NCBI RefSeq assembly: GCF_056746865.1
Contig: NZ_CM163382.1
Length of the DNA: 64,000 bases
Reading direction: 5' to 3' (one strand)
How positions within the stretch are numbered: the first letter of the stretch is position 1; the number at the start of each line of letters is the position of its first letter. The notes under the pieces were generated by a model. That model made no database searches and was not told the origin of the DNA. It saw nothing but the letters and a program-made list of their open reading frames with translations. Positions 1 to 64,000 of the stretch are shown here, in pieces. A program made the position numbers and the translations under genes.

Positions 1-56
1 CCTGCACAAAGTGCAATCCCCGATGCCTGAATGAACTGACGCCGACTGAGTGACAT
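1..56 (-). CDS. ftsP: FtsP (SufI) cell division protein, N-terminal fragment only (gene continues beyond window start)
   Basis: Reverse complement of 1..56 reads ATG TCA CTC AGT CGG CGT CAG TTC ATT CAG GCA = MSLSRRQFIQASGIAL, a twin-arginine signal peptide start matching FtsP; lies directly downstream of plsC on the same strand as in E. coli. Confidence 0.55.
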   Translation of the reverse strand, partial: MSLSRRQFIQASGIALCA

Positions 57-130
57 ATTTGCTCCATGTAAAACTGGCTAAAGTAATACCGTGCAGGAAA
101 GTGTTCCCCGCAAAAATACAGATTGCCGAC

Positions 131-868
131 TTAAACTTTTCCGGCGGCTTCGCGTTCTGCGACTTCTTTATCGAGCTCGGCGATTTTTTGTTCCATTATC
201 GAACGACAATGGGCAGCCAGCTCACGAACCTGATCTTTGCCATACTGACTGACGTCAATTGGCGGCAGCATTTCGACAATCACCAGACCGTTGTGCAGTC
301 GATTAAGATTAATCTTATTCGAAGTTGTAGAGACGCACACGGGAATAATCGGGACGCCCGCCGCAATTGCCGCGTGAAATGCTCCAGTCTTGAACGGTAG
401 CAGGCCGCGACCACGGCTGCGGGTTCCTTCCGGGAACATCCAGATGGAAATACGGCGTTTTTTGAAGTGATTCACTACTTCCGCAATGGTGCCGTGAGCT
501 TTAGTGCGATTGTTTCTGTCGATCAATAAGTTGCCGGTTAACCAGTACAACTGCCCGAAGAAGGGGATCCACAGCAAGCTCTTTTTACCTACCGTCACCG
601 TCGGCGGTTGCACGATGTTCGATGCTGTCACCATGTCATAGTTGTTCTGGTGGTTAGCGATATAGATAGCATTGCCGTAGCTTTCAGCGTCTGTAGGTTT
701 ACGGCACTCAACTTTCAGGCCAAACAGCGGCGCAAGACGGCCAAACATATGCCCAAAGGTGGCCACATGTTTCGGGTTACGCGGGCTGAAAAGGCAGTAA
801 ATGGAGCCGAATACACAGACTAAGATGCTGTAAATCACGGTAATAATAAGACGAAAGATATATAGCAT
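131..868 (-). CDS. plsC: 1-acyl-sn-glycerol-3-phosphate acyltransferase
   Basis: 245 aa ORF; translation matches PlsC family (acyltransferase motif region, conserved N-terminus MLYIFRLIIT). Confidence 0.9.
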   Translation of the reverse strand: MLYIFRLIITVIYSILVCVFGSIYCLFSPRNPKHVATFGHMFGRLAPLFGLKVECRKPTDAESYGNAIYIANHQNNYDMVTASNIVQPPTVTVGKKSLLWIPFFGQLYWLTGNLLIDRNNRTKAHGTIAEVVNHFKKRRISIWMFPEGTRSRGRGLLPFKTGAFHAAIAAGVPIIPVCVSTTSNKINLNRLHNGLVIVEMLPPIDVSQYGKDQVRELAAHCRSIMEQKIAELDKEVAEREAAGKV

Positions 869-1101
869 AACACCCTCTGAAGGTCTGAGAGACTGGCATT
901 GTACGTCACCTGAAATCAGGTTAGGGCATTGTTAAAAGCCGCTCTCTGGAAAAGCGTATTGTTAATCGCAACGCATGAATAAACAACGGTTTCAAGGGAA
1001 TTTTTATCGTTTCCGGGGGTTGAATACGCTGCCGGATGACGACTTAACGTTTCATCCGGCGTTCCTTGCAAGCGGGAGGAAACAGCGCCCTCCCCGGCAT
1101 A

Positions 1102-3360
1102 TTACTCTTCGCTATCACCGCTGCTGGCACGGCGAGGAGAGTCGATCTCAACACGATCGATACGCTGCAAACCGCGCATCAACGTACCGCGGCGTCCACG
1201 TTCGCCAGTGACTTTCTGTAACTCTTCCGGGCGCAGTTTAATTTTGCGTTTCCCAACATGAATGGTCAGCGTGCTTTGCGGCGGCAGAACGTACAATTGC
1301 GCCAGACCATCTTCTCCACGCGCGGCTTCTGCCGATGGAATGTTGATAATCTTGTTGCCTTTGCCCTTCGACAGCTGCGGCAGATCACTTACCGGGAACA
1401 TCAACATACGGCCTGCCTGAGTGATTGCCAGCAGCATATCGGAAGCATCTTCAATCACCACCGGCGGCATAACATGGGCATTTTCCGGTAAGGTGATCAA
1501 AGCCTTACCTGCACGGTTACGCGCCACCAGATCGTTAAAGGTGCAGACGAAACCGTAACCCGCATCGGAAGCCATCAGCAGTTTCTGATCGTCGCTTTCC
1601 ATCAGCATATGGTCAACGGTCGCCCCAGGCGGCAACGTTAATTTGCCGGTGAGCGGCTCGCCCTGACCACGCGCCGACGGCAGCGTAATCGGGTCAATGG
1701 CATAGCTACGACCGGTGGAATCAACAAACACTACCGGTTGGTTGCTCTTACCTTTCACCGCCGCTTTGAAGCTATCACCCGCTTTATAATTCAGGCCCGG
1801 CGCGTCGATATCATGGCCTTTAGCGCTGCGTACCCAGCCCATCTGCGACAGCACAATGGTGACAGGTTCAGACGGCAGCATGTCGTGCTCGCTCATCGCT
1901 TTCGCTTCTTCGCGTTCCTGCAACGGCGAACGACGATCGTCACCGTAGGCTTGCGCGTCTGCCTGCAGTTCTTTCTTCAGCAGGTTATTCATTTTACGCT
2001 CGGAAGCCAAAATGCCCTGCAACTGGTCGCGCTCTTTTTCCAGTTCACTCTGCTCACCGCGAATCTTCATCTCTTCCAGTTTGGCAAGATGACGCAGTTT
2101 CAGTTCGAGGATCGCTTCCGCCTGGGTTTCCGTAAGGCCAAACCGCGACATCAGCGCCGGTTTCGGTTCATCTTCATTACGAATGATCTCAATCACTTCG
2201 TCGATATTGAGAAACGCCACCAGCAAACCTTCGAGGATATGCAGGCGCTTGAGGACTTTCTCCAGACGATAGTTCAGTCGGCGGCGCACGGTATCGCGGC
2301 GGAACACCAGCCATTCGGAGAGGATTTCCAGCAGGTTTTTCACCGCCGGACGACCATCCAGACCGATCATATTAAGGTTAATACGATAGCTCTTTTCCAG
2401 ATCGGTGGTAGCGAAGAGGTGGTTCATCACCTGATCCATATCCACGCGGTTGGAACGCGGCACAATCACCAGGCGGGTCGGGTTCTCGTGGTCAGATTCA
2501 TCGCGCAGATCGTCAACCATCGGCAGCTTTTTGTTGCGCATTTGCGCAGCAATTTGCTCCAGTACGCGCGCACCTGAAACCTGATGCGGCAATGCGCTGA
2601 TAACCACCGCGCCATCTTCTTTCTTCCACACCGCGCGCATACGCACTGAACCACGTCCGTTCTCGTAGATTTTACGGATCTCGGCGCGCGAAGTGATAAT
2701 TTCCGCTTCAGTCGGATAATCCGGCCCCTGCACGATATCCAGCAGCTGATCGAGCGTGGTTTTCGGCTGGTCGATTAATGCGATTGCCGCCTGAGCCACT
2801 TCACGCAGGTTATGCGGTGGAATATCGGTCGCCATGCCGACGGCAATACCGGTGGTGCCGTTAAGCAAAATGTTTGGCAGACGGGCAGGTAGCATTTTCG
2901 GCTCCTGCAAAGTGCCGTCGAAGTTTGGCACCCAGTCAGCCGTCCCCTGCCCCAGCTCGCTCAATAGCAGCTCGGAATATTTCGACAACCGGGATTCGGT
3001 GTAACGCATTGCCGCGAACGATTTCGGATCGTCCGGCGCGCCCCAGTTCCCCTGACCATCAACCAGCGGATAACGGTAAGAGAACGGTTGCGCCATCAGG
3101 ACCATCGCTTCATAACAGGCGATATCGCCGTGCGGATGGTATTTACCCAGTACGTCACCGACGGTACGGGCCGATTTTTTAAATTTGGCGCTGGCATTCA
3201 GGCCCAGTTCAGACATCGCATACACAATGCGGCGCTGAACAGGTTTCAGACCATCACCAATAAACGGCAACGCACGGTCCATGATCACGTACATGGAGTA
3301 GTTTAAGTAGGCGTTTTCCGTAAATTCATGTAGCGCAAGGCGCTCTGCCATATCGCTCAT
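1102..3360 (-). CDS. parC: DNA topoisomerase IV subunit A
   Basis: 752 aa ORF, N-terminus [32 protein letters not shown] typical of ParC; correct length. Confidence 0.95.
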
Positions 3361-3497
3361 TAATTCTGATTCCTCAACTTATTCGCCAGCCTTCAAAGGG
3401 GCAATATTGCCGGAGATACTACATTATCTGCCGCGTCGAGTCACAGGAGATCAGCGTGAATAGCGCCGCCGGACGTGCTCCGACGGCGATAAAGGCA

Positions 3498-5105
3498 TCA
3501 ATGTGCCTTGATATACAACTCTTTGCTGTAGACATAATCCTGGGGATTATGCAGCGGAAAACCGCCAACGTAGGGTTTAAGCAGTTTGATTAACGGCTGA
3601 TAGTAGATAGGAATCAGCGGTGCCTGTTGGTTGATGATCACTTCTGCCTGCTGATACAACGCATTACGCTTTGTCGCATCAGTGATCTGCGTGGCCTGGT
3701 TTAGTAAGGCGTCATACTGCGCATTTTTCCAGTGACCGACGTTTTCTTCACTATCGCTTTTGAGCGTGTTCAGGAAGCTGGAAGCATCATTGTACGTCGC
3801 ATCCCACGACTGCCGAGACAGCATGAAATCACCGGCTCGTCGGGCATCAAGATAGGTTTTCCACTCCATTGTGCGCAGCGTCACCTGTGCACCCAGCCAT
3901 TTTTTCCATTCGGAAGACAACGCTATCGCGGTCTTTTCATGCAGATCGTACTTGTTGTAGAACAGCTCAAAGCGTAGCGGATGAGAGGCGTCGTATCCCG
4001 CCTGTTTCAGCAAGGCTTTTGCCATCGCGACGCGCTCACTCATTGGCTTTTGCAGTTCATCGAACGTCGTCGCGCTAAAGCCTTTTACCTCTGGCGGCGT
4101 CAGCGTGGTTGCGGGCGTTCTCAACCCCAGTACCTTTTGCGCAATAAGCTGTCGATCAACCGTAAGATATAGCGCCCGACGCACTCGCACATCGTTAAAT
4201 GGCGGTTTCTCAAGGTTGAAGTTGTAATATTCGCTGTTCAGACGCGGAATAATTCGTAGCTCGCCAGGCAGTGATTTTTCAATGGCGGGAATTTGCTGCG
4301 CCGGAACCCAGGTGAGATCGACCTCTCCCGCGCGATAGCGGTTATAGCCGGTGACCGAATTATCTAGCGCCAGATACTCAACCTGTTGCAATACTGTATG
4401 TTGCGCATCGCGGTACTTTGGATTTTTGCGTGCAGTAATCTTTTCGTTAACTACCCACTGATCAAGCACAAAGGCACCGTTGTAAACCATGTTCTCTGGC
4501 TTACTCCAGCTATCGCCATGTTTAGCGATGACATGATGAGGAACCGGGAACAGCGTCGGCCAGGCGAGCATCGTCGTGAACCAAGGAACCGGCTGCTCAA
4601 GCGTAACTTCAAGAGTACGATCATCCGTCGCTTTGACACCCAGCGATGTAACATCTGCTTTACCCGCAACAATAGCTGCGGCATTGTTAATGTGCGCCTG
4701 TGCCAGATAGCCAGCAAAAGGGCTTGCCGTTTTCGGGTCAACCGCGCGCTGCCAGCCGAGGACAAAATCCTCTGCCGTCAGAGGCTGACCGTCGGACCAC
4801 TGCAAACCGCTACGCAGATGGAAAATATAGCGCTTGCCGCCGTCCAGTATCTCCCAGCGTTCAGCCTGAGCGGGCTGCACCTGGCCTTCACCGTCCATCC
4901 ATACCAGACCTTCAAACAGATCCAGCACAATCTGCGCGGCAGTATTCTCCTCCACCTTTTGCGGGTCGAGCGTACCTGGGTCGCTATGATTGTTGTAACG
5001 AAAGACTTGTTGCGGGGCGAGCGGTGTGTTGGCGGGAACGTCAGCAGCGTAGAGAGGAGCCGCACTTACCAGGCTGACCAGCCATAATAAATTTCGCGTA
5101 TACAT
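3498..5105 (-). CDS. ygiS: Periplasmic solute-binding protein (ABC transporter family 5, oligopeptide-binding like)
   Basis: ORF 3498..5168 trimmed to internal Met preceding signal peptide MYTRNLLWLVSLVSAAPLYA; 535 aa like YgiS. Confidence 0.8.
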   Translation of the reverse strand: MYTRNLLWLVSLVSAAPLYAADVPANTPLAPQQVFRYNNHSDPGTLDPQKVEENTAAQIVLDLFEGLVWMDGEGQVQPAQAERWEILDGGKRYIFHLRSGLQWSDGQPLTAEDFVLGWQRAVDPKTASPFAGYLAQAHINNAAAIVAGKADVTSLGVKATDDRTLEVTLEQPVPWFTTMLAWPTLFPVPHHVIAKHGDSWSKPENMVYNGAFVLDQWVVNEKITARKNPKYRDAQHTVLQQVEYLALDNSVTGYNRYRAGEVDLTWVPAQQIPAIEKSLPGELRIIPRLNSEYYNFNLEKPPFNDVRVRRALYLTVDRQLIAQKVLGLRTPATTLTPPEVKGFSATTFDELQKPMSERVAMAKALLKQAGYDASHPLRFELFYNKYDLHEKTAIALSSEWKKWLGAQVTLRTMEWKTYLDARRAGDFMLSRQSWDATYNDASSFLNTLKSDSEENVGHWKNAQYDALLNQATQITDATKRNALYQQAEVIINQQAPLIPIYYQPLIKLLKPYVGGFPLHNPQDYVYSKELYIKAH

Positions 5106-5237
5106 GGTATTCCTTACCGGAGAAATTATAAGCCCAACAACAATACGCCTGTGGCATTGTTCGCTCAAACTTATCGCGAGTGATTTGGCTCACACTCCGG
5201 TAAAGAAAAAAGCGAGTTGCCCCCGCTTTTCCATTAA

Positions 5238-5633
5238 TTAACGGATTTCATTCAATAGTTCTGGATGCTTATCCAGAACACGTAAAAGTTTGATTGTGGA
5301 AGGATGAGGTTGGGCATTGCCTTTTTCGTAACGCGAAAACGCATTTACACCTCCCCCAAAAATTTCGCTTGCCTCTTTTTGGGTAAGAGAGAGCTTTTTT
5401 CGAACCTTCACTATAAATTCAGGTGCCACTGTTTCGGCATTCACCGAAGCCCGAAATGCCTTTACTTGCGCCATGAAAGCATCTGACTCTTCTTTATTCA
5501 TGATGCTCTCTTCGCAATGGACACAATATAAACCGTGGATACCTTTCAATACTGTTTTTCGTCCACGGAAGGTGTATGGAATATCTTTAATGCCAGAAAC
5601 CATTTCTCCCTGGTGGCAAACCGGACATTTCAT
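5238..5633 (-). CDS. mqsA: MqsA antitoxin (HTH-Xre, zinc-binding N-terminal domain)
   Basis: 131 aa; MKCPVCHQGEM...CVHCEE zinc motif plus C-terminal HTH; 1 bp downstream of mqsR. Confidence 0.9.
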   Translation of the reverse strand: MKCPVCHQGEMVSGIKDIPYTFRGRKTVLKGIHGLYCVHCEESIMNKEESDAFMAQVKAFRASVNAETVAPEFIVKVRKKLSLTQKEASEIFGGGVNAFSRYEKGNAQPHPSTIKLLRVLDKHPELLNEIR

Positions 5634-5634
5634 A

Positions 5635-5931
5635 TTACTTCTCCTTAAACGAGACGATCAGTACGTCATGAATTACCGTAATTTTAAGATAAACCTGGCC
5701 TGTAACAAGCCTGGGTCTGTAAACATCCTGCCAGATAGTATGATCAGAGTAGGTGGTCATGCTTTTATAAAAGTCGCTCTCTGATAATCCAATGATAACA
5801 TTACACATACCATCAAAATCCAAACCTAACTCATCTGCATTTAACAGGGCACTACGTGTTGTACGAACTTGCCCGGCATTGACAAGTTTTTTAACCTGAC
5901 TCAAACGTGTATGTGGTGTGCGTTTTTCCAT
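5635..5931 (-). CDS. mqsR: MqsR mRNA interferase toxin
   Basis: 98 aa; MEKRTPHTRLSQVKKLVNAGQVRTT matches MqsR; toxin-first operon with mqsA. Confidence 0.9.
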   Translation of the reverse strand: MEKRTPHTRLSQVKKLVNAGQVRTTRSALLNADELGLDFDGMCNVIIGLSESDFYKSMTTYSDHTIWQDVYRPRLVTGQVYLKITVIHDVLIVSFKEK

Positions 5932-5961
5932 AACCCCCGCCTCCCTGTTACTTTAGTTATA

Positions 5962-6004
5962 ACCTAAAAGGTTAATTACAGCAATGAAAAAGCACCTAAA
6001 AGGT
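5962..6004. promoter_or_regulatory. Two MqsA operator palindromes (ACCT-AAA-AGGT) upstream of mqsR
   Basis: Sequence AACCTAAAAGGTT at 5961-5973 and ACCTAAAAGGT at 5994-6004, 30-70 bp upstream of mqsR start; matches known MqsA binding palindrome. Confidence 0.7.
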
Positions 6005-6135
6005 TAGTTAGATGTACGGAGATAGTGACCACACAAAACGTATTCTTTAAGGAAAGTGATTGACCATATAAGAAAGTGGCGCATTAGTAGCGCCAGTTTG
6101 AAGCAGGAATTTATAAGGGAAGCTGGAGTCAGGCA

Positions 6136-6618
6136 TCACGCCAACGGCACATAAACATCCGTTTCCAGTCGCTGCTCTGTCACCCCTTCGGCAAGATTGG
6201 TGTAGTGAAACAGAATCGGTGCTTTACGCATTTTCTCGCCGCTTGCAGGCAGCCAGTGGCGAATGATGCCCCATACCGTGTGTGAAATATCGTCCAGCTC
6301 GCCAACGTGGCGGGCCACGGCATAACGTCCACCGGTAAGTTCACCATTGCTCACACCATAACGATTATCGGGAATCGGTTCGCTAACGCTGCCGCAGATA
6401 TCAAAGCGAAACGCTTCCGGTGCGGTGGTGGCAGGGTCGTCCCAGGCGACGCCAAAAGTCTGGCTTTGGTTAACAGGAGAAAGCCCCGTCTCTTTACGCC
6501 ACATGATAAATTTCGCCACGCTGTAGTTGAGCAATTCAGGGCTACAGCGGTGCGGCAACATCGCCACAGGTATTGATGGGAAATCGATAATGTTTACATC
6601 CAGTGTCAGGTTTGTCAT
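6136..6618 (-). CDS. ygiV: GyrI-like/AraC effector-domain transcriptional regulator
   Basis: 160 aa ORF, matches YgiV length and N-terminus MTNLTLDVNIIDFPSIPVAML. Confidence 0.8.
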   Translation of the reverse strand: MTNLTLDVNIIDFPSIPVAMLPHRCSPELLNYSVAKFIMWRKETGLSPVNQSQTFGVAWDDPATTAPEAFRFDICGSVSEPIPDNRYGVSNGELTGGRYAVARHVGELDDISHTVWGIIRHWLPASGEKMRKAPILFHYTNLAEGVTEQRLETDVYVPLA

Positions 6619-6670
6619 TTTGCCTCCCTGCGAAATTATTCCCGGGAACGCGTCCCGGGAGCGGTAACAA

Positions 6671-7063
6671 TTACGGATTTACTTTGCGGATCTGTTTGAC
6701 GTCAATTTCAACAGAATTCCAGTCTTTATCGACTTCACCCTGAATCTCAACCGTATCTTTCGGCGTCACCGTCACGCCGTTCCAGCGTTTGTGGTCGATA
6801 TCAACATTGATAGTACCGCTGGCATCTTTGAACACGTAGAGATCGTCAGAGATGCGTTCAACGATATTGCCGCGCAGGGTTACCCAGGTGTCGTCACGCA
6901 GGGATTTTGCGCTTTCTACAGTCGTTACGCTGCCGTTCGGCCCCTGGAATCCTCCGGCCTGACTTTGCGTTGCCGATGGGCCAGAAAAACCGCCCTGCTC
7001 TGCTGCCATCACCGGTGCGCTGCACAGGGCCATTACTGCGATTACTGCTGCGAATTTTTTCAT
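6671..7063 (-). CDS. ygiW: BOF/YgiW family periplasmic OB-fold stress protein
   Basis: ORF trimmed to MKKFAAVIAVMALCSAPVMA signal peptide; 130 aa; divergent from qseBC. Confidence 0.8.
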   Translation of the reverse strand: MKKFAAVIAVMALCSAPVMAAEQGGFSGPSATQSQAGGFQGPNGSVTTVESAKSLRDDTWVTLRGNIVERISDDLYVFKDASGTINVDIDHKRWNGVTVTPKDTVEIQGEVDKDWNSVEIDVKQIRKVNP

Positions 7064-7214
7064 GTTTATTACTCCCTTTAATGTCTGTTTCCGAGCATTT
7101 AACAAGATAGTCCTTAACAACTTCTTAAGGGAAAAAAATAAAATTTAGTGCTGTACAGAGCGCGTTACAACACGGTTTACTGGCAGCAAATACGGTTATC
7201 GCAGGGATGAAAAA

Positions 7215-7874
7215 ATGCGAATTTTACTGATAGAAGATGACATGCTGATTGGCGACGGCATCAAAACGGGCCTTAGTAAAATGGGTTTTAGCGTCGACTG
7301 GTTTACACAAGGTCGTCAGGGAAAAGAGGCGCTTTATAGCGCACCTTATGATGCGGTGATCCTGGATTTAACCTTACCAGGCATGGATGGTCGCGATATT
7401 TTGCGCGAATGGCGAGAAAAAGGTCAGCGTGAGCCGGTACTGATCCTGACCGCGCGCGATGCGCTGGCGGAACGTGTAGAAGGGCTGCGTCTGGGAGCTG
7501 ACGATTATCTGTGTAAACCTTTTGCGTTGATAGAAGTCGCCGCCAGGCTGGAAGCTCTGATGCGCCGAACCAACGGCCAGGCCAGCAACGAGCTGCGCCA
7601 CGGTAACGTCATGCTCGACCCCGGCAAACGTATCGCCACGCTGGCTGGCGAACCCTTAACACTGAAACCAAAAGAATTTGCCCTGCTGGAATTACTGATG
7701 CGTAACGCTGGTCGGGTACTGCCGCGCAAACTGATTGAAGAGAAACTGTATACCTGGGACGAAGAGGTCACCAGTAATGCCGTTGAAGTGCATGTGCATC
7801 ATCTGCGACGCAAACTCGGTAGTGATTTTATTCGTACCGTGCATGGTATTGGTTACACATTAGGTGAGAAATGA
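7215..7874 (+). CDS. qseB: Two-component response regulator QseB (OmpR family)
   Basis: 219 aa; receiver domain [16 protein letters not shown] and winged-helix C-terminus; overlaps qseC by 4 nt. Confidence 0.9.
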
Positions 7875-9220
7875 AATTTACCCAACGTCTTAGTCTGCGC
7901 GTCAGGCTGACGCTAATCTTTTTAATTCTGGCCTCGGTGACCTGGCTGCTTTCCAGCTTTGTCGCCTGGAAACAAACAACGGATAACGTCGATGAATTGT
8001 TCGACACCCAACTGATGCTGTTTGCCAAGCGGTTAAGTACGCTCGATCTCAACGAAATCAACGCGGCGGATCGCATGGCACAGACGCCAAATAGATTAAA
8101 ACACGGTCATGTTGATGACGATGCGCTGACCTTTGCCATCTTTACCCACGACGGCAGAATGGTCCTTAATGATGGCGATAACGGAGAAGATATTCCCTAT
8201 AGCTATCAACGGGAAGGTTTTGCTGACGGGCAACTGGTCGGTGAAGACGATCCTTGGCGTTTTGTCTGGATGACCTCACCTGATGGCAAATATCGCATCG
8301 TTGTTGGCCAGGAATGGGAATACCGTGAAGACATGGCGCTGGCGATTGTTGCCGGGCAATTGATCCCGTGGCTGGTCGCACTGCCGATTATGTTAATCAT
8401 CATGATGGTACTACTGGGTCGTGAACTCGCGCCGCTGAACAAACTGGCGCTGGCACTACGTATGCGTGACCCTGACTCGGAAAAACCACTAAACGCGACT
8501 GGCGTACCCAGCGAAGTGCGGCCACTGGTTGAGTCGCTAAATCAACTGTTCGCCCGCACACATGCGATGATGGTTCGTGAACGACGCTTTACCTCCGACG
8601 CAGCTCACGAACTTCGTAGCCCGTTAACGGCGCTGAAAGTGCAAACCGAAGTTGCGCAGCTCTCTGACGATGATCCGCAGGCGCGGAAAAAAGCACTGCT
8701 CCAATTACATTCCGGGATCGATCGCGCTACTCGTCTGGTTGATCAACTGCTCACGCTATCGCGGCTGGACTCACTGGATAACCTTCAGGACGTCGCGGAG
8801 ATCCCGCTTGAAGATCTCCTGCAATCGTCGGTGATGGATATTTACCACACGGCGCAGCAGGCGAAAATTGACGTGCGACTGACACTCAATGCCCACAGCA
8901 TCAAACGCACCGGGCAACCGCTATTGCTAAGTTTGTTGGTGCGAAATTTGCTGGATAACGCCGTGCGCTACAGTCCACAGGGCAGCGTGGTAGACGTCAC
9001 GCTGAATGCTGATAATTTCATCGTGAGGGATAACGGCCCCGGTGTGACACCAGAGGCACTGGCGCGAATTGGCGAACGCTTCTATCGCCCACCCGGACAA
9101 ACCGCTACCGGCAGCGGGCTTGGGCTATCGATTGTCCAGCGAATCGCCAAATTGCATGGCATGAATGTTGAATTTGGGAATGCGGAACAAGGTGGATTTG
9201 AGGCGAAGGTAAGCTGGTAA
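7871..9220 (+). CDS. qseC: Sensor histidine kinase QseC
   Basis: 449 aa; two TM segments, H-box [10 protein letters not shown], ATPase domain. Confidence 0.9.
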
Positions 9221-9227
9221 CTTCTCT

Positions 9228-9264
9228 GTCTATGAGAGCCGTTAAAACGACTCTCATAGATTTT
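9228..9264. terminator. Bidirectional stem-loop between convergent qseC and ygiZ
   Basis: Inverted repeat TCTATGAGAG...CTCTCATAGA followed by TTTTACT. Confidence 0.55.
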
Positions 9265-9265
9265 A

Positions 9266-9598
9266 CTAATAGCAAAATATAAACCGTCCCCAAAAAAGCC
9301 ACCAACCACAAACCAGACAAATACCGAGCGAGAATACATATACCCAAAACTCGAACATTTCCCGCATAAAGAGTTTTCTTAAGATAAGAATAATAAGTGG
9401 CGTAAGAAGAAAAAATGCTGCAATCATTGCTTGCAATATACGATCTTCGCCTGAAACGGAAGGTATACTGCAAATATTTCCTCCCGACTCAAGCATCCAG
9501 TCATACTTATTGAAAGCAAAAAAAGAATCTATTAACCAATAAGTAAGCATTATATATAGCAATGCTTCAAATATTGTTTTAATTTTCTGCTTTAACAT
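9266..9598 (-). CDS. ygiZ: Small inner membrane protein YgiZ
   Basis: 110 aa hydrophobic ORF MLKQKIKTIFEALLYIMLTYWLIDSFF; position between qseC and mdaB as in E. coli. Confidence 0.7.
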   Translation of the reverse strand: MLKQKIKTIFEALLYIMLTYWLIDSFFAFNKYDWMLESGGNICSIPSVSGEDRILQAMIAAFFLLTPLIILILRKLFMREMFEFWVYVFSLGICLVCGWWLFWGRFIFCY

Positions 9599-9925
9599 AT
9601 ATCAGTACGCTCATAAAAATCCATTTATAATTATCAACATGACACGTTGATACTTTCATCTTTTACTTATTCAAAGCCATATTTTCAATCCCCAAAAAAA
9701 CCGAACCAAACGTGTAAATTATTCCGGTGCGAGTAAGAATTGTAAGAATTATGAGGAATGGCTATCAGTATTGTCATTTTCAGAAAATATTTATCCTGCA
9801 TCGGTGAGTCAGAGTAAGATCAGACTTTTGCTAAATTCGCAAAAGACTTTGCACATTTTGCTAATTTCACCGTACCGCTCTGTGACGTACTATAGTCGGC
9901 AAACGTCTCACCTTGAGGTTAAAAA

Positions 9926-10507
9926 ATGAGCAACATCCTGATTATCAACGGCGCGAAAAAATTCGCCCACTCCAATGGTCAACTGAACGACACCCTGACC
10001 GAAGTCGCGGATGGCACACTGCGCGACCTTGGGCATGATGTCCGCATCGTTCGCGCCGACAGCGACTACGATGTCAAAGCGGAAGTACAAAACTTTCTCT
10101 GGGCTGATGTGGTGATCTGGCAGATGCCAGGCTGGTGGATGGGCGCGCCGTGGACAGTGAAAAAATACATTGATGATGTATTCACCGAAGGTCACGGGAC
10201 GCTGTATGCCAGCGATGGTCGTACCCGCAAAGATCCGTCGAAAAAATACGGTTCCGGCGGCCTGGTACAGGGCAAAAAATATATGCTTTCTCTGACCTGG
10301 AACGCACCAATGGAAGCCTTCACCGAAAAAGATCAGTTCTTCCACGGCGTTGGCGTTGACGGTGTGTATCTGCCGTTCCATAAAGCAAACCAATTCCTCG
10401 GTATGGAACCGCTGCCGACATTTATCGCTAATGACGTGATAAAAATGCCTGATGTTCCCCGCTATACTGAAGAATATCGCAAGCATCTTGTGGAAATTTT
10501 TGGTTAA
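9926..10507 (+). CDS. mdaB: NADPH:quinone oxidoreductase MdaB
   Basis: 193 aa; MSNILIINGAKKFAHSNGQLNDTL matches MdaB. Confidence 0.9.
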   Translation: MSNILIINGAKKFAHSNGQLNDTLTEVADGTLRDLGHDVRIVRADSDYDVKAEVQNFLWADVVIWQMPGWWMGAPWTVKKYIDDVFTEGHGTLYASDGRTRKDPSKKYGSGGLVQGKKYMLSLTWNAPMEAFTEKDQFFHGVGVDGVYLPFHKANQFLGMEPLPTFIANDVIKMPDVPRYTEEYRKHLVEIFG

Positions 10508-10537
10508 CTAGAGCTCAGGCTTTAGAAGGAGTTAACC

Positions 10538-10852
10538 ATGCTTACCGTAATCGCAGAAATCCGTACTCGTCCTGGTCAACATCACCGTCAGGCGGTATTG
10601 GATCAGTTTGCTAAAATCGTTCCAACCGTACTGAAAGAAGAAGGTTGCCACGGCTATGCGCCAATGGTGGATTGCGCAGCTGGCGTGAGTTTCCAGTCTA
10701 TGGCACCGGATTCTATCGTGATGATTGAGCAGTGGGAAAGCATCGCGCATCTTGAAGCGCATCTGCAAACCCCGCACATGAAGGCGTATAGCGAAGCCGT
10801 AAAAGGTGACGTGCTGGAGATGAATATCCGTATTCTGCAGCCAGGGATTTAA
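10538..10852 (+). CDS. ygiN: Quinol monooxygenase YgiN (ABM domain)
   Basis: 104 aa; MLTVIAEIRTRPGQHHRQAVLDQF. Confidence 0.9.
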   Translation: MLTVIAEIRTRPGQHHRQAVLDQFAKIVPTVLKEEGCHGYAPMVDCAAGVSFQSMAPDSIVMIEQWESIAHLEAHLQTPHMKAYSEAVKGDVLEMNIRILQPGI

Positions 10853-10863
10853 TCCTGCCTTGT

Positions 10864-10895
10864 TTGCCCGGCCATCCTGACCGGGCAATGTTCTT
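10864..10895. terminator. Stem-loop between convergent ygiN and parE
   Basis: TTGCCCGG-loop-CCGGGCAA inverted repeat followed by T-rich tract. Confidence 0.5.
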
Positions 10896-10899
10896 TCCT

Positions 10900-12795
<1,896 letters not shown>

Positions 12796-12820
12796 TTAAG
12801 TTAGCAATTCGAGTTGATCG

Positions 12821-13402
12821 TCAGAGATGGTGCAGACCAAGAAAATCGACGATCGGGTTGAAATAATCTTCGAAGCCCGTGAATGCGTGGTTGCCGCCTT
12901 CTATGACAGTCTGGCGGCAGGAAGCGTAGTACGCCACCGCCTGGCGGTAATCCAGCACTTCATCTCCCGTCTGTTGCAGCAGCCAGATCAAATCCGGCGC
13001 TTCCAGCGGGTCAATCTGCATGACTTTGAGATCGTAAATATGGCGTGACTCTAGCACATATTGCTGCCCGGTGTAGGGGTTCTCGTTCTGACCGAGATAG
13101 TCCGTCAGCAGTTCAAACGGGCGTACCGCCGGGTTTACCACCACTGCGGGCAGCATAAAACATTGCGACAACCAGGTGGCGTAATATCCCCCCAGTGACG
13201 AACCGACAATACCCAGCGAATCGCCGCCATGTTCCAGGACAATGGATTCCAGCAGTTCTGCCGCATCGGAAGGATACGGCGGCAACTGCGGAATGATCAT
13301 CTCTACGTCAGGGTGATGTTCCGCCAACCAGTTTTTTAACAAGCTCGCTTTTGCAGAGCGCGGCGAGCTGTTGAAACCGTGTAAATAAAGAAGCGTAGAC
13401 AT
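12821..13402 (-). CDS. yqiA: Esterase YqiA (alpha/beta hydrolase)
   Basis: 193 aa; [25 protein letters not shown] serine motif. Confidence 0.85.
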
Positions 13403-14229
13403 CAGTAGCCTTCTGAAGCGGTATCAGGTTGGAAACGTGTGTCCGCCAGGCGATGCACCTCGGTGGTCAGCGTGCCATCAGCATGTAACTCGAGAGTACG
13501 CCAGCCGGGCGCGATGGTGTCCAGCGTAAAGTTGGAACAGTGCTGCTTAAACTGCACACAGGTCGACGGCGTTGCCAGCAGGCGGCGACCGTTCCAGTCG
13601 AGATCCAGCTCCTGATGAATATGACCGCACAGCAAGTATTTGACGTGCGGAAACTTCGCCAGCACGGTATCCAGTTCGCCCGCGTTACGCAGGCTGTGTT
13701 GATCAAGCCAACTACAACCCGCAGGTAGCGGATGATGATGTAGCAGCAGCAACGTATGGCGTTCTGGCGCATCGGCCAGTTTACGTTCCAGCCACTCAAG
13801 CTGAAACTCGCTCAGCTCACCGTGCGGCACGCCAAACACCTGGCTATCCAGCAACAGGATTTGCCATTGCTCACCAATAAACACCCGCTTCGCCGGGGAG
13901 ATACCCGCATCCTGTAACGCGCTGTACATCGCGGGCTGGAAATCGTGGTTGCCCGGCAGCCAGACGCAGGGCGCACGAAAACTTGCGATGCCTTCAGCGA
14001 AATGCTGATAGGCCGCAGAGGATTGATCCTGCGCTAAATCACCTGTCGCGACAATCAGGTCGAATTCGTGCTGGTGTGGCCGAATCGCCTCCAGCACCGC
14101 CTGGTAGCTTTCCCAGGTGTTTACCCCCAACAGGGCTTCGTGCTTTTGCGCAAACAGGTGAGTGTCGGTAATTTGTAAAATCCTGACTCTGGCCTCACCA
14201 GCCAGAGGAAGGGTTAACAGGCTTTCCAA
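13402..14229 (-). CDS. cpdA: 3',5'-cyclic AMP phosphodiesterase
   Basis: 275 aa; metallophosphoesterase motifs (DTH, GDL, GNHD). Confidence 0.9.
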
Positions 14230-14253
14230 ATGGTGTCCTTAGGTTTCACGACG

Positions 14254-14676
14254 CTAATAAACCGGAATCGCCATCGCTCCATGTGCTAAACAGTATCGCA
14301 ACCAGTCCGCTAAAAACTGATTAATTTGATGCTTTTCGTCGCGTTGATGCAACTTTTTATTAGGATAATCATACCGCGCTTTGAAGCGAAAAATCTGCTG
14401 GCTTGAACACACTTCAGCCACCATCGCGTCATGATACAGACGCACCGTCATTGACGGAAGGCTCCAGTAACTGATCGCGGGCGCAGTCTGTTCTATTGTC
14501 ACCAGGGTAGTGTATCGGGTCGATTCCACAATCGTCAGCCGATATTGTGCGTTTGCCACCTGATAGCTTACAGTTTCGCCGGGTGCGTCATTGCGCGGTA
14601 ACAAACGGCGCAATTGTGAAAAGTTCATCTCGCACAGGCGCATCATTTCAGGAAAGTCAGGTGTGTAACGCTTCAT
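14254..14676 (-). CDS. yqiB: DUF1249 protein YqiB
   Basis: 140 aa ORF in nudF-yqiB-cpdA-yqiA operon arrangement. Confidence 0.8.
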
Positions 14677-15306
14677 TTATGCCCACTCATTTTTTAACGC
14701 TTGATGATGCAGCTGCAGCCATTGCAAAGCGATGACCGACGCTGCGTTGTCGATTTTCCCCTCTTCTACCCACTGGTATGCCTGTTCCCGGCTTACCACA
14801 TGAACGCGAATATCTTCGTTTTCATCAGCCAGACCGTGAATACCGCTTGCGGTCGTGGCGTCCACTTCGCCCACCATAATTGACGAACGCTCACTGGTGC
14901 CCCCCGGGCTTGCCAGGAAACTTAACACCGGTTTGGTCCGTTTGACTATCAGTCCCGCCTCTTCAATCGCTTCGCGACGGGCAACATCTTCCACACTTTC
15001 ACCCTCTTCAATCATCCCGGCAACCATCTCCAGTAGCCAGGGGGTTTCGCTGGTGTCGTACGCGGCAATCCGAATCTGCTCAATCAGCACAACTTCATCA
15101 CGCACTGGGTCAAAGGGTAGCAAGACTGCGGCGTGACCGCGCTCAAAAATTTCCCGCCGTACCTCATGACTCATTTGCCCGTTGAATAGACGATGACGAA
15201 ATCTATAAAGATCTAATGAAAAAAAGCCGCGATAAAGTGTTTCTCGTGCAATAATTTCTACATCGTTTTTGCCAAATGTAACGGGCAGGTTGTCTGGCTT
15301 AAGCAT
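14677..15306 (-). CDS. nudF: ADP-ribose pyrophosphatase (Nudix)
   Basis: 209 aa; Nudix box [23 protein letters not shown]. Confidence 0.9.
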
Positions 15307-15407
15307 TGTTAATGTCCTGGCACTAATAGTGAATTAAATGTGAATTTCAGCGACGTTTGACTGCCGTTTGAGCAGTCATGTGTTAAATTGAGGCACATTA
15401 ACGCCCT

Positions 15408-15426
15408 ATGGCACGTAACGCCAACC
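15408..15426. promoter_or_regulatory. Candidate mar/sox/rob box in tolC promoter
   Basis: ATGGCACGTAACGCCAACC about 85 bp upstream of tolC ATG; resembles the marbox consensus (GCAC...AAA-type); identification from memory, not computed. Confidence 0.4.
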
Positions 15427-15510
15427 TTTTGCGGTAGCGGCTTCTGCTAGAATCCGCAATAATTTTACAGTTTGATCGCGCTAAATACTGCTTCACCACA
15501 AGGAATGCAA

Positions 15511-16992
15511 ATGAAGAAATTGCTCCCCATTCTTATCGGCCTGAGCCTTTCTGGGTTCAGTTCGTTGAGCCAGGCCGAGAACCTGATGCAAGTTTATCAG
15601 CAAGCACGCCTTAGTAACCCGGAATTGCGTAAGTCTGCCGCCGATCGTGATGCTGCCTTTGAAAAAATTAATGAAGCGCGCAGTCCATTACTGCCACAGC
15701 TAGGTTTAGGTGCAGATTACACCTATAGCAACGGCTACCGCGACGCGAACGGCATCAACTCTAACGCGACCAGTGCGTCCTTGCAGTTAACTCAATCCAT
15801 TTTTGATATGTCGAAATGGCGTGCGTTAACGCTGCAGGAAAAAGCAGCTGGGATTCAGGACGTCACGTATCAGACCGATCAACAAACCTTGATCCTCAAC
15901 ACCGCGACCGCTTATTTCAACGTGTTGAATGCTATTGACGTTCTTTCCTATACACAGGCGCAAAAAGAAGCGATCTACCGTCAATTAGATCAAACCACCC
16001 AACGTTTTAACGTGGGCCTGGTAGCGATCACTGACGTGCAGAACGCCCGCGCACAGTACGATACCGTGCTGGCGAACGAAGTGACCGCACGTAATAACCT
16101 TGATAACGCGGTAGAGCAGCTGCGCCAGATCACCGGTAACTACTATCCGGAACTGGCGGCGCTGAATGTCGAAAACTTTAAAACCGACAAACCACAGCCG
16201 GTTAACACGCTGCTGAAAGAAGCCGAAAAACGCAACCTGTCGTTGTTACAGGCGCGCTTGAGCCAGGACCTGGCACGCGAGCAAATTCGCCAGGCGCAGG
16301 ATGGTCACTTACCGACTCTGGATTTAACGGCTTCTACCGGGATTTCTGACACCTCATATAGCGGTTCGAAAACCCGAGGTGCCGCTGGTACCCAGTATGA
16401 CGATAGCAATATGGGCCAGAACAAAGTTGGCCTGAGCTTCTCGCTGCCGATTTATCAGGGCGGAATGGTTAACTCGCAGGTGAAACAGGCCCAGTACAAC
16501 TTTGTTGGTGCCAGCGAGCAACTGGAAAGCGCGCATCGTAGCGTCGTACAAACCGTACGTTCCTCCTTCAACAACATTAATGCTTCTATCAGTAGCATTA
16601 ACGCCTACAAACAAGCCGTAGTTTCCGCTCAAAGCTCATTAGACGCGATGGAGGCGGGCTACTCGGTCGGTACGCGTACCATTGTTGATGTGTTGGATGC
16701 GACCACCACGTTGTACAACGCCAAGCAAGAGCTGGCGAATGCGCGTTATAACTACCTGATTAATCAGCTGAATATTAAGTCAGCTCTGGGTACGTTGAAC
16801 GAGCAGGATCTGCTGGCACTGAACAATGCGCTGAGCAAACCGGTTTCCACTAATCCGGAAAACGTTGCCCCGCAAACGCCGGAACAGAATGCTATTGCTG
16901 ATGGTTATGCGCCTGATAGCCCGGCACCCGTCGTTCAGCAAACATCCGCACGCACTACCACCAGTAACGGTCATAACCCTTTCCGTAACTGA
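15511..16992 (+). CDS. tolC: Outer membrane channel TolC
   Basis: ORF trimmed to MKKLLPILIGLSLSGFSSLSQA signal peptide; 493 aa; unmistakable TolC sequence. Confidence 0.95.
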   Translation: MKKLLPILIGLSLSGFSSLSQAENLMQVYQQARLSNPELRKSAADRDAAFEKINEARSPLLPQLGLGADYTYSNGYRDANGINSNATSASLQLTQSIFDMSKWRALTLQEKAAGIQDVTYQTDQQTLILNTATAYFNVLNAIDVLSYTQAQKEAIYRQLDQTTQRFNVGLVAITDVQNARAQYDTVLANEVTARNNLDNAVEQLRQITGNYYPELAALNVENFKTDKPQPVNTLLKEAEKRNLSLLQARLSQDLAREQIRQAQDGHLPTLDLTASTGISDTSYSGSKTRGAAGTQYDDSNMGQNKVGLSFSLPIYQGGMVNSQVKQAQYNFVGASEQLESAHRSVVQTVRSSFNNINASISSINAYKQAVVSAQSSLDAMEAGYSVGTRTIVDVLDATTTLYNAKQELANARYNYLINQLNIKSALGTLNEQDLLALNNALSKPVSTNPENVAPQTPEQNAIADGYAPDSPAPVVQQTSARTTTSNGHNPFRN

Positions 16993-17139
16993 TGACGACG
17001 ACGGGGCTTCGGCCCCGTCTAAACGTAAGGCAACGTAAAGATACGGGTTATCTGCCGCATTCTTCCCCCTTCTCGCTTCAATTTCGACCAGCCATCCTCT
17101 ATTCTGATGGGTATTTACCACTGGTCCCGGAAGACAAAA

Positions 17140-17811
17140 ATGAAACGGACAAAATCCATACGCCACGCATCGTTCCGCAAAAACTGGAGCGCACGCCATC
17201 TGACACCAGTCGCTCTCGCGGTTGCCACTGTTTTTATGCTGGCTGGCTGTGAAAAGAGTGATGAAACAGTGTCTCTCTATCAAAATGCTGACGACTGTTC
17301 AGCTGCAAACCCAGGCAAAAGCGCCGAATGTACCACCGCGTACAACAATGCGCTGAAAGAAGCCGAACGTACTGCGCCGAAATACGCCACCCGTGAAGAC
17401 TGTGTTGCTGAATTTGGTGAAGGTCAGTGCCAGCAGGCACCAGCCCAGGCTGGTATGGCACCAGAAAACCAGGCGCAGGCCCAGCAATCCAGCGGAAGTT
17501 TCTGGATGCCGCTGATGGCCGGTTACATGATGGGGCGTCTGATGGGCGGCGGCGCGGGATTTGCACAGCAGCCGCTGTTCTCCTCGAAAAACCCAGCCAG
17601 CCCGGCTTACGGTAAATATACCGACGCGACGGGTAAAAACTATGGCGCAGCGCAGCCAGGCCGCACCATGACCGTACCGAAGACGGCAATGGCACCAAAA
17701 CCGGCGACCACCACCACCGTTACTCGTGGCGGTTTTGGTGAATCTGTTGCCAAACAAAGCACTATGCAGCGTAGCGCAACCGGCACCTCTTCTCGTTCAA
17801 TGGGTGGCTGA
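17140..17811 (+). CDS. ygiB: DUF1190 lipoprotein-like protein YgiB
   Basis: ORF trimmed to [16 protein letters not shown]...; 223 aa; downstream of tolC. Confidence 0.8.
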
Positions 17812-17816
17812 TACCG

Positions 17817-18977
17817 ATGGAAAGAGTCAGTATTACCGAGCGCCCGGACTGGCGCGAAAAAGCCCACGAATACGGTTTCAATTTTCACACCATGTACGGC
17901 GAACCGTACTGGTGTGAAGATGCTTACTACAAGTTGACCCTCGCCCAGGTTGAAAAGCTGGAAGAAGTCACCGCCGAACTGCACCAGATGTGCCTGAAAG
18001 TGGTTGAAAAAGTGATCGCCAGCGATGAGCTGATGACCAAATTCCGCATTCCAAAACACACCTGGAGTTTTGTGCGCCAGTCATGGCTGACTCACCAGCC
18101 ATCGCTTTATTCGCGTCTTGATCTGGCGTGGGATGGTACTGGCGAACCTAAACTTCTGGAAAATAACGCCGATACGCCAACGTCACTGTATGAAGCCGCA
18201 TTCTTTCAGTGGATCTGGCTGGAAGATCAGCTTAACGCCGGTAACCTGCCGGAAGGCAGCGACCAGTTTAACAGTCTGCAAGAAAAGCTAATCGATCGCT
18301 TTGTCGAGTTGCGTGAACAGTATGGCTTCCAGTTGCTGCATCTCACCTGCTGTCGCGACACGGTGGAAGATCGCGGAACCATTCAGTATTTGCAGGACTG
18401 CGCGACAGAAGCTGAAATCGCTACTGAATTCCTCTACATCGACGATATCGGTTTAGGCGAAAAAGGTCAGTTCACGGATTTACAAGATCAGGTGATTTCT
18501 AACCTGTTCAAGCTGTATCCGTGGGAATTTATGCTGCGTGAGATGTTCTCCACCAAGCTGGAGGATGCAGGCGTACGCTGGCTGGAACCGGCGTGGAAGA
18601 GCATTATCTCCAACAAAGCGCTTCTACCGCTGTTGTGGGAGATGTTCCCGAATCACCCGAACCTGCTGCCCGCTTATTTTGCGGAAGATGATCATCCGCA
18701 AATGGAAAAATATGTGGTTAAACCGATCTTCTCCCGTGAAGGCGCAAACGTGTCGATCATTGAGAACGGCAAAACCATTGAAGCAGCGGAAGGTCCGTAT
18801 GGCGAAGAAGGGATGATTGTTCAGCAATTCCACCCGTTACCGAAATTCGGCGACAGCTATATGCTGATTGGTAGCTGGCTGGTTAACGATCAACCTGCCG
18901 GAATTGGCATTCGTGAAGACCGTGCATTGATCACCCAGGATATGTCTCGGTTTTATCCGCATATTTTTGTTGAGTAA
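17817..18977 (+). CDS. ygiC: Glutathionylspermidine synthase-like ATP-grasp protein YgiC
   Basis: 386 aa; [32 protein letters not shown]. Confidence 0.85.
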
Positions 18978-19461
18978 TACTGTTCAATATTGCCCCGTTT
19001 ACCGGGGCAATTTATTATACTTCGCAAATCATCACCCCCATCTATATATAATCAATCACATCCATCACTTTTATTTAACATTAATTCCTAATTTAATATT
19101 AAATCGTCATATGTAAGCGATACTGTAATTAAATTAATCAATAAAATCACTTGGTAACCTATTGTTTTATGAGTTTATTTATATCCAACACCGCATCAAA
19201 AATAGATTTAATAATTAAAAAACAATGTCGCTGGGATCACACTACACAATATTGAATATTGTTATTGATATATTGCCCACCTAGTATCGACCAAAAGAAA
19301 ATATTTGTTACAGAGAAATACAAAAATTCTAAAACCAGTAAAAAATATTCATAACGATTATTATTAATACATTTTAATTCACAAAACAAATTTATTAGCA
19401 CCACCTCAACAGTCGATATTCATCATTATTATATATTTGCGTTATATAAGGAGATATATCC

Positions 19462-21258
19462 ATGTTTGATAAATATAGAAAAACTCTGGTAGCCGGAGCT
19501 GTGGCGATAACTCTGGGTTTGTCAGCACCGGGGGTGATGGCAGCAGGTTTTAAACCCGCACCACCTGCCGGGCAACTGGGTGCAGTCATTGTCGATCCCT
19601 ACGGCAATGCACCACTGACCGCTTTGGTTGACTTAGATAGCCATGTCATTTCTGATGTCAAAGTTACCGTCCATGGGAAGGGCGAAAAAGGCGTAGAAAT
19701 CAGCTATCCCGTGGGTCAGGAATCACTAAAAACTTATGATGGTGTACCGATTTTTGGTCTTTATCAGAAATTTGCTAACAAAGTGACCGTTGAGTGGAAA
19801 GAAAACGGCAAGGTCATGAAAGATGATTATGTGGTGCACACTTCGGCCATCGTCAATAATTACATGGATAACCGCTCTATCTCCGATTTACAACAGACCA
19901 AAGTTATTAAAGTCGCACCGGGTTTTGAAGATCGCCTCTATCTGGTTAATACCCACACCTTTACCGCCCAAGGTTCCGATCTCCACTGGCATGGTGAGAA
20001 AGATAAAAATGCCGGTATCCTTGATGCGGGTCCGGCAACCGGCGCACTACCTTTTGATATCGCGCCCTTTACTTTCATTGTCGATACCGAAGGTGAATAC
20101 CGCTGGTGGCTGGATCAAGACACTTTCTACGATGGTCGTGACCGCGATATCAACAAGCGTGGTTATCTGATGGGTATCCGCGAAACACCACGCGGCACCT
20201 TTACCGCTGTACAAGGTCAGCACTGGTACGAGTTCGACATGATGGGGCAGGTGCTCGAAGATCACAAACTACCGCGCGGATTTGCTGACGCCACTCATGA
20301 GTCCATTGAGACGCCTAATGGCACAGTATTGTTGCGCGTAGGTAAGAGCAATTACCGTCGCGATGACGGCGTACACGTCACCACCATTCGTGACCATATC
20401 CTCGAAGTCGATAAATCTGGTCGCGTTGTCGATGTATGGGATCTGACCAAGATCCTCGATCCGAAACGCGATGCACTGCTCGGCGCGCTGGATGCAGGTG
20501 CAGTTTGCGTTAACGTTGACCTTGCCCATGCAGGACAACAGGCAAAACTGGAACCGGATACACCGTTCGGCGACGCGCTGGGTGTAGGGCCAGGTCGTAA
20601 CTGGGCGCACGTTAACTCAATCGCCTATGACGCAAAAGATGACTCAATCATCCTCTCCTCTCGCCACCAGGGTGTTGTGAAAATTGGTCGTGATAAGCAA
20701 GTGAAATGGATCCTTGCGCCCTCTAAAGGTTGGGAAAAACCGCTGGCCAGCAAGCTGCTGAAACCGGTTGATGCTAACGGTAAGCCAATTACCTGTAACG
20801 AAAATGGCCTGTGCGAAAACTCAGACTTCGACTTTACCTACACCCAGCATACCGCCTGGATTTCCAGCAAAGGAACGCTCACCATTTTTGATAATGGCGA
20901 TGGGCGTCATCTGGAACAACCTGCCTTACCAACCATGAAATACTCCCGCTTTGTGGAATATAAGATTGATGAGAAGAAAGGCACCGTTCAGCAAGTGTGG
21001 GAATACGGTAAAGAACGTGGCTACGATTTCTATAGCCCGATTACCTCCATCATTGAATATCAAGCCGACCGTAACACCATGTTTGGCTTCGGTGGTTCTA
21101 TTCATTTGTTCGATGTCGGGCAGCCAACCGTCGGTAAGTTGAACGAAATCGATTACAAAACCAAAGAAGTGAAAGTGGAAATCGACGTGCTGTCAGATAA
21201 ACCCAATCAGACTCACTATCGTGCACTGTTAGTCCGTCCACAACAGATGTTCAAATAA
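19462..21258 (+). CDS. assT: Arylsulfate sulfotransferase (periplasmic, signal peptide)
   Basis: 598 aa; signal peptide MFDKYRKTLVAGAVAITLGLSAPGVMA; family recognised from translation; followed by dedicated DsbL/DsbI genes. Confidence 0.85.
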   Translation: MFDKYRKTLVAGAVAITLGLSAPGVMAAGFKPAPPAGQLGAVIVDPYGNAPLTALVDLDSHVISDVKVTVHGKGEKGVEISYPVGQESLKTYDGVPIFGLYQKFANKVTVEWKENGKVMKDDYVVHTSAIVNNYMDNRSISDLQQTKVIKVAPGFEDRLYLVNTHTFTAQGSDLHWHGEKDKNAGILDAGPATGALPFDIAPFTFIVDTEGEYRWWLDQDTFYDGRDRDINKRGYLMGIRETPRGTFTAVQGQHWYEFDMMGQVLEDHKLPRGFADATHESIETPNGTVLLRVGKSNYRRDDGVHVTTIRDHILEVDKSGRVVDVWDLTKILDPKRDALLGALDAGAVCVNVDLAHAGQQAKLEPDTPFGDALGVGPGRNWAHVNSIAYDAKDDSIILSSRHQGVVKIGRDKQVKWILAPSKGWEKPLASKLLKPVDANGKPITCNENGLCENSDFDFTYTQHTAWISSKGTLTIFDNGDGRHLEQPALPTMKYSRFVEYKIDEKKGTVQQVWEYGKERGYDFYSPITSIIEYQADRNTMFGFGGSIHLFDVGQPTVGKLNEIDYKTKEVKVEIDVLSDKPNQTHYRALLVRPQQMFK

Positions 21259-21275
21259 TTAAGAAGGGAATAAAA

Positions 21276-21944
21276 ATGTCGAAATTAGGGATCTCATCAC
21301 TATTTAAAACCATACTGCTTACCGCAGCTTTGGCTGTTTCATTTACCGCTTCTGCATTTACCGAAGGCACGGATTACATGGTTCTGGAAAAACCTATTCC
21401 GAATGCCGACAAAACGCTGATTAAGGTATTTAGCTACGCCTGCCCGTTCTGTTACAAGTACGACAAAGCGGTTACCGGTCCGGTATCGGAAAAAGTGAAA
21501 GATATCGTTGCTTTTACTCCATTCCATCTGGAAACAAAAGGTGAATACGGCAAACAAGCAAGCGAAGTCTTTGCGGTCTTGATCAATAAAGATAAAGCAG
21601 CAGGTATTTCATTATTTGATGCTAACTCTCAGTTTAAGAAAGCCAAGTTTGCTTATTACGCGGCTTATCATGACAAAAAAGAACGCTGGTCTGATGGTAA
21701 AGATCCGGCTGCCTTTATCAAAACCGGACTGGACGCCGCAGGTATGAGTCAGGCCGATTTTGAAGCCGCGCTGAAAGAGCCTGCAGTTCAGGAAACGCTG
21801 GAAAAATGGAAAGCCTCTTATGAAGTTGCAAAAATCCAGGGCGTTCCGGCGTATGTCGTCAATGGTAAATACCTGATCTACACCAAGAGTATTAAATCTA
21901 TTGACTCAATGGCAGACCTTATCCGCGAGTTAGCAAGCAAATAA
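21276..21944 (+). CDS. dsbL: Periplasmic thiol:disulfide oxidoreductase DsbL (DsbA paralogue)
   Basis: 222 aa; signal peptide and CPFC active-site motif ([14 protein letters not shown]). Confidence 0.8.
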
Positions 21945-21958
21945 CAGGGAAACAGGCT

Positions 21959-22630
21959 ATGGGTATTAAGGGAATGTGGAAAGACCTTCGCACTTCACCG
22001 GTGGACACGCTGGTAAGATGGCAAGAACAACGTTTTTTGTGGTTGTTAATGGCCATTGCGATGGGCGCGTTAATTATCCTGGCGCACTCTTTCTTCCAGA
22101 TCTATCTCTACATGGCACCCTGTGAGCAATGTGTATACATTCGCTACGCCATGTTTGTGATGGTTATTGGAGGATTGGTTGCAGCGATCAACCCAAAGAA
22201 CATCATCCTAAAGCTAATTGGCTGCGTGATGGCATTTTACGGCAGCATTTTGGGACTGAAGTTTTCGCTCAAACTGAACGATATCCACCATGCAGTACAT
22301 AATCCGGATCCCGATTCACTGTTTGGCGTACAGGGTTGCTCTACCGATCCAACTTTTCCCTTTAACCTGCCGCTGGCACAGTGGGCACCAAATTGGTTCA
22401 AGCCTACCGGGGATTGTGGCTATGACGCACCAATCGTTCCTGATGGCGTCACACTGAGCAGCACGCAACAGTGGTTTGTGGAAATGTATCAGCAATCTGA
22501 AGGCTGGTATCTGCTACCACCATGGCATTTTATGAATATGGCTCAGGCTTGTATGCTGGCTTTTGGTATGTGTCTGGTGCTGCTGGTCATTATGAGTGGC
22601 GCATGGGCGCTTAAAATCATCAGAGGCTAA
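21959..22630 (+). CDS. dsbI: Membrane disulfide oxidoreductase DsbI (DsbB paralogue)
   Basis: 223 aa polytopic membrane protein with paired cysteines (CEQC) immediately downstream of dsbL. Confidence 0.8.
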
Positions 22631-22675
22631 CTCAGCAACACCCGAAGCCAGTCGTTCTGGCTTCGGGTTCTTTTA

Positions 22676-23464
22676 TTAACCTATCTGCACCGACAGCATA
22701 CTTAAACTGCCCATTTCTATACCATCGACCGGAATGGTAATTGGCTCCTGCCCATCCCACGCACCTAAGACATACAACAACGGCAGATAGTGCTCTGGCG
22801 TTGGATTCGATAACGCGCCACCTTCATGGTCGAGATAATTCACCAGAGGATGCTGCTCTACCGGCCCTTGCCACGTCAGATTCGCTTTCACATACTCATT
22901 AAACGACATCGCCCACGGATACGGTGAACTATCACCGTGCCACTTCACCGTACGCAGGTTATGCACCACGTTACCGCTGGCGACCAACATTATTCCTTCA
23001 TCCCGCAGCGCTGCCAGTTTGCGCCCCATTTCGAAATGCCAGGCGGCAGGTTTGCTACTGTCGATACTCAACTGCACCATCGGGATATCCGCTTGCGGAT
23101 ACATCTTAATCAGCACGCCCCACGAGCCGTGGTCAAAGCCCCAGGCTTCTTTATCCAGCGTCACCGGGACCGGCGCTAACAGCTCAACCAGATGCTGTGC
23201 CAGCGCAGGCGAACCCGGAGCAGGATAATGCGTGTCGTACAGCGCCTGCGGGAAGCCACCAAAGTCATGAATCGTGGGCGGCGTCTCCATCGCGGTCACT
23301 CCTGTTCCACGGGTAAACCAGTGAGCCGAAACCACCACAATCGCTTGCGGGCGTGGCAATGTCATCCCCAACTTCTGCCAGCTGCGGGTATACAAATTAT
23401 CTTCCAGCACGTTCATCGGACTACCGTGACCTAAAAACAATGCTGGCATACGTGTTGAAGACAT
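22676..23464 (-). CDS. ygiD: 4,5-DOPA dioxygenase extradiol-like protein YgiD
   Basis: ORF 22676..23491; start taken at second Met (MSSTRMPALFLGHGSP); alternative start at 23491. Confidence 0.8.
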   Translation of the reverse strand: MSSTRMPALFLGHGSPMNVLEDNLYTRSWQKLGMTLPRPQAIVVVSAHWFTRGTGVTAMETPPTIHDFGGFPQALYDTHYPAPGSPALAQHLVELLAPVPVTLDKEAWGFDHGSWGVLIKMYPQADIPMVQLSIDSSKPAAWHFEMGRKLAALRDEGIMLVASGNVVHNLRTVKWHGDSSPYPWAMSFNEYVKANLTWQGPVEQHPLVNYLDHEGGALSNPTPEHYLPLLYVLGAWDGQEPITIPVDGIEMGSLSMLSVQIG

Positions 23465-23606
23465 GATGATATCCTTAACTAAAGGTGTCATTTTGATATC
23501 CTCACAATACGCTTGTTCGGCGGAGTAAGAACCCGGATAACAATGATGATGATCATCAGTTATTTTGACGATCTGCCTGAAGGTGAAGATTTATAAGGAG
23601 TTGTCG

Positions 23607-24380
23607 ATGTCAGTACCTCTCATTCTGACCATACTGGCGGGGGCAGCCACGTTTATTGGCGCGTTTCTCGGCGTTCTCGGGCAAAAACCCTCGAACCGCT
23701 TACTGGCGTTTTCGCTAGGATTTGCGGCGGGGATCATGTTGCTCATCTCATTAATGGAAATGCTTCCTGCCGCACTAGCAGCTGAAGGAATGTCGCCTGT
23801 GTTGGGTTATGGAATGTTTATCTTCGGTCTGCTTGGCTATTTTGGCCTGGACCGCATGTTGCCACATGCGCATCCGCAGGATTTAATGCAAAAATCGGTG
23901 CAGCCGTTGCCAAAATCGATCAAGCGCACAGCCATTCTGCTCACTCTCGGCATCAGTCTGCATAACTTCCCGGAAGGGATTGCCACCTTTGTCACTGCGA
24001 GCAGCAACCTGGAGCTGGGCTTTGGCATCGCACTGGCCGTTGCGTTACACAATATTCCTGAAGGTCTGGCGGTTGCAGGCCCGGTTTACGCGGCAACGGG
24101 GTCTAAACGCACCGCGATTCTGTGGGCGGGGATTTCTGGACTGGCAGAAATTCTTGGTGGTGTGCTGGCGTGGTTAATCCTCGGTAGCATGATTTCCCCG
24201 GTGGTCATGGCGGCAATCATGGCGGCGGTTGCAGGAATTATGGTGGCGCTCTCGGTTGATGAATTAATGCCGCTCGCCAAAGAGATTGACCCTAATAATA
24301 ACCCCAGCTATGGCGTACTATGTGGAATGTCAGTGATGGGATTCAGTTTAGTGCTGCTACAAACGGCGGGAATTGGTTAA
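23607..24380 (+). CDS. zupT: Zinc transporter ZupT (ZIP family)
   Basis: ORF trimmed to [18 protein letters not shown] with upstream TAAGGAG RBS; 257 aa. Confidence 0.9.
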
Positions 24381-24389
24381 AAACAACAT

Positions 24390-24420
24390 CAGAAGTTGTC
24401 CAGCGCATGGACAACTTCTG
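24390..24420. terminator. Stem-loop between convergent zupT and small membrane ORF
   Basis: Inverted repeat CAGAAGTTGTCCA-GCGCA-TGGACAACTTCTG. Confidence 0.5.
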
Positions 24421-24437
24421 CCAGCTTCACGAAAGCC

Positions 24438-24608
24438 TTATTCTACCTTTTCGGCTGTCTCTTCTCTCGTACTGTTTAAGTATTTGTTCCGCGCTTCAAG
24501 CAGTGCGTCTCTGTCCTGGCGAAACGCCCGACAATAACGTTTCAAATGCAGGAAATAACCCACCACAACCAGAGCAATCAATACAATCCAGTACCAGGCG
24601 ATAAACAT
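24438..24608 (-). CDS. Small single-TM membrane protein (56 aa)
   Basis: ATG at 24608 preceded by AAGGGTAAAAGG RBS; MFIAWYWIVLIALVVVGYFL hydrophobic helix then charged tail; track ORF begins at an upstream TTG. Confidence 0.45.
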   Translation of the reverse strand: MFIAWYWIVLIALVVVGYFLHLKRYCRAFRQDRDALLEARNKYLNSTREETAEKVE

Positions 24609-24869
24609 CCTTTTACCCTTAATATTTAACAATACTAAACATTTAGCGCATAAATTTCACATATCCTTTTTCGGATATATTCATATGGTCGCATAATAAC
24701 GGAACAATTATATGATTTTGATCATAATGAAAAAGAATGCCTGATATTAATGAAATTTTCTCATAGAAAGAGAAGCGGAATTAACATCTTGCATAGCAGG
24801 GAAAAATAAAAACCGAAGCCTGCTACAACTTCGGTTTCTTGATTAAGGCAGTAAATTAAGCAGCGGTTT

Positions 24870-25523
24870 TCAGCTGGCTTTACGCTCATGTGCCTGACGA
24901 TAAGCCACCAGGTCTTCAATAGTCACGAGCGCCATATTGTGTTTATTGGCAAACTCAATGCACTCTGGTGCACGCGCCATCGTGCCATCGTCATTAGTCA
25001 GCTCACACAGCACACCAGCCGGTTTAAAGCCTGCCAGCGTCATCAGATCAATAGTCGCTTCAGTATGGCCGCCACGCGTCAGTACACCACCAGCCTGAGC
25101 GCGAAGTGGGAAAACGTGGCCCGGGCGATTCAGATCAGAAGGTTTTGCGTCATCGGCAATCGCTGCGCGAACGGTCGTAATACGGTCAGCGGCAGAAACA
25201 CCGGTAGTCACACCTTCAGCCGCTTCAATGGTCACGGTAAAACCGGTGCCATAGGCGCTGGTGTTATTTTCTACCATCATTGGCAGATCAAGTTGTTTAC
25301 GGCGATCTTCAGTAATGCACAGGCAAACAATACCGCTACCGTGGCGAATGGTCAGCGCCATCTGCTCAACGGTCATGGTTTCTGCCGGGAAGATCATATC
25401 GCCTTCGTTTTCACGGTCTTCATCATCAAGCACCATTACACCGCGTCCTTCACGCAGCGCAGCCAGTGCATTTTCAACACGTTCGAAAGGCGTACCAAAA
25501 GAGGAAAGTAGCGTCTGATTCAT
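24870..25523 (-). CDS. ribB: 3,4-dihydroxy-2-butanone 4-phosphate synthase
   Basis: 217 aa; [45 protein letters not shown]. Confidence 0.95.
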
Positions 25524-25569
25524 GGTAAAAAAACCTCACTAAAATTATGGTTACCAGAATCAGGGCAGT

Positions 25570-25790
25570 CTTAGGAGTGGCGGCATATAGCCAAAATAAC
25601 GTGAGCGGGTCCATGCCCGACAGAATCGTTACTCTCTCCCATCCGGACTCTAACCGTCGGCCCCGGAATTACACCGGATCTGCTGTCCTTTGAGTTCGCA
25701 CCCAAAGCGCTCGCGGGCTTTCAACTGAGTTGATTTACCGCCGGTGGGGAATTTCGCCCCGCCCTGAGAATAAGCGGATTCACTATAACG
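25570..25790 (-). ncRNA. sroG: FMN riboswitch (RFN element, sroG) in ribB 5' leader
   Basis: Minus-strand sequence contains conserved aptamer blocks CAGATCCGGTGTAATTCCGGGGCCGACGGTTAGAGTCCGGATGGGAGAGAGTAACG upstream of ribB. Confidence 0.8.
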
Positions 25791-25896
25791 CTAATGATTA
25801 GCGCCAGCAACGCATAGCTTCACATAATTCTGGTTTATGACTTACCCTTATCGCACTACAATGGCACTCAACACCTATCAGTACAGGGAAACTACA

Positions 25897-26196
25897 ATGA
25901 TTGACCCGAAAAAAATTGAGCAAATCGCTCGCCAGGTTCACGAATCAATGCCTAAAGGAATCAGGGAGTTCGGGGAAGATGTGGAGAAAAAAATCCGCCA
26001 AACCCTACAAGCGCAACTGACGCGTCTCGATCTGGTGAGCCGCGAAGAATTCGACGTACAGACGCAAGTCCTGTTACGGACTCGTGAGAAACTGGCATTA
26101 CTGGAGCAGCGCATCAGTGAACTGGAAGCGCGCAATAATTCGGTAGCAGATCTTCAATCTCCTCCGGCTATCCCGCCTATTGATAAAGCAGAATAA
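25897..26196 (+). CDS. ubiK: Ubiquinone biosynthesis accessory factor UbiK (YqiC)
   Basis: ORF trimmed to [21 protein letters not shown]; coiled-coil small protein. Confidence 0.85.
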
Positions 26197-26204
26197 AGCA
26201 ACAC

Positions 26205-26226
26205 AAAAACGGGCCAGACGGCCCGT
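26205..26226. terminator. Stem-loop between convergent ubiK and glgS
   Basis: CGGGCC-AGAC-GGCCCG flanked by A5 / T-rich on minus strand. Confidence 0.5.
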
Positions 26227-26230
26227 AATA

Positions 26231-26431
26231 TCAGTGTTCTAATTCAAGTTCTCTGGTTTGCATCATCTGTTGGCAATACCAGGCATAACGTGCGCAAAAC
26301 CAGGTTCTATGTTCTTCATCCATGTTACCAGTAACGGCCAGAATATCGACCGGGCGACCTTCTGCGTGCATTCTGGCAAAACTACGCGCCAGGAAATCGA
26401 AATTATTTAAAGAATTAAGACTATGATCCAT
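26231..26431 (-). CDS. glgS: Surface composition regulator GlgS
   Basis: 66 aa; [33 protein letters not shown]. Confidence 0.9.
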
Positions 26432-26699
26432 AAGCACATCCTCCGGTTATCGCATACCTTTTAAGGCCATATGCTTTTTCTGATTTCAGTATTCCCCAAT
26501 CAGTGTAGTGCCTTTAAACATAACGTGCGTAAATATATTGTCCCCGATCACACTTTTTAGTGAAAAATAAAAAACCATATTAAAAGACTTTCTCTTCCAG
26601 AACTTCTCTAACATGTGTTATTATTAACAAAGATAAATGTAAGCAAGGAAACTATCCTAAAGTAAATATTGCGTCACTAAATGGACATTGGAGTGACAT

Positions 26700-27329
26700 A
26701 TGATTTTATTCGCCGACTATAACACCCCTTATCTTTTCGCTATTTCCTTTGTACTGTTGATCGGCCTTTTAGAAATTTTTGCGCTTATCTGCGGTCATAT
26801 GCTCTCCGGTGCTCTTGATGCACATCTTGACCATTATGATTCCATAACCACAGGTCATATTAGCCAGGCACTTCATTATCTCAATATCGGAAGATTGCCA
26901 GCTCTCGTCGTTCTCTGCTTACTGGCTGGTTTTTTTGGTCTTATTGGCATCCTGTTGCAGCATACCTGCATCATGGTCTGGCAATCACCACTCTCGAACC
27001 TGTTCGTGGTTCCTGTCAGTTTACTGTTTACGATTATTGCGGTGCATTATACCGGTAAAATAGTTGCGCCCTGGATTCCACGCGACCATAGTTCAGCTAT
27101 TACAGAAGAAGAATATATTGGTAGCATGGCGTTAATTACCGGACATCAAGCGACTTCAGGTAATCCCTGCGAAGGAAAACTCACCGATCAATTTGGCCAA
27201 ATACATTATTTACTACTGGAGCCTGAAGAAGGAAAAATTTTCACTAAAGGAGACAAAGTGTTAATTATTTGCCGACTTTCTGCAACGCGATATTTGGCGG
27301 AAAACAATCCCTGGCCCCAAATATTGTAA
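26700..27329 (+). CDS. yqiJ: NfeD-like inner membrane protein YqiJ
   Basis: 209 aa; membrane N-terminal half plus soluble C-terminal OB-like domain; upstream of SPFH gene. Confidence 0.8.
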
Positions 27330-27355
27330 TTTATTAATCAAAAGGAAATTTAATA

Positions 27356-29017
27356 ATGGATGATATTGTTAATTCTGTGCCCTCCTGGATGTTTACCGCA
27401 ATTATTGCCGTATGCATTCTGTTTATTATTGGAATTATTTTCGCCAGGCTCTATCGTCGCGCTTCGGCAGAGCAAGCTTTTGTTCGTACTGGTTTAGGTG
27501 GGCAAAAAGTGGTAATGAGCGGTGGCGCAATCGTGATGCCGATCTTTCATGAAATAATCCCCATCAATATGAATACCCTGAAGCTGGAAGTCAGCCGCTC
27601 AACCATTGATAGCCTGATTACGAAAGATCGTATGCGCGTCGATGTCGTGGTCGCTTTCTTTGTGCGGGTAAAACCTTCAGTTGAAGGGATTGCCACCGCC
27701 GCCCAGACGCTGGGACAACGCACCCTGTCGCCTGAAGACTTACGTATGTTGGTTGAAGATAAATTTGTCGATGCCCTCCGTGCAACAGCTGCACAAATGA
27801 CCATGCATGAGTTACAGGATACCCGCGAGAACTTCGTGCAGGGAGTACAAAATACCGTAGCTGAAGATCTGTCGAAAAACGGCCTGGAACTGGAAAGCGT
27901 TTCACTTACCAACTTTAACCAGACGTCGAAAGAACATTTCAATCCTAACAACGCCTTTGACGCCGAAGGTTTAACCAAGCTGACGCAGGAGACGGAGCGC
28001 CGTCGTCGCGAACGTAACGAAGTTGAACAGGATGTAGAAGTTGCGGTGCGTGAGAAAAACCGTGATGCGCTTTCGCGCAAGCTGGAGATTGAACAACAAG
28101 AAGCGTTTATGACGCTTGAGCAGGAGCAGCAGGTTAAAACCCGTACCGCTGAGCAGAATGCGAAAATTGCGGCTTTTGAGGCCGAGCGTCGTCGGGAAGC
28201 AGAGCAGACGCGAATTCTGGCTGAACGACAGATTCAGGAAACGGAAATCGACCGCGAACAGGCCGTCCGTTCCAGAAAAGTTGAAGCTGAACGTGAAGTT
28301 CGCATTAAAGAGATCGAACAGCAGCAGGTCACCGAAATCGCCAACCAGACGAAATCGATCGCTATTGCCGCCAAATCGGAACAGCAGTCACAAGCGGAAG
28401 CGCGTGCCAACCTTGCACTTGCAGAAGCGGTAAGCGCCCAGCAAAACGTTGAAACCACTCGCCAGACCGCAGAAGCCGATCGTGCTAAACAAGTTGCCCT
28501 AATCGCTGCCGCGCAGGACGCGGAAACCAAAGCAGTCGAACTGACCGTCCGGGCGAAAGCTGAAAAAGAAGCCGCAGAGATGCAGGCGGCGGCAATCGTT
28601 GAGTTAGCCGAAGCTACGCGTAAAAAGGGTCTGGCGGAAGCAGAAGCGCAACGTGCGCTGAACGACGCTATCAACGTACTTTCTGACGAGCAAACCAGCC
28701 TTAAATTCAAACTGGCGCTATTACAATCATTACCTGCGGTAATAGAGAAATCCGTTGAGCCGATGAAGTCCATTGACGGCATCAAGATTATTCAGGTCGA
28801 TGGATTAAACCGAGGTGGCGCTGCGGGGAATGCGGCATCAGGCAGCGTTAGTGGCGGAAACCTGGCAGAACAGGCATTGTCTGCCGCCCTTTCTTACCGC
28901 ACACAGGCACCACTGATTGACTCCTTGCTCAATGAAATCGGTGTTTCTGGCGGCTCGCTGGCGGCATTGACTTCACCCTTAACATCAACAACTCCCGTCG
29001 AAGAAAAAACAGAGTAA
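27356..29017 (+). CDS. yqiK: SPFH/band-7 (flotillin-like) protein YqiK
   Basis: 553 aa; N-terminal TM, SPFH domain then long charged coiled-coil (EQ/AE/K rich). Confidence 0.85.
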   Translation: MDDIVNSVPSWMFTAIIAVCILFIIGIIFARLYRRASAEQAFVRTGLGGQKVVMSGGAIVMPIFHEIIPINMNTLKLEVSRSTIDSLITKDRMRVDVVVAFFVRVKPSVEGIATAAQTLGQRTLSPEDLRMLVEDKFVDALRATAAQMTMHELQDTRENFVQGVQNTVAEDLSKNGLELESVSLTNFNQTSKEHFNPNNAFDAEGLTKLTQETERRRRERNEVEQDVEVAVREKNRDALSRKLEIEQQEAFMTLEQEQQVKTRTAEQNAKIAAFEAERRREAEQTRILAERQIQETEIDREQAVRSRKVEAEREVRIKEIEQQQVTEIANQTKSIAIAAKSEQQSQAEARANLALAEAVSAQQNVETTRQTAEADRAKQVALIAAAQDAETKAVELTVRAKAEKEAAEMQAAAIVELAEATRKKGLAEAEAQRALNDAINVLSDEQTSLKFKLALLQSLPAVIEKSVEPMKSIDGIKIIQVDGLNRGGAAGNAASGSVSGGNLAEQALSAALSYRTQAPLIDSLLNEIGVSGGSLAALTSPLTSTTPVEEKTE

Positions 29018-29204
29018 ACCCTCTTCTATGAATAATCCCTGGCCCAAAAAGCCGGGGATTTTTTATATCTGCGTTCCGCTAAAAGGTGCAAATGATCAGG
29101 CTGTTGCAGCATTTTGCGTGACCGCTCGGGGAAGGGAAAACTGCCTCTGGGAAAGCGTTGCGCGGGGTCTGGCGCTCATCAACAATCGGGGAGTCAGCAG
29201 GGGG

Positions 29205-29350
29205 CTGAAACGGGAAAGCCCCTCCCGAAGAAGGGGCCTTATAGAAGGAAAGGGTTATGATGAAGCTCGTCATCATACTGATTGTGTTGTTACTAGTAAG
29301 TTTCCAGGCTTATTAACAACCAATTCAGAGGGGGGAGAAATCCTCCCTTA
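29205..29350 (-). ncRNA. sibD: Sib antisense RNA (antitoxin to Ibs), copy 1; boundaries approximate
   Basis: Antisense to ibs ORF; GC hairpin GCCCCT-CCCGAAGA-AGGGGC at 29217-29240 fits a minus-strand terminator; boundaries inferred. Confidence 0.5.
29257..29316 (+). CDS. ibsD: Ibs-family type I toxin (19 aa hydrophobic peptide MMKLVIILIVLLLVSFQAY)
   Basis: ATG ATG AAG CTC GTC ATC ATA CTG... TAA; matches Ibs toxin family; located between yqiK and hldE as ibsD/ibsE are in E. coli. Confidence 0.7.
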   Translation: MMKLVIILIVLLLVSFQAY

Positions 29351-29582
29351 CCCTTGTTCCTTTACTTTAGGTTGAAAAAAAATCAGCGTCAAGAAGGTTT
29401 CTCTATCCCACATCCCTGGCCCAAAAAGCCGGGGATTTTTTATATCTGCGTTCCGCTAAAAGGTGCAAATGATCAGGCTGTTGCAGCATTTTGCGTGACG
29501 GCTCGGGGAAGGCAAAACTGCATCAGGGAAAGCATTGCGCGGGGTCTGGCGCTCATCAACAATCGGGGAGTCAGCAAGGGGC

Positions 29583-29727
29583 TGAAACGGGAAAGCCCCT
29601 CCCGAAGAAGGGGCCTTGTATAAGGAAAGGGTTATGATGAAGCTGGTCATCATACTGATTGTGTTGTTACTCGTAAGTTTCGCAGCTTATTAACAGCCAA
29701 TCAGAGGGGGGAGAAATCCTCCCTCAC
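29583..29727 (-). ncRNA. sibE: Sib antisense RNA, copy 2; boundaries approximate
   Basis: Antisense to second ibs ORF; same hairpin structure as copy 1. Confidence 0.5.
29634..29693 (+). CDS. ibsE: Ibs-family type I toxin (MMKLVIILIVLLLVSFAAY)
   Basis: Second copy of 19-codon hydrophobic ORF; differs from copy 1 by Q17A. Confidence 0.7.
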   Translation: MMKLVIILIVLLLVSFAAY

Positions 29728-29812
29728 CCTTGTTCCTTTACTTTAGGTTGAAAAAAAAACAGCGTCAATAGGCCTGCCAGGTTCGAAGCGAGATCTGTGA
29801 ACCGCTTTCCGG

Positions 29813-31246
29813 TTAGCCTTTTTTATCCTGTTGGATCTTCTTGATGATGTTGGTCGTCGAGCAACCGTCTTCAAAGTTGAGCACCAACACTTCGCCACCG
29901 TTGGCCCAGACTTCTTTACTCCCGGCAATCTCTTCTGGTTTATAGTCGCCGCCTTTCACCAGCAGGTCTGGCAAGATCCCGGCGATCAGGCGCTGCGGCG
30001 TGTCTTCTTCAAACGACACCACCCAGTCGACCGCTTCCAGTGCACCCAGCACAATCATACGCTGCTCGAGAGGGTTAACGGGGCGGGAATCCCCTTTCAG
30101 CCGTTTGGTGGAAGCATCGCTGTTGACGGCGACAATCAAACGGTCACCCAGTTTACGGGCATTTGCCAGATAAGAGACGTGCCCGGCGTGCAGGATGTCA
30201 AAGACGCCATTGGTCATTACCACCTTTTCGCCGCGTTTACGCGCCGCCGCCACAGCAAGCTTCAGTTCCTCTTCGGTCATCACACCAAAGCCGGTATCTG
30301 CACGTCCACGTACTGCGTTTTCCAGCTCGATCGGCGAAACCGTGGATGTCCCCAGTTTGCCGACCACTACGCCTGCCGCCGCATTAGCAAAGAAGCAGGC
30401 TTCTTCCAGCGAATTACCCGCCGCCAGCGTTGCCGCCAGGACACCAATCACCGTGTCGCCCGCACCGGTAACGTCATACACTTCCTGCGCCTGAGTTGGC
30501 ATATGCAGCGGCGTTTTGCCCGGTTGCAGCAGCGACATACCCTGTTCGGAACGGGTCACTAACAGAGCCGAGAGTTCGTAATCGGCAATCAGTTTCATGC
30601 CGCGTTCAACAATCTCTTCTTCGGTCTTACATTTACCGACAACAGCTTCAAATTCCGAGAGATTCGGCGTTAACAGCGTAGCGCCGCGGTAGCGCTCAAA
30701 ATCGGTGCCTTTTGGATCAATCAGCACCGGAACGCCCGCTTTACGCGCCAGTTGGATCATCTGCTGCACGCTTGCCAGCGCACCTTTCGCGTAGTCAGAG
30801 AGCACCAGCGCGCCAATCGAACTCAGCGCCTGATTAATCCGCTCGTGCAGCGGCTGCGGATCAACCCCTTCGAAACCTTCTTCAAAATCCAGACGGATCA
30901 GCTGTTGGTTGCGGGAAAGTACCCGTAATTTGGTGATGGTCGGATGCGTCGGTACAGAAACGAAGTCGCATTTGACGTTGACGTCGGCCAGAGATTTACT
31001 CAGCGCGCGCGCTGCATCGTCAATGCCCGTCAACCCGACCAGGCGTGCATTAGCACCGAGAGAAGCGATATTCATCGCCACGTTAGCCGCGCCGCCCGGA
31101 CGTTCTTCGATGGTATTCACTTTAACCACGGGCACCGGCGCTTCCGGCGAGATACGACTGGTGGGGCCGTACCAGTAACGATCCAGCATCACATCACCAA
31201 CCACCATCACTCCTGCACGTTCAAACTCTGGCAGCGTTACTTTCAT
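29813..31246 (-). CDS. hldE: Bifunctional D-beta-D-heptose 7-phosphate kinase / heptose 1-phosphate adenylyltransferase
   Basis: 477 aa; ribokinase-like N-domain and cytidylyltransferase C-domain ([10 protein letters not shown]). Confidence 0.95.
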
Positions 31247-31293
31247 TCCTGTCTCCTGAGAGATTCAAAATTTGCGCGCGATAATACCATACT

Positions 31294-34134
31294 TCATTCT
31301 TCCACCAGCCACTTCTGCCAGCTTGCCCGCACCAGTTCACGCTCTGCGGTGAAGCAATCCTCCGACACATGGCCCGGCAATTCCTGTAATGCCAGATGAT
31401 GAAGTTCATCGCGCAGCGTCGTGTAAGCACGGGTCAGCGCCATCGCTTCCTGCTCTTCCATAATGTCGTTTTGCGCCAGTAGTTCCAGAATGCGCACGTT
31501 GTCTGACCAGCGCGTTAACTTCGGTTTTTCATGAGCGTAGCGCAACACCAGATATTGAGTAATAAATTCGATATCGGTAATTCCGCCTTCATCGGCTTTG
31601 ATATCAAAGCGATCGCGATGTTTATTGCCGAGATGGGCACGCATTTTCTCGCGCATTTCCCGCACTTCTGTTTGCAGGGTTTTGCCTTCGCGCGGCAGCG
31701 TCATAATCTCCCGGCGTACTGCGTCAAAGTGCGCGGTGAGCTGCGGATCGCCGTACACTACACGCGCACGCACCAGCGCCTGATGTTCCCACGTCCAGGC
31801 CTCGTTTTTCTGATAATCGGCAAACGCTTCTGCGGAGGTAACCAGCATTCCCGCCGCCCCGGACGGACGCAGTCTAGCATCCACTTCATACAAAATGCCG
31901 GAAGAGGTTCGCGTACTGAACAGATGCATAATGCGTTGCGCCAGACGCAGATAAAACTGTCGCCCGTCGATTTCCCGCTCGCCGTCAGTCATCGCATCCA
32001 TTGGGCAATCATGGAGGAAGATCAGGTCAAGATCGGAACTGTAGCCTAACTCCCAGCCGCCCAGCTTGCCGTAGCCGACCACCGCAAAACCACGCCCTTC
32101 GCGTTCGTTCAGGTGATTTGGCTTACCGTAGCGGACAACCATTTGAACCCACGCCTGCTGAACGACGGCATCTATCATAGCCTCCGCCAGCCAGGTTAAG
32201 TGATCGCTCACTTTCATTACCGGTAGCGTACCGGCGATATCCGCTGCCGCAATACGTAACAGTTGCGCCTGTTTGAACTGACGCAGCGCCTCAAGCTGTT
32301 GTTCTTCGTCATCTTCCGGCACGCGCAGCAAATACTGGCGCAGTTCATCACGGTAGGCATCCGTCGCCGTCGGCTGGTAGAGAGTGTTTGGATCGAGCAG
32401 TTCGTCCAGCAATAATGGATAACGCGCCAGTTGGCTGGCAATCATCGGCGATGCGGCACACAGAGAAATCAAATGTTTAAGCGCCGCGGGGAATTCACTG
32501 AGCAATTCTAAATAGGTGGTGCGGGTAACAATCCCCACCAGCAAGGCGGTAATGCGCGACAGCGTGACAGCAGCGTCTTCACGCGCACATACATCACTTA
32601 GCAGATGCGGCATCAGATGGTCGAGCACCTGACGCCCGCGCGGCCCAATAGTGCGCTTATCCAGCTCTTTGCGGAAATCAGCAATCAGCGTCAGCACCTG
32701 TTTGCGATCATCTTCGCTAAGATGCGCCAGCACTGGCGTAGTGTCATCTTCCTGCAACGCATCCTGCCACAGCTCACGCCACTGTTCCGACAGCGACTCT
32801 TCCTGAGTTTCGCTTTCGTCGTCGCCAATCAATTCATTAAACACCCGGCGCACATTGGTCATATGTACGGTCAGCGCCCCGGTCAGTTGCGGCCAGTCAG
32901 CAAAGTCCATCGCCCACGCCAGCCGCGCACGGTTAAGCTCATCAGAAGGAAGCGTCTGGGTTTGTTCGTCGTTAATACTTTGCAGCAGGTTTTCCAGACG
33001 CCGCAGGAACAGATACGCCACTCGCAATTGTTCAGCATCGTTTTCAGAAAGCAGATGCAGCGCGGCAATGGCGCTGAGCGTTGGCAGTAAAGAGCGCGAT
33101 TGCAGCGACGGTTCGCGCCCGCCGCGAATGAGCTGGAATACCTGGACGATAAATTCAATTTCGCGAATGCCACCCGCGCCAAGTTTGATGTTGTCGGTCA
33201 AACCACGTCGACGCACTTCGCGGGCAATCATCCCTTTCATATTGCGCAGCGACTGGATGACGCTGAAATCGATGTAACGGCGGAAAACAAACGGGCGCAG
33301 CATCGCACGCAACTCGTTAGCATAGACGCCTTCGCTATCGCCCATAATCCGCGCCTTGACCATCGCGTAACGCTCCCAGTCGCGCCCCTGCTCCTGGTAA
33401 TAATCTTCCAGCGCCGCAAAGCTCAGCACCAGCGGGCCACTTTCGCCAAACGGACGCAGCCGCATATCCACGCGATAGACGAAGCCATCCTGCGTTGGTT
33501 GATCCAGCACTTTAATCAGCCGCTGCCCCATGCGGGTAAAAAACTGCGCGTTATCCAGTTCCCGGCGTCCGCCCTGCGTACAACCATGTTCTGGCCAGGC
33601 AAAAATCAGATCGATATCTGAGGAGAAATTCAGTTCCCCACCGCCCAGCTTACCCATGCCTAAAATCAGCAGCGGTTGCGCTTCGCCCTGCGCATTGCAC
33701 GGCGTTCCCCACTCGCGGCAGCAAGCGTCATACAGCCAGTCACGCGCCGCAACAATCAGCGTCTCCGCCAGATGGCTGAGCTGCTGCAATATGCTCTCTT
33801 CAGTAACCAGTGCCAGCGTTTGCGCCCAGGCGATGCGCACCATAATGCGCCGCCGGAATAGCCGCAGTTCACGCATTAACCCGGCTTCGTCACTCACATT
33901 ACTGAGCGCCTCCTGCAACCAGGCAGCGTAATGCTGCCATTCGTCGGCCTGCGGCGGCTGGCTTTGCAGTTCCGTCAGCCACTCTGGATGCGCAATTACG
34001 CTGTCCTGCACAAAATCACTGAAAGTAAGTACTGACTTCGCCTGTGCGCTAAGTGATTCCTCGGCTAAAGGCTCTGGCAGCCGCTCAACAACGGTCTGCC
34101 AGTACTGCTGTAACGGTGAAGAGAGCGGCTTCAT
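31294..34134 (-). CDS. glnE: Glutamine synthetase adenylyltransferase/deadenylase
   Basis: ORF 31294..34338 trimmed to [21 protein letters not shown] giving 946 aa. Confidence 0.9.
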
Positions 34135-34156
34135 AAGCGATTTTATCCTTGCCTGA

Positions 34157-35458
34157 TTAACGTTTTCCGCTGTGCAACCAGAACGGTTCCTGATTGTTTG
34201 CCTCATTACGGAAATGTTCAATTTCAATGCGTTGCCCGGTCGCAATAGCGTGACGCAGCCCCTGCCAGTTCTCCAGCCAGGCTTGCGCGACGAGAGGATC
34301 GTAGTAACCCGCCAGCAACAGTATTGAGTCAATATCACGCGTCAGGCGTGGCAACTGGTCACGGTAGCGATCCCCCAACGGCTGGCAGAAAACGCTTTTC
34401 AGTTCAGCGGCATGGCGGGAAAGATGGATATCGGCAAAGCGTTTGAAGGAATCGCTCATTTTACTCTGCGCTTTGGCATCTAAAAACGGCTGCCAGGCTT
34501 TGCTTACCAGCCATTCGGTCAATGCCAGCTTCGCCATTGCCGTTTCGGTAGAGTAGACCGCCGTCACGGCAGAAACCGCTGAAGCGATGGTCGCTTCGCA
34601 TTGAGTCAATAAATCACGTAAGTGAGTGCTCGCTTTACGCGGCACAATGCCACCGAACAACATCAGCGTATGACGGACCAGGCCAATGGCTGCCAGCACC
34701 TGCTCTTTCGCCGCATCATTGCCGCGTACCCATAGTTCTTCATGATACTGCCATTGCGCTAACGCCAGCTCGAGCGCCGCTTCCAGCCCCTGCTCGACAT
34801 CCGCTTTTGCCGCAACATGTAAAATGGTGGTCGGTTTAATTTCACGCGCGGGATTACCCTGCGCCAAATGATAGCCACGCGCCGCTTTGCTCAGGCTGCC
34901 CTGGCGTAATCCGGTTTGCGATACCAGTTGGTTCGCCAGTTTCAGCACCGCGCGCGTGTCGCCGCTAAGCAGTTCCAGTTCCAGCTCGCAGATAGGTTCA
35001 GCAAATTCACCCGCTTTCACTTCCCCCTGGTCGAGGGCGATTTCAATTTGGCTACCATCAACCTCTACCAGCCACTTTTCGCGATAAAAATCGGTGCTGA
35101 ACAGCGGTTGTACGCGGGAAGCGAGATCGGCAGGCAATTCGCCGTTCGGCCAGACTTCCGTCGGTAACTGCGCCAGGTCGAGCGTCGGTTCGCTCAACGA
35201 CACGTTATATTCCGGGCGCTGGTGTAAGCCGCCTGTCACTCTTCCTGCAACTTTCATGGTCATCTCATAGCGACCGTTTTCGCCACGAATACGCAAGCCC
35301 ATGTCGTGCCCACGCAGCCAGTTATCCGGCGTTTCGTAGTAAATATTCAACAACTGCACGGGGTCATGGTGCTCGCCGCCCAGCGTATTGAGATGGTCAC
35401 GCAACGCCTCAACGGCACTGTGATTAACAATAAACTTTAATTCGATTTCCTGAGCCAT
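34157..35458 (-). CDS. ygiF: Inorganic triphosphatase YgiF (CYTH + CHAD domains)
   Basis: 433 aa; [25 protein letters not shown] start. Confidence 0.85.
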
Positions 35459-35699
35459 GGCCTTTACTTATCGGTTATGTCACATAAGTGACGATGAACG
35501 GCGAACTTAATGCGATCTTTTTTGTCAGTAGATAGTATTTTGCGCCAAATTGCCATGCAACGGGCAATTTGACGGGCGTAAAAGTTTGAAGCAGTGGCAA
35601 GACCTGACACAGAGGATTCCGATTGATGTCGAATGCTTTGCGTAGCGACACTGATGCCACTACTATCGTTCCACTTTCCATGACAATAACGACAGCCTG

Positions 35700-36320
35700 A
35701 TGCCAAAATTACGCCTGATCGGATTAACTTTACTCGCACTTAGCGCGACTGCCGTCTCACACGCTGAAGAAACGCGCTATGTTTCCGACGAACTGAATAC
35801 CTGGGTCCGTAGCGGTCCGGGAGACCATTATCGCCTCGTGGGCACGGTTAACGCCGGCGAGGAAGTGACCTTATTACAAACTGACGCCAACACCAATTAT
35901 GCCCAGGTGAAAGACAGCTCTGGCCGTACCGCCTGGATCCCGTTGAAACAACTTAGCACAGAGCCAAGCCTGCGCACCCGTGTGCCAGATCTGGAAAATC
36001 AGGTCAAAACCCTGACTGATAAGCTCACCAATATCGATAACACCTGGAATCAGCGCACCGCAGAAATGCAGCAAAAAGTGGCGCAGAGCGACAGCGTGAT
36101 CAACGGGTTAAAAGAAGAAAATCAGAAACTGAAAAACGAGCTGATTGTCGCGCAGAAAAAGGTCGATGCCGCCAGCGTACAGCTGGATGACAAACAGCGC
36201 ACCATCATCATGCAGTGGTTTATGTATGGCGGTGGCGTGCTGGGGCTTGGCTTGCTGCTCGGTCTGGTACTGCCGCACCTGATCCCAACGCGCAAACGCA
36301 AAGATCGCTGGATGAACTAA
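35700..36320 (+). CDS. ygiM: SH3-domain signal-anchored protein YgiM
   Basis: 206 aa; signal peptide, SH3b-like region, coiled coil, C-terminal TM. Confidence 0.8.
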   Translation: MPKLRLIGLTLLALSATAVSHAEETRYVSDELNTWVRSGPGDHYRLVGTVNAGEEVTLLQTDANTNYAQVKDSSGRTAWIPLKQLSTEPSLRTRVPDLENQVKTLTDKLTNIDNTWNQRTAEMQQKVAQSDSVINGLKEENQKLKNELIVAQKKVDAASVQLDDKQRTIIMQWFMYGGGVLGLGLLLGLVLPHLIPTRKRKDRWMN

Positions 36321-36383
36321 ATCGCCTTCTTCGTTGCACTGTCTTATTATTAGGAATTGTGTATTTGACGAAGGGAAAATGGC

Positions 36384-37622
36384 GTGAAGATTTATCTGGT
36401 CGGTGGTGCTGTTCGGGATGCATTGTTAGGGCTACCGGTCAAAGACAGAGATTGGGTGGTGGTCGGCAGTACGCCACAGGAGATGCTCGACGCGGGCTAC
36501 CAGCAGGTAGGCCGCGATTTTCCTGTTTTTCTGCATCCGCAAACCCATGAAGAGTATGCGCTGGCACGAACCGAACGGAAATCCGGTTCCGGTTACACCG
36601 GTTTTACCTGCTATGCCGCACCGGATGTCACGCTGGAAGATGATCTTAAGCGGCGCGATCTGACCATTAATGCGCTGGCCCAGGACGATAACGGCGAGAT
36701 TATCGACCCGTACAACGGTCTGGGCGATCTGCAAAATCGTCTGTTGCGCCATGTTTCCCCCGCTTTTGGCGAAGATCCGTTACGCGTACTGCGCGTGGCG
36801 CGTTTTGCTGCGCGTTATGCCCACCTCGGTTTTCGTATTGCCGATGAAACTCTGGCGCTGATGCGCGAGATGACCCACGCGGGTGAACTGGAACACCTGA
36901 CGCCTGAACGGGTGTGGAAAGAGACGGAAAGCGCCCTCACTACCCGCAATCCCCAGGTGTTCTTCCAGGTACTGCGCGATTGCGGCGCACTGCGCGTTTT
37001 ATTCCCGGAAATTGACGCCCTGTTTGGCGTTCCGGCCCCTGCCAAGTGGCATCCGGAAATCGACACCGGTATTCACACCTTAATGACGCTCTCAATGGCG
37101 GCGATGCTGAGTCCGCAGGTCGATGTCCGTTTCGCAACGCTATGCCACGATCTCGGTAAAGGACTGACGCCACCAGAACTTTGGCCGCGTCATCATGGTC
37201 ATGGCCCGGCGGGTGTTAAGTTAGTGGAACAACTCTGTCAGCGTCTGCGCGTGCCAAATGAAATTCGCGATTTAGCCAGACTGGTGGCTGAGTTTCACGA
37301 TCTCATCCACACCTTCCCAATGCTGAACCCAAAAACCATCGTCAAATTGTTTGATTCCATTGACGCCTGGCGTAAACCGCAGCGTGTCGAGCAACTGGCG
37401 CTGACCAGTGAGGCTGATGTGCGCGGCAGAACCGGTTTTGAATCAGCGGACTACCCGCAAGGCCGCTGGTTGCGCGAAGCCTGGGAAGTGGCACAGTCAG
37501 TGCCGACAAAAGCCGTCGTTGAAGCGGGATTTAAAGGTGTGGAGATTCGCGAGGAGCTGACCCGACGGCGGATTGCGGCGGTAGCCAGCTGGAAGGAACA
37601 GCGTTGCCCAAAACCTGAGTGA
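36384..37622 (+). CDS. cca: tRNA nucleotidyltransferase (CCA-adding enzyme)
   Basis: 412 aa; GTG start; GGAVRD...RDWV head domain and HD domain. Confidence 0.95.
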
Positions 37623-37636
37623 GTGTTGGATATTTT

Positions 37637-37670
37637 GCCGGATGCGGCGTGAACGCCTTATCCGGCCTAC
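37637..37670. repeat. REP (repetitive extragenic palindromic) element
   Basis: GCCGGATGCGGCGTGAACGCCTTATCCGGCCTAC between convergent cca and uppP. Confidence 0.6.
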
Positions 37671-37712
37671 GCAATCGTTGACAATTCCACGCATCCGACA
37701 CTGTTCTTTACC

Positions 37713-38534
37713 TCAAAAGAACACGACATACACCGCAGCCGCCACAATAAAGCGATAAATGGCGAACGGTATAAACGAAATGCGCTTAATCAATTGCAGG
37801 AAGGTTTTAATCGCTATCAGCGCCACCACAAAAGCGGTGATAAACCCAACGGCAAACATCGGGATATCGCCGGTTGTCAGGAAGCCCCAGCTTTTGTAGA
37901 GATCGAGCGCCGTTGCGCCCATCATCATCGGCACCGCCAGCAGGAACGAAAACTCGGAAGCAGCGTAACGGCTCACCCCCATCAGCATCCCACCTGAAAT
38001 GGTCGCCCCGGAGCGAGAGAAACCCGGCCACAGCGCCAGACACTGGAAACAGCCAATCATAAACGCCTGACGATAGGTCATATCATCGAGACCCGGCGCA
38101 CGCGGCTCTTTCGGCTTCAGGCATTCAGCGGCAATCAGCAACAGACCGCCAACGACCAGCGCATACATCACATTTATTGGATTAAACAACGACTTAATCG
38201 TGTCGTGGAACAACAGCCCCAATACTACCGCTGGGATCATGCCAAGCAGAATGTGGATCAGCGTTAAACGACCTTTGCTTTCTCCTTCGTGCTGCAACGG
38301 GCGGCCAAAGTGGATGCCAATCAGGCCAAACAGACGCCGCCAGAACATCACTACTACCGCCAGAATTGATCCTAACTGGATCACAACCTCAAAGGTTTTC
38401 GCCGTGTCGCCCTCAAACCCCAACAAGTGACCGACAATAATCATATGGCCCGTGCTGGATACCGGCAGAAATTCTGTCAATCCTTCGACCACACCCAATA
38501 TTGCCGCTATCAGCAGCGAGTGCATATCGCTCAT
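37713..38534 (-). CDS. uppP: Undecaprenyl-diphosphatase
   Basis: 273 aa from second Met [30 protein letters not shown]. Confidence 0.9.
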
Positions 38535-38624
38535 CAATAAACCCCTAAATTATTAAAATGTACCGCTTGTCCGAACTACTGCAGTATGACCAGGTTTTAA
38601 CCGTTTGGTTTAACAGCTGTAAAA

Positions 38625-38993
38625 TTAATTATTTTCTTTCAGATTATTGCCACGCTCAATGATTACGCCAACATTCGCCGCCCGCGCCACTGCGCCTGGC
38701 TTGCTGAGTTTGATACGCACCCACGGCGAGTTGAAGCGTGCTAACAGCAGCTCCGCCACCTCTTCCGCCACACGTTCCACCAGCGCAAAACGCGCCCCCT
38801 CGACGTGGCTGACTACCGTTTCTGCAATGTCAGCGTAACTGAGGCAATCCGCCACATCATCACTTTTCGCCGCTTTACGGTTATCCCACGCCATTTCGAT
38901 ATCGAACACTAACTTCTGTTCGATGGTCTGTTCCCAGTCGTAAACACCAATAGTGGTGATTACCGAAAGTTGCTCTATAAATACAATATCCAT
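38625..38993 (-). CDS. folB: Dihydroneopterin aldolase
   Basis: 122 aa; MDIVFIEQLSVITTIGVYDWEQ. Confidence 0.9.
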   Translation of the reverse strand: MDIVFIEQLSVITTIGVYDWEQTIEQKLVFDIEMAWDNRKAAKSDDVADCLSYADIAETVVSHVEGARFALVERVAEEVAELLLARFNSPWVRIKLSKPGAVARAANVGVIIERGNNLKENN

Positions 38994-39097
38994 CACGTCC
39001 TGCCTGCTTTTTGGCTAACCGGATACCACTTCCGGCGAAATGTGCGTATTATCCACAGATTCATCGTTGAACACGAATTTTCAAAACGGAACAGCTT

Positions 39098-39715
39098 ATG
39101 AGTGCAATCGCGCCTGGAATGATCCTCATCGCGTACCTCTGCGGCTCCATTTCCAGTGCCATTCTGGTTTGCCGCTTGTGTGGGCTGCCCGATCCGCGAA
39201 CCAGCGGCTCCGGCAATCCAGGCGCAACCAATGTGTTACGTATCGGTGGCAAGGGAGCAGCCGTAGCAGTACTGATTTTCGACGTTCTGAAAGGAATGTT
39301 GCCTGTCTGGGGCGCGTATGAATTAGGTGTCAGCCCCTTCTGGCTAGGCTTAATTGCCATCGCCGCCTGCCTTGGACACATCTGGCCCGTTTTCTTCGGT
39401 TTTAAAGGAGGAAAAGGCGTTGCTACCGCTTTTGGTGCCATCGCACCAATTGGCTGGGATCTCACCGGAGTAATGGCGGGAACCTGGTTACTGACCGTGC
39501 TATTGAGCGGATACTCGTCGCTGGGAGCGATTGTCAGTGCACTGATTGCTCCGTTTTATGTCTGGTGGTTTAAGCCACAATTCACCTTCCCGGTTTCGAT
39601 GCTCTCTTGCCTGATCCTGCTGCGTCACCATGACAACATCCAGCGTCTGTGGCGTCGTCAGGAGACAAAAATCTGGACGAAATTCAAAAGAAAGCGCGAA
39701 AAGGATCCCGAGTGA
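39098..39715 (+). CDS. plsY: Glycerol-3-phosphate acyltransferase PlsY
   Basis: 205 aa polytopic membrane protein; GSGNPGATN motif. Confidence 0.9.
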
Positions 39716-39727
39716 TTTCTGGTGGAT

Positions 39728-40660
39728 CTACATAACCTGATAGCCTTCGTCGGGCTTGCCCAGCCGTTGCTGGCACCATGCCGCCAGAAATTCCACGCAG
39801 ACACGTAATTTCATGCTGCGATAGAGCGGCTCCCGGTAAACAGCCCAGATATTGGCGCTTTGTGCATACTCCGGCAATACTCGCACCAGTTTGCCACTCT
39901 CCAGAAACGGCAACACATCCCACTCGGAACGCAACATAATCCCTTTGCCCTCCAGCGCCCATTGCAACACTATCTCGCCGCTATTGGAGGAAAGATGCCC
40001 GCTTACCTTCACCGATTTTTTCTCCTGACCGTTCCCCAACTCCCATATTCCGTGGGTCATATCGCGCTCTTTGGTCACCAGACAATCATGACGACTTAAT
40101 TCCTGCAAGGATTGTGGCTGCGGATATTTTTGCAGATACTCAGGTGCAGCACATAATATTCGTTTATTTTTTGTCAAAAGATGCGCAATATAATAATCAG
40201 GAATTTCGTCATTAATACGAATATCCAGATCAATATTATCCTGCACTAAATCAATTTGCCGATCGAACAATTCAAAATGCACCTGTAACTCAGGATAATT
40301 GCGCATCAGTTCGGTAATAGCTGGCGCAATATGGCTGCGCCCAAAACCAAAACTACAGCCAATACGAATCATCCCCTCCGGGCGCGTTTTGATTTGCGTA
40401 ACGTCATCGACCAGTCGCTGATATTGGGTGAGGATTTCCAGCGCATGCTCGTAACAACGTTGGCCACTTTCAGTCAGCGCCACGCCGCGAGCGGAGCGGT
40501 TCAGCAGCGTTGTTGCCAGCGTATTTTCAAGGATTTGGATCCGCTTGGTGACAAATGCAGGCGTTTGCCCAAGCGTCGCCGCTGCGGCGCTAAAACTCCC
40601 GCTGTGGACGATTTCTACCAGTACCTGCAAATCTTTGGCTAAAGGCCAGCTATTCAGCAT
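39728..40660 (-). CDS. ttdR: LysR-type transcriptional activator of tartrate genes
   Basis: 310 aa LysR HTH; divergent from ttdAB. Confidence 0.85.
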
Positions 40661-40866
40661 CGTTAATTATCCGCAGTTGTGATAAGCGCAGTGTATTTCG
40701 CAAAACATTGCCATTCCCTGCTCTGGCGCAATATTCATTCTTATTTTCGCGTTGATTCACGAACTGTGAATTACATATTCACGGCGGCAAAAAATATAAA
40801 ACCACATTTTTAGTGGTAGTTTGTGGCGGTGAATTTTTCCAGACAAATACATAAACTGGAGTTGCC

Positions 40867-41778
40867 ATGATGAGCGAAAGTAATAAGCAACAGGCAGTGA
40901 ATAAGTTGACGGAGATTGTCGCTAACTTTACCGCCATGATTTCTACCCGAATGCCCGATGACGTGGTGGACAAACTAAAACAGCTAAAGGATGCCGAAAC
41001 GTCGTCGATGGGGAAAATCATCTACCACACGATGTTCGACAACATGCAAAAAGCGATCGACCTGAATCGCCCAGCCTGTCAGGACACCGGCGAAATCATG
41101 TTTTTCGTTAAAGTCGGTTCCCGTTTCCCGCTGCTTGGCGAGCTGCAAAGCATTCTTAAGCAAGCCGTGGAAGAAGCAACCGTCAAAGCGCCACTGCGCC
41201 ACAACGCGGTGGAAATTTTTGACGAAGTGAACACCGGCAAAAATACCGGCAGCGGCGTACCGTGGGTCACCTGGGATATCGTCCCCGACGGTGACGATGC
41301 GGAAATCGAAGTTTACATGGCAGGCGGCGGCTGCACGTTGCCTGGTCGTTCGAAAGTGTTAATGCCGTCGGAAGGCTACGAAGGCGTGGTGAAATTCGTC
41401 TTCGAAAATATCTCCACCCTCGCCGTAAACGCCTGTCCACCGGTACTGGTAGGCGTGGGCATCGCCACCTCGGTGGAAACCGCCGCTATGCTCTCACGTA
41501 AAGCCATTTTGCGCCCAATTGGCAGCCGCCACCCCAATCCGAAAGCGGCAGAGCTGGAGCTACGCTTGGAAGAAGGACTCAACCGTCTGGGGATTGGTCC
41601 ACAAGGGCTGACTGGCAACAGTTCAGTGATGGGCGTGCATATCGAATCTGCCGCTCGCCATCCGTCAACCATCGGCGTTGCTGTTTCTACAGGCTGCTGG
41701 GCGCATCGTCGCGGCACACTGCTGGTTCATGCCGATCTCTCCTTTGAAAATCTGTCTCACACCCGGAGCGCGTTATGA
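40867..41778 (+). CDS. ttdA: L(+)-tartrate dehydratase alpha subunit
   Basis: 303 aa Fe-S hydro-lyase alpha; overlaps ttdB by 4 nt. Confidence 0.9.
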
Positions 41779-42380
41779 AAAAGATCCTGACAACCCCGAT
41801 CAAAGCTGAAGATCTGCAAGATATTCGCGTCGGCGATGTGATCTACCTGACCGGTACGCTGGTGACCTGCCGTGACGTTTGTCACCGCCGCTTGATCGAA
41901 CTGAAACGTCCGATCCCTTACGATCTCAACGGCAAAGCGATTTTCCACGCTGGCCCCATCGTGCGCAAAAACGGCGACAAATGGGAGATGGTATCCGTCG
42001 GCCCGACAACCAGTATGCGTATGGAAAGTTTTGAACGTGAATTTATCGAACAGACCGGCGTGAAACTGGTGGTCGGCAAAGGCGGAATGGGGCCGCTGAC
42101 CGAAGAAGGCTGCCAGAAATTCAAGGCGCTACATGTGATTTTCCCGGCAGGCTGCGCAGTACTGGCGGCAACCCAGGTGGAAGAGATTGAAGAAGTGCAC
42201 TGGACAGAACTCGGGATGCCGGAGTCACTGTGGGTCTGCCGGGTCAAAGAGTTCGGCCCGCTGATTGTCTCTATTGATACCCACGGCAACAACCTGATAG
42301 CCGAAAACAAAAAGCTGTTCGCCGAACGCCGCGATCCCATCGTGGAAGAGATTTGCGAGCACGTCCACTACATCAAATAA
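41775..42380 (+). CDS. ttdB: L(+)-tartrate dehydratase beta subunit
   Basis: 201 aa fumarase-C-terminal-like. Confidence 0.9.
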
Positions 42381-42428
42381 CCCTCCCGGAGAGGCTCACC
42401 CCCTCTCCTTTTTCGCAGGCATAACACG

Positions 42429-43892
42429 ATGAAACCTTCCACTGAATGGTGGCGATACCTTGCGCCGCTGGCGGTCATCGCCATTATTGCTCTACTTCCG
42501 CTTCCCGCAGGGCTGGAGAGTCATACCTGGCTCTACTTTGCTGTTTTTACTGGCGTGATCGTTGGACTGATCCTCGAACCCGTGCCGGGTGCCGTGGTGG
42601 CGATGGTGGGTATCTCCATTATCGCCATTCTCTCTCCCTTGCTGCTGTTCAGCCCGGAGCAGCTCGCCCAGCCAGGTTTTAAGTTCACCGCCAAATCCCT
42701 CTCCTGGGCGGTTTCTGGTTTTTCTAATTCGGTTATCTGGCTGATTTTCGCCGCCTTTATGTTTGGTACGGGCTATGAAAAAACCGGGCTTGGACGTCGC
42801 ATCGCGCTGATTCTGGTGAAAAAGATGGGGCATCGTACGCTGTTTCTCGGCTATGCAGTGATGTTCTCCGAGCTGATACTTGCGCCTGTAACACCGTCCA
42901 ACTCGGCGCGTGGTGCGGGGATTATCTATCCCATCATCCGTAACCTGCCACCGCTCTATCAATCACAACCAAACGACAGCAGTTCGCGCAGCATTGGCTC
43001 GTACATCATGTGGATGGGGATTGTTGCCGACTGCGTGACCAGCGCCATTTTCCTGACGGCGATGGCACCTAACTTGCTGTTAATTGGCCTGATGAAAAGC
43101 GCATCTCACGCCACGCTGAGCTGGGGCGACTGGTTCCTCGGGATGTTGCCGCTCAGCATTTTACTGGTTCTGCTGGTTCCCTGGCTGGCTTACGTGCTGT
43201 ACCCGCCGGTACTGAAGTCTGGTGATCAGGTGCCGCGCTGGGCAGAGACGGAACTGCAGGCAATGGGCCCGCTCTGTTCGCGTGAAAAACGGATGCTGGG
43301 GCTGATGGTAGGCGCGCTGGTGCTGTGGATTTTCGGCGGTGATTATATCGATGCCGCGATGGTCGGTTACAGCGTGGTGGCGCTGATGCTGCTTCTGCGC
43401 ATTATCAGTTGGGACGACATTGTCAGTAATAAAGCCGCGTGGAACGTTTTCTTCTGGCTGGCCTCGCTTATCACCCTCGCTACCGGACTCAACAACACCG
43501 GTTTTATTAGCTGGTTTGGCAAACTGTTAGCAGGCAGCTTAAGCGGTTATTCGCCGACGATGGTGATGGTGGCGTTGATTGTGGTCTTTTATCTGCTGCG
43601 CTACTTCTTTGCCAGCGCCACGGCGTATACCTCCGCTCTCGCGCCGATGATGATTGCCGCCGCGCTGGCGATGCCGGAAATCCCGCTGCCGGTGTTCTGC
43701 CTGATGGTTGGCGCGGCAATTGGTCTGGGGAGCATTCTTACGCCATACGCCACCGGACCCAGTCCGATTTACTACGGTAGTGGTTATCTGCCAACGGTGG
43801 ATTACTGGCGACTGGGGGCAATTTTTGGGCTGATATTCCTCGTGTTGCTGGTGATTACCGGCTTACTGTGGATGCCCGTGGTGTTGCTTTAA
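42429..43892 (+). CDS. ttdT: Tartrate/succinate antiporter (DASS family)
   Basis: 487 aa polytopic transporter following ttdAB. Confidence 0.85.
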   Translation: MKPSTEWWRYLAPLAVIAIIALLPLPAGLESHTWLYFAVFTGVIVGLILEPVPGAVVAMVGISIIAILSPLLLFSPEQLAQPGFKFTAKSLSWAVSGFSNSVIWLIFAAFMFGTGYEKTGLGRRIALILVKKMGHRTLFLGYAVMFSELILAPVTPSNSARGAGIIYPIIRNLPPLYQSQPNDSSSRSIGSYIMWMGIVADCVTSAIFLTAMAPNLLLIGLMKSASHATLSWGDWFLGMLPLSILLVLLVPWLAYVLYPPVLKSGDQVPRWAETELQAMGPLCSREKRMLGLMVGALVLWIFGGDYIDAAMVGYSVVALMLLLRIISWDDIVSNKAAWNVFFWLASLITLATGLNNTGFISWFGKLLAGSLSGYSPTMVMVALIVVFYLLRYFFASATAYTSALAPMMIAAALAMPEIPLPVFCLMVGAAIGLGSILTPYATGPSPIYYGSGYLPTVDYWRLGAIFGLIFLVLLVITGLLWMPVVLL

Positions 43893-43934
43893 GTGAGGAC
43901 GGTGCCGGAAGTGACTCTCCGGCACCTAAGAGTT

Positions 43935-44948
43935 TTACGCGGCCGGTAACTCTGCCAGCGGCCAGCGCGGACGCACGCTAACGCCAAGATCCGCCGTCGC
44001 GCCTGCTTTAAACCGCACCATTCCGGCATAGGCGATCATCGCGCCGTTATCAGTACAAAATTCCGGACGCGCGTAGAACACTTCGCCACGGCGTTTTTTC
44101 ATCATTTCAGCCAGCTTCGCCCGTAACGTGCGGTTAGCACTCACGCCACCTGCCATTACCAGTCGCTTAAAGCCCGTCTGATCCAGCGCTCGCTTACACT
44201 TAATCATCAACGTATCGACCACCGCATCTTCAAAGGCGCGGGCGATATCAGCACGCGTCTGGTCGTCGGTGCCGTTATCACGAATGGTATTTGCCGCGAA
44301 GGTTTTCAGACCAGAAAAGCTGAAATCCAGCCCCGGACGGTCGGTCATCGGGCGCGGGAAGACAAAGCGCCCGGCAGTACCCTGAGCCGCCATTTTCGAC
44401 AGTAATGGCCCGCCAGGATAATCCAGCCCCAGCAGCTTCGCGGTTTTGTCAAACGCTTCCCCGGCGGCATCATCAATAGACTCGCCGAGCAGCTCATACT
44501 GACCAATGCCAGTGACGCTGATTAACTGCGTATGACCGCCGGAAACCAGTAGCGCCACAAACGGAAATTCCGGTGGGTTATCTTCCAGCATCGGCGCTAA
44601 CAGATGCCCTTCCATATGGTGTACCGGGATCGCCGGAACGTCCCAGGCAAACGCCAGAGAACGCCCCACGGTCGCGCCAACCAGCAGCGCGCCGACTAAT
44701 CCAGGGCCTGCGGTATAGGCCACAGCATCAATGTCTTTTGCCGTTAAACCAGACTCCTTTAGCGCCGCCTGGATCAACGGTACGGTTTTACGCACGTGAT
44801 CGCGGGAGGCCAGTTCAGGCACGACGCCGCCGTAGTCAGCGTGCAATTTCACCTGACTATACAATTGGTTGGCTAACAAACCTTTTTCATCGTCGTAAAT
44901 GGCGATGCCGGTTTCATCGCAGGAAGTTTCAATACCCAGTACACGCAT
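43935..44948 (-). CDS. tsaD: tRNA N6-adenosine threonylcarbamoyltransferase
   Basis: 337 aa; [32 protein letters not shown]. Confidence 0.95.
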
Positions 44949-45146
44949 GACTTGTTTTACCTCGCTTTATTACCGCGCAGTGTAGGACCAATGCGGGTTG
45001 ATGTAAAACTTTGTTCGCCCCTGGAGAAAGCCTCGTGTATACTCCTCACCCTTATAAAAGTCCCTTTCAAAAAAGGCCGCGGTGCTTTACAAAGCAGCAG
45101 CAATTGCAGTAAAATTCCGCACCATTTTGAAATAAGCTGGCGTTGA

Positions 45147-45401
<255 letters not shown>

Positions 45402-45511
45402 TTCCCCGAGAGCGTTGCTCTCCGATCAGACCGAGTTGTAGTTGTAAGGCCGTGCTTCCGAAAGGAATGCGCGGCTTATTTTCGTTTATGAATTGCTAAA
45501 AATCGGGGCCT

Positions 45512-47257
45512 ATGGCTGGACGAATCCCACGCGTATTCATTAATGATCTGCTGGCACGCACTGACATCGTCGATCTGATCGATGCCCGTGTAAAGCTGAA
45601 AAAGCAGGGCAAGAATTTCCACGCGTGTTGTCCATTCCACAACGAGAAAACCCCGTCATTCACCGTTAACGGTGAGAAACAGTTTTACCACTGCTTTGGA
45701 TGTGGCGCGCACGGCAACGCGATCGACTTCCTGATGAACTACGACAAGCTCGAGTTCGTCGAAACGGTCGAAGAGCTGGCAGCAATGCACAATCTTGAAG
45801 TGCCATTTGAAGCAGGCAGCGGCCCCAGCCAGATCGAGCGCCATCAGCGGCAAACGCTTTATCAGTTGATGGACGGTCTGAATACGTTTTACCAACAATC
45901 TTTACAACAACCTGTTGCCACGTCTGCGCGCCAGTATCTGGAAAAACGCGGATTAAGCCACGAGGTTATCGCCCGCTTTGCGATTGGTTTTGCGCCCCCC
46001 GGCTGGGACAACGTCCTGAAGCGGTTTGGCGGCAATCCAGAAAATCGCCAGTCATTGATTGATGCGGGGATGTTGGTCACTAACGATCAGGGGCGCAGTT
46101 ACGACCGTTTCCGCGAGCGGGTGATGTTCCCCATTCGTGATAAACGCGGTCGGGTGATTGGTTTTGGCGGACGCGTGCTGGGCAACGATACCCCCAAATA
46201 CCTGAACTCGCCGGAAACGGACATTTTCCATAAAGGCCGCCAGCTTTACGGTCTTTATGAAGCGCAGCAGGATAACGCTGAACCCAATCGTCTGCTTGTG
46301 GTCGAAGGCTATATGGACGTGGTGGCGCTGGCGCAATACGGCATTAATTACGCCGTTGCGTCGTTAGGTACGTCAACCACCGCCGATCACATACAACTGT
46401 TGTTCCGCGCGACCAACAATGTCATTTGCTGTTATGACGGCGACCGTGCAGGCCGCGATGCCGCCTGGCGAGCGCTGGAAACGGCGCTGCCTTACATGAC
46501 AGACGGCCGTCAGCTACGCTTTATGTTTTTGCCTGATGGCGAAGACCCTGACACGCTGGTACGAAAAGAAGGTAAAGAAGCGTTTGAAGCGCGGATGGAG
46601 CAGGCGATGCCACTCTCCGCATTTCTGTTTAACAGTCTGATGCCGCAAGTTGATCTGAGTACCCCTGACGGGCGCGCACGTTTGAGTACGCTGGCACTGC
46701 CATTGATATCGCAAGTGCCGGGCGAAACGCTGCGAATATATCTTCGTCAGGAATTAGGCAACAAATTAGGCATACTTGATGACAGCCAGCTTGAACGATT
46801 AATGCCAAAAGCGGCAGAGAGCGGCGTTTCTCGCCCTGTTCCGCAGCTAAAACGCACGACCATGCGTATACTTATAGGGTTGCTGGTGCAAAATCCAGAA
46901 TTAGCGACGTTGGTCCCGCCGCTTGAGAATCTGGATGAAAATAAGCTCCCTGGACTTGGCTTATTCAGAGAACTGGTCAACACTTGTCTCTCTCAGCCAG
47001 GTCTGACCACCGGGCAACTTTTAGAGCACTATCGTGGTACAAATAATGCTGCCACCCTTGAAAAACTGTCGATGTGGGACGATATAGCAGATAAGAATAT
47101 TGCTGAGCAAACCTTCACCGACTCACTCAACCATATGTTTGATTCGCTGCTTGAACTGCGCCAGGAAGAGTTAATCGCTCGTGAGCGCACGCATGGTTTA
47201 AGCAACGAAGAACGCCTGGAGCTCTGGACATTAAACCAGGAGCTGGCGAAAAAGTGA
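45512..47257 (+). CDS. dnaG: DNA primase
   Basis: 581 aa; zinc-binding CPFHNEKTPSF, TOPRIM. Confidence 0.95.
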   Translation: MAGRIPRVFINDLLARTDIVDLIDARVKLKKQGKNFHACCPFHNEKTPSFTVNGEKQFYHCFGCGAHGNAIDFLMNYDKLEFVETVEELAAMHNLEVPFEAGSGPSQIERHQRQTLYQLMDGLNTFYQQSLQQPVATSARQYLEKRGLSHEVIARFAIGFAPPGWDNVLKRFGGNPENRQSLIDAGMLVTNDQGRSYDRFRERVMFPIRDKRGRVIGFGGRVLGNDTPKYLNSPETDIFHKGRQLYGLYEAQQDNAEPNRLLVVEGYMDVVALAQYGINYAVASLGTSTTADHIQLLFRATNNVICCYDGDRAGRDAAWRALETALPYMTDGRQLRFMFLPDGEDPDTLVRKEGKEAFEARMEQAMPLSAFLFNSLMPQVDLSTPDGRARLSTLALPLISQVPGETLRIYLRQELGNKLGILDDSQLERLMPKAAESGVSRPVPQLKRTTMRILIGLLVQNPELATLVPPLENLDENKLPGLGLFRELVNTCLSQPGLTTGQLLEHYRGTNNAATLEKLSMWDDIADKNIAEQTFTDSLNHMFDSLLELRQEELIARERTHGLSNEERLELWTLNQELAKK

Positions 47258-47451
47258 TTTAACGGCTTAAGTGCCGAAGAGCGATCGGGAAGCCCCCGAC
47301 AGCCGCACTGAGAGGCAGCGGCAAATATATAAGTACGCCCTCGTAATTATCGTTGGCGGTAAACAACCGTTGGATTTCAGCGTTAACGGCTGAAGGACAT
47401 CGGGTCAATCGCCCAACACCAACCTCATGAAATAAGTGTGGATACCGTCTT

Positions 47452-49293
47452 ATGGAGCAAAACCCGCAGTCACAGCTGAAACTTCTTGTCACCCGTGGTA
47501 AGGAGCAAGGCTATCTGACCTATGCCGAGGTCAATGACCATCTGCCGGAAGATATCGTCGATTCAGATCAGATCGAAGACATCATCCAAATGATCAACGA
47601 CATGGGCATTCAGGTGATGGAAGAAGCACCGGATGCCGATGATCTGATGCTGGCTGAAAACACCGCGGACGAAGATGCTGCCGAAGCCGCCGCGCAGGTG
47701 CTTTCCAGCGTGGAATCTGAAATCGGGCGCACGACTGACCCGGTACGCATGTACATGCGTGAAATGGGCACCGTTGAACTGTTGACCCGCGAAGGCGAAA
47801 TTGACATCGCTAAGCGTATTGAAGACGGGATCAACCAGGTTCAATGCTCCGTTGCTGAATATCCGGAAGCGATCACCTATCTGCTGGAACAGTACGATCG
47901 TGTTGAAGCAGAAGAAGCGCGTCTGTCCGATCTGATCACCGGCTTTGTTGACCCGAACGCAGAAGAAGATCTGGCACCTACCGCCACTCACGTCGGTTCT
48001 GAGCTTTCCCAGGAAGATCTGGACGATGACGAAGATGAAGACGAAGAAGATGGCGATGACGACAGCGCCGATGATGACAACAGCATCGACCCGGAACTGG
48101 CTCGTGAAAAATTTGCGGAACTGCGCGCTCAGTACGTTGTAACGCGTGACACCATCAAAGCGAAAGGTCGCAGTCACGCTGCCGCTCAGGAAGAGATCCT
48201 GAAACTGTCTGAAGTATTCAAACAGTTCCGCCTGGTGCCGAAGCAGTTTGACTACCTGGTCAACAGCATGCGCGTCATGATGGACCGCGTTCGTACGCAA
48301 GAACGTCTGATCATGAAGCTCTGTGTTGAGCAGTGCAAAATGCCGAAGAAAAACTTCATTACCCTGTTTACCGGCAACGAAACCAGCGATACCTGGTTCA
48401 ACGCGGCAATTGCGATGAACAAGCCGTGGTCGGAAAAACTGCACGATGTCTCTGAAGAAGTGCATCGCGCCCTGCAGAAACTGCAGCAGATTGAAGAAGA
48501 AACCGGCCTGACCATCGAGCAGGTTAAAGATATCAACCGTCGTATGTCCATCGGTGAAGCGAAAGCCCGCCGTGCGAAGAAAGAGATGGTTGAAGCGAAC
48601 TTACGTCTGGTTATTTCTATCGCCAAGAAATACACCAACCGTGGCTTGCAGTTCCTTGACCTGATTCAGGAAGGTAACATCGGCCTGATGAAAGCGGTTG
48701 ATAAATTCGAATACCGCCGTGGTTACAAGTTCTCCACCTACGCAACCTGGTGGATCCGTCAGGCGATCACCCGTTCTATCGCGGATCAGGCGCGCACCAT
48801 CCGTATTCCGGTGCATATGATTGAGACTATCAACAAACTCAACCGTATTTCTCGCCAGATGCTGCAAGAGATGGGCCGTGAACCGACGCCGGAAGAACTG
48901 GCTGAACGTATGCTGATGCCGGAAGACAAGATCCGCAAAGTGCTGAAGATCGCCAAAGAGCCAATCTCCATGGAAACGCCGATCGGTGATGATGAAGATT
49001 CGCATCTGGGGGATTTCATCGAGGATACCACCCTCGAGCTGCCGCTGGATTCTGCGACCACCGAAAGCCTGCGTGCGGCAACGCACGACGTGCTGGCTGG
49101 CCTGACCGCGCGTGAAGCGAAAGTTCTGCGTATGCGCTTCGGTATCGATATGAACACCGACCACACGCTGGAAGAAGTGGGTAAACAGTTCGACGTTACC
49201 CGCGAACGTATCCGTCAGATCGAAGCGAAGGCGCTGCGCAAACTGCGTCACCCGAGCCGTTCTGAAGTGCTGCGTAGCTTCCTGGACGATTAA
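47452..49293 (+). CDS. rpoD: RNA polymerase sigma factor sigma-70
   Basis: 613 aa; acidic region 1.1-NCR, regions 2-4. Confidence 0.95.
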
Positions 49294-49346
49294 TCGGTAG
49301 GCCGGATCAGGCGTTACGCCGCACCCGGCACTAGGCCCTCTGCACA

Positions 49347-49374
49347 AACGCCACCTTTTCGGTGGCGTTTTTTA
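49347..49374 (+). terminator. rpoD intrinsic terminator
   Basis: ACGCCACC-TTTTC-GGTGGCGT followed by TTTTTT. Confidence 0.7.
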
Positions 49375-49878
49375 TCGCCCACGCACTACCAGCGCCTGGT
49401 CCAGCTCGCGATACGCTTCAACCAGTTTCTCCAGTGAAACGCGACTTAAACCACTGGGATTTGGCAGCACCCAAATCTGCGTCGAACCAATGGTGAGCGT
49501 TTGTTTCCCCCACTGTGCACCGCGCTGGCTGAATCCCTGTTCATATGCTTGTTTGCCCAGAATCGCCAACGCCTGTGGCTGATAATCTTCTATTTTTTCA
49601 ATTAGCTTACGCCCGCCTGCGTGCAGCTCCTGCTTTGAAACTTCATTGGCTTGCACCGTTGGACGGTCTACCAGTTTGGTGACGCCACAACGATAATCCA
49701 GCAGATGCTGTGCCTCCTGCGGCTTCAACTGACGGTCGGTAAACCCGGCCTGATATATCACCTTCCAGAAGCGATTTGCCGGATGAGCAAAGGGAAAACC
49801 AGTCCCGGCGGATGAAAGCCCAGGGTTGATACCGCAAAACACGACCCGTAACCCTGGAGCCAAAATATCCTCAACCAT
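49372..49878 (-). CDS. mug: G/U mismatch-specific DNA glycosylase
   Basis: 168 aa; [20 protein letters not shown]. Confidence 0.9.
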
Positions 49879-50003
49879 ATTTACTCCTTTCTAACATCAC
49901 CAGGAAAAGTATAACGGATTGAAAATACATTGTTTATAAAAACAGCAGGCGCGCGGTAATGGCTGGATTGCGACACGGAGTTACTTTATAATCCGCTACC
50001 ATG

Positions 50004-50078
50004 GCCCCTTAGCTCAGTGGTTAGAGCAGGCGACTCATAATCGCTTGGTCGTTGGTTCAAACCCAACAGGGGCCACCA
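50004..50078 (+). tRNA. ileX: tRNA-Ile (anticodon CAU; lysidine-modified Ile2 type)
   Basis: GGCCCCTTAGCTCAGTGGTTAGAGCAGGCGACTCATAATCGCTTGGTCGTTGGTTCAAACCCAACAGGGGCCACCA; cloverleaf with CAT anticodon in loop CTCATAA; encoded CCA. Confidence 0.9.
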
Positions 50079-50088
50079 TACACAACAA

Positions 50089-50121
50089 AGGGTTAGCTAA
50101 TAAACCAGCTAACCCTTTTTC
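50089..50121 (+). terminator. tRNA-Ile intrinsic terminator
   Basis: AGGGTTAGCT-AATAAACC-AGCTAACCCT followed by TTTTTCTTTTT. Confidence 0.65.
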
Positions 50122-50176
50122 TTTTTCCTTTGAATTGGGTCAGGTAATGGGTCAGGTAAGCTTTTTTCCATCTGAC

Positions 50177-51022
50177 TCAGATGGCTGATAATTGTCCCGG
50201 ATAACGCTTTGCAATGATGTCATTTAGCCGATCAACCAGTTCTGGTTTTCTGAATGTGATATGCGCGGAGCCCTTCTTAAAGTATCTGATGCTGAACATC
50301 TCATCTTCATAGCTCTCTTTACCCTGAACAGACTGAATGTGCTCATCCAGACGAATAGTGATGTTTTCCCGATTGTCGGGGATTGGTTTACCGCTGAACA
50401 GGTGCAACATTCTTTCCAGATCGGCGAGTCGGTCAGCCTGTTGTCCGGTGATAAGATGAAATCCCCACCGGTCCCATCTCACCAGATTGTTGACGATAAT
50501 TTTACTGCCAAATTTACAGGGGCAATTGGTTTTGTAATTCCAGTTCAGCCCTCTGAAGACGTTGATCACCCCTCGCTCAAACACCTCATCCTTATTCTGG
50601 TGCAGTTGTTCAAATGTGCTCAGGATGTTCGCTTCGCTGATTTCCGGAAAATTATCGTACTCCAGTGACCGGTACCATGTCTCACGGGCCTGTGCATCCA
50701 TTAAGGAAAGCATCCCGGAACGTTGCATCAAGTCACGCCAGATTTCACGATCGAGATTGTGTGTGATGGCTTTCATTGCCGTTTCAGGTTTCTCCATGAG
50801 CCAGCAGCCACAGCGAAAATCCTGTTTCATCGCCCAGTCCAGTGCGGTTTTACCGCCAATACTTTCTGTCATTGCTGAGATTTCAGCCAGTTGCCGGATA
50901 AGTGTGTTGATTTGCAGCAGTGTACTTTTTCGTACAGCCAGAATGTGGCGGATACTGGTTGAGCAGATAACGTCCGTATGCCCGTTGACTACTTCCGGAC
51001 GGGAGGCTGTGATATCAGACAT
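50177..51022 (-). CDS. Uncharacterised island protein (281 aa; possibly DUF4942 family)
   Basis: Long clean ORF at tRNA-proximal end of island; family assignment from memory only. Confidence 0.55.
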   Translation of the reverse strand: MSDITASRPEVVNGHTDVICSTSIRHILAVRKSTLLQINTLIRQLAEISAMTESIGGKTALDWAMKQDFRCGCWLMEKPETAMKAITHNLDREIWRDLMQRSGMLSLMDAQARETWYRSLEYDNFPEISEANILSTFEQLHQNKDEVFERGVINVFRGLNWNYKTNCPCKFGSKIIVNNLVRWDRWGFHLITGQQADRLADLERMLHLFSGKPIPDNRENITIRLDEHIQSVQGKESYEDEMFSIRYFKKGSAHITFRKPELVDRLNDIIAKRYPGQLSAI

Positions 51023-51118
51023 AATCGATATTCCTTTTTGCAGATAAATGAAAACGCCAGCCCTGTTCAGGCTGGCGTCAGTGGAATGAAGTCTGGTGAG
51101 TGAGATGATGAGTGAAAC

Positions 51119-51316
51119 TCACCGGTTCGGGGGCTGAAGCTGCAGTTGGCGCAGGGTACGGATATCCTCCCTGGCCTGTTCAATACAGGACAACAGGGCT
51201 GTCGAATCCGTTTTATCCTCATCGTTGTCAAAGATAATTCCGGATTCACAGTCGATATTGTCCTGCAGCCACGCAATCAGAATATCCAGCGCTGTTTCCG
51301 TGGTTAATGATTTCAT
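51119..51316 (-). CDS. Small uncharacterised island protein (65 aa from MKSLTTET; possibly DUF957)
   Basis: ORF 51119..51361 trimmed to internal Met to avoid overlap with upstream ORF; acidic small protein. Confidence 0.4.
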   Translation of the reverse strand: MKSLTTETALDILIAWLQDNIDCESGIIFDNDEDKTDSTALLSCIEQAREDIRTLRQLQLQPPNR

Positions 51317-51327
51317 GTTGTTTCTGG

Positions 51328-51816
51328 TTACCAGTCGAAAGTGGGTAAATCCGGCAGACACCCGGCGCTGGCATCCAGATGAATAAGACTGACGCCATAA
51401 CGCCGGATGAGAGTGACAACCAGACGGCGGAAGGTTTTTGACAGGCCCAGACGTTTAAGGTGTAGCACCGGATACGACAAAGCATCGGTACGTAACAGAT
51501 ACCCTCTGCCTGTAAAATGAATCCATTCTGATTCGCCGGTGTCATTCGTCTGATGCGACAGCGAGTACAGCCAGGTGTTGTCCGTTTCCGTGATATGTGC
51601 GGTACTGCAGCGTATGCCGGTAAGGGCAGCAAATGGTGGCGTGCAGTCTGCTGAGGTCCGGTCAGATTCATCAACAACACGAAGGGAGTAGCCGTTATCG
51701 CAGATCATGTTAATCAGTTCAGCGAGATTAACACCATCAATGTCAACGACAATTCGCCCCATATTCAGTGCCTGTACGTTAACGCTGTCGGCTTCCAGTG
51801 TCAGGGTCAGTTGCAT
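51328..51816 (-). CDS. YeeW-like uncharacterised protein downstream of cbtA
   Basis: 162 aa ORF immediately after cbtA stop, position equivalent to yeeW in CP4-44. Confidence 0.45.
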
Positions 51817-52190
51817 CGTTTCGACTCCTGATGCTTACCCAGGGTAATGTTATTTACCGTTCTGTAATTGTCGCGGGTCATCAGGCCGGTTGCCCGGCGA
51901 GCCCGGAGAATATCAATACTGTTTATTAACTGAGAGCGGGTACAGGCGCTGAATCCCGGCTGGTCGGTACGTACCAGTGCGTATTTTTCAACGAGAAAGT
52001 TCACCGCATCGCACAGTGAAATGCCTGCCTCAATATGCTGCTCAATCACACGTTCATCAGCGAACGGTGTGTCATTCAGCGTAAGGCCGTAATGCTGGTC
52101 CAGCAGTCGGGTGAGCAGTGTCTGCCAGATTTCAACCGGAGACGGGCGTGAACTGGCCGCCTGCCCGGGTAATACAGGTAATGTTTTCAT
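51807..52190 (-). CDS. cbtA: CbtA/YeeV-family type IV toxin (cytoskeleton-binding toxin)
   Basis: ORF trimmed to [23 protein letters not shown]...; family conserved sequence. Confidence 0.8.
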
Positions 52191-52279
52191 ACTGAAGATT
52201 TTCCTGATATGCAGAGATGAAAAATGGAAAAGTGGCGTGGTGAAAGCACCAGGCCGGAGCAGAAGGTTATTCTGGATAG

Positions 52280-52648
52280 TTACCTTTTCGTTTCGGGCGT
52301 CGGATAAACAGCCATATAAACGTAGCCACAACTGCCGAGGGTGTCGGCTTCGCAGGTCAGCCCTTTTGCATACAGCGTGACGGTATGCTGATGGCGGGAA
52401 TTCAGTTCACCGCTGGTGAGCATGAGTTCCAGTTGTTTCATCAGCAGCGGAAAGGCCTGGTCCAGGTGGTACGAATCCGCGTCGCTGAACCGGCCTCTGA
52501 TACCGGCGCGGTCGGCAAGGTAATGCAACCGGTTGCCCTCCTGCACCAGACGGGCGCCAAAACAAGGTGTCACGGTACAGGGCAGCCCCCACCAGGGGCG
52601 GTCGTGATTGTCATCGGGATGCGTTGTCCCGGGCAGTGTGTCTGACAC
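52280..52648 (-). CDS. cbeA: CbeA/YeeU-family antitoxin
   Basis: 122 aa; [48 protein letters not shown]. Confidence 0.8.
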
Positions 52649-52727
52649 AATAAAATCCTCACAGAAAATTGGTTAAGAATGGTCCGGTGGTGGCGATAAT
52701 TCTGCTCTTCTGAATGCCCTTCCGGAC

Positions 52728-52949
52728 TCAGTTCAGGGTGACGCTCATCAGCCGGACATACGGACCAAAACTGTCCTTACGGCGTTCTGCAAACACAGCC
52801 AGCACACCGGGAATATCCTGCACTTCACGGCCGGTATATGTATCCGTGCTACCGTGCCAGCGGTATTTGCCGGTACAGAACGGAAAAAGACGGGATGCCG
52901 GATGTTGTTGGTGAATACGCATGGCTTCACCACGGGTGATGATTTTCAT
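52728..52949 (-). CDS. YeeT/DUF987 protein
   Basis: 73 aa; MKIITRGEAMRIHQQHPASRLFPF; conserved partner upstream of cbeA. Confidence 0.7.
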   Translation of the reverse strand: MKIITRGEAMRIHQQHPASRLFPFCTGKYRWHGSTDTYTGREVQDIPGVLAVFAERRKDSFGPYVRLMSVTLN

Positions 52950-53017
52950 GGTGTGATACCTCTTAAGACAGAAGATAAAAGTGAAAACAGGTGTGATGTG
53001 GTGGTGACGGTGACGGG

Positions 53018-53494
53018 TTAAAGCAGACCGTGTTCCGCAAAGGAGAAAACCTGGCTGCCACCGACTATCAGATGGTCCGGTACCCGGATATCCACCAGGC
53101 CCAGTGCCTGTACCAGACGTTCCGTGATAAGGCGGTCTGCCTTGCTGGGTGTGACTTCACCGGACGGGTGATTGTGTGCCAGCACCACGGCAGCGGCATT
53201 GTGGTACAGGGCACGTTTAATCACTTCCCGGGGATGGACTTCCGTGCGGTTGATGGTGCCGGTGAAGAGGGTTTCACCGGCAATCAGCTGATTCTGGTTG
53301 TTCAGATACAGCACCCGGAACTCTTCCCGCTCCAGTCCCGCCATGTTCAGAATCAGCCACTCCCGTGCCGCATGCGTGGAGGTGAAGGCCACGCCGGGTT
53401 CATGAAGATGGCGGTCCAGGGTTTTCAGGGCCCGCTGAATGAGGCTGCGCTCGCCGGGCGTCATCTCTCCGGGCAGAAAAGAAAGCTGTTGCAT
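53018..53494 (-). CDS. RadC-like JAB-domain protein (YeeS/YfjY family)
   Basis: 158 aa; JAMM motif HNHPSGEVTPSKAD. Confidence 0.85.
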   Translation of the reverse strand: MQQLSFLPGEMTPGERSLIQRALKTLDRHLHEPGVAFTSTHAAREWLILNMAGLEREEFRVLYLNNQNQLIAGETLFTGTINRTEVHPREVIKRALYHNAAAVVLAHNHPSGEVTPSKADRLITERLVQALGLVDIRVPDHLIVGGSQVFSFAEHGLL

Positions 53495-53508
53495 TGTTCC
53501 GGCCCCTT

Positions 53509-53994
53509 TCAGTCAATGATGCGCATAATGGCGTTGCATTCCGGATGCTGCAGGGCGTAATCCCGCAGCCGGTAATAATGGACCGTCATGGCATAACACT
53601 CCGTACGACAGGCATGATGGCTGTACGTCATCAGACAGGCAGCAATGCCGGCGGCTTCCGGGCTCATTTCAGCGCGGTTACCGTTCATGGCACTGAACAG
53701 TACCCATGTTTCGTCATCATCGTCATCCGGTTCGGGTGCCATAAATGCCCCGCCGTTGTTCAGGGTGTACAGATTCCAGATACCACCACAGTAGTCTTCG
53801 CACAGACGATCCATCCAGCCGAAGACACGGGGCTCCAGGGTCACCCACTGTGGAATGAGGCCAAAATGCTGCGGCCAGAAGCTGATGCGCTGTTCATCAG
53901 GGACGAGGGTGGCAACCAGTTGAGGCGGGTTATTCTCTGATACAGCGGTTACGGAAACAGAAGGTGTGGTGGAATTATGCAAAACGGTTGTCAT
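53509..53994 (-). CDS. Antirestriction protein (ArdB/KlcA/YfjX family)
   Basis: 161 aa; family-typical C-terminal region; position upstream of radC-like gene as in CP4-57 yfjX. Confidence 0.7.
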   Translation of the reverse strand: MTTVLHNSTTPSVSVTAVSENNPPQLVATLVPDEQRISFWPQHFGLIPQWVTLEPRVFGWMDRLCEDYCGGIWNLYTLNNGGAFMAPEPDDDDDETWVLFSAMNGNRAEMSPEAAGIAACLMTYSHHACRTECYAMTVHYYRLRDYALQHPECNAIMRIID

Positions 53995-54084
53995 GAGATT
54001 ATTCCTTATAAAAAGTAAATGAATGGAAGAAGTCGCGGGGCAGGGACGGACATGAGTCAGAACTGCGCTTTCAGGGAAAAGGCA

Positions 54085-54903
54085 TCAGCGCATACTCTTC
54101 AGCAGTGTTTCTGCCATCACCCACAATGCGCGATTGAGCTTAATGTCGGTGTCGATGCTGTGAATGGCACGGGTATGGATACGTTTTCCTCTGGCACTGC
54201 GACCGGAAATCCCGCCTTTCAGCATATTCTCCTGGATGGTCTGATAAGCACTCCACAGGTCCTTACCGTAATCCTCCCGGCGTCGCGGTGTCAGAATGTC
54301 AGCAGCGGTGACGGGCTGATGTTCGTCACCATAACGGTAAGTCAGTGCCGCCTGTGCCAGCGCCTGGCGTGCCGGTGGCGGCAGGACCAGCGACTGCATG
54401 GCATCACGCTTCTCCTCAATCCGGTCAAAAACCCCCACCACCTCGTAAGCCCCTTCGATAACTTTCTCCACTACGTCTCCCCGGTGTGGAACACGCACTT
54501 CCCCCAGAGACTGACCACAGACGCATCCGTTCTGGCAGACGAACCTGAAGTAACCCGGCAGCATCTGGTAGCTGGAGGTACCGTCATGGGAGTTCAGCAG
54601 GATGATTTCAGGGACATGTTGTCCGTTTATCTCCCCGTCACGGCGCAGACGCAGCATGTGTTTGGTGTATCCCCGGCGGCCCGGGTCGCGCACGCGGGTC
54701 TGGCAGGCGAAGAATGGCTGGAAGCCTTCCCGCTGCAGGCTTTCCAGCACGGTGATGGTGGGGATCCAGGTATAGTTCTCGCTTCTGGATGTGTGTTTCT
54801 CTTCCCCGAATACGCTGGGGACGACCTGCATCAGTTCTTCACGGGTTAAGGGGCGGTCACGGCGTATCTGGTTCGCATAACCAAAACGACTGGCTAATCG
54901 CAT
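54085..54903 (-). CDS. DUF932 protein (YfjQ/YafZ family)
   Basis: 272 aa; MRLASRFGYANQIRRDRPLTREELMQVVPSVFGEEKH. Confidence 0.75.
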   Translation of the reverse strand: MRLASRFGYANQIRRDRPLTREELMQVVPSVFGEEKHTSRSENYTWIPTITVLESLQREGFQPFFACQTRVRDPGRRGYTKHMLRLRRDGEINGQHVPEIILLNSHDGTSSYQMLPGYFRFVCQNGCVCGQSLGEVRVPHRGDVVEKVIEGAYEVVGVFDRIEEKRDAMQSLVLPPPARQALAQAALTYRYGDEHQPVTAADILTPRRREDYGKDLWSAYQTIQENMLKGGISGRSARGKRIHTRAIHSIDTDIKLNRALWVMAETLLKSMR

Positions 54904-55174
54904 GATTTATTCCTTATGAATGAGTTAGCGGTGTAAATGAAAAAGCCGCGTCTCCCGGAGAAGACGCGGCCTGATGGACGAAATGAATGACGTTTATTGT
55001 CTGAGAAGCCCTTCACTGGCGAGCTGCGTATTTTTATGGAAGGAGATCACCCAATAACCCCATCGGGATCGGGCAATAACCGGCCAAATTGTGAACGATT
55101 CAGATGCCATTTGGCAGCAAAAGAGCCTTCGGCAATAAACGTGATGTACAACCCGGCATATCTGTTGCTCCCTG

Positions 55175-55207
55175 AAAGTAAAAAGCCCCGGTCATTATGA
55201 CCGGGGC
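55175..55207 (-). terminator. Ag43 intrinsic terminator
   Basis: GCCCCGGTCAT-TATGACCGGGGC hairpin followed on minus strand by TTTTTACTTTC. Confidence 0.6.
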
Positions 55208-55229
55208 CTGAAGGGGAGTGACCTGATTA

Positions 55230-58076
55230 TCAGAAAGTCACATTCAGCGTGGCCTGACCGTTATAGCCTTCAGCGCTGTTGCCGCTGACACTGTGGGCAT
55301 AACCGGCCTGAACGCCCAGAGTGATATTTTCCCGGACACGGGCTTCCAGTCCGGCCTGCAGGTCCAGTGACGTGCCATTCTGTGACGGTGAGAACGTCAT
55401 GTTACTGCCGGCTTCAGCTGTACCCATGCTCATGTCACCCCGGGAGCTGAAAGTGCGGATAACAGAAGGCTGTACCCACCAGTTCACCGGCAGTTCACTC
55501 ACACGGTGTTTTGTACTGTCGCGCAGAGTGTCACGGGATGAGGTGCCTTCGCCAAAGGTCATATCGTTGTGGCTGCCCAGACGGAAGCCGGCACGCACAT
55601 GTTGTGTACTGCCATGCCCGAACTTCACATAACCGGCGTTATCCTGGCCGTCATCCAGGGAGAGCCCCTGCCAGGTGTACTGCAGTTGTGGCTCCAGCAT
55701 CAGGTTGTCAGTGATACTGAAGGGCAGACCGGTTTCCAGTGAGCCCAGCCAGCCCCAGCCCCGGGCGCGGAAGTCGTTATTGTCCGATGACGCTTTCATG
55801 CTGTGGCGGGTTCCCTGTGCCACAATGTCAGCCCACAGGCCGGAGGACGTGTGTGTCAGATTCAGGTATCCGCCCAGGCTGCCGGCATCATCCCGGACTG
55901 TGCCGGCGCGGGAACCGTCATCATCCTTAACATCAACGGAAGAATGACCTGCAGCACCATACACCCCTGTCGTCAGAGACATACCTGCAACCTCTGTTCT
56001 CAGCAGGTCACCCTCCAGACGGACGAAGCCATAGCTGCCGCTGCTTTCCGGCGTGGCTCCACGGGCAATACCGCCGTTGTTATCGTGACCGAGATGACCG
56101 CCCTGAATGCTGAGACGGACGCTGTTATTTTCACCGTTTACACCGGTCTGATGGCTGCGGGAGCCTGCCAGAATCCGGTCATAGTCCATTGCCTGTGTCA
56201 GCATGGAGGCATACAGGGGGACTTCAGCACGATAAGCATTTTCACTGCGCAGGTACCAGTCTTCATCGCTGTCACGGTTCAGGGTGTAGTTAAAGGCACC
56301 GGCCTGAAGCGGGCGACTCAGGGCAAACGCACCTTCTTCTGTGGTGGCACCATTCTGTGCATCCACAACCCGGATACCCTGTCCGGAGGTTGCCACCCCG
56401 AGGTTACTGTTTCCGACATTTGTGAACGCAAGCCAGGTTTTGCCGGTTGCCTGACCACCATTAATCACCAGCTGGTCAGAGGCATTGCTGCCATCAAGGC
56501 GAACACGCATATTGATGGTGCCACCCTGACCGGTGAGGTTACTGGTTGTCAGTTTATGGAACGTTACCGGGGCGTTGCCTTTTGCAACAGCACGGCTCAG
56601 TATGGCATCCGGTGTTGTCTGATTGTCAAAGTAAATCTCCCCTGCGTTAACAATATCGCCGGTACTGACCACATCACCATTCAGTACCATGCTGGCGCCT
56701 TTACTGAGCTGTGTTCTGCCACTCAGACTTCCCCCGGCAGCCAGCATCAGTGTTCCACGATGTCCGACAGTGGTGTTGCCAGCCTGTCCCCCGGCATTAA
56801 CCGTAAAGCTGCCGCCATTTTCCAGCAGCAGGCCGCTGGCCTGACCGGATATGCCATCAATACTGAACTTACCGCTGGCATTGGTCCCCTCAACAGTGGC
56901 ACCACTGTCTGCAATCAGGGCACCACCGGATGTCATGGTGACACCTGTCGCCTTACCACCGGCAGACACTGCCAGGGTTCCGCCGTCATCCACCCGTGTT
57001 TTCTGCGCTGAATGGCCCTCCAGTACATCCAGGCGACCGCCGGACTCCAGAACAACACCGTCAGCCTTACCGTTTTCCACCGTGAAATTCCCCAGACGGT
57101 TGCTGCCGGTGACGGTTGCCGCCGTACTGGTGACCAGTGCGCCGCCCTGCTTCAGGGTGACATTCGTGGCTGTACCACCGGCGTTCACCTGCAGTTTGCC
57201 TTTCTGGTTAACGGTGGAGAAATCCGCCAGACCACCTTCCTTGATAATCTGCCAGCCGTCACTGTTTACAACAGTGCCAGACGCCGTACCGCCGTTGTGC
57301 ACATACTGGTACCCCCCATTCAGCGTGGTATCCAGTGCGTGACCATGTACAGTCTGGTCGCCGCCGGCATAAACCACAGTGGTATTTGCCGTTCCTTCAG
57401 CAGCCACAATCTGACGACCATTTTTATTGATGGTGGTGCGTACGGCATCTCCGTAGACGGTCTGCCCGGTATCACCATTTTCTGCATCCGGTCCCCCTTC
57501 CGCGCCGGTATTCACAACCGTGTCGGTTGCCATTGCGCCGGATTTGACGGCCTGCCAGCCCTTCTCATTAATGACGGTACCCGTTGCAATCCCGCCTTCA
57601 TGTATCCACTGCTCACCGCCGTTCAGAGTGGTGTTCACTGCCTGCCCCTGAAGGCTCTGTCCGCCTCCGGCACTGATAACCGTGTCTGAAACGCTTCCTC
57701 CGGCATTCACTCTCTGAAGACCACCACCGGTGACAGTAGTGTTGTTGGCGGTACCGCCATTTTGTATCCATTGGCCGCCGGTATTCGCCTCGTTATCCGG
57801 CCCATACTCCAGCCCGGTACTGATGGTCATTCCGTTGGCCGTACCGAAGACAATCTGGTTGTCATGATTTGTCAGTGTTCCGCCGCTCACGGTTTCTCCC
57901 GCCTGTACGACCGTGTCAGCAGCCAGTACCGGGACTGACGTGACAGCAGCAAGAGACAGCGCAACCGCCACACCGGTGCGTTTTCCCCGTGAGCGCGCCA
58001 GTTCGGAAGCCACCACCAGGGTGCCCGTAATGTGATTCCATACCAGCCTGTAGCTGGTGTTCAGATGTCGTTTCAT
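55230..58076 (-). CDS. flu: Antigen 43 self-associating autotransporter adhesin (short ~950 aa variant)
   Basis: ORF trimmed to MKRHLNTSYRLVWNHITGTLVVASELARSRGKR extended signal peptide; beta-helical passenger repeats; C-terminal beta-barrel ending ...YNGQATLNVTF. Confidence 0.9.
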   Translation of the reverse strand: MKRHLNTSYRLVWNHITGTLVVASELARSRGKRTGVAVALSLAAVTSVPVLAADTVVQAGETVSGGTLTNHDNQIVFGTANGMTISTGLEYGPDNEANTGGQWIQNGGTANNTTVTGGGLQRVNAGGSVSDTVISAGGGQSLQGQAVNTTLNGGEQWIHEGGIATGTVINEKGWQAVKSGAMATDTVVNTGAEGGPDAENGDTGQTVYGDAVRTTINKNGRQIVAAEGTANTTVVYAGGDQTVHGHALDTTLNGGYQYVHNGGTASGTVVNSDGWQIIKEGGLADFSTVNQKGKLQVNAGGTATNVTLKQGGALVTSTAATVTGSNRLGNFTVENGKADGVVLESGGRLDVLEGHSAQKTRVDDGGTLAVSAGGKATGVTMTSGGALIADSGATVEGTNASGKFSIDGISGQASGLLLENGGSFTVNAGGQAGNTTVGHRGTLMLAAGGSLSGRTQLSKGASMVLNGDVVSTGDIVNAGEIYFDNQTTPDAILSRAVAKGNAPVTFHKLTTSNLTGQGGTINMRVRLDGSNASDQLVINGGQATGKTWLAFTNVGNSNLGVATSGQGIRVVDAQNGATTEEGAFALSRPLQAGAFNYTLNRDSDEDWYLRSENAYRAEVPLYASMLTQAMDYDRILAGSRSHQTGVNGENNSVRLSIQGGHLGHDNNGGIARGATPESSGSYGFVRLEGDLLRTEVAGMSLTTGVYGAAGHSSVDVKDDDGSRAGTVRDDAGSLGGYLNLTHTSSGLWADIVAQGTRHSMKASSDNNDFRARGWGWLGSLETGLPFSITDNLMLEPQLQYTWQGLSLDDGQDNAGYVKFGHGSTQHVRAGFRLGSHNDMTFGEGTSSRDTLRDSTKHRVSELPVNWWVQPSVIRTFSSRGDMSMGTAEAGSNMTFSPSQNGTSLDLQAGLEARVRENITLGVQAGYAHSVSGNSAEGYNGQATLNVTF

Positions 58077-58293
58077 CAGCTTTTCCTTACAGAGGGTGAA
58101 TAAAAAAGCCGGTACCCACAAATGTGGATACCGGCAGGTACAAAACAGCATGGTCAGATAAAGTGGTTTTTCCCGGACATAAATGCTTCCCCTCTCTCAT
58201 CCGCCAGAGAAGTATCAGTCCGTTGTGTGCAATTCCGTTCTGCATGATGAAGAGATTCAACTGCCTTTTCGCAGGCCATTAACCACTATAAAC

Positions 58294-58329
58294 GATCGAT
58301 AGTAACGATCGATACCTGTTTTATTGATC
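58294..58329. promoter_or_regulatory. Three clustered Dam GATC sites (Ag43 phase-variation switch / OxyR operator)
   Basis: GATC at 58294, 58307 and 58326 within 36 bp (AACGATCGATAGTAACGATCGATACCTGTTTTATTGATCG) ~220 bp upstream of Ag43 start. Confidence 0.7.
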
Positions 58330-58448
58330 GTTTTATTCTATTGATTGCAAGGCGGTCACGCAAGAGAAACAGGAGGATCATGAGGTGTTTGTGTCATGTT
58401 TTCAGTTGGTTAACGCAATGTAATCAGGCATTTCCCCTGGCAGACTGT

Positions 58449-59321
58449 TCAGAAGAAAATCCAGTTCCATACAGCGCGGGCAACAGAGACCACCGAGTCA
58501 CGGACGGCACGCAGAACCGTGCGTGCAACAGAGGCAATACAGACGCTCTCCGCCGTGTCAAATATCCGGTCCACCGCACCGGTAAACTGTTCACGGGCCT
58601 GAGACCGGACAGATTCCGTGCGCAGCTCGTCCTGCAGGCGGGTCATCAGGGGACTGGCGGCATGGTCGGGAAGCGCTGTCATGAGCGCACTGACCAGCGT
58701 ATCCAGTTCCCAGCCGGTGCAGGCCGATACGGCCACAACCGGATGTACGGGTCGGAACAGCCGGAATACCGCATCTGTTTTCTCACGAATGTTCTGTGCC
58801 TGTGCGGGAGAAGGCTGAATGCCGGCCATATCCCATTCATGGCAGGGCTCCGTTTTGTCGGCCTGCGTCACCACAAACAGTACCCGCTGATGTCCCCGGT
58901 GCAGGATGTGTCGCCAGAAATACTCATCCACAGACAGGGCACGGTCATCGGCTTTAATCAGCCACAGTACCAGGTCAAGTTCAGGCAGAATGTTACGGTA
59001 CAGGGCTTCATACTCTGCATCCCTGTCCCGGCTCTCGCCCACCCCGGGCAGGTCAGTGATAATCATGCTGTGACCGTGGCCACTCAGACGGAAGCGCTGC
59101 ACTTCCCGGGTGCCGGCGTGAACATCACTGACCGGTGTGACTTCCCCCTGAAACAGCGCATTACAGAGTGAGGATTTACCGGCCCCGCTTTTACCCATAA
59201 TGCCAATCACGGGTTCGTGGCTGGTGAGTTTACGCAGATGTTCCAGGATGTGACGGGAAAGCGAATAAGGCAGGGAGGAGAGCGGTTTTTCAATTGCCTC
59301 AATGGCATCAGACGGATTCAT
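58449..59321 (-). CDS. YfjP/YeeP/YkfA-family GTPase
   Basis: P-loop GKSGAGKSS, G3 DLPG, G4 TQADK; start taken at MNPSDAIEAIEK (ORF extends to 59360). Confidence 0.75.
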   Translation of the reverse strand: MNPSDAIEAIEKPLSSLPYSLSRHILEHLRKLTSHEPVIGIMGKSGAGKSSLCNALFQGEVTPVSDVHAGTREVQRFRLSGHGHSMIITDLPGVGESRDRDAEYEALYRNILPELDLVLWLIKADDRALSVDEYFWRHILHRGHQRVLFVVTQADKTEPCHEWDMAGIQPSPAQAQNIREKTDAVFRLFRPVHPVVAVSACTGWELDTLVSALMTALPDHAASPLMTRLQDELRTESVRSQAREQFTGAVDRIFDTAESVCIASVARTVLRAVRDSVVSVARAVWNWIFF

Positions 59322-59584
59322 ATATGTATTCCCGGTGAAAAAAGACAAAACCCCGCGCACCGGAAAGGTGGCGGGGGATTCACGGAGATAATATCTGTCT
59401 GAAATTATTTAGAATGCACCTGGTGCACTGCAAAGGAAAGGCAGTATTCCGTTCCTCCTCCTTGTCGTGAATACCCCAGGTATCTCACAATGTACACCGA
59501 CTTACTCCGGGGCTGCCTGAACCACAAGATTGCTGTAGAATTGCCCCCAATGATTCAGGTCCAAACCAGGCAAATGGATTAAAA

Positions 59585-61141
59585 ATGACAAGTATTCAAC
59601 AACGAGCAGAACTGCACCGCCAGATATGGCAAATTGCCAATGATGTCAGAGGTTCTGTTGACGGATGGGATTTTAAGCAATACGTTCTGGGCGCACTTTT
59701 CTACCGTTTTATCAGCGAAAATTTTTCCAGTTATATTGAAGCCGGTGATGACAGTATCTGTTATGCGAAACTGGATGACAGCGTAATTACTGATGACATT
59801 AAAGACGATGCCATCAAAACTAAAGGCTACTTCATCTACCCCAGTCAGCTTTTCTGCAACGTAGCGGCGAAAGCAAATACTAATGACAGGCTGAATGCAG
59901 ATTTAAACAGCATCTTCGTTGCTATCGAAAGTTCTGCTTACGGTTATCCTTCAGAAGCTGACATCAAAGGTTTGTTTGCTGATTTCGATACCACCAGTAA
60001 CCGCCTGGGTAACACCGTTAAGGATAAAAATGCCCGCCTGGCTGCGGTTCTGAAAGGGGTTGAAGGGTTAAAACTTGGTGACTTCAACGAACATCAGATT
60101 GACCTGTTCGGTGATGCCTATGAGTTCCTGATTTCTAACTATGCGGCAAATGCCGGTAAGTCAGGCGGTGAGTTCTTTACACCGCAGCACGTCTCCAGGC
60201 TGATTGCACAACTGGCTATGCACGGGCAGACCAGCGTTAACAAAATCTACGACCCGGCAGCGGGTTCCGGCTCACTGTTGTTGCAGGCGAAAAAACAGTT
60301 TGATAACCACATCATCGAAGAAGGCTTTTTCGGTCAGGAAATCAACCATACGACCTATAACCTGGCGCGTATGAACATGTTTTTGCACAACATCAACTAC
60401 GACAAGTTTGATATCAAGCTGGGTAATACACTGACTGAGCCACACTTCAGAGATGAAAAACCGTTTGATGCCATCGTTTCTAACCCGCCGTATTCGGTGA
60501 AATGGATTGGCAGCGATGACCCGACGCTGATTAACGATGAACGTTTTGCCCCGGCTGGCGTTCTGGCCCCCAAATCAAAAGCTGACTTCGCCTTTGTACT
60601 ACATGCGCTGAACTATCTTTCTGCCAAAGGTCGCGCCGCGATTGTCTGCTTCCCGGGTATTTTTTACCGTGGCGGCGCGGAGCAGAAAATCCGTCAGTAT
60701 CTGGTCGATAATAACTATGTCGAAACCGTGATTTCACTGGCACCGAACCTGTTCTTTGGCACCACCATTGCCGTCAATATTCTGGTGCTGTCTAAACATA
60801 AAACGGATACCAAAGTTCAGTTTATTGACGCCAGCGAACTGTTCAAAAAAGAGACTAATAACAACATCCTGACCGATGCTCATATCGAACAGATTATGCA
60901 GGTATTTGCCGGCAAGGAAGATGTTGCTCATCTGGCGAAATCTGTCACGTTTGAGACTGTTGTCGCGAATGACTATAACCTGTCGGTGAGCAGCTATGTG
61001 GAAGCGAAAGATAACCGCGAAGTGGTGGACATTGCTCAGCTCAACGCCGAGCTGAAATCTACTGTCGCCAGGATTGACCAGCTTCGCAGGGATATTGATG
61101 CCATCGTCGCTGAAATTGAAGGCGAGGAGCAGGAGGCATGA
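59585..61141 (+). CDS. hsdM: Type I restriction-modification methyltransferase subunit HsdM (type IC, EcoR124-like)
   Basis: 518 aa; SAM-binding DPAAGSGS and catalytic NPPY motif; overlaps hsdS by 4 nt. Confidence 0.9.
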
Positions 61142-62343
61142 GTAGCGTGAACTTCTTGGAAAAGCTGTTGGATGGCGTTGAGGTCGAGTGGAAGACACTT
61201 GGGCAAACTTGCAAAATTGAAACAGGAAAGCTTAATGCGAATGCGGCTGTTGATGATGGAGAGTATATGTTCTTCACGACAGCCAAAGAGACAAGCAAAA
61301 TTGATAAATTCCGCTGGGATACAGAGGCATTGCTGATTGCAGGCAATGCGAATGTTGGTGAGGTGAAGCATTACATCGGCAAGTTTGAGGCTTATCAGCG
61401 CACCTATGTTCTGACAAATTTCGACGAAAATGTAAGTGTTAGATTTTTGTATTTTGTGCTTAGCCATAGCCTGAAGAAATATCTCGAGGAAAGAACAAAT
61501 AGCGCGGCAATGACATATATCGTGCTATCAACCTTAGAGAATTTCCCTATCCCCATCCCCTGCCCAGGCAACCCCCAAAAATCCCTTGCCATCCAGTCTG
61601 AAATCGTTCGGATTCTGGATAAATTTACTGCACTTACCGCTGAGCTTACCGCTGAGCTTAACATGCGTAAAAAACAGTACAACTACTATCGCGACCAGTT
61701 GTTGAGTTTTAAAGAGGGTGAGGTTGAGTGGAAGACTTTGGGGGAAATTGGAGATTTTACATATGGATATGCAGCCAAAGCCATGGATTCAGGAGATGCC
61801 CGTTTCGTGAGAATTACTGACATAAATAAAGACGGGAAGCTATCGAAAGAAAACCCAATGTACGTTGAATTAAATGAGGAAAATGAGAAATATACCTTAG
61901 ACAAAAATGATTTACTCATGGCAAGAACTGGGGCAACCTTTGGTAAAACAATGATTTTTGAAGAAGATTATCCAGCAGTATACGCTGGTTTTTTAATAAA
62001 GTTGAACCTAAATAAAACGATTATTAATGCCAAATATTACTGGCACTTTGCACAAAGTGATTTTTTTTGGGAACAGGCTAATAAATTAGTATCTGGTGGT
62101 GGGCAACCACAGTTTAATGCTAATGCACTGAAACAAGTCAGAGTACCTATTCCATACCCATCTCACCCTCAAAAATCTTTAGACGAACAGGGGCGTATTG
62201 TGGATATTCTGGATAAGTTTGATGCAATCGCAGCTTCCATCACCGAAGGTCTCCCGCGTGAAATCGAGTTACGTCAAAAACAATACGAATACTATCGTGA
62301 TTTACTGCTCAGTTTCCCAAAACCTGAAACTGTCAGTAAATAA
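61138..62343 (+). CDS. hsdS: Type I R-M specificity subunit HsdS (type IC)
   Basis: 401 aa; two TRDs separated by central conserved region with TAELTAEL repeat and conserved KKQYxYYRDxLLSF blocks after each TRD. Confidence 0.85.
61627..61659 (+). repeat. Tandem 12-bp repeat (ACCGCTGAGCTT x2, preceded by partial ACTGCACTT) encoding TAEL-TAEL in hsdS
   Basis: Direct reading of hsdS codons 164-174: [11 protein letters not shown]. Confidence 0.8.
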
Positions 62344-62464
62344 TTGACCATTGCTACCGACCGGGCCTCCTTAACATCCGGTCAGTATATAGACTATTTT
62401 TTACGCGCCGGAAGTCACTCTTAACGCCCTTCCGGCTCTTGCCAGGCGGCACAAAGGATGCGCT

Positions 62465-64000
62465 ATGACTCATCAAACACACACCATTGCTGAATCCAAT
62501 AACTTTATCGTCCTTGATAAGTACATCAAAGCTGAGCAAACAAGCGACAGCTACCAGAGCGAATCGGACCTGGAACGTGAACTGATTCAGGACCTGCGGA
62601 ATCAGGGTTATGAATTTATTTCCGTAAAATCACAGTCGGCAATGCTGTCTAATGTTCGGGAACAGCTTCAGAGCCTCAATGGTGTGATGTTTAATGACAG
62701 CGAGTGGCGGCGCTTCACGGAGCAGTATCTGGACAACCCCAGCGATGGTATTCTGGATAAAACCCGTAAAATCCATATCGACTATATCTGCGACTTTATT
62801 TTTGACGACGGGCGACTTGAGAACATCTATTTGATAGATAAAAAGAATCTCATGCGCAATAAGGTGCAGATTATCCAGCAGTTTGAACAGACGGGTTCTC
62901 ATGCTAACCGTTATGACGTCACGATCCTGGTTAATGGTTTACCGCTGGTGCAAATCGAACTAAAAAAACGCGGGGTGGCGATTCGTGAGGCTTTCAACCA
63001 GATACATCGTTACAGTAAAGAGAGTTTTAACAGCGAAAATTCCCTGTTTAAGTATCTGCAACTGTTTGTCATTTCTAACGGCACCGATACCCGTTATTTT
63101 GCCAACACGACAAAGCGCGATAAAAACAGTTTTGACTTCACCATGAATTGGGCGAAATCAGACAACACGCTGATTAAAGACCTCAAAGACTTTACCGCTA
63201 CCTTTTTCCAGAAACATACTCTGCTGAATGTTCTGGTGAACTACAGCGTTTTTGACAGTAGTCAGACGCTACTGGTGATGCGACCGTACCAGATTGCCGC
63301 CACCGAGCGCATTCTGTGGAAAATTAAGAGTTCCTTTACAGCGAAGAACTGGTCAAAACCGGAAAGCGGTGGGTATATCTGGCACACTACCGGTTCTGGT
63401 AAAACCCTCACCAGCTTTAAAGCCGCGCGTCTGGCAACAGAGCTGGACTTTATTGATAAAGTCTTCTTTGTGGTCGACAGGAAAGACCTCGATTACCAGA
63501 CCATGAAGGAATATCAGCGTTTTTCGCCAGACAGCGTCAACGGCTCGGAAAATACCGCAGGCCTTAAACGAAATCTGGATAAGGACGATAACAAAATTAT
63601 CGTCACTACTATTCAGAAACTCAATAACCTGATGAAAGCAGAAAGCGACCTGCCTGTATATAATCAGCAAGTGGTGTTTATATTTGATGAATGCCACCGC
63701 AGCCAGTTTGGAGAAGCGCAGAAAAACCTGAAGAAGAAATTCAAACGCTATTATCAGTTTGGTTTTACCGGCACCCCTATTTTCCCGGAAAACGCCTTAG
63801 GCTCAGAAACAACCGCCAGCGTATTTGGCCGTGAATTGCATTCGTATGTGATTACCGATGCGATTCGTGACGAAAAAGTGCTCAAATTCAAGGTGGACTA
63901 CAACGATGTGCGGCCACAGTTTAAGTCTTTAGAGACAGAAACTGACGAGAAAAAACTGAGTGCGGCTGAAAATCAGCAGGCGTTTCTTCACCCCATGCGT
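62465..64000 (+). CDS. hsdR: Type I restriction endonuclease subunit HsdR (type IC), 5' portion only, truncated by window end
   Basis: In-frame translation [20 protein letters not shown]...; helicase motif I TGSGKT and motif II DECH; open to window end (not in ORF track because no stop). Confidence 0.9.

Follow-up and report, generated by a model that had tools for sequence, protein, structure and literature searches.

The 64,000-nucleotide stretch of DNA analysed here (the window, 64 kb) contains three co-oriented genes, all on the minus strand according to the ORF list and the sequence. They raise the question of which CbtA/CbeA paralogue they represent and whether the toxin is still intact. 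The first-pass annotation described a type IV CbtA/CbeA toxin–antitoxin pair in the order yeeT-cbeA-cbtA, put roughly 90 bp between antitoxin and toxin, and left the paralogue undecided by eye. Full-length Pfam matches bear out the pair and its order, and RefSeq names identical DNA alike (cbtA, YeeU-family antitoxin and DUF987). The gap measures 89 nt, and the interval 51807–52949 is exact, with the toxin stop codon at one end and the yeeT start codon at the other. The module has a single copy in the window.

We read the locus, with a probability of about 90%, as an intact orthologue of the K-12 CP4-44 segment yeeS-yeeT-cbeA-cbtA-yeeW, placed at the tRNA-proximal end of its island beside ileX, its activity being assigned by homology.

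Table 1. Positions of the module, its spacer and the adjoining features in the window
Feature	Positions	Strand	Details
Toxin gene, cbtA-type	51807–52190	minus	127 aa, ATG at 52190, stop codon at 51807
Antitoxin gene, cbeA-type	52280–52648	minus	122 aa, GTG start
yeeT-type DUF987 gene	52728–52949	minus	73 aa, start codon at 52949
Antitoxin–toxin spacer	52191–52279	minus	89 nt
Inverted repeat within spacer (candidate element)	52234–52255	minus	22 nt, predicted hairpin
yeeW-type DUF5983 gene, full-length	51328–51816	minus	162 aa; PF25638 and PF19419 matches
RadC-like JAB-domain gene (yeeS/ykfG/lfgB family)	53018–53494	minus	PF04002 match, E 1.3e-44; upstream neighbour
tRNA gene, CAU anticodon, annotated tRNA-Ile (ileX)	50003–50078	plus	ARAGORN, Rfam, RefSeq annotation of matching genome

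Identity and state of the toxin and antitoxin

The toxin matches PF06755 (CbtA_toxin) over positions 1–112 of 112, with 197.8 bits (cut-off 25; E 4.4e-59). Its mechanical ORF reaches an upstream TTG at 52331, but homology begins only at MKTLPV, and the start was therefore placed at the ATG. The antitoxin matches PF06154 (CbeA_antitoxin) over 1–100 of 101 (E 7.9e-55) and, over its residues 1–121, two solved YeeU structures, 2INW (E 4.6e-79) and 2H28 (E 7.3e-78); its GTG start codon is shared with K-12 cbeA. The YeeT protein matches PF06174 (DUF987) over 1–65 of 65 (E 9.3e-39).

Pairwise comparisons with the three K-12 modules gave a consistent picture. The toxin is identical to CbtA at 119 of 124 residues (96%), against 58% for YkfI and 64% for YpjF; the antitoxin is identical to CbeA at 112 of 122 (92%, ten substitutions), against 61% for YafW and 64% for YfjZ; and the YeeT protein is identical to K-12 YeeT at 69 of 73 (95%), against 66% for YkfH and 58% for YpjJ. 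Over a 1.8-kb block, the DNA runs collinear with K-12 yeeS-yeeW and is 92% identical to it, compared with 70–76% to CP4-6 and CP4-57. In K-12, 88 nt separate cbeA from cbtA, and the ykfI and ypjF modules have gaps of 20 nt, spacings also found in PMC5371832. Placement among CbtA, YkfI and YpjF, as the first-pass annotation had proposed, was carried out in a neighbour-joining tree of 82 family members, in which the toxin falls within the K-12 CbtA clade.

The Pfam families and gene order would fit a YkfI/YafW-type or YpjF/YfjZ-type module equally, the paralogues being inseparable by eye. This identity is refuted by the comparisons of identity (58–64%, against 92–96% to CbtA/CbeA), spacer (89 nt, not 20 nt), tree position and collinearity. 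In addition, both of these toxins lack the long C-terminal region present here (residues 104–127), and both carry Cys at position 15, where the present toxin has R15; we leave this assignment practically no probability. As far as sequence comparison assigns it, by identities, spacer, tree and DNA collinearity, the module is settled as a CP4-44-type CbtA/CbeA/YeeT orthologue. The accompanying view that such paralogues have different cytoskeletal targets is contradicted by Heller et al. 2017 (PMC5624674), who found the same targets and a conserved manner of action, CbtA, YkfI and YpjF all acting on FtsZ and on cell elongation/MreB.

Inactivating mutations relative to the characterised CbtA were looked for and are absent: the ORF is full-length and R15 and F65 are kept. 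Mutation has shown that F65 mediates the FtsZ contact and R15 the MreB contact (Heller 2017, PMC5624674). F65 is invariant across 23 family members, and R15 is specific to the present allelic type; the N-terminus of these toxins is hypervariable, with R15-type and C15-type alleles alternating. Since its N-terminus is R15-type, the allele is predicted to be a dual FtsZ/MreB inhibitor. The two internal substitutions relative to K-12 CbtA, I24T and S27T, both restore the family consensus. The extension of three residues goes back to a stop codon in the variable tail that changed from TGA to TGC, a change that appends just Cys-Asn beyond the ancestral stop position. This tail (KHQESKRCN here, KYPEAK in K-12) lies outside the Pfam domain and in the region where the family is conserved least. 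Judged from these features, the toxin is not inactivated.

The codon-position diversity of 99 distinct natural copies, 0.06–0.08 at positions 1 and 2 versus 0.16–0.18 at position 3, shows that the toxin and antitoxin genes are under purifying selection. At least 1000 public contigs encode the exact toxin protein, and 267 contigs encode the exact antitoxin.

These data also bear on the reading that the module, like much of K-12 CP4-44, is decaying and no longer functional, with the altered toxin end as a sign of erosion. The lost stop codon points that way, as do broken copies in other strains (a nonsense codon at position 74 in loci L098 and L100, a truncated tandem copy in L099), the many partial entries among the protein clusters, and K-12 CP4-44 itself, which is without its integrase and most of yeeW. 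Nevertheless, none of the three ORFs is shortened and each has a complete domain match, the residues added by the stop loss fall in a tail free to vary among family members, the exact toxin allele is widespread and selection is purifying; in contrast to K-12, DUF5983, DUF957 and DUF4942 are intact downstream. Decay is thus very unlikely.

For the intact orthologue, toxicity, target binding and type IV neutralisation are transferred to the present alleles from K-12 experiments. By this homology, the toxin would bind FtsZ at the H6/H7 loop via its F65-bearing surface and MreB via its R15-bearing surface, and its excess would block division and elongation, giving lemon-shaped cells. The antitoxin, of the CbeA/YeeU fold, would counter the toxin in the type IV mode, in that it bundles FtsZ and MreB polymers and makes them more stable; K-12 CbeA is described as bundling these polymers without binding the toxin (cited in PMC5624674).

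Gene neighbourhood and the standing of YeeT

The module lies in an island that follows rpoD-mug-tRNA-Ile in the RefSeq annotation of the matching genome. The ileX tRNA marks the island boundary, and the tRNA-DUF4942 junction is shared with 444 of 5426 complete E. coli genomes. Related modules occur in 4940 of these 5426 genomes, at a median of 3 places per genome. The CbtA toxin family was found in 66 of 72,556 plasmids. A phage origin of the module was rejected: of 50,697 phage records, one contained the family, and this record is a 3.2-kb fragment. The toxin family is essentially a chromosomal-island module. Among nine neighbourhood proteins there were no PADLOC defence-system matches, and only the RadC-like protein had an NCBIfam match.

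The RadC-like protein is 99% identical to K-12 YeeS and 73% to LfgB. Downstream of the toxin, the start of the DUF5983 gene overlaps the toxin 3′ end by 10 nt, and of this gene K-12 retains just a 64-aa remnant, YeeW. The gene string is bounded by terminator-like hairpins at 54972–54943 and 51079–51053, with no strong one inside. Spacing and terminator positions suggest a probable single transcript that starts upstream of the DUF932 gene and extends through DUF957; no sigma-70-like promoter for this operon was predicted on the minus strand, for which reason we infer the transcription unit only. In such a transcript, the toxin would come second, after the antitoxin, behind the 89-nt spacer and a Shine-Dalgarno sequence at an unfavourable distance, and the DUF5983 gene appears, from its spacing, translationally coupled to the end of the toxin.

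The YeeT gene is placed as in K-12, after the RadC-like gene and before the antitoxin. Of 73 related loci, 16 have no DUF987 gene upstream of the pair, which means that co-occurrence of DUF987 with the pair is not obligatory. The AlphaFold2 model of YeeT has a pLDDT of 94.5, and a fold search with it gave no informative match. YeeT has had one published functional test, for a role as antirepressor of DicA, and the outcome was negative (PMC10448788). The YeeT-like partner proposed in the first-pass annotation is thus supported as a neighbour only: YeeT is a conserved, frequent neighbour, not a demonstrated third component, and the label of partner to the toxin–antitoxin pair should be avoided.

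In a wider reading, the pair is part of a larger island cassette and not an autonomous two-gene addiction module. The order would be DUF932 - antirestriction - RadC/JAB - (YeeT) - CbeA - CbtA - (DUF5983 - DUF957) - DUF4942, on integrative islands. The RadC-like protease, perhaps with YeeT or DUF5983, would then modulate the toxin/antitoxin balance; alternatively, the genes would have a common role, for example in island establishment or stress response. In favour of this reading, 80 loci across Enterobacterales keep the gene order, 72 of 73 related loci have the RadC-like gene upstream and as many (72/73) have the antitoxin, intergenic gaps are short, and the start of DUF5983 overlaps the toxin stop. 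The CP4-57 homologues are described as one operon, lfgABCDE, whose RadC-like LfgB is a reported protease (PMC10846083); DUF5983 is the commonest gene paired with CbtA_toxin in a survey of E. coli lineages (PMC10790755); and DUF987 is more conserved than the toxin (86% versus 76% mean column identity). On the other hand, neither YeeT nor DUF5983 is obligatory, because they are absent from 16 of 73 and 45 of 69 loci, respectively (in 24 of 69, the DUF5983 gene immediately follows the toxin). Moreover, K-12 toxins are neutralised by their own antitoxins alone when expressed from plasmids (PMC5371832), RadC, YeeT and DUF5983 have no experimental link to the toxin, and the fold search with the YeeT model was uninformative. 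We regard the cassette as possible but on balance improbable; at the level of the two proteins, it is compatible with the CP4-44-type orthologue.

The antitoxin–toxin spacer

In a comparison with 80 loci from other species, gaps of 88–89 nt were confined to Escherichia-type sequences. The spacer is 93% identical to that of K-12, like coding DNA, while the two other intergenic spacers are 82% identical. It contains an inverted repeat, GGCCUGGUG-CUUU-CACCACGCC, followed by a U-rich stretch in which the U tract after the stem is interrupted; the toxin Shine-Dalgarno sequence, AGGA, stands 11 nt ahead of the ATG. The predicted fold of the 111-nt region has -22.5 kcal/mol (z -2.6). Diversity at the stem positions is 0.031, versus 0.16–0.18 at third codon positions, and the 22-nt repeat window has the 41st lowest diversity of 795.

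Compensatory changes in the two spacer hairpins amounted to 0 pairs among 48 haplotypes, and the observed values equal those of shuffles. The hairpins have no evolutionary support as structure, the conservation being of sequence only. In addition, a terminator scan did not call the inverted repeat, no Rfam family was detected in or near the module even at E <= 1, and a literature search linking cbeA with Term-seq found no paper.

The spacers of several genera at first seemed to pair with the Shine-Dalgarno sequence. Its sequestration by a pyrimidine-rich spacer was rejected, since across 43 loci the mean unpaired probability of the Shine-Dalgarno region was 0.53, versus 0.52 in composition-matched shuffles; it fell below the locus's own control in just 17 of the 43.

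The spacer of the Escherichia CbeA type (89 nt) might carry a selected regulatory element that, with the variable toxin N-terminus, tunes toxin dosage and target range, an idea that we hold to be doubtful. The candidate is the repeat at 52234–52255 with its U-rich tail, which could be a leaky attenuator or a site of mRNA processing or stability that keeps toxin output below antitoxin output. If true, how much of these toxins is made and which targets they reach would be tuned by features outside the two conserved domains. For work on toxin expression and target range, the conserved hairpin of the spacer and the variability of the toxin N-terminus offer small leads.

Comparison with known systems

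The module is already known, the system having been characterised genetically and biochemically in K-12. A useful gain is a firm paralogue assignment, and the significance beyond correct annotation is little.

The closest system is CbtA (YeeV)/CbeA (YeeU) of K-12 CP4-44, with YeeS, YeeT and YeeW in the same gene order. Protein identities are 96% for the toxin, 92% for the antitoxin, 95% for YeeT and 99% for YeeS, with 92% at the DNA level over 1.8 kb; the spacers are of 88 nt there and 89 nt here, the GTG antitoxin start, R15 and F65 are common to both, and Ag43 and IsrC lie upstream in both. The two differ in that the island here is at ileX, not at the CP4-44 site, and carries DUF932 and antirestriction genes in the place of yeeR; DUF5983, DUF957 and DUF4942 are intact here, whereas K-12 has the 64-aa YeeW remnant. 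The toxin is three residues longer by stop loss, and the antitoxin has its 10 substitutions.

YkfI/YafW of CP4-6 and YpjF/YfjZ of CP4-57 share the Pfam families, the order antirestriction-RadC-DUF987-antitoxin-toxin and F65. YkfI and YpjF are reported to produce lemon-shaped cells and to bind FtsZ (PMC5624674, PMC5371832). They differ from the present module in protein identity (58–64%), in their 20-nt spacers, in toxin length (109–113 aa) and in the Cys at position 15. The CP4-57 module belongs to lfgABCDE (yfjX-yfjY-ypjJ-yfjZ-ypjF), a homologous five-gene string described as an operon that includes the RadC-like protease LfgB (PMC10846083); MqsA control and protease activity were demonstrated for the CP4-57 copy only.

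CbtA/CbeA of Erwinia amylovora is a validated toxin–antitoxin pair of both Pfam families. It is reported to cause elongation and not a lemon shape and to show no FtsZ or MreB binding, and it belongs to a separate clade (PMC6521040); only this distant homologue departs from FtsZ/MreB targeting (PMC6521040), and the toxin here is far closer to E. coli CbtA than to the Erwinia amylovora protein.

Organization of the module and its genomic island

The region 51807–52949 holds an intact and already known CP4-44-type CbtA/CbeA toxin-antitoxin module with YeeT, located in an ileX island. The ORF list and the raw sequence place the yeeT-like, antitoxin and toxin genes in the same orientation in a minus-strand run, and their products gave complete-domain Pfam matches (DUF987, E 9.3e-39; CbeA_antitoxin, E 7.9e-55; CbtA_toxin, E 4.4e-59). 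These data bear out the core reading of the first-pass annotation, a CbtA/CbeA pair with yeeT, whose boundaries coincide exactly with the stop codon of the toxin and the start codon of yeeT. The module is present in one copy in the 64-kb window.

Features of the module, its island and the core-genome part of the window
Feature	Position	Strand	Remarks
FMN riboswitch	25627-25775		121 bits; core genome
SIB RNA	29242-29392		142 bits; core genome
SIB RNA	29619-29768		150 bits; core genome
tRNA gene	50003-50078		CAU anticodon
DUF4942 gene	50177-51022	minus	
Terminator-like hairpin	51079-51053		after DUF957
DUF957 gene	51119-51316	minus	
DUF5983/yeeW-type gene	51328-51816	minus	162 aa, full-length; overlaps toxin end by 10 nt (51807-51816)
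Toxin gene	51807-52190	minus	127 aa; ATG at 52190
Antitoxin-toxin spacer	52191-52279	minus	89 nt
Inverted repeat (second spacer hairpin)	52234-52255	minus	22 nt; predicted
Antitoxin gene	52280-52648	minus	122 aa; GTG start
DUF987/yeeT-like gene	52728-52949	minus	73 aa
RadC-like JAB gene	53018-53494	minus	
Antirestriction gene	53509-53994	minus	
DUF932 gene	54085-54903	minus	
Strong terminator-like hairpin	54972-54943	minus	before DUF932
Strong terminator-like hairpin	55209-55183	minus	
Ag43 (Ag43/Cah) autotransporter gene	55230-58151 (ORF)	minus	
IsrC/IS102 RNA	58095-58331		upstream of Ag43 gene; Rfam RF00124, 74 bits
Type I restriction-modification system (hsdM, hsdS, hsdR)	59585-64000		in island; hsdR runs off window

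The island starts directly after the tRNA gene, which is annotated as tRNA-Ile in a matching genome and is identified as ileX because it comes there after rpoD and mug. The ileX-DUF4942 junction was found in 444 of the 5426 complete E. coli genomes. Beyond the IsrC/IS102 RNA there are a GTPase gene and the restriction-modification system. The terminator scan indicated hairpins before DUF932 and after DUF957 and no strong one between them, positions consistent with this string of genes being one transcription unit. The two strong hairpins between the Ag43 and DUF932 genes lie about 210 nt apart; the stretch 54943–55209 has no annotated gene, and Rfam gave a single weak match there, on the other strand (Hrs1, E 0.89). 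A comparison of nine neighbourhood proteins with the PADLOC defence models gave no match.

Two RefSeq genomes match the 1.7 kb surrounding the module at 100% identity and annotate it as cbtA, YeeU-family antitoxin, DUF987, DUF5983 and DUF957. The whole window presents just 98.7% identity to one of them, CFSAN061769, and diverges from it in the hsdS region. The SIB RNAs of the core-genome part belong to Ibs/Sib type I toxin-antitoxin loci, in which they serve as the antitoxin.

Of 5426 complete E. coli genomes, 4940 carry related modules, at up to 15 places per genome (median 3), and 14,071 of the 14,077 places are chromosomal; published copy-number surveys agree with this distribution (PMC10790755). 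The toxin family is rare on plasmids (66/72,556) and nearly absent from phage genomes (1/50,697 records). The 90%-identity protein cluster holding the window antitoxin is represented by a CbtA toxin, and its entries are named partly as toxins and partly as antitoxins. This is a database artefact that probably arose by chaining via fused or mis-called two-domain ORFs such as the proteins P0080 and P0084.

Paralogue assignment and the antitoxin-toxin spacer

The proteins of the window were compared with those of the three K-12 modules.

Identity of the window proteins to their counterparts in the K-12 modules
Window protein	CP4-44	CP4-6	CP4-57
Toxin	CbtA 96% (119/124)	YkfI 58%	YpjF 64%
Antitoxin	CbeA 92%	YafW 61%	YfjZ 64%
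YeeT-like	YeeT 95%	YkfH 66%	YpjJ 58%
RadC-like	YeeS 99%	YkfG 83%	LfgB 73%

At the DNA level, K-12 yeeS-yeeW is collinear with a 1.8-kb block of the window (53470–51668, 92% identity), while CP4-6 and CP4-57 gave just patchy matches of 70–76%. The first-pass annotation had proposed phylogenetic placement among CbtA, YkfI and YpjF; a neighbour-joining tree built from 78 family representatives from a search of 5.8 billion proteins, together with CbtA, YkfI and YpjF of K-12 and the window toxin, placed the latter within the clade of K-12 CbtA, far from the other two K-12 toxins. The antitoxin-toxin gap, earlier estimated at approximately 90 bp, measures 89 nt. The K-12 cbeA-cbtA gap has 88 nt, compared with 20 nt in the CP4-6 and CP4-57 modules, as likewise reported by Wen et al. 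2017 (PMC5371832). Among 80 loci surveyed from other species, YkfI/YpjF-like toxins have 20-nt gaps and most others 24–69 nt, and gaps of 88–89 nt are confined to Escherichia-type sequences. Protein identities, DNA collinearity, tree and spacer length together identify this module as the CbtA/CbeA/YeeT orthologue.

The spacer is predicted to fold as two small hairpins (z −2.6 for a 111-nt region), the second formed by the inverted repeat GGCCUGGUG-CUUU-CACCACGCC, which is followed by a U-rich stretch. The repeat was not called by the terminator scan and matched no Rfam family. Sequestration of the Shine-Dalgarno sequence by the spacer was rejected, with an unpaired probability of 0.53 against 0.52 in shuffled controls across 43 loci. 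Covariation in the hairpins was equal to that of shuffles, with 0 compensatory pairs among 48 haplotypes. The constraint on the inverted repeat is present but modest: among 99 distinct natural copies from metagenomes and viral-contig collections, diversity was 0.031 in the stem and 0.042 in the 22-nt repeat, the 41st lowest of 795 mostly coding windows, compared with 0.156 in the first 24 nt of the spacer and 0.16–0.18 at third codon positions. This puts the repeat on a level with well-conserved coding sequence. The hairpin is possibly an attenuator or an mRNA processing or stability site, a small lead.

The repeat is confined to the Escherichia lineage of 122-aa CbeA-type antitoxins. A second antitoxin type (124–125 aa, with a different C-terminus), found in loci of E. 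coli and Klebsiella (L087–L096), pairs with similar toxins across an unrelated 46-nt spacer. The modules are therefore mosaic: recombination close to the start of the toxin has brought antitoxin-plus-spacer and toxin together in new combinations.

Integrity, variation and predicted action of the toxin

The toxin is intact. It differs from K-12 CbtA by I24T and S27T, which both return to the family consensus, and by its tail past residue 119 (KHQESKRCN instead of KYPEAK). The window toxin is longer because the TGA stop of close relatives reads TGC, which adds two codons before the next TGA; in the overlapping DUF5983 gene, the same base change replaces Lys by Gln at codon 2. The family is least conserved in this tail, which falls outside the Pfam domain. 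The exact sequences of the toxin and DUF5983 were each found on at least 1000 public contigs, that of YeeT on about 1000 and that of the antitoxin on 267. In the 99 natural copies, the toxin and antitoxin genes have diversities of 0.06–0.08 at codon positions 1 and 2 against 0.16–0.18 at position 3, the signature of purifying selection.

In K-12 CbtA, substitution of F65 abolishes the interaction with FtsZ and substitution of R15 that with MreB; a protein altered at both residues is no longer toxic (Heller et al. 2017, PMC5624674). The window toxin retains both residues. Decayed copies were observed on IMG/VR contigs: in L098 and L100 the toxin gene is interrupted by a nonsense codon at position 74, and L099 carries antitoxin, truncated toxin (57 aa), antitoxin and toxin in tandem. 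The window locus is not among these, and therefore the inactivating mutations relative to characterised CbtA, named by the first-pass annotation as evidence against the module, are absent from it.

CbtA binds FtsZ at the H6/H7 loop and MreB on its flat double-protofilament face, blocking division and elongation independently, and its excess yields lemon-shaped cells (PMC5624674). CbeA, which has the YeeU fold, is reported to neutralise by bundling FtsZ and MreB polymers, not by binding the toxin (as cited in PMC5624674), hence the name type IV for the pair. By homology, the window toxin would bind FtsZ and MreB and block both processes, and the antitoxin, which matches the solved YeeU-fold structures 2H28 and 2INW, would bundle the polymers.

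Toxin codons 6–20 (about 52130–52175) are the most variable stretch of the antitoxin-toxin segment (diversity 0.24–0.30), in which two N-termini alternate, the R15 type of the window and K-12 and the C15 type DTHVREASRCP. Position 15 falls within this stretch, and in K-12 CbtA the R15C change abolishes binding to MreB (PMC5624674), so the two alleles may differ in target range. Since it carries R15, the window toxin is predicted to inhibit both FtsZ and MreB, as the K-12 protein does. The earlier suggestion that paralogues have different cytoskeletal targets is contradicted by the literature, in which the three K-12 toxins are reported to be conserved in acting on FtsZ and elongation/MreB, although no YkfI-MreB two-hybrid signal was detected (PMC5624674). 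Truly divergent behaviour was reported solely for a distant Erwinia amylovora homologue (PMC6521040).

Associated genes and comparison with the K-12 islands

DUF987 is highly conserved (mean column identity of 86% in 32 Enterobacterales sequences) and usually separates the RadC-like gene from the antitoxin. Among 73 related loci with enough upstream DNA, it was found upstream of the pair in 57 and was absent in 16, while the RadC-like gene and the antitoxin were each present in 72. The sole functional test found in the literature searched, of YeeT, YkfH and YpjJ as DicA antirepressors, was negative (PMC10448788). The YeeT-like partner of the first-pass annotation holds as a conserved and frequent neighbour, not as a demonstrated partner, and the RadC-like gene is the tighter and most constant associate of the pair. 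The product of its homologue in CP4-57, LfgB, has been reported as a protease that is encoded in a five-gene operon with the toxin-antitoxin pair and cleaves the antitoxin MqsA (PMC10846083).

Of 69 related loci, 24 have a DUF5983 gene downstream of the toxin. In K-12, YeeW is a 64-aa remnant, whereas its window counterpart is full-length. On the other side of the module, the order of the IsrC/IS102 RNA and the Ag43/Cah gene matches the isrC-flu arrangement of K-12 CP4-44.

Follow-up and report, generated by a model that had tools for sequence, protein, structure and literature searches.

The ardB gene and its island

The DNA analyzed here is a stretch of 64,000 nucleotides (the window) from contig NZ_CM163382.1 of the NCBI RefSeq assembly GCF_056746865.1. 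Positions 1-50000 are E. coli core chromosome, with mug, rpoD and dnaG located to the left of the tRNA gene ileX. Beyond ileX lies a genomic island, and its features are collected in Table 1. An antirestriction gene (ardB) and the type I restriction-modification genes hsdM, hsdS and hsdR are both found beyond the ileX boundary and therefore belong to the same island, as a preliminary description of this DNA had claimed.

Table 1. Features of the window from the island boundary to its right-hand end, in order of position.
Feature	Coordinates	Strand	Evidence or remark
tRNA-Ile(CAT), ileX	50003-50078	+	Attachment site, left island boundary
DUF4942	50177-51022	-	RefSeq annotation of 99.9%-identical DNA
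DUF957	51119-51316	-	RefSeq annotation of 99.9%-identical DNA
DUF5983	51328-51816	-	RefSeq annotation of 99.9%-identical DNA
CbtA toxin	51807-52190	-	RefSeq annotation of 99.9%-identical DNA
CbeA/YeeU antitoxin	52280-52648	-	RefSeq annotation of 99.9%-identical DNA
DUF987	52728-52949	-	RefSeq annotation of 99.9%-identical DNA
RadC/JAB-domain gene (yfjY/lfgB-like)	53018..53494	-	TIGR00608, E=1e-43; 78% identity
ardB	53509..53994	-	ORF list, Pfam, PDB match; 161 aa, pI 4.65
DUF932 gene (yfjQ-like)	54085..54903	-	75% identity to K-12 YfjQ
DUF905 gene, 3' remnant (...LASEGLLRQ, then stop)	54915..55025	-	In-frame reading; DUF905 annotation in other genomes
Ag43/Cah autotransporter adhesin gene (cargo)	55230..58076	-	
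YeeP/YfjP-like GTPase gene (backbone)	58449..59321	-	Divergent from hsdM, gap 263 bp
hsdM, type IC	59585..61141	+	TIGR00497, E=2e-194; 97.5% identity to EcoR124 M subunit (residues 1-515)
hsdS, type IC frame	61138..62343	+	Conserved N-terminal, central (two TAEL repeats) and C-terminal regions
hsdR, first 511 of 1038 codons	62465..64000	+	98.4% identity to EcoR124I HsdR (residues 1-511)

The ardB reading frame runs from ATG to TGA over 161 codons, and a ribosome-binding site (AAGGA) lies 7 nt 5' of the ATG. Residues 66-161 of its product match the Pfam model PF03230 'Antirestrict' over positions 1-92 of 92 (E=7.3e-37). In a search of solved structures, the product matched ArdB of E. coli CFT073 (PDB 2WJ9; E=9e-98) and, over residues 26-161, KlcA of plasmid pBP136 (PDB 2KMG; E=5e-20). 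Four substitutions separate it from 2WJ9 across residues 25-161, which corresponds to 97% identity, and its N-terminal ~24 residues are unlike those of CFT073 ArdB, with a difference that includes a three-residue gap. The same 486-bp coding sequence is named 'antirestriction protein' in RefSeq (WP_000214317.1) and is found in several genomes. The full length, the ribosome-binding site and the Pfam and PDB matches rule out a chance open reading frame and, together with the RefSeq coding sequence, argue that ardB is not a pseudogene. This is thus a real and intact ardB gene, and its assignment to the ArdB/KlcA family in the preliminary description is borne out. That description had also allowed for a degraded pseudogene on alignment; what the alignment gives is a full-length protein 97% identical to an active one. 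An ArdB/KlcA fold is predicted from the near-identity to 2WJ9. The gene is the orthologue of the pathogenicity-island ardB of CFT073 and a paralogue of yfjX (lfgA) and yafX of E. coli K-12, with 74% identity between its product and YfjX.

ardB is the second gene of a module transcribed from one strand in the order DUF932, ArdB, JAB/RadC, DUF987, CbeA, CbtA, DUF5983, DUF957, DUF4942, with intergenic gaps of -10 to 96 bp from DUF932 to DUF4942. The DUF932 gene lies directly 5' of ardB at a distance of 90 bp. The RadC/JAB gene follows 14 bp 3' of ardB, and the two are probably co-transcribed. From DUF932 to CbtA, the order is that of the K-12 element CP4-57 (yfjP, yfjQ ... yfjX(lfgA), yfjY(lfgB), ypjJ, yfjZ, ypjF), with protein identities of 74-78%. 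The module in the window is the known backbone of CP4-57/CP4-6-type elements. No NCBIfam model matched ArdB, DUF932, CbeA or DUF987, which reflects a gap in that library and does not count as evidence against these assignments.

Upstream of the module, an intrinsic terminator hairpin (54943-54972) follows the DUF905 remnant and stands just 5' of DUF932, at a distance of ~40 nt. The remnant and its terminator form an element of ~100 nt that is kept among islands with differing upstream cargo and occurs at ~10,350 places in E. coli genomes. Rfam returned nothing for this element, even at E<=1. A small RNA or leader 5' of DUF932 was considered and rejected: the fold is that of the terminator, and the element overlaps annotated DUF905 genes in other genomes. 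A second terminator (55183-55209) stands with the first between Ag43 and the DUF932-ardB operon. On the other side of Ag43, 5' of the gene, a match to the Rfam IS102 RNA was found at 58095-58331 (74 bits). The three GATC sites clustered there (58294, 58307 and 58326) are arranged as in the Dam/OxyR switch that controls phase variation of agn43.

The tRNA boundary of the island lies within the window, whereas an integrase and a second repeat would be expected beyond the window end. Both were seen in strain ECOCN22, which carries the same backbone at the same site (ileX). Copies of the tRNA 3' half, a 60-nt repeat with 87% identity, flank the 30.8-kb ECOCN22 island, whose tyrosine integrase end adjoins nfeF/yqjH. 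The ileX gene carries an island-derived 3' half, with the T-arm GTTGG...CCAAC (window 50003-50078; ECOCN22 locus 1408-1467). At the opposite end of the ECOCN22 island, the chromosomal copy that was displaced has GCTGG...CCAGC (ECOCN22 locus 32238-32297), and the T-stem differences between the two 60-nt repeats are compensatory. Just inside the island, beside the tRNA, a tandem GGGTCAGGTAA(T) repeat is found at window positions 50137-50159. In the ECOCN22 locus the repeat occupies 1511-1535 and is present again, identical, at the integrase end (32087-32111); these repeats are plausibly arm-type integrase binding sites.

In strain PEC148, an island 99.9% identical to window positions 50000-64000 is inserted at ileY (locus 2459-2534), beside an alpha-amylase pseudogene. 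It was rejected as the same locus as the window, which has the ileX version, the one found in ECOCN22. The mug-ileX-DUF4942 junction of that version is present in 344 genomes. Either the element uses both of the identical tRNA-Ile(CAT) genes, or it has moved between ileX and ileY by recombination.

The type IC cassette and its distribution

The restriction-modification genes are arranged in the order hsdM-hsdS-hsdR, with an overlap of 4 bp between hsdM and hsdS and a gap of 121 bp between hsdS and hsdR. The preliminary description had called the system type IC, and the identities of HsdM (97.5%) and HsdR (98.4%) to EcoR124I agree with this. It had also placed an intact hsdMSR 5 kb from ardB. 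The system is real, and hsdM starts 5.6 kb from the start of ardB; the intactness of hsdR, however, is not demonstrable from a window that ends at codon 511 of 1038. Up to that end (64000), hsdR is open over all 511 codons and contains the nuclease (D...ELK), GSGKT and DECH motifs, and in islands 97-99.9% identical (PEC148, ECOCN22) it is full-length at 1038 aa. Compared with EcoR124, HsdS has an identical central region (including TAELTAEL) and an identical C-terminal region, and its N-terminal region is nearly so. Both target-recognition domains are unlike those of EcoR124I, and a specificity other than that of EcoR124I would therefore be expected. The two TAEL repeats imply a predicted spacer of 6 bp. 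Judged from its sequence, the resident enzyme is a relative of EcoR124. The GC content of the cassette (59585-64000) is 44.7%, compared to 51% for the island segment with the cassette included and 51.3% for the core, and this low value is consistent with a separate foreign origin.

The distribution of the two components was determined across 5426 complete E. coli genomes. ardB is present in 4457 of them; the copy number per genome has a median of 3 and reaches 13 at most, and the places are almost all chromosomal (12,508 vs 7 on plasmids). Islands inserted at ileX, at ileY, at serX and near paoD all repeat the order of the ardB module. For the type IC hsdM, 1598 genomes were positive, with 1104 places on chromosomes and 730 on plasmids. 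In 433 genomes, hsdM adjoins the GTPase gene through the very junction seen in the window, and the gap there is 263 bp in every inspected island. At least 80% of window positions 50000-64000 is held by 299 genomes. The cassette is also known with no ardB in the surrounding 15-20 kb, namely at leuX loci (beside a DUF4942 gene) and on an IncF plasmid beside phd/doc; a different integrative element carries it without ardB in cis. These three settings rule out an obligatory linkage between the type IC system and ardB.

How, then, did the two come to share an island? The prevalence of ardB, the shared junction and the presence of the cassette elsewhere without ardB identify ardB as backbone and hsdMSR as cargo. 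The shared junction between the GTPase gene and hsdM suggests that the pairing arose once and then spread. Nothing points to selection for the pair of ardB and hsdMSR. In all six sampled islands that carry the type IC system, ardB is annotated as intact, which gives no hint of a loss driven by conflict. The preliminary description had treated the co-residence as a puzzle in its own right. It is not special: ardB is backbone in 4457 of 5426 genomes, hsdMSR is cargo, and K-12 itself has two active ardB genes beside EcoKI.

Altered forms of the cassette were also observed. At the leuX loci of two other strains (13862-16557 and 13863-16557), the type IC cassette abuts DUF4942, the last gene of the backbone module. 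Nothing else of the ardB module is present there, and the genes farther out encode McrBC or Abi. This arrangement suggests a deletion or recombination inside an ancestral island. Many genomes retain just the first ~156 nt of the type IC hsdM at 85-87% identity (e.g., UTI89, NC_007946.1 1132001-1132156). In at least one genome, such a remnant adjoins a GTPase gene and a fragment annotated as S subunit. The short remnants look like decayed copies of the type IC cassette.

Antirestriction activity and resident expression

The activity of proteins closely related to the window ArdB has been characterized. ArdB(CFT073), YafX and YfjX were cloned and tested in vivo, with one enzyme per type I family as the target (Serfiotis-Mitsa et al., PMC2836571). 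ArdB(CFT) was shown to relieve restriction 710-fold for EcoKI (IA), 54-fold for EcoAI (IB), 199-fold for EcoR124I (IC) and 1174-fold for StySBLI (ID), with antimodification values of 2.0, 1.8, 1.3 and 6.0, respectively (PMC2836571 Table 2). For the same four enzymes, antirestriction was 9250-, 27-, 7510- and 1080-fold with YafX and 6160-, 10-, 251- and 1650-fold with YfjX (PMC2836571). Leaky expression alone made ArdB(CFT) effective against EcoR124I (PMC2836571).

Further properties of the family are known from more distant members. ClpXP has been shown, for KlcA, to be dispensable for antirestriction. ArdB(R64) inhibits type IA, IB and IC enzymes in vivo, including EcoR124II and whatever the recognition site; BREX and type III systems are not inhibited, and the protein is proposed to act by blocking translocation by HsdR (PMC10149784). 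In vitro, ArdB(R64) completely inhibited the enzyme BlihIA. The control was a mutant lacking the conserved D141, for whose inactivity earlier work was cited (PMC12429846). As expected of a family member, the window ArdB is small and acidic (161 aa, pI 4.65), and its C-terminus (...RIID) aligns with that of KlcA (...RAID), so that the C-terminal Asp is placed opposite the KlcA Asp. This residue was compared via the KlcA alignment, and the D141 numbering is that of ArdB(R64), known from the paper.

These results bear on two points of the preliminary description. Its statement that ArdB proteins inhibit type I restriction in vivo is well documented (PMC2836571; PMC10149784). Its suggestion that the protein may be inert against type IC enzymes appears unlikely, since the 97%-identical ArdB(CFT073) acts 199-fold against EcoR124I and ArdB(R64) inhibits EcoR124II. 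The argument is one of analogy: the enzyme assayed in PMC2836571 is ~98% identical to the resident R and M subunits. The expression in trans that had been proposed as a check has been published for the 97%-identical protein against EcoKI and EcoR124I. Like CFT073 ArdB, the window ArdB would be expected to relieve type I restriction with little effect on modification.

Activity at sufficient dose leaves the matter of how much ArdB a resident gene supplies. The tester strains used for these assays were K-12 derivatives, in which restriction by EcoKI or EcoR124I exceeded 7,000-fold until ardB was supplied from a plasmid (PMC2836571). With the tester strains assumed to keep yafX and yfjX (CP4-6, CP4-57), we infer that resident ardB expression in K-12 is probably low. 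MqsA represses the K-12 yfjX operon (lfgABCDE), and H2O2 led to its induction in single-cell subpopulations only (PMC10846083). YfjX was also recovered once in a screen for proteins translocated into recipients via the secretion system of the F plasmid (PMC11288057), which is a lead and not a finding. In the window, a scan for the sigma-70 consensus found no promoter-like site on the - strand from 50000 to 59700, and a search for a single-strand (Frpo-like) promoter found no long imperfect hairpin in 50079-59600. The fold z-scores of a 326-nt spacer, considered as a promoter hairpin, are accounted for by the two terminators.

The explanation that best accommodates these observations, and that we hold to be probably correct, is that of an intact backbone ardB that is weak in residence and useful at entry. 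In this explanation, the island is a tyrosine-integrase element of the CP4-57/CP4-6 kind, inserted in ileX and with the ardB module at the end nearer the tRNA, and the type IC cassette is independent cargo, a case of hitch-hiking and not of a functional unit. In sufficient amount, ArdB would block restriction, and hardly modification, by enzymes of type I families IA-ID, as has been shown for near-identical proteins. It would do so in trans and whatever the recognition sequence, and the working model is an interference with the translocation or cleavage step of HsdR rather than DNA mimicry. Because ArdB acts in trans, its location in the same island as hsdMSR adds nothing mechanistically. The selected role may be to shield the island, or DNA entering alongside it, from the type I enzymes of the recipient in a new cell. 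In residence, the level of ArdB is probably too low, or reached in too few stressed cells, to put the EcoR124-type system of the island out of action. The type IC hsdMSR would have been acquired once in the variable region of the island, beside the yeeP-like GTPase gene, and would then have spread with the island.

The regulation of the K-12 operon can also be read in another way. ardB might be domesticated as part of an lfg-like operon that serves host stress physiology, with its role in restriction lost. The K-12 yfjX-yfjY operon is indeed induced by oxidative stress, and its JAB protease LfgB degrades MqsA (PMC10846083). However, the phenotype of the lfgA (yfjX) deletion was not complementable and was attributed to polarity on lfgB (PMC10846083), and YfjX and YafX retain 6160-fold and 9250-fold antirestriction against EcoKI (PMC2836571). 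In addition, the window ArdB is 74% identical to YfjX vs 97% to the active CFT073 protein. We regard domestication as very unlikely.

A functional pairing of ArdB with the type IC system of its own island appears slight in probability. ArdB would then be an establishment factor acting in cis: on arrival in a naive host, a burst of it would transiently prevent cutting and let methylation proceed until the chromosome of that host is modified. This would agree with the sparing of modification (antimodification of 1.3 for EcoR124I; PMC2836571), with the insensitivity of EcoR124I to control by ClpXP, the restriction-alleviation pathway that protects hosts from type IA/IB systems (PMC3874165), and with the occurrence of the pairing in 433 genomes. 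If true, it would explain the success of the ClpXP-insensitive type IC family inside ardB-bearing islands. However, the junction is identical everywhere and points to a single origin. About 97% of ardB modules have no restriction-modification neighbour (433 junction genomes vs ~12,500 ardB places), and at leuX and on IncF plasmids the cassette is maintained with no ardB in the nearest 15-20 kb. EcoR124I already shows a ClpXP-independent restriction alleviation of its own, which has been attributed to the assembly and disassembly of the complex (PMC3874165).

Constitutive resident ArdB might instead hold the type IC enzyme in an r- m+ state, and the cassette would then serve mainly as a methylase (self-marking or epigenetic) and not as defence. 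The effect of leaky ArdB(CFT) on EcoR124I (PMC2836571) would allow for this, as would the annotation of both ardB and hsdMSR as intact in all sampled islands. The reading is nonetheless very unlikely from what is known of K-12. Its derivatives, assumed to carry chromosomal yafX and yfjX, restrict strongly by EcoKI and EcoR124I (PMC2836571), and repression keeps the K-12 operon down, with only heterogeneous induction (PMC10846083). Moreover, decay would be the expected fate of an hsdR of 1038 aa that is never used, but the sampled genomes have it intact. A degraded or inert ardB pseudogene can be dismissed as next to impossible: the frame has full length and a ribosome-binding site, its product covers the Pfam model end to end and is 97% identical to a protein of proven activity, and the identical RefSeq protein occurs in several genomes.

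Comparison with known systems

The structure of ArdB, the breadth of its activity (all type I families, IC included) and the presence of ardB in E. coli islands have been in the literature since 2010, as has the gene itself. The arrangement of the island is found in hundreds of sequenced genomes, and ardB, the type IC system and their co-residence were thus already known. The level of ardB expression in residence and after transfer is a detail of how mobile islands carry both a weapon and its antidote.

The closest known relative of the window ArdB is that of CFT073 (PAI II ORF14, 2WJ9), with 97% identity over residues 25-161. Both are genes of chromosomal islands. They differ in length (157 aa vs 161 aa in the window protein), and their N-terminal ~24 residues diverge. 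YfjX/LfgA (CP4-57) and YafX (CP4-6) share with the window ArdB the family and the position in the operon, 5' of JAB/RadC, DUF987, CbeA-like and CbtA-like genes. Both of these K-12 proteins are active against EcoKI and EcoR124I, and the genome that encodes them also encodes an active type I system. The K-12 system differs in that EcoKI (type IA) is encoded at a distant locus, whereas the type IC system of the window lies in ardB's own island. KlcA (pBP136) and the plasmid ArdB proteins (pKM101, R64) belong to the same Pfam family and show antirestriction without antimodification, the phenotype predicted for the window ArdB. They differ in being plasmid-borne, in the kor regulon or the leading region, and are distant in sequence. 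An N-terminal extension further distinguishes the E. coli island proteins from KlcA and plasmid ArdB.

The cassette, for its part, resembles EcoR124I/II in the order hsdM-hsdS-hsdR, in HsdM (97.5%) and HsdR (98.4% over residues 1-511), and in an HsdS frame with two TAEL repeats. EcoR124 is carried on an IncFIV plasmid, whereas the system of the window is cargo of a chromosomal island. The recognition domains of its HsdS both differ from those of EcoR124I.

Follow-up and report, generated by a model that had tools for sequence, protein, structure and literature searches.

The gene at positions 55230–58076 of the window (the whole 64,000-nucleotide stretch analysed here) raises a question about antigen 43 (Ag43) proteins; namely, whether one that is clearly shorter than the Flu protein of Escherichia coli K-12 has lost part of its passenger or represents a standard form of the family with its own architecture.

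Gene and domain architecture

The ORF list places an uninterrupted reading frame of 2847 nt on the minus strand (948 aa plus a stop codon), with no frameshift or internal stop across the 948 codons. The preliminary description was nearly right in giving about 949 aa; that figure is off by one because the stop codon was counted. The protein scores 1983.2 bits against the Ag43/Cah equivalog model NF033177 (auto_Ag43; NCBIfam cut-off 1200), and the alignment runs end to end over profile positions 1–948 of 948. Four Pfam domain types were found, all above their thresholds: ESPR (PF13018, residues 6–48), AIDA repeats (PF16168, seven copies), AC_1 (PF18883, 497–599) and Autotransporter (PF03797, 673–924). 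A single polypeptide thus has the classical type Va layout of an ESPR signal peptide, a beta-helical passenger, a type 1 autochaperone and a C-terminal beta-barrel. The DNA is 100% identical to NZ_CP042969.1 700498–703344, which RefSeq labels ‘Ag43/Cah family autotransporter adhesin’. The gene and its parts are as follows.

55230–58076, minus strand: agn43/cah-type gene, 948 codons plus stop codon (55230–55232)
57921–58076, minus strand: signal peptide with ESPR extension, residues 1–52 (PF13018 at 6–48; 52-aa boundary as in Table S1 of PMC10058404; 87% identity to K-12)
57156–57920, minus strand: SL subdomain (stem), 255 aa (96.5–97.3% identity to class C6 representatives, 97.6% to UTI89)
56901–57155, minus strand: EJ subdomain (elbow), residues 308–392, type EJ2 (94–98% identity to C6 EJ2, 75% to the same K-12 columns)
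56631–56900, minus strand: BL subdomain (bottom of the L), residues 393–482, short type BL2, 90 aa (96.7% identity to C6 BL2)
56280–56630, minus strand: start of the translocation unit with autochaperone, residues 483–599, SF-II subtype (PF18883 at 497–599; 58% identity to K-12)
55233–56279, minus strand: linker and beta-barrel translocator, residues 600–948 (PF03797 at 673–924; 94–95% identity to K-12, Ag43a and Ag43b, at equal length)

On these sequence features, the gene very probably encodes an intact E. coli Antigen 43 of canonical length, a member of the Ag43/Cah family of self-associating type Va autotransporters, in SF-II, class C6 (SL1a-EJ2-BL2-AC1). AIDA-I and TibA resemble the window protein in their AIDA-type beta-helix repeats and in their type of barrel, and both give matches (NF033176, E = 2.6e-58; PDB 4Q1Q, E = 4e-32), but membership of either group was rejected because both scores lie far under the equivalog cut-off (197 versus 1200 bits for AIDA-I).

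Origin of the length difference

K-12 MG1655 Flu (b2000; NC_000913.3 2071539–2074658; class C1, SF-I) has 1039 aa, close to the figure in the preliminary description, and the window protein is indeed shorter, by 91 aa; CFT073 Ag43a and Ag43b have 1040 and 1039 aa, respectively. Pairwise alignment with K-12 Flu, Ag43a and Ag43b, which that description had proposed, gave 71% identity to K-12 Flu by BLASTP, and full-length identities of 69% to Ag43a and 68% to Ag43b (as a share of the longer sequence). Identity to the K-12 allele over its full length is therefore ruled out; the global alignment with K-12 Flu holds 777 identical residues.

The difference lies in the C-terminal passenger and the adjoining autochaperone region. 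All 91 missing residues fall in residues 393–599, and a segment comparison shows that the counterpart of this span is 298 K-12 residues, at 48–58% identity. Within BL, only 26% of the 143-aa K-12 BL1 is matched and K-12 has 128 residues over the aligned span; residues 483–599 comprise 117 residues here versus 170 in K-12. On either side the two proteins are alike, with identities of 87% in the signal peptide, 88% in SL and 95% in the last 349 residues, whereas K-12 Flu carries an EJ1-BL1-AC1E module and the window protein an EJ2-BL2-AC module. None of the K-12-type characters (EJ1-BL1-AC1E, a 143-aa BL1, 1039 aa) was found in the window protein. The signal peptide, autochaperone and barrel that had been described as conserved are all present, but the autochaperone is of the other AC subtype and is not conserved relative to K-12.

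We weighed an origin in which a K-12-type (SF-I, C1) flu lost about 91 passenger residues by internal deletion of beta-helix repeats, which would make the allele an unusual derived variant. Rung loss is possible in principle in a repeat-rich passenger, and the K-12-like stem and last 349 residues would fit such an origin. A deletion would leave near-identity in what remains, however, and the residues kept in the shortened span have the low identity given above; EJ, too, belongs to the alternative type, the EJ and BL module matches the EJ2 and BL2 representatives in the literature at 94–98% identity, 2942 of 5426 genomes have the short module, and the family profile itself has 948 positions. 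We consider this origin exceedingly improbable; the segment-by-segment identities refute it, because they show replacement and no loss. As read from these sequences, the 91-residue shortfall goes back to an ancient exchange of the EJ-BL-AC module. The exchange that distinguishes SF-II from SF-I has already been described (Ageorges 2019, 2023; Vo 2022; PMC6668479, PMC10058404, PMC8993888). BL1 exceeds BL2 by 53 aa (PMC6668479), and the bottom arm has four rungs in UTI89 and EDL933 and seven in Ag43a (PMC8993888).

Class assignment and prevalence

The subdomain lengths (SL 255, EJ 85 and BL 90, for a passenger of 430 aa, and a translocation unit of 466) fit class C6, as do identities to the C6 representatives VAEP_480.11 and VAEP_172.6 of 96.5–97.3% in SL, 94–98% in EJ and 96.7% in BL. 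Pairwise identities assign the stem to subtype SL1a, and not to SL1b (C4), SL2a (C2) or SL2b (C3): SL is 96.9% identical to a C1 representative with SL1a, 86–87% to C4 representatives, 88% to K-12, 70% to EDL933, and 67% and 63% to Ag43a and Ag43b. Class C4 of the six-class scheme was rejected because its SL1b representatives differ in rungs 4–6 and are only 86–87% identical; the label C4 that Vo 2022 gives to UTI89 belongs to an older four-class scheme (PMC8993888).

Of 5426 complete E. coli genomes, 2942 contain the short module, compared with 2380 for the long K-12 module. Class C6 (SL1a-EJ2-BL2) is reported as the most prevalent in the six-class scheme (PMC10058404), and every C4 and C6 representative examined from Table S1 has 948 aa (PMC10058404). 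Calling the allele a short-passenger variant is thus apt relative to K-12 but takes the wrong norm, as 948 aa is the standard and the commoner length.

Within class C6 as defined by Ageorges 2023 (PMC10058404), the window allele stands apart as a rare sub-allele with a small patch of private changes around residues 444–501; 8 of 4236 matching records are at least 99% identical across the gene. There is an outside chance that these private substitutions make it a rare C6 sub-variant whose behaviour differs measurably from that of UTI89 Ag43, in alpha/beta processing or aggregation kinetics. R482Y, the 444–501 patch and N64S could be the changes responsible.

Stem interface and expected aggregation

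The best match among solved structures is 7KO9, the alpha-domain of Ag43 from UPEC UTI89 (7KOH is the EDL933 structure; PMC8993888); the UTI89 locus tag is given as c1139 (Vo et al. 2022, PMC8993888). Over residues 52–613, which span the alpha-domain and AC, 544 of 562 residues are identical without gaps (96.8%), and residues 483–613 are 97.7% identical. Both proteins have the SF-II architecture. The 18 substitutions in this span include N64S, R482Y, W358Q and L361R, and could shift aggregation kinetics or processing: N64S adjoins the interface residue G13, and R482Y lies at the boundary between passenger and translocation unit drawn in Table S1 (PMC10058404). The window protein retains the whole UTI89 interface of nine residues (G13, G30, T32, N60, D79, T80, T98, N100 and N137, in alpha-domain numbering; residue list from PMC8993888).

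By analogy with UTI89, EDL933, Ag43a and K-12, the protein would be exported through Sec and its barrel inserted into the outer membrane. The passenger would fold as an L-shaped, three-stranded beta-helix with four rungs rather than seven in the bottom arm, and hydrogen bonds in the SL stem would join two passengers on adjacent cells head to tail. Given that the nine interface residues are all kept, we expect a UTI89-like phenotype, with a single interface and slow to moderate autoaggregation. According to Ageorges 2023 (PMC10058404), no C6 protein has so far been characterized; the transfer of the UTI89 data therefore rests on the comparison of SL.

EHEC EDL933 Cah (z1211; PDB 7KOH) is a class C2 protein that aggregates fast and strongly through a double interface with 24 hydrogen bonds, and similar behaviour of the window protein deserves consideration. 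The two proteins have the same 948-aa SF-II architecture and a common EJ2-BL2-AC module (88–97% identity, with BL at 96.7% and residues 483–613 at 95.4%), and the NCBI name ‘Ag43/Cah family’ covers both. The stem that bears the interface, however, is only 70% identical to that of EDL933 versus 97.6% for UTI89, the conserved residues are the UTI89 interface set, and interface and kinetics differ between the two reference proteins, UTI89 aggregating more slowly than EDL933 (PMC8993888). EDL933-like aggregation is thus very unlikely, and the UTI89-like phenotype remains our expectation. The statement that passenger differences change self-association agrees with the literature, but most of the effect is placed on the SL interface residues and not on length; by analogy, aggregation strength is expected to track the stem interface residues more than passenger length.

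Upstream region

The sequence upstream of the gene contains the elements listed below.

58294–58329, minus strand: three GATC sites (G at 58329, 58310 and 58297; −253, −234 and −221 from the ATG), presumed Dam/OxyR phase-variation switch, function by analogy to K-12
58095–58331, minus strand: agn43 leader RNA, homologue of IsrC/IS102 (Rfam RF00124 IS102, 74 bits versus a gathering threshold of 46, model positions 1–206 of 206)
58102–58135, minus strand: leader hairpin with a stem of 12 bp and a U run after it, shortly before the ribosome-binding site (RNA fold −26.1 kcal/mol, z = −3.9)
58084–58088, minus strand: Shine–Dalgarno sequence AAGGA, 7 nt before the ATG at 58076 (read from the sequence; conserved in K-12, agn43a and agn43b)

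By direct position count, the GATC sites are spaced 19 and 13 nt apart, the same as in K-12 flu, agn43a and agn43b, and the cluster is 31 nt more distant from the ATG than its K-12 counterpart. Differences from the K-12 sequence occur between and beyond the sites and in the central part of the leader; the affinity for OxyR is therefore putative here. This type of leader occurs in 3445 genomes, and the K-12 annotation places isrC directly upstream of flu. The leader hairpin, which together with the identically spaced GATC triplet is common to K-12 flu and the window gene, is nearly invariant over four aligned alleles, and none of 200 shuffles folds as well. If K-12 is a guide, expression would be phase-variable, with Dam methylation and OxyR binding competing at the three GATC sites, and the leader hairpin would cause IsrC-type premature termination. 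A separate Rfam match to Hrs1 at 55178–55247 (21 bits versus a gathering threshold of 56, E = 0.78) was treated as chance.

Genomic setting

The gene lies in a CP4-44-like island beside a tRNA, among toxin–antitoxin and anti-restriction genes. The loci of Ag43a (c3655; PDB 4KH3) and Ag43b (c1273; PDB 7KOB) of UPEC CFT073, both class C3 and SF-I, have an island context in common with the window, with a GTPase gene on the upstream side and, on the downstream side, a DUF932, antirestriction and JAB module. Their beta-domains are 94% identical to that of the window protein; their stems are of the SL2 type. In K-12, yeeR follows flu, whereas it is absent after the window gene.

Such a setting could house a silent or decaying passenger of the island, with an intact frame and no present function, and the three agn43-like places in the identical source genome would allow for redundancy. 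The complete reading frame, four domain types above Pfam thresholds, and an intact promoter-proximal GATC triplet, leader hairpin and ribosome-binding site all argue against silence, to which we give next to no probability; we retain the interpretation of an intact adhesin gene.

Antisense reading frames

Long ORFs do exist on the opposite strand, as the preliminary description observed, and we likewise judge them spurious; its remark that such frames, from the Gly/Thr-rich repeat composition, can mislead gene callers is supported.

55803–57011, plus strand: longest antisense ORF, 402 aa, judged spurious (ORF list)
57012–57689, plus strand: antisense ORF, 225 aa (ORF list)
56851–57342, plus strand: antisense ORF, 163 aa (ORF list)

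The long antisense ORFs matched no Pfam family, and RefSeq has no antisense gene annotated at the identical locus. When codon order was shuffled, the longest antisense open run was 255 ± 67 codons, and 3.2% of shuffles reached the observed 406; runs of 358 and 345 codons occur opposite K-12 flu and in rpoD. The ORFs were rejected as real genes on the lack of a Pfam family and of a RefSeq annotation, and because shuffles also give long runs, although only 3.2% give one of 406 codons.

Implications

The architecture of this allele is already known, and in that respect the finding is ordinary. For annotation, the gene should be entered as a class C6 (SF-II) adhesin of the Ag43/Cah family, without a flag for a truncated flu. 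In strain typing, the allele predicts UTI89-like, slower aggregation under phase-variable control; it could also serve as a test case for class C6. K-12 Flu, with its 1039 aa, does not set the standard length for the family, and the two lengths, 948 and about 1039 aa, correspond to two EJ-BL-AC modules, which recombine with adhesive stems of different kinds.

Length and modular composition of the adhesin

The adhesin open reading frame (55230..58076, − strand) runs through 948 codons and a stop without interruption, and Pfam assigns the following domains to the predicted protein:

Residues 6-48 (− strand gene): ESPR signal-peptide extension
Window protein: seven AIDA beta-helix repeats
Residues 497-599: type 1 autochaperone
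Residues 673-924: autotransporter beta-domain

The protein scores 1983 bits against NCBIfam NF033177 (Ag43/Cah family autotransporter adhesin; equivalog cut-off, 1200 bits). Its alignment spans profile positions 1-948 of 948, so that the Ag43/Cah family model is itself 948 aa long. Identical DNA is found in E. coli CFSAN061769 (NZ_CP042969.1), where the RefSeq name is Ag43/Cah family autotransporter adhesin. The gene is a standard, majority-type member of the family, of a previously described and already known kind.

A preliminary description had called this gene a short-passenger variant relative to K-12 Flu. The gap of 91 residues to Flu (948 vs 1039 aa; NC_000913.3) is real, and the CFT073 proteins Ag43a and Ag43b are 1040 and 1039 aa long. 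The alignment to Flu proposed there, run with BLASTP, shows 71% identity and contains 117 gap positions. We then aligned the four proteins and took identity per segment, using the stem (SL), elbow (EJ) and bottom arm (BL) of the L-shaped passenger and the autochaperone (AC) region.

Identity of the window protein to K-12 Flu, Ag43a and Ag43b by segment
Residues 1-52, signal peptide: 87%, 85%, 87%; partner span 52
Residues 53-307, SL stem: 88%, 67%, 63%; partner span 255-256
Residues 308-392, EJ elbow: 75%, 71%, 71%; partner span 85
Residues 393-482, BL bottom arm: 48%, 48%, 47%; partner span 128 (window, 90)
Residues 483-599, AC region: 58%, 59%, 58%; partner span 170 (window, 117)
Residues 600-948, last 349 residues: 95%, 94%, 94%; partner span 349

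These partner lengths place all of the missing residues (91/91) within residues 393-599. What remains of that region is strongly diverged from K-12, Ag43a and Ag43b; we therefore rejected a deletion inside the K-12 sequence in favour of a different module. The autochaperone, previously described as conserved, is present but of a subtype other than that of K-12 (58% identity over 483-599). The two lengths of Ag43 have been traced to a 53-residue difference between the longer BL1 and the shorter BL2, with SL types shuffling with two EJ-BL modules (Ageorges 2019, PMC6668479).

Prevalence and class

Among 5426 complete E. coli genomes, with presence defined as 80% or more coverage of the short module, the short module (query 56277-57059) occurs in 2942 and the corresponding long K-12 module in 2380, which makes the short form the commoner of the two. 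The length difference behind the short-passenger label stands, but the label itself is only partly supported because it takes K-12 as the norm. The particular window allele is a rare sub-variant: 99% or more identity across the gene was found in only 8 of 4236 matching records. Differences from near relatives are dispersed, apart from a small group near residues 444-501 in which the private changes relative to the nearest alleles are T444M, R482Y, V492I and D501N. R482Y (codon 482, 56631-56633) lies on the boundary that Table S1 of Ageorges 2023 (PMC10058404) sets between passenger and translocation unit; position 482 is R or H in the representatives examined there.

Six Ag43 classes have been defined, with subfamily SF-II characterized by EJ2-BL2-AC1 (Ageorges 2023, PMC10058404), and the subdomain sequences of the Table S1 representatives from that study served as our references. 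The window stem is 96.5-97.3% identical to C6 representatives and 96.9% identical to one C1 representative bearing SL1a, compared with just 86-87% to C4 (SL1b) representatives and 88% to K-12; the elbow and bottom arm are 94-98% identical to those of C6 representatives. By these subdomain identities, the allele is SL1a-EJ2-BL2-AC1, and hence class C6. According to that study, C6 makes up 36.5% of Escherichia Ag43 sequences, more than any other class, and no C6 protein has been characterized (PMC10058404). Every C4 and C6 representative examined in its Table S1 has 948 aa and a 430-aa passenger.

Long open reading frames of 402, 225 and 163 aa do exist on the antisense (+) strand, as had been noted from the sequence. 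The longest antisense stop-free run is 406 codons; codon-order shuffles of the gene give a maximum run of 255 ± 67 codons and reach at least 406 in 3.2% of cases, and the runs in K-12 flu and rpoD are 358 and 345 codons. No Pfam family matches any of the three frames, and none is annotated by RefSeq at the identical locus. With long runs arising in shuffles too, their earlier reading as spurious by-products of composition is reasonable.

Genomic setting and regulatory region

The adhesin gene is in a CP4-44-like island, with these features:

50003-50078, + strand: tRNA with anticodon CAT at the island edge (tRNA-Met by ARAGORN; tRNA-Ile in RefSeq at the identical locus)
59585-64000, + strand: type I restriction-modification operon, adjoining the island GTPase gene
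59585-61141, + strand: hsdM
From 61138, + strand: hsdS
Past the window end, + strand: hsdR, incomplete

A GTPase-family gene and then the restriction-modification operon lie on the promoter-proximal side (higher coordinates); in the identical genome, an IS5-like element and a truncated permease gene come after the operon. Past the stop codon (lower coordinates) are DUF932, antirestriction, RadC/JAB, DUF987 and CbtA/YeeU toxin-antitoxin genes. No yeeR homologue is found beyond the adhesin stop codon (54904-55229), whereas yeeR is present after flu in K-12; a 326-nt spacer leads from the stop directly to the DUF932, antirestriction and RadC/JAB genes. The same kind of gene module surrounds CFT073 agn43a and agn43b. 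There are three agn43-like places in NZ_CP042969.1, the genome with the identical allele; the window copy thus probably belongs to a set of several paralogues, possibly of different classes.

Three GATC sites precede the gene at −253, −234 and −221 from the ATG, with a spacing (19 + 13 nt) shared by K-12 flu, agn43a and agn43b; in K-12 flu the cluster is 31 nt nearer to the start codon. Another GATC, at −303 (58376-58379, − strand), sits 50 nt farther from the gene than this triplet; K-12 lacks it, and agn43a and agn43b each have one extra GATC elsewhere. The region upstream of the gene also carries the leader:

58095..58331, − strand: IS102-type agn43 leader (Rfam RF00124, 74 bits, full model covered)

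K-12 has an annotated sRNA, isrC, upstream of flu, and we equate RF00124 (IS102) with it. In its middle portion the leader differs for the most part from K-12. Most complete E. coli genomes (3445/5426) carry this leader type, whereas K-12 W3110 matches it over its last 64 nt only. Immediately upstream of the ribosome-binding site is a 12-bp hairpin with a U run after it. The hairpin hardly varies across the four alleles aligned, and its fold is much more stable than those of shuffled sequences (z = −3.9). By analogy with the K-12 system, expression of the window gene may be phase variable via Dam/OxyR at the GATC sites, and transcripts may terminate prematurely in the leader.

RefSeq starts the gene at ATG 58076 at the identical locus, and an AAGGA Shine-Dalgarno precedes this codon in the sequence. 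A longest-ORF listing prolongs the frame to an in-frame ATG at 58151 (973 aa), and the 25 extra codons (58077-58151, − strand) cross the conserved leader hairpin and ribosome-binding site. A longest-ORF gene caller would mis-start the gene at ATG 58151.

Predicted structure and aggregation

The best match among solved structures is 7KO9 (544/562 residues identical), the alpha-domain of Ag43 from uropathogenic UTI89; 7KOH is Cah from EDL933 (Vo 2022, PMC8993888). UTI89 Ag43 was labelled class C4 in that study. Its stem (window residues 53-307 span) is identical to C6 representatives at 249-250 of 255 positions and to C4 representatives at 220-221. On this criterion 7KO9 would count as a C6-type structure, although Ageorges 2023 regards C6 as uncharacterized.

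The alpha-domain of Ag43a exceeds those of UTI89 and EDL933 by 69 residues and has seven rungs in its bottom beta-helix, against four in the other two (Vo 2022, PMC8993888). UTI89 has a single trans-interface, with hydrogen-bonding residues G13, G30, T32, N60, D79, T80, T98, N100 and N137 (alpha numbering, preprotein numbering minus 52), and seven glycine substitutions at this interface abolished aggregation (PMC8993888). All of these residues (9/9) are identical in the window protein; the nearest substitution relative to UTI89 is N64S, at alpha position 12. UTI89 Ag43 sediments more slowly and forms looser aggregates, whereas EDL933 Cah and Ag43a aggregate fast (Vo 2022, PMC8993888). The window passenger is predicted to form an L-shaped beta-helix with four rungs in its bottom arm, which would pair head-to-tail with the passenger of a neighbouring cell via one interface. 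The expected outcome would be UTI89-like slower sedimentation and looser aggregates, unlike those of EDL933 Cah or Ag43a.

Follow-up and report, generated by a model that had tools for sequence, protein, structure and literature searches.

Background

In agn43 genes of the K-12 type, three GATC sites overlap a single OxyR site, at which OxyR represses transcription and, in doing so, protects the same sites from Dam. Methylation, in turn, abrogates the binding of OxyR and permits expression. Both states are heritable, and cells switch between them at about 1e-3 per generation. The gene is locked OFF in a dam mutant and locked ON in an oxyR mutant or when Dam is overproduced, and the redox state of OxyR is irrelevant to the outcome. 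In the UPEC strain EC958, mutation of oxyR raised the transcription of agn43 121-fold. The start of the transcript has been mapped to 228 bp before the ATG, a distance which fits a leader of the K-12 type with a start a few bases before its first GATC. The leader itself, known as IsrC, has been described as an antitermination-controlled leader.

OxyR and Dam are also coupled in other switches. A study of opvAB gives 32 bp between half-site centres as the canonical distance for reduced OxyR, and for gtr the same half-site spacing follows from the reported GATC positions.

Here we describe a locus within a window of 64 kb, i.e. the whole stretch of DNA that was analysed. An earlier note, drawn from the letters alone, had pointed to three Dam sites within 36 bp upstream of an autotransporter gene and had likened them to the agn43 switch. 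On the evidence of its sequence, the locus is very probably the promoter/operator of an Ag43/Cah adhesin gene, acting as a classical Dam/OxyR phase-variation switch. The element is already known and has textbook status; here it occurs in a sequence class which is not that of K-12 and which is the commoner of the two.

Results

The GATC triplet

Three GATC sites are present at 58294-58297, 58307-58310 and 58326-58329, measuring exactly 36 bp from the first G to the last C and falling inside the interval 58280-58335 highlighted previously. The gene lies on the minus strand, a point to be added to the earlier note, and the sites are upstream of it, as had been stated. Read along the gene strand, they are as follows:

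58326..58329, unstranded: GATC-I, promoter-proximal, a plain sequence reading
58307..58310, unstranded: GATC-II, invariant among 11 alleles
58294..58297, unstranded: GATC-III, promoter-distal, invariant among 11 alleles

The G of GATC-I is at 58329, that of GATC-II at 58310 and that of GATC-III at 58297, with spacings of 19 and 13 bp, and the three sites precede the ATG by 253, 234 and 221 nt, respectively. Their assignment to the leader of the gene needs qualifying: they stand at the start of a leader of about 253 nt, overlapping the promoter/operator, and are not adjacent to the start codon.

The earlier note had pointed to the count and the spacing of the GATCs. A bare count of three within 36 bp is common here: the 64-kb window has nine such clusters, where a first-order Markov model predicts about 1.05. 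The distinctive part is the exact arrangement: the 19 + 13 bp spacing occurs once in the 64-kb window, and the 36-mer spanning the triplet has no second copy there at <=3 mismatches and no match in 100 shuffles. The triplet is meaningful because it is homologous to the K-12 operator, and not because of the number of its GATCs.

The eight other clusters, at 8716, 11364, 20440, 41783, 41894, 45545, 47566 and 48753, are all in coding sequence (qseC, parE, an assT-like ORF, the ttdA/ttdB junction, ttdB, the 5' end of dnaG and, twice, rpoD). GATC motifs are reportedly distributed unevenly on the E. coli chromosome (Henaut et al. 1996), and the eight coding clusters are consistent with such a pattern. 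A fourth GATC near the triplet, at 58376-58379 (CATGATCC), is upstream of the -35 hexamer and does not belong to the triplet; it is missing from the other 10 alleles compared and is outside the predicted OxyR half-sites.

Putative promoter and predicted OxyR contacts

The sequence around the triplet can be read in register with K-12, giving the following elements:

58358..58363, minus strand: putative -35 hexamer TTGCGT (TTGTCC in K-12), placed by the in-register K-12 comparison, 17 nt upstream of the -10
58335..58340, minus strand: -10 hexamer TAGAAT, invariant in 11/11 alleles and within a 21-nt block identical to K-12
58327..58341, minus strand: predicted OxyR half-site A, ATAGAATAAAACGAT, matching ATAGnTnnnAnCTAT at 8/10, overlapping the -10 and GATC-I and identical in 11 alleles
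58314..58321, minus strand: class-specific spacer block AAACAGGT (TCTATTTT in K-12), outside both predicted half-sites
58295..58309, minus strand: predicted OxyR half-site B, ATCGTTACTATCGAT, 8/10, bracketed by GATC-II and GATC-III, 8/10 in 11 alleles

The -35 hexamer matches the consensus at 3/6 positions, compared with 4/6 in K-12. It is because of this score of 3/6 that a generic sigma-70 promoter scan reported no promoter at the operator, and the promoter was assigned by homology. The predicted transcription start is the G of GATC-I at 58329 on the minus strand, and the isrC of K-12 starts, in its RefSeq annotation, at the homologous G.

Half-sites were scored with a single 15-bp ATAGnTnnnAnCTAT pattern over the 64-kb window, allowing all spacers from 0 to 30 nt. 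A score of 8/10 is reached at just 17 positions in the 64 kb, three of which are inside the 47-bp operator stretch. With a spacer of 17 nt, half-sites A and B yield a pair score of 16/20, the unique maximum of the window, and their centres are 32 bp apart; the spacing, which the earlier note had named as a possible ground for refutation, shows no incompatibility with the OxyR footprint. Across the alleles (n=11), variation in half-site B is confined to the unspecified nnn positions. Its two mismatches are exactly the C and the G which create GATC-II and GATC-III, and the six methylatable adenines of the triplet all occupy consensus-matching half-site positions. Within the operator, the block at 58314..58321 is the one large departure from K-12.

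Wallecha et al. 2002 reportedly found that transcription begins with the G of the upstream GATC and that positions -16 to +42 are protected by OxyR(C199S). We take this footprint to correspond to about 58345..58288 in the window, an interval which encloses both predicted half-sites.

Other arrangements were considered. An overlapping alternative distal half-site at 58299-58313, with a spacer of 13 nt, also gives 16/20 here; it scores 8/10 in the window and 6-8 in the other alleles, and is thus less conserved. The compact 37-bp Toledano OxyR tetrad (ATAGnTnnnAnCTAT-N7-ATAGnTnnnAnCTAT) was rejected as ambiguous, its best score being 13/20, a value common to 8 sites in the window; in the best register of K-12, the window scores 10/20 vs 14/20 for K-12 itself. 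This tetrad, with four recognition elements in adjacent major grooves and a 7-nt spacer, is that of promoters activated by oxidised OxyR, and it has no good match at the operator.

A terminator scan also flagged 58293-58311 (CGATCGTTACTATCGATCG followed by a T-rich tail) as terminator-like. This call corresponds to the dyad of OxyR half-site B, which also folds as the first hairpin of the leader.

Leader RNA and target gene

The operator is followed by an IsrC-like leader and by an intact adhesin gene:

58095..58331, minus strand: leader RNA, Rfam RF00124 IS102 (= IsrC), 74 bits vs a gathering score of 46, E = 3e-12
58102..58135, minus strand: intrinsic-terminator-like hairpin with a T6 run, 12 bp with 8 G-C pairs and a loop of 4
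58084..58088, minus strand: Shine-Dalgarno AAGGA, 7 nt before the ATG and 3' of the terminator, conserved in all alleles
55230..58076, minus strand: intact Ag43/Cah autotransporter adhesin gene, 948 aa, NF033177

The RF00124 match extends over positions 1-206 of the 206 in the model, which starts with ACGAUC at GATC-I, 2 nt upstream of its G. The terminator is made up of a hairpin at 58135..58108 and a T6 run at 58107..58102, and it is near-identical in K-12 and in all alleles. Folding of the whole leader is only marginally better than that of shuffled controls (z = -1.98). The coding sequence begins with the ATG at 58076-58074 (MKRHLN...) and has its stop at 55230. Its product matches the auto_Ag43 equivalog NF033177 with 1983 bits against a cutoff of 1200, residues 1-948 aligning to model positions 1-948, and the RefSeq annotation of the gene in close relatives agrees with Ag43/Cah.

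Two allele classes of the operator

The comparison with the K-12 regulatory region, proposed as a check of the note, finds the same GATC spacing and an operator homologous in register, belonging to a different variant class. In K-12 flu/agn43, the sites are likewise 19 + 13 bp apart (1818, 1837 and 1850 in the MG1655 extract L001). The block of 21 nt AATAGAATAAAACGATCAATA, from the -10 TAGAAT to just past GATC-I, is identical, as are the blocks TATCGATCGTT and TATCGATCG around GATC-II and GATC-III, and between -18 and +40, counted from the G of GATC-I, 44/59 positions agree. By contrast, the -35 hexamer and the spacer block are TTGTCC and TCTATTTT in K-12 and TTGCGT and AAACAGGT here. Furthermore, the central part of the leader is unrelated, and the distance from GATC-I to the ATG is 222 nt in K-12 vs 253 here, i.e. 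31 nt longer in the window. A MAFFT alignment introduced a 13-nt gap into the operator, setting GATC-II of K-12 against GATC-III of the window; according to the ungapped register, this is an artefact.

To these two sequences were added CFT073 agn43b and eight more alleles spanning the identity range, all 11 being compared in register. GATC is found at 0, +19 and +32 in every one of them, and 0/12 GATC columns vary, compared with 57/105 columns overall; the 11 alleles are related by descent, and such column counts are descriptive and carry no probability. The alleles fall into two classes. The K-12 class (K-12 flu and CFT073 agn43b) has the -35 TTGTCC, a CTAT-containing block after GATC-I and 222-224 nt to the ATG. 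The window-type class, composed of the window and the eight further alleles, has the -35 TTGCGT, the block AAACAGGT, an unrelated central leader and 253 nt to the ATG. A search of 5426 complete E. coli genomes located the window-type leader in 3449 of them, at 5145 places, and the K-12 type in 1813, at 1971 places. The region which defines the classes corresponds to 58140-58375 in the window and to 1775-1990 in the MG1655 extract L001.

Genomic context

The upstream side of the operator is occupied by a conserved neighbour which marks the island context:

58449..59321, minus strand: YeeP-like GTPase family gene

The 401-bp intergenic region is 100% identical to that of E. coli CFSAN061769, and it is matched in 4017/5426 complete E. 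coli genomes, always between genes of the GTPase family and Ag43/Cah genes. By blastn, CFSAN061769 has 98-99% identity with the window and is collinear with it over 37713-61202, with indels elsewhere; it is a different strain. The Ag43/Cah gene is followed by the usual companions of the island, namely DUF932, antirestriction, RadC-like JAB, DUF987 and YeeU/CbtA genes. The island adjoins a CAU-anticodon tRNA at 50003-50078, beside mug and rpoD, and no integrase gene adjoining this tRNA was found within the window. The tRNA at 50003-50078, which has a CAT anticodon in the DNA, is called tRNA-Met by ARAGORN and tRNA-Ile (ileX type) by RefSeq.

Several further features of the window were recorded. 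Upstream of the GTPase gene and divergent from it, a type I restriction-modification system takes up 59585-64000, with hsdM at 59585-61141, hsdS from 61138 and an hsdR which is cut off by the end of the window. In its central part (~61203-62235), hsdS differs from that of the closest genome, which would fit a distinct recognition specificity. CFSAN061769 lacks two segments of the window. The first, 18979-22675, carries an assT-like ORF of 598 aa with dsbL-like and dsbI genes; the second, 3540-6133, codes for a ygiS-type substrate-binding protein and for an mqsA-family antitoxin, next to which is a small ORF.

The operator in Citrobacter and Enterobacter

An exact-pattern scan of GTDB species representatives recovered the operator in Citrobacter braakii, C. 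amalonaticus and Enterobacter wuhouensis. In these three enterobacterial genomes, it lies downstream of the same GTPase gene, and the place of Ag43 is taken, after a leader of about 129 nt, by two small signal-peptide proteins (154 and 157 aa), with the usual island genes beyond them. Neither NCBIfam nor Pfam has a match for the 154- and 157-aa cargo proteins, BLASTP shows no similarity between them and IrmA, and their homologues form four clusters only. As sequence evidence, this distribution suggests that the operator switch may be a portable module. The stretch from Citrobacter braakii ATCC 51113 (3977-5160 of extract L014) contains the -10 and the triple-GATC operator, at around 5100-5160, and so do extracts L013 and L016. 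The upstream region of a window-type E. coli agn43 is also carried by the 1560-bp contig JAIJJM010000733.1, binned in a Collinsella MAG, which is probably contamination by E. coli.

Discussion

The match with the agn43 architecture, as proposed in the earlier note, is borne out at all levels considered, since the spacing, the stretch from the -10 to GATC-I, the predicted OxyR half-sites, the IsrC/IS102 leader and the Ag43/Cah gene all agree. The anatomy of the sequence, its homology, the conservation pattern and the intactness of the target gene are direct observations. From these we infer OxyR binding, differential methylation and switching in this allele class. A sigma-70 promoter (-35 TTGCGT, -10 TAGAAT) would start transcription at or next to GATC-I, and reduced OxyR, as a dimer of dimers, would occupy the two half-sites 32 bp apart. 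Once bound, OxyR would block RNA polymerase and keep Dam away from the three GATCs, so that the sites stay unmethylated and the OFF state is inherited; methylation by Dam after replication, before OxyR rebinds, would exclude OxyR and keep the gene ON. The transcript would then pass through the IsrC-like leader of about 253 nt, whose terminator may serve as a second control point, with premature termination as the alternative to read-through. Both dam and oxyR are core E. coli genes and are located outside the 64-kb window.

Three other readings of the locus have to be weighed. It might descend from the Ag43 switch and no longer switch, its changed -35 and spacer leaving the gene locked ON, locked OFF or weakly expressed. 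Such a loss would be in keeping with the replacement of the 8-nt block which gives K-12 its CTAT match, and with a -35 of 3/6 instead of 4/6 and a negative promoter scan; moreover, in the accessible literature we found no direct experiment on the window-type class, nor any methylome specific to these Cah-type operators. We nevertheless regard it as unlikely, given that the class is present in 3449 of the 5426 complete E. coli genomes, that the half-site scores equal those of K-12 and the divergent block is in the spacer between the half-sites, and that the target gene is intact. The GATCs and the half-site contact positions, furthermore, are invariant in the nine alleles of the class, whose nearby bases vary, and invariant contacts amid varying bases are what purifying selection would be expected to leave in a functioning operator.

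The cluster could alternatively serve mainly another role, such as the binding of SeqA to hemimethylated DNA or the stabilisation of the IsrC-like RNA by a CGATCG stem-loop. At the leader's 5' end, the inverted repeat CGATCG...CGATCG does form a hairpin of 6 bp; yet this hairpin is a by-product of the dyad symmetry of half-site B, GATC-I is outside it and equally invariant, and the folding of the leader barely exceeds that of shuffled controls. As for SeqA, seqA mutants have been reported with an altered switching bias of Ag43, whereas a review credits sequestration in the OFF state to OxyR and not to SeqA; taken together, we hold such a role to be highly improbable. The last reading, that of a functionless chance cluster, can appeal to the surplus of triple-GATC clusters in the window (nine against about one). 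It is effectively refuted because of homology and conservation: spacing and surroundings have their homologue in the characterised operator of K-12 and are kept in thousands of genomes, and the 36-mer was never matched in the 100 shuffles.

As a discovery, the Dam/OxyR switch proposed here is minor, the locus being annotated as Ag43/Cah in thousands of genomes. It has value as a positive control, in that a reader of the sequence alone can recognise the switch correctly. Two aspects are of modest specialist interest, namely that the commonest operator/leader class of E. coli differs from the K-12 reference, and that the operator is found before unrelated genes for small secreted proteins in Citrobacter and Enterobacter. 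We put forward, as a tentative idea, that the window-type class, which the classical K-12 experiments did not address, may differ from the K-12 type in OxyR affinity, promoter strength or read-through, and hence in switching rates, and that the module may also be portable to new cargo. If this were true, the several Ag43/Cah copies of some genomes could each be under an epigenetic switch of their own, independent of the others and differently biased, and the Citrobacter and Enterobacter genes would extend Dam/OxyR phase variation to a new kind of cargo.

Comparison with known switches

Like the switch proposed here, the pap switch sets heritable ON and OFF states by having Dam compete at GATC sites with a protein that binds DNA. 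It differs in employing Lrp and PapI at two GATCs 102 bp apart, an arrangement with no equivalent at this locus. In the gtr (P22) and opvAB switches of Salmonella, the half-sites likewise overlap GATCs and are spaced by 32 bp, methylation abolishes the binding of OxyR in them, and gtr has half-sites with GATC pairs 13 bp apart, as in half-site B here. In contrast, three or four half-sites precede their promoters, OxyR occupies these in alternative ways and it has an activator role, whereas the window has two conserved predicted half-sites, one of them over the -10, where OxyR would act purely as a repressor.

Cah/Ag43 alleles of STEC and other E. coli with a leader of the window type have intergenic regions 90-100% identical to that of the window, the same operator class and leader, and proteins of 948-949 aa. 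These alleles have a G after GATC-I, where the window has an A, as K-12 does, and among the 11 alleles compared the window alone has the fourth GATC. With respect to K-12 flu/agn43 as a whole locus, the protein is 1039 aa there vs 948 here, which is the length of Cah, and K-12 holds its gene in CP4-44, while the island described here is located at a CAU-anticodon tRNA (ileX-type) by mug. Beyond these differences, the two loci have in common two half-sites of 8/10 set 32 bp apart, the terminator hairpin, the Shine-Dalgarno sequence, an Ag43 gene beginning with MKRHLN... and a YeeP-like GTPase gene as neighbour.

Follow-up and report, generated by a model that had tools for sequence, protein, structure and literature searches.

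What does a small GTPase gene do between the adhesin gene for Ag43 and a type I restriction–modification (R-M) system, and do these neighbours have any bearing on its role? The question is raised by a 64,000-nucleotide stretch of contig NZ_CM163382.1 (assembly GCF_056746865.1), referred to here as the window. The first-pass annotation assigned the gene to the YfjP family, called it uncharacterised, and argued for a maintenance or defence role from its place between the adhesin and the R-M system.

Gene model and family

The open reading frame runs on the minus strand from an ATG at 59321 to a stop at 58449, and its translation has 290 amino acids.

58449..59321, minus strand: coding sequence of the YeeP-type GTPase, 290 amino acids plus stop (open reading frame, RefSeq CDS with the same coordinates, Pfam MMR_HSR1 and AF2 model)
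59329..59333, minus strand: probable Shine–Dalgarno sequence GGGAA, 7 nt 5′ of the ATG, as read from the sequence

The RefSeq 'GTPase family protein' WP_112022224.1 in NZ_CP042969.1 has coordinates identical to those of the window ORF, and NZ_CP042969.1 matches the window at 58300–59600 with 100% identity. Outside 58300–59600, strain CFSAN061769 is 98.8% identical to the window over the aligned stretches (about 24.7 kb), with a different hsdS. A longer form starting at a GTG at 59360 was rejected, as this start would fall inside the leader hairpin described below and is supported by no homologue. Pfam MMR_HSR1 matches the protein with E = 1.3e-14. The window ORF encodes an intact TRAFAC GTPase of about 290 amino acids, of the YeeP type within the YfjP/YkfA/YeeP ('NgrB') family.

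The gene itself is already known, with annotations in thousands of genomes and K-12 paralogues that received their names decades ago. The window protein has 52% identity to K-12 YfjP along its entire length, and the window gene shares about 96% DNA identity with the K-12 yeeP fragment. The homologue search returned 2039 representatives at E ≤ 1e-3, of which 155 reach E ≤ 1e-30, and the AFDB50 neighbours, with TMq up to 0.99, carry the names YeeP, NgrB and GTPase family protein. The pattern [TS]G[AV]GKSSLxN is unspecific, true relatives making up two of the 20 loci among the matches listed. The earlier description of the gene as an uncharacterised member of this family agrees with the literature searched, in which neither an assigned function nor a functional study of YfjP, YeeP, YkfA or NgrB was found; the sole deletion test found, that of yfjP in a preprint on persister resuscitation, gave no notable phenotype. 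No solved structure of any family member was found.

Abundance and selection

Of 5426 complete E. coli genomes, 4538 carry the gene (median two copies) and 16% lack it; in 4071 of the 4538 carrier genomes (90%), a copy spans 80% or more of the gene. The main cluster of 290-aa sequences has 18,190 members. With dN/dS values of 0.10–0.30 in unsaturated pairs, the GTPase gene evolves under purifying selection.

These values bear on the possibility that the gene is no more than what is left of a cryptic element, decaying and without function; the first-pass annotation had raised a nonfunctional remnant against its own reading. Truncation does occur in some lineages: K-12 yeeP is cut down, its match spanning 63% of the gene, and there are big clusters of partial sequences, such as one of 206 aa in Shigella flexneri, although many of the 'partial' entries are probably contig-end artefacts. 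Neighbouring island genes, too, are often frameshifted. Against this stand the low dN/dS, catalytic residues that are invariant across homologues of 28–61% identity, the size of the 290-aa cluster, the near-complete copies in most carrier genomes, and the intact GTPase where other island genes are decayed. The remnant reading is largely refuted and, for the window gene, scarcely credible.

Two origins outside the island were also considered. Plasmid-borne places account for five of 9716 in E. coli, and the inspected plasmid copies lie within whole CP4-like modules on IncHI1 plasmids, both of which weaken the idea of a plasmid leading-region gene. A phage origin was rejected: none of 50,697 phage records was found to contain a family member, and the PHROGs matches were weak and generic.

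Position in CP4-type islands

Gene contexts, taken from contigs encoding homologues and from annotated records, show that the conserved rightward arm of CP4-type integrative islands begins with the GTPase, a backbone gene and not cargo. The left arm of these islands contains AlpA, YfjI and YfjJ/Gp2, and the right arm runs in the order GTPase, DUF932, antirestriction protein, RadC/JAB, DUF987 and CbeA/CbtA. The GTPase heads this same arm in the clades of 96%, 61%, 52% and 45% identity, on chromosomes as well as on IncHI1 plasmids. In the window the remainder of the arm is found beyond Ag43.

50177..54903, minus strand: rest of the conserved right arm after Ag43, from DUF932 to DUF4942, in the same order after the GTPase in four clades
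54085..54903, minus strand: DUF932, right arm
53509..53994, minus strand: antirestriction protein, right arm
53018..53494, minus strand: RadC/JAB, right arm
52728..52949, minus strand: DUF987, right arm
52280..52648, minus strand: YeeU/CbeA antitoxin, right arm
51807..52190, minus strand: CbtA toxin, right arm
51328..51816, minus strand: DUF5983, right arm
51119..51316, minus strand: DUF957, right arm
50177..51022, minus strand: DUF4942, right arm

Variable cargo slots flank the GTPase on both sides, and their contents in the window are the neighbours named in the first-pass annotation, which had placed hsdM, Ag43 and, beyond Ag43, DUF932 correctly.

59585..64000, plus strand: slot 1, type I R-M system (hsdM 59585–61141, hsdS 61138–62343, hsdR from 62465 past the end of the window)
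55230..58331, minus strand: slot 2, Ag43/Cah autotransporter (55230–58076) and IS102/IsrC leader RNA (58095–58331)

In a spread sample of E. coli records, hsdM, which is transcribed divergently from the GTPase, adjoins it in four of 30, and most inspected E. coli copies have a 305-aa hypothetical gene 84 bp upstream of the GTPase. Elsewhere slot 1 contains AbpAB with RnlAB, a CBASS-like operon, a set of methyltransferase, helicase and GIY-YIG genes, HNH with Dcm, or non-defence genes. As for slot 2, Ag43 follows the GTPase in every inspected YeeP-type island and is absent beside it in K-12 yfjP and ykfA, in the pNDM-CIT copy and in the 61% and 45% clades. The statement that family members recur at the Ag43-proximal end of CP4-type islands is therefore correct as to the islands, and as to Ag43 it does not extend outside the YeeP-type clade. 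Outside the island clades, homologues are found in tandem paralogue arrays of two or three genes.

Since both hsdMSR in slot 1 and Ag43 in slot 2 are cargo, the argument from position for a maintenance or defence role fails. A tie to the immediate neighbours, in which the GTPase would for example regulate the expression or secretion of Ag43 or act together with HsdMSR, could appeal to the fact that it adjoins both here and to the regular presence of Ag43 in YeeP-type islands. However, Ag43 is missing at this position in four other clades and has its own IS102/IsrC leader, which carries GATC sites, and hsdM, a neighbour in four of the 30 sampled records, is transcribed divergently; such a tie is very improbable. 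The closeness of the GTPase to the restriction system and the adhesin is incidental.

G motifs and family-specific residues

The first-pass annotation had reported intact G1 (GKSGAGKSS), G3 (DLPG) and G4 (TQADK) motifs; all three were found, and G2 and G5 are also present.

59169..59195, minus strand: G1/P-loop GKSGAGKSS, residues 43–51, with G43, G46, G48, K49 and S50 invariant in 52 homologues
59103..59114, minus strand: G2/switch I GTRE, with T71 and R72 both at least 90% conserved; aligned with Era TTR
59034..59054, minus strand: G3/switch II DLPGVGE, residues 90–96, with D90, P92 and G93 invariant and E96 at least 90% conserved
58938..58967, minus strand: family-specific box LWLIKADDRA between G3 and G4, residues 119–128, with W120 and R127 invariant and D125 at least 90% conserved
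58854..58868, minus strand: G4 TQADK, residues 152–156; aligned with Era NKIDK
58719..58730, minus strand: G5 VSAC, residues 198–201; aligned with Era ISA

Among 52 full-length homologues of 28–61% identity, residues G43, G46, G48, K49, S50, D90, P92, G93, D116, W120 and R127 are invariant, and T71, R72, E96, Q153, D155, K156 and S199 are nearly so. Taken with the Pfam match and the number of homologues, this conservation puts the motifs well outside what chance would produce. The family signature GKxGxGKSS, CTR, DxPGxGE, LW..KADDRA, NQxDK and SA is complete in the window protein. In the profile alignment to Era, the N-Q-x-D-K of the family corresponds to N-K-x-D-K, the Thr of CTR to the switch-I TTR, and VSA to ISA. 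The Gln that replaces the canonical Lys of G4 recurs in the family consensus NQxDK (NQVDK) and is a family-wide trait and no defect. The position of Ras Q61 in G3 is occupied by a hydrophobic Val. The box LWLIKADDRA may represent a dimer-interface or arginine-finger region.

Predicted fold and C-terminal helix

Remote homology searches and structure prediction, which the first-pass annotation had proposed, placed Era and EngA closest in G-domain sequence, and IRG, GIMAP and Toc34 closest in full-length fold. The AF2 model (pLDDT 95, pTM 0.91) predicts an Era-like G-domain core, around which two N-terminal and about five C-terminal helices build a helical domain. The best PDB matches of this model in Foldseek are the full-length IRG proteins Irga6/IIGP1, Irgb6, Irgb10 and GM4951, with E about 4e-9, TMq 0.55–0.58, 250–330 aligned columns and an identity of 17–22%, and GIMAP7 and Toc34 come next; the nearest full-length folds thus comprise IRG, GIMAP and Toc34 together with the G-domain-plus-neck of bacterial dynamins. 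The family profile matches Irgb10 at positions 8–241 (2.7e-15), Toc33 (6e-13) and also Toc34. Of 19 divergent family members, 17 match Pfam AIG1 at ≤1e-3, with a best value of 3.4e-11, and nine match IIGP; for the window protein itself the AIG1 value is 0.0096, and the IIGP value of 0.012, over residues 24–104 only, is below significance and does not place the protein in the IRG/IIGP family. By sequence alone the closest G domains are those of Era and EngA (E 6e-25), so the likeness to IRG proteins and dynamins rests on the helical extensions of the predicted model, at a TM of about 0.55. On this model, the resemblance to the IRG fold is real but partial.

The sequence matches to the Era and EngA/Der G domains, as well as the Pfam name '50S ribosome-binding GTPase', would be in line with an Era/EngB-like ribosome-associated GTPase through which the island modulates host ribosome assembly or translation. 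However, every NCBIfam match is far under its cut-off, namely NF000908 (50.2 bits against 237) and TIGR00436 (39 against 116) for Era, TIGR03594 (47.1 against 306.7) for EngA/Der, which has tandem G domains where the window protein has one, and TIGR03598 (38.1 against 124.45) for EngB/YihA. Pfam detects no KH domain, and no other RNA-binding domain is present; what the protein has beyond its G domain is a bundle of helices that ends in an amphipathic C-terminus, and the full-length fold matches IRG, GIMAP, Toc and dynamin-like proteins and not Era. A ribosomal role is therefore improbable.

58452..58532, minus strand: C-terminal amphipathic helix, residues 264–290, ending in AVWNWIFF, a putative membrane-binding element (AF2 helix 264–289)

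The C-terminal helix contains the most amphipathic 18-mer of the window protein (muH 0.70). Across the family the tails lie at a median of the 97.5th percentile of amphipathicity within their own protein, with a net charge of +3 and three aromatic residues in the last 12, and some homologues have a glycine zipper or an EcsC domain in place of the tail. The conserved amphipathic, aromatic and basic character of the tail, together with the glycine zipper of some relatives, suggests that the C-terminal helix binds the membrane. In the AF2 model this helix is packed at high confidence, and its release for membrane binding is assumed.

A conserved leader

59379..59403, minus strand: conserved leader box TTCAGACAGATATTATCTCCGTGAA, conserved in four clades irrespective of the upstream gene
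59338..59376, minus strand: intrinsic-terminator-like element (terminator scan; dG −18.8 kcal/mol, z −3.6)

The leader box is an imperfect inverted repeat, TTCAG-N15-(C)TGAA, and contains a putative −10 element TATTAT (59388–59393), with a putative −35 element TTCTAA at 59409–59414. It is followed by the hairpin CCCCGCCACC-TTTCC-GGTGCGCGGGG (59351–59376) and then by TTTTGTCTTTTTT (59338–59350). Box, hairpin and T-run accompany the GTPase in four clades with stems that are unrelated between clades, as in the terminator-like architecture of the YfjP/YkfA type and of the 45% clade, and compensatory stem changes are found within the YeeP clade and within the 61% clade. The leader had no match in Rfam, the sole match being IS102/IsrC downstream.

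Binding of the RpoD holoenzyme upstream of yfjP and ykfA has been described (PMC3946193), and the leader box corresponds to the site listed there for both genes, 'TTGAAA-15-TATCAT', a promoter call that is the best match within the binding region and not a mapped transcription start. A generic sigma-70 scan of 58000–59700 returned no promoter, and it missed the leader box because the 15-nt spacer lies outside the 16–18 range of the scan. In the common arrangement the hairpin might serve just to end transcription of the 305-aa gene upstream; against this, box and hairpin keep their place beside the GTPase where hsdM, rnlB, perR, one of the CBASS-like genes or other cargo lies upstream.

Proposed function and significance

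Our best reading, a tentative inference that is nonetheless quite possibly correct, is that the protein is a membrane GTPase that depends on GTP, associates with itself, is tightly gated and works for the island. The protein would bind GTP, with the guanine-specifying Asp of G4 retained. In the absence of the catalytic Gln, hydrolysis would probably be triggered only after nucleotide-dependent self-association through the G interface. Hydrolysis upon self-association of this type is characteristic of IRG, GIMAP, Toc34, septins and dynamins. Indirect pointers to such a dimerisation-activated (GAD-type) GTPase are the hydrophobic residue at the position of the catalytic Gln, the GAD-type proteins among the structural neighbours, and the tandem paralogues in other taxa. 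The C-terminal amphipathic helix, with its many aromatic and basic residues, would anchor the protein at the inner membrane, where the protein would act as a switch or in membrane remodelling for the island itself, be it to establish or maintain the island or to compete with phages or rival elements; the R-M system and the adhesin would not be served by it. Expression would be gated by the promoter/operator-like box and the subsequent terminator-like hairpin, which would make a full-length mRNA dependent on read-through, possibly by protein-mediated antitermination. A role of the GTPase in island maintenance or conflict is plausible, and its backbone status is compatible with a defence function.

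A more specific alternative is a stand-alone anti-phage effector of the abortive-infection type, a mini IRG/dynamin-like immune GTPase that would oligomerise at the inner membrane on infection and damage or reseal it, as Eleos (LeoABC) or DynA. The weak PADLOC matches to LeoBC (2.4e-8, residues 10–126 against a 601-position profile) and LeoA (1.6e-4), the IRG/GIMAP-like predicted fold, the directly adjoining slot that is often filled by defence systems, and the several copies per genome would fit such an effector; the glycine-zipper fusions of distant homologues suggest a membrane effector, and tight leader control would suit a dangerous protein. However, the GTPase is fixed in the backbone whereas the surrounding defence genes vary, the LeoBC match is limited to the G domain with the dynamin stalk and paddle absent, PADLOC assigns the window GTPase to no system, and no phage phenotype was found reported in the literature searched. 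We consider this alternative unlikely.

Bolder than our preferred reading of an island-serving membrane GTPase, and unlikely, is the idea that the YfjP family is the bacterial mobile-element counterpart of the membrane-acting immune GTPases of the IRG/GIMAP type. Its members would be minimal GTP-driven oligomerising machines, silent behind the leader terminator and switched on by antitermination, for example by an AlpA-family protein of the island, with the cell membrane as their target when phages attack, when elements are transferred or when the island competes with rival elements. If this were true, more than 80% of E. coli genomes would hold a new and very widespread class of island-encoded conflict function, and the IRG/GIMAP lineage would gain a prokaryotic link that ties mobile-element biology to the evolutionary roots of eukaryotic immune GTPases.

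The gene is among the most widespread E. coli island genes without a known function. New here are its predicted fold, its fixed position in the island and its conserved leader, and the misleading link with Ag43 and the R-M system is removed. As a fixed lead gene between two cargo slots, it will be a useful landmark for finding defence cargo. The analysis offers a concrete model at the molecular level, in which a GTPase built like IRG, GIMAP and dynamin-like proteins associates with itself and binds the membrane, and the conserved leader terminator provides a handle on its regulation.

Comparison with known GTPase systems

The window GTPase has family, length, G motifs and leader architecture in common with K-12 YfjP (CP4-57), YkfA (CP4-6) and YeeP (CP4-44, a pseudogene), and is the intact counterpart of the truncated yeeP. 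In the K-12 islands the GTPase is likewise the first gene before DUF932 (yfjP–yfjQ and ykfA–yafZ); only in the YeeP type, unlike yfjP and ykfA, is Ag43 inserted between the GTPase and DUF932.

The five G motifs align with those of Era, EngA (Der) and EngB (YihA), but the C-terminal domain differs, and the window gene is not a housekeeping gene, being island-borne, multicopy and missing from part of the species. With the bacterial dynamin-like proteins (IniA, LeoA/Eleos LeoABC, BDLP, DynA and Campylobacter DLP1/2), the family shares the tandem paralogue pairs of its distant relatives, an arrangement also known from GIMAP/IRG GTPases, whereas the window GTPase has no stalk, trunk or paddle, is less than half as long, and matches these proteins in sequence only within the G domain; no Leo partner genes lie beside it, and neither a dynamin nor an Eleos assignment applies.

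GIMAPs carry C-terminal amphipathic or hydrophobic membrane elements, comparable to the putative membrane-binding helix of the window protein. With respect to the AIG1/GIMAP/Toc34 group ('paraseptin'), the invariant R127 between G3 and G4 is a candidate for the counterpart of the Toc/GIMAP arginine finger. As in the IRG (p47) proteins, helices from both termini are predicted to flank the G domain and to join into a single helical domain, although the window GTPase has about 290 amino acids against about 400 and a much smaller helical domain, its family has NQxD in G4 where IRG proteins have TKxD, and it is bacterial and borne by a mobile element. IRG proteins are GTPases that act on membranes and become active on dimerisation, and their P-loop is likewise of the form GxxGxGKSS.

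Integrity, abundance and family of the GTPase

The YeeP-type GTPase gene (window 58449-59321, minus strand) reads from an ATG at 59321 to a stop at 58449, and its 290-residue translation contains all three motifs, G1, G3 and G4, that the first-pass annotation had described as intact. In the family profile, built from 52 full-length homologues, NQxDK, CTR and VSA fall on NKxDK, TTR and ISA of Era. The Gln that replaces the canonical Lys of G4 is a family-wide trait, as is the hydrophobic residue that follows DxxG at the catalytic-Gln position, and among homologues of 28-61% identity the catalytic residues show little or no variation.

Elements of the GTPase (residue numbers; helices from the AlphaFold2 model)
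3-14 and 19-34, N-terminal helices before the G domain
43-51, G1, GKSGAGKSS
71, G2, T71
90-93, G3, DLPG
152-156, G4, TQADK
199-200, G5, S199-A200
206-216, 219-228, 236-260 and 264-289, C-terminal helices after the G domain

Window positions 58300-59600 match E. coli CFSAN061769 (NZ_CP042969.1) at 100% identity, and there the same coordinates carry the RefSeq label 'GTPase family protein' (WP_112022224.1); the remaining aligned stretches (about 24.7 kb) are 98.8% identical, and the hsdS of the window is a different one, so that its source is a close relative of this strain. The gene and its YfjP/YkfA/YeeP family are already catalogued, also under the names NgrB and 'GTPase family protein', and thousands of database entries are 96-100% identical to the window copy. 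Among 5426 complete E. coli genomes, 4538 contain a match to the coding sequence (at least 90% DNA identity), with a median of two and a maximum of eight copies per carrier; 9711 of the 9716 places are chromosomal, and a copy spanning at least 80% of the gene is present in 4071 genomes, while K-12 lineages have a truncated yeeP (63% coverage). The largest protein cluster at 90% identity (290 residues) comprises 18,190 members. The label 'partial' is attached to several large clusters, many of which are probably contig-end artefacts, though some are real truncations. The window protein, of the YeeP type, shares 96-99% identity with the other copies in E. coli, 61% with a 291-residue clade from Citrobacter, Klebsiella, Serratia and Yersinia, 52% with both K-12 YfjP and the copy on pNDM-CIT, and 42-45% with additional enterobacterial clades. 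From 1.84 billion representative proteins, a threshold of E <= 1e-3 yielded 2039 relatives and one of E <= 1e-30 yielded 155.

Wherever dS was unsaturated, pairwise dN/dS was 0.10-0.30, indicating purifying selection on an intact gene; a nonfunctional remnant, the outcome that the first-pass annotation had set against its own proposal, is therefore extremely improbable. In the decaying island of E. coli E8 (L044 3588-7708), frameshifts or truncations affect JAB, DUF987, CbtA and DUF905, and neither DUF932 nor the antirestriction gene remains; the GTPase and Cah are still intact. The earlier statement that the family has no assigned function also holds, as a literature search for functional studies of YfjP, YkfA, YeeP or NgrB found none. 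As a sequence feature the gene is real but ordinary, and its modest interest lies in the question of its function and in three handles on it: the fold class, the architecture of backbone and slots, and the putative leader terminator.

Island backbone and cargo slots

The same co-directional arm is headed by the GTPase in four clades (45-96% identity) and continues with DUF932, antirestriction, RadC/JAB, DUF987, the CbeA antitoxin, the CbtA toxin, DUF5983, DUF957 and DUF4942, with WYL/YfjR, YpjK or YfjS/T added in some clades; AlpA, YfjI (DUF3987) and YfjJ/Gp2 lie on the opposite side of the element. Complete modules are also present on IncHI1 plasmids, and no family member was found among 50,697 phage records. 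Two regions vary, one immediately upstream of the GTPase (slot 1; window 59585-64000 compared with loci L028, L029-L033, L038 and L039) and one between the GTPase and DUF932 (slot 2).

Contents of the two slots
Slot 1, window: hsdMSR, likewise in 25/25 contigs read with the identical GTPase allele
Slot 1, CP4-57: abpAB, yfjM, rnlAB
Slot 1, pNDM-CIT: nucleotidyltransferase-ThiF-JAB-SAVED operon, CBASS-like by annotation
Slot 1, pC240_1: MTase-helicase-GIY-YIG set
Slot 1, otherwise identical Citrobacter islands: HNH and Dcm, a sheath-initiator gene, MFS-hydrolase-LysR, or unknown genes
Slot 1, ATCC 25922, E. coli B and three other sampled E. coli genomes: empty, a 305-residue hypothetical gene ending 84 bp upstream
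Slot 2, YeeP type: Ag43/Cah
Slot 2, O157:H7: Ag43/Cah plus a dynamin-family gene, RdcB and a patatin gene
Slot 2, E. coli B: IrmA and others
Slot 2, yfjP-yfjQ and ykfA-yafZ: empty

The GTPase is a backbone gene of the island, and both of its neighbours are cargo. The argument for a maintenance or defence role from its place between the adhesin and the restriction-modification system consequently fails, and a function tied to these neighbours is highly unlikely. The backbone position favours a function that serves the element over a swappable defence module, and we give only a minor chance to a stand-alone anti-phage effector. Slot 1 is a cargo hotspot, for the mining of which the GTPase could act as a landmark.

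Several features of the cargo may be recorded here. The centre of hsdS (window 61202-62236), comprising the target-recognition domains, differs from that of CFSAN061769 (L001 22903-23883) between flanks of 98.5-100% identity, and HsdS has 401 residues in the window and other carriers of the identical GTPase allele, versus 383 in CFSAN061769; comparison of these sequences suggests a specificity swap. Between the GTPase stop and the Ag43 start, an Rfam IS102/IsrC RNA match (74 bits; window 58095-58331, minus strand) contains three closely spaced GATC sites (58294, 58307 and 58326), which we take to be the Dam/OxyR phase-variation switch of agn43. In O157:H7 TT12B (L041 1461-5814), genes for a 795-residue dynamin-family protein, an RdcB-family protein and a patatin-like phospholipase lie between GTPase/Cah and DUF932; such content may be the source of chimeric entries such as P0001, which joins a GTPase N-terminus to a coiled-coil region.

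Homology to other islands stops about 95 nt upstream of the GTPase ATG, within the last ~11 nt (remnant at about 59406-59416) of the 305-residue hypothetical ORF (WP_000250228.1) that lies 84 bp upstream in most inspected E. coli copies (L040 10106-11023, minus strand). This ORF has been lost from the window island, as has the left arm (integrase, AlpA, YfjI/J), and in the reference strain an IS5-family element follows hsdR. Between clades, the upstream proteins of ~300 residues show only faint similarity (E 1e-4 to 2e-5), and they gave no family match. At the toxin end, DUF4942 (window 50177-51022, minus strand) lies directly beside a tRNA gene downstream of mug (50003-50078, plus strand; CAT anticodon, annotated tRNA-Ile). 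Since the usual integrase-proximal end does not adjoin this tRNA, what the site holds is a rearranged or truncated remnant of the island.

A conserved leader

A new observation is that ~85 nt preceding the ATG are kept with the GTPase gene in four clades regardless of the upstream content.

Leader elements
59338-59414 (minus strand), leader; elsewhere L028 14620-14710, L047 10962-11052 (minus strand), L029 9914-10000 and L048 9900-10000
59379-59403, promoter/operator-like box, TTCAGAyAkATATyAy...(C)TGAA, an imperfect inverted repeat
59351-59376, hairpin, with T-run at 59338-59350 (dG -18.8, z -3.6)

The box is followed by a GC-rich hairpin of 9-11 bp, directly by the T-run and, within a further 18-20 nt, by the Shine-Dalgarno sequence. 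It matches the RpoD-holoenzyme site 'TTGAAA-15-TATCAT' reported for yfjP and ykfA (PMC3946193). The hairpin stems are unrelated between types (CCCCGCCACC... in YeeP and the 61% clade, ACGGCAGAACC... in YfjP/YkfA and GGCCATCC... in the 45% clade), and compensatory changes occur within the YeeP and 61% clades (CACC/GGTG, TTCC/GGAA and CTCC/GGAG). Retention of the structure despite unrelated stems suggests a terminator or attenuator, for which Rfam has no entry and which may also terminate the upstream 305-residue gene in the common arrangement. AlpA of P. aeruginosa is an antiterminator, and the AlpA-family protein encoded by these islands is a candidate for relieving termination in the leader.

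Predicted fold and mode of action

By sequence, the closest G domains are those of Era and EngA, and Pfam matches MMR_HSR1 (1.3e-14). A ribosome GTPase of the Era kind would fit this proximity but is unlikely, since the curated NCBIfam cut-offs are far from reached (Era 50 bits versus 237, Der 47 versus 307 and EngB 38 versus 124) and Pfam and the AlphaFold2 model reveal no KH domain; nor do they reveal a second G domain. The model, based on the 52-sequence alignment (pLDDT 95, pTM 0.91), retrieved from the PDB with Foldseek, at top rank, the full-length IRG proteins Irga6/IIGP1, Irgb6, Irgb10 and GM4951 (E ~4e-9, TMq 0.55-0.58, 250-330 aligned columns), followed by GIMAP7 and Toc34, with Era lower still. 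The family profile matches Irgb10 over positions 8-241 (2.7e-15) and Toc33 (6e-13), and 17 of 19 divergent relatives are matched by AIG1 and nine by IIGP in Pfam. No solved structure of a family member was found, and the AFDB50 neighbours are all uncharacterised. In predicted build and action, the GTPase resembles a minimal representative of the septin-like branch (IRG, GIMAP, Toc and dynamin). Membership tests placed it outside the IRG and the dynamin-like families; as regards GIMAP and Toc, AIG1 matches the window protein itself at E = 0.0096, and an invariant R127 lies between G3 and G4.

An amphipathic helix with many aromatic and basic residues forms the C-terminus of nearly all full-length homologues (...AVWNWIFF in the window; ...LFGKFFG, ...SWIKNWF and ...KSIWKSFF elsewhere). 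Compared with the other 18-mers of the same protein, this tail is the most amphipathic (family median at the 97.5th percentile), with a median net charge of +3 and a median of three aromatics within the last 12 residues, and points to putative membrane association. In some relatives it is replaced by a glycine zipper or an EcsC domain, and one relative has an N-terminal kinase-like region. The best explanation as a whole, which we hold tentatively at somewhat below even chances, is a self-associating, membrane-attached and leader-gated GTPase serving the island: self-association dependent on GTP would activate hydrolysis, the C-terminal helix would attach the protein to the inner membrane, the leader terminator would gate expression, and the GTPase would act as a membrane switch or remodeller in establishment, maintenance or exclusion.

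In some members of tandem arrays an N-terminal extension of ~420 residues is combined with a glycine zipper, or an EcsC domain stands at the C-terminus, and the members in L052 lie near AAA_15/AAA_21 ATPase genes. Outside the island clades, and outside Enterobacterales, two or three paralogous GTPase genes form such arrays (L025 251-2104; L034 1793-4720 / L052 9435-12362; L037 431-3706), a pattern as in the dynamin-like, IRG and GIMAP proteins, which act as homo- or hetero-oligomers.

Follow-up and report, generated by a model that had tools for sequence, protein, structure and literature searches.

A predicted EcoR124-family (type IC) restriction-modification system on a genomic island beside ileX in the Escherichia coli chromosome

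Genes of the locus and their island setting

Three hsd genes were called on one strand (+), running from position 59585 to the end of the window, that is, the whole 64,000-nucleotide stretch of DNA analysed here. The first, hsdM (59585..61141), encodes an m6A DNA methyltransferase subunit of 518 aa and overlaps by 4 bp (ATGA) with hsdS (61138..62343), which encodes a specificity subunit of 401 aa and whose ATG shares bases with the hsdM stop. The 5' part of hsdR (62465..64000, + strand) begins with an ATG at 62465 and covers the nuclease domain and the first RecA-like motor domain; its 512 codons stay open to base 64000, where the window edge cuts the gene at 49% of the expected 1038 codons. 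An earlier note on this DNA had placed all three ORFs correctly, with 59585 as the exact hsdM start codon. Its description of the operon as complete can be confirmed for hsdM, hsdS and hsdR codons 1-512, which are open, while the remainder of hsdR lies past the window edge. Antisense ORFs within hsdM and hsdS (e.g., 60734-61198 and 61036-61467, - strand) were rejected as spurious; they are unannotated in every annotated relative.

The region 5' of hsdM (59361..59584, + strand) separates it from a divergent GTPase (YeeP-like) gene and presumably holds the hsdM-hsdS promoter, even if our scan of these 224 nt found no sigma-70-like promoter on the + strand. Some 2800 E. coli genomes have the first ~55-58 nt in common, and all 224 nt are present in 576, almost all of these occurrences being chromosomal. 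The plasmid copies of the operon become homologous only from 59572 on, 13 bp 5' of the hsdM ATG; the segment 59361-59571 is chromosome-specific and absent from the plasmid copies. The intergenic region between hsdS and hsdR (62344..62464, + strand; 121 bp) is 91% conserved relative to the plasmid copies. It contains a promoter-like match at 62371-62400 (TTAACA, N18, TATTTT; 9/12) compatible with hsdR having a promoter of its own. This candidate is weak, and the sigma-70-like scan overall returned 6 matches against 5.2 expected from shuffled sequence, which is not above chance.

The hsd genes are located on a horizontally acquired island beside ileX in the E. coli chromosome. In colinear relatives, rpsU, dnaG, rpoD and mug are followed by a tRNA-Ile gene (ileX) directly before the island, and the same rpsU-dnaG-rpoD-mug-tRNA series lies directly upstream of the island within the window (tRNA gene at 50003-50078), in agreement with the chromosomal location given by the earlier note. 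The island genes, all on the - strand, are in order DUF4942, DUF957, DUF5983, cbtA with a YeeU-type antitoxin, DUF987, a JAB-domain protein, an antirestriction protein of the ArdB/KlcA family (PF03230), DUF932, Ag43 and the GTPase gene, after which comes the hsd operon (+). In strain PEC148 the same island is found beside a different tRNA-Ile gene, adjoining an alpha-amylase pseudogene. The relatives' loci examined were also searched for a second, directly repeated copy of the 3' end of the tRNA gene, which would give the distal boundary of the island; none was found. An IS5-like element of the ISKpn26 family starts right after the hsdR stop TAG in the chromosomal relatives, and this accounts for the sharp right-hand homology boundary at that stop.

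Family of the HsdM and HsdR subunits

Type I families are told apart by their sequence, by complementation and by the cross-reaction of antibodies, and every feature defining the type IC family that can be tested on sequence was found at this locus. The genes are arranged in the order hsdM-hsdS-hsdR with hsdR after an intergenic gap, HsdM and HsdR are close in sequence to the EcoR124 prototype, and HsdS combines a conserved start and end with a central region carrying 12-bp TAEL repeats. The prototype of type IC is EcoR124I/EcoR124II from plasmid R124 (structures 2w00 and 7bst). It shares with the window the gene order, the conserved regions of HsdS and, in the case of EcoR124I, two TAEL copies; it differs in both HsdS recognition domains, in its location (the window copy being on a chromosomal island) and in the DNA at 59361-59571.

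A search against PDB chains aligned residues 1-515 of HsdM with EcoR124 HsdM (7bst_D) with 13 substitutions in 515 aligned residues (~97.5% identity, 1132 bits, E = 0). The EcoR124 protein has 520 aa against 518 in the window, with residue 1 of the latter opposite residue 3 of the EcoR124 chain. Residues 1-512 of HsdR aligned end to end and without gaps with residues 1-512 of EcoR124I HsdR (2w00_A, 1038 aa), from which they differ by 8 substitutions (98.4% identity, E = 0). With E values of 0, chance similarity to the EcoR124 subunits is excluded. Profile searches agreed: TIGR00497 (hsdM) scored 647 bits on HsdM against a cut-off of 243, TIGR00348 scored 536 bits on the visible part of HsdR, and the PADLOC and NCBIfam type I models gave strong matches for M, S and R. 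The EcoR124-family (type IC) call made by the earlier note from conserved blocks is borne out by these identities, together with the gene order and the TAEL repeat.

The motifs named in that note were all located. In HsdM, NPPY lies at aa 300 and the AdoMet motif DPAAGSG at aa 223. In HsdR, TGSGKT is found at aa 309, DECH at aa 408 and motif III (FTGTP) at aa 434, and the nuclease residues D151/E165/K167 are present, followed by QIHRY (QxxxY motif) at aa 179. Motifs such as NPPY, the Walker A sequence and the DEAD-box variant are generic to type I enzymes and common to all families, and they are all that would speak for a type IA or IB (EcoKI- or EcoAI-like) locus misjudged by eye. Such an identity is refuted by the HsdM and HsdR matches to the EcoR124 subunits and by BLASTP against K-12 HsdM, which gave only 29% identity restricted to 249 aa of the catalytic core; in the PDB-chain search EcoKI HsdM scored 64 bits against the 1132 bits of EcoR124 HsdM. 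The gene order also argues against it, as it is M-S-R here and R-M-S in K-12, and so does the position of the locus, at ileX here and adjoining mcrBC in K-12. We therefore give a type IA or IB identity practically no chance. EcoKI (type IA, K-12 hsdRMS) does share with the locus the same Pfam domains and the same enzyme logic (R2M2S1, m6A, ATP-driven translocation).

HsdS architecture and target specificity

HsdS contains two Methylase_S domains (aa 15-174 and aa 196-377). Its conserved N-terminal, central and C-terminal blocks match those of EcoR124 HsdS, while both recognition domains do not. These domains appear as variable blocks in the alignment of HsdS from the relatives, with approximate limits: the N-terminal target recognition domain spans 61204..61557 (+ strand, ~aa 23-140) and the C-terminal one 61750..62172 (+ strand, ~aa 205-345). 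The N-terminal domain is identical in E. coli CUPS03 and in the P1-like phage-plasmid pMCR_SCKP-LL83, is replaced in CFSAN061769, and aligns poorly to EcoR124 HsdS. The C-terminal domain has just 21% identity to the N-terminal (AAC) recognition domain of EcoKI, a level that demonstrates a common fold but does not allow the specificity to be deduced. The EcoKI-type S model of NCBIfam scored 52 bits on HsdS against a cut-off of 662. An attempt to predict the half-sites from the EcoR124I or EcoKI domains failed, given the lack of resemblance to EcoR124I and the low identity to the AAC domain. No published recognition motif for this HsdS allele was found in a literature search covering protein accessions, E. 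coli methylomes, clinical-strain type I enzymes and phage-plasmid R-M systems.

The central conserved region carries a 12-bp tandem repeat of 2.3 copies at 61633..61660 (+ strand; Tandem Repeats Finder, period 12, 100% matches) that encodes TAEL-TAEL (aa 167-174, with TAEL at 167 and 171). In type IC enzymes the number of TAEL repeats sets the length of the spacer between the half-sites, with two copies in EcoR124I (GAA N6 RTCG) (PMC3874165) and three copies with an N7 spacer in EcoR124II, EcoDXXI and EcoprrI (PMC3874165; Loenen et al. review). The methylated adenines of the two spacer classes are separated by 7 and 8 bp (PMC12707154, EcoSal Plus review). As the window HsdS has two TAEL repeats, its target is predicted to be bipartite and of the EcoR124I spacing class (a 6-bp spacer in EcoR124I, with the methylated adenines 7 bp apart). 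The recognition domains are unrelated to those of EcoR124I, so the target would not be GAA N6 RTCG itself.

In EcoprrI, prrC is placed between hsdS and hsdR. EcoprrI and EcoDXXI, compared here by description, have the same family architecture as the locus, but their TAEL repeats number three and the spacer is N7, against two repeats here (PMC3874165). In EcoprrI the operon embeds the gene for the anticodon nuclease PrrC (PMC3874165), which the R-M enzyme masks, and because EcoprrI is also type IC the R-M proteins of a locus of this kind would look alike (PMC3874165). The gap between hsdS and hsdR is just 121 bp and without any ORF, which upholds the claim of the earlier note that no prrC gene is inserted there. 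With the repeat number also at odds with EcoprrI, we consider an EcoprrI-type identity refuted at this locus and its probability negligible.

The allele of the window is not confined to one replicon type. Its HsdS is 99% identical to that of CUPS03 and 98% identical to that of pMCR_SCKP-LL83, which also has two TAEL repeats, and the same two recognition domains are present in all three proteins, so that they presumably have one common target. A different situation is found in CFSAN061769, whose island is the same and occupies the same position: both recognition domains are replaced with the conserved blocks kept, and HsdS is 48% identical overall. By sequence comparison, CFSAN061769 and the window are a natural example of domain exchange, and this swap within the same island illustrates how the specificity of type I enzymes diversifies.

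Distribution, hsdR beyond the window and proposed function

Positions 59400-64000 were searched by megablast against 5,426 complete E. coli genomes. Matching DNA was present in 1,635 of them (~30%), with a match of at least 80% of the query in 386. These matches fell in 1,199 chromosomal and 766 plasmid places, and the surprise implied by the earlier note at finding a plasmid-borne family on a chromosome is unwarranted. Hundreds of E. coli genomes have this operon annotated as intact. An identical HsdS protein has been deposited at NCBI many times and stands at the head of a cluster of 209 sequences formed at 90% identity, and 48 genomes matched the hsdS DNA across 80% or more of its length. 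The locus belongs to a textbook family, has been catalogued before and occupies a common kind of genomic setting, with nothing new or unusual about it, and its significance is mainly one of correct annotation, since it adds a further copy of a defence system that is well studied. No exact match was found among the complete genomes; the best, PEC148, is 99.9% identical over the operon, at its other tRNA site.

The plasmid search returned 1,083 matching records. In the match that was inspected, pMCR_SCKP-LL83 (MF510496), the identity at the DNA level is 96.2% from 13 bp before the hsdM ATG to exactly the hsdR stop. The operon lies there beside the P1-type genes pmgS and pmgP, whereas the island copy is flanked by the GTPase gene, Ag43 and the IS5-like element, the last as seen in the relatives. 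Several other top matches were also 92-97 kb in size.

For the half of hsdR beyond the window edge, where a full-length HsdR would have its helical and C-terminal domains, the relatives are the guide. In all four of them (PEC148, CUPS03, CFSAN061769 and pMCR_SCKP-LL83) hsdR has 1038 codons and no internal stop, the same length as EcoR124I HsdR. The window is 100% identical to PEC148 over 59361-63800 and then has 5 synonymous differences in the last 170 nt, a stretch in which it also differs from CUPS03, CFSAN061769 and pMCR_SCKP-LL83. Since these last 170 nt differ from all four relatives, the 3' half of hsdR may be a different allele and could be damaged, although we judge damage downstream of the window improbable. 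The alternative that follows is that the modification half alone works, with hsdR disrupted past the window or restriction held off, so that M2S1 would mark the genome and nothing would be cut. In favor of this stand the truncated view of hsdR (512 of 1038 codons), the five differences from all relatives, the IS5-like element abutting the hsdR stop in relatives, which indicates a neighborhood active for insertion sequences, and the PF03230 antirestriction gene on the island. This is unlikely, as hsdR is intact in 4/4 relatives, the five differences are all synonymous and every nuclease and motor motif is intact in the part of hsdR that can be seen.

We favor the reading of the locus as a type IC (EcoR124-family) type I R-M system on a genomic island by ileX in the E. 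coli chromosome, with a probability of about 0.88. By analogy with EcoR124I, HsdS would associate with two HsdM subunits to form an M2S1 methyltransferase that methylates one adenine per strand of the bipartite target. Addition of HsdR would then give R2M2S1, expected to bind unmethylated targets, pull in the flanking DNA at the expense of ATP and cut at a distance, and the outcome, if the genes are expressed and the enzyme is active as in EcoR124I, would be the restriction of incoming phage and plasmid DNA. Assembly of type IC enzymes proceeds via an R1M2S1 intermediate that is unable to cleave, and their restriction alleviation follows a mechanism distinct from the ClpXP route of EcoKI (PMC12707154). 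The strain probably restricts unmodified DNA at a bipartite site, a property that matters for transformation and for predicting which phages and plasmids it accepts.

Two wider readings are suggested by co-occurrence and sequence identity. The specificity allele is common to the island and to P1-like phage-plasmids, some carrying mcr-1, and because the HsdS recognition domains are the same, strains with the island would methylate the same motif as these phage-plasmids. If so, island strains would selectively admit those phage-plasmids, and DNA from island strains would be protected from restriction by the phage-plasmid system in hosts carrying them. Beside this stands the possibility that the ArdB/KlcA-type gene of the island tempers restriction while the island establishes in a new host. 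Members of this family inhibit type I restriction and not modification (PMC12707154). Some phage records of P1 size (89 and 95 kb) gave partial matches to the operon. Jointly, we regard these two readings as tentative and rather doubtful.

Recognition-domain replacement, and sequence differences within and beyond hsdR

Comparison of the type IC hsdS gene of the window (61138-62343) with its counterpart in the E. coli relative CFSAN061769 (19138-20289 of that locus) revealed that both recognition domains had been replaced, the latter gene encoding a product of 383 aa that is 48% identical. In CFSAN061769 the island is the same and occupies an identical chromosomal site, and hsdM, hsdR and the conserved blocks of HsdS have been retained.

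The hsdR gene of the window is otherwise 99-100% identical up to position 63800 to those of the four relatives compared (the chromosomal loci of PEC148, CUPS03 and CFSAN061769 and the P1-like phage-plasmid pMCR_SCKP-LL83), but five synonymous differences from all four are clustered at 63829-63991, in the last 170 nt. This clustering after a stretch of near-identity suggests that a recombination boundary lies within hsdR. Past the end of the window, an IS5-like element of the ISKpn26 family was found directly 3' of the hsdR stop codon TAG in PEC148 (positions 18180-18200 of its locus, L001), as well as in the CFSAN061769 locus (L006) and in a further locus fetched from a relative (L004). In all three, hsdR is not disrupted by the adjoining element, beyond which lie a truncated gene encoding a GntP-family permease and a lactate-utilisation cluster.

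The island border and its accessory genes

The tRNA gene bordering the island (50003-50078, + strand) was called tRNA-Met by ARAGORN, with the anticodon CAT, whereas it is labelled tRNA-Ile in the RefSeq relatives; once modified to lysidine, the CAT anticodon of such a tRNA reads as Ile. In the window, this gene follows rpoD-mug and occupies the ileX position. The same island is found in PEC148 beside another tRNA-Ile gene, with an alpha-amylase pseudogene adjoining. The loci retrieved from relatives showed no second copy of the 3' end of the tRNA.

Between the tRNA and the R-M operon lies a module comprising a CbtA toxin/YeeU-family antitoxin pair with DUF4942, DUF957, DUF5983, DUF987 and JAB genes (51807-52648, - strand; coordinates carried over from the PEC148 annotation), which resembles the K-12 cryptic prophages CP4-44 and CP4-57. 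The island that encodes the type I R-M system also carries an antirestriction gene of the ArdB/KlcA type (53509-53994, - strand; Pfam PF03230). Members of this family have been reported to inhibit type I restriction while sparing modification (PMC12707154).

The Ag43 upstream region and core-genome RNAs

The Ag43 gene (55230-58076, - strand) is intact in the window, whereas its CUPS03 counterpart contains an internal stop. The upstream region (58077-58448) has GATC sites at 58294, 58307, 58326 and 58376, three of them within 33 bp, an arrangement that agrees with what is expected of the agn43 phase-variation switch governed by Dam and OxyR. A match to the Rfam family IS102 RNA is also located upstream of Ag43 (58095-58331, - strand).

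Two copies of the SIB antitoxin RNA (29242-29392 and 29619-29768) and an FMN riboswitch (25627-25775), all on the - strand, lie where the window consists of core genome. All three are usual for E. coli and have no relation to the R-M operon.
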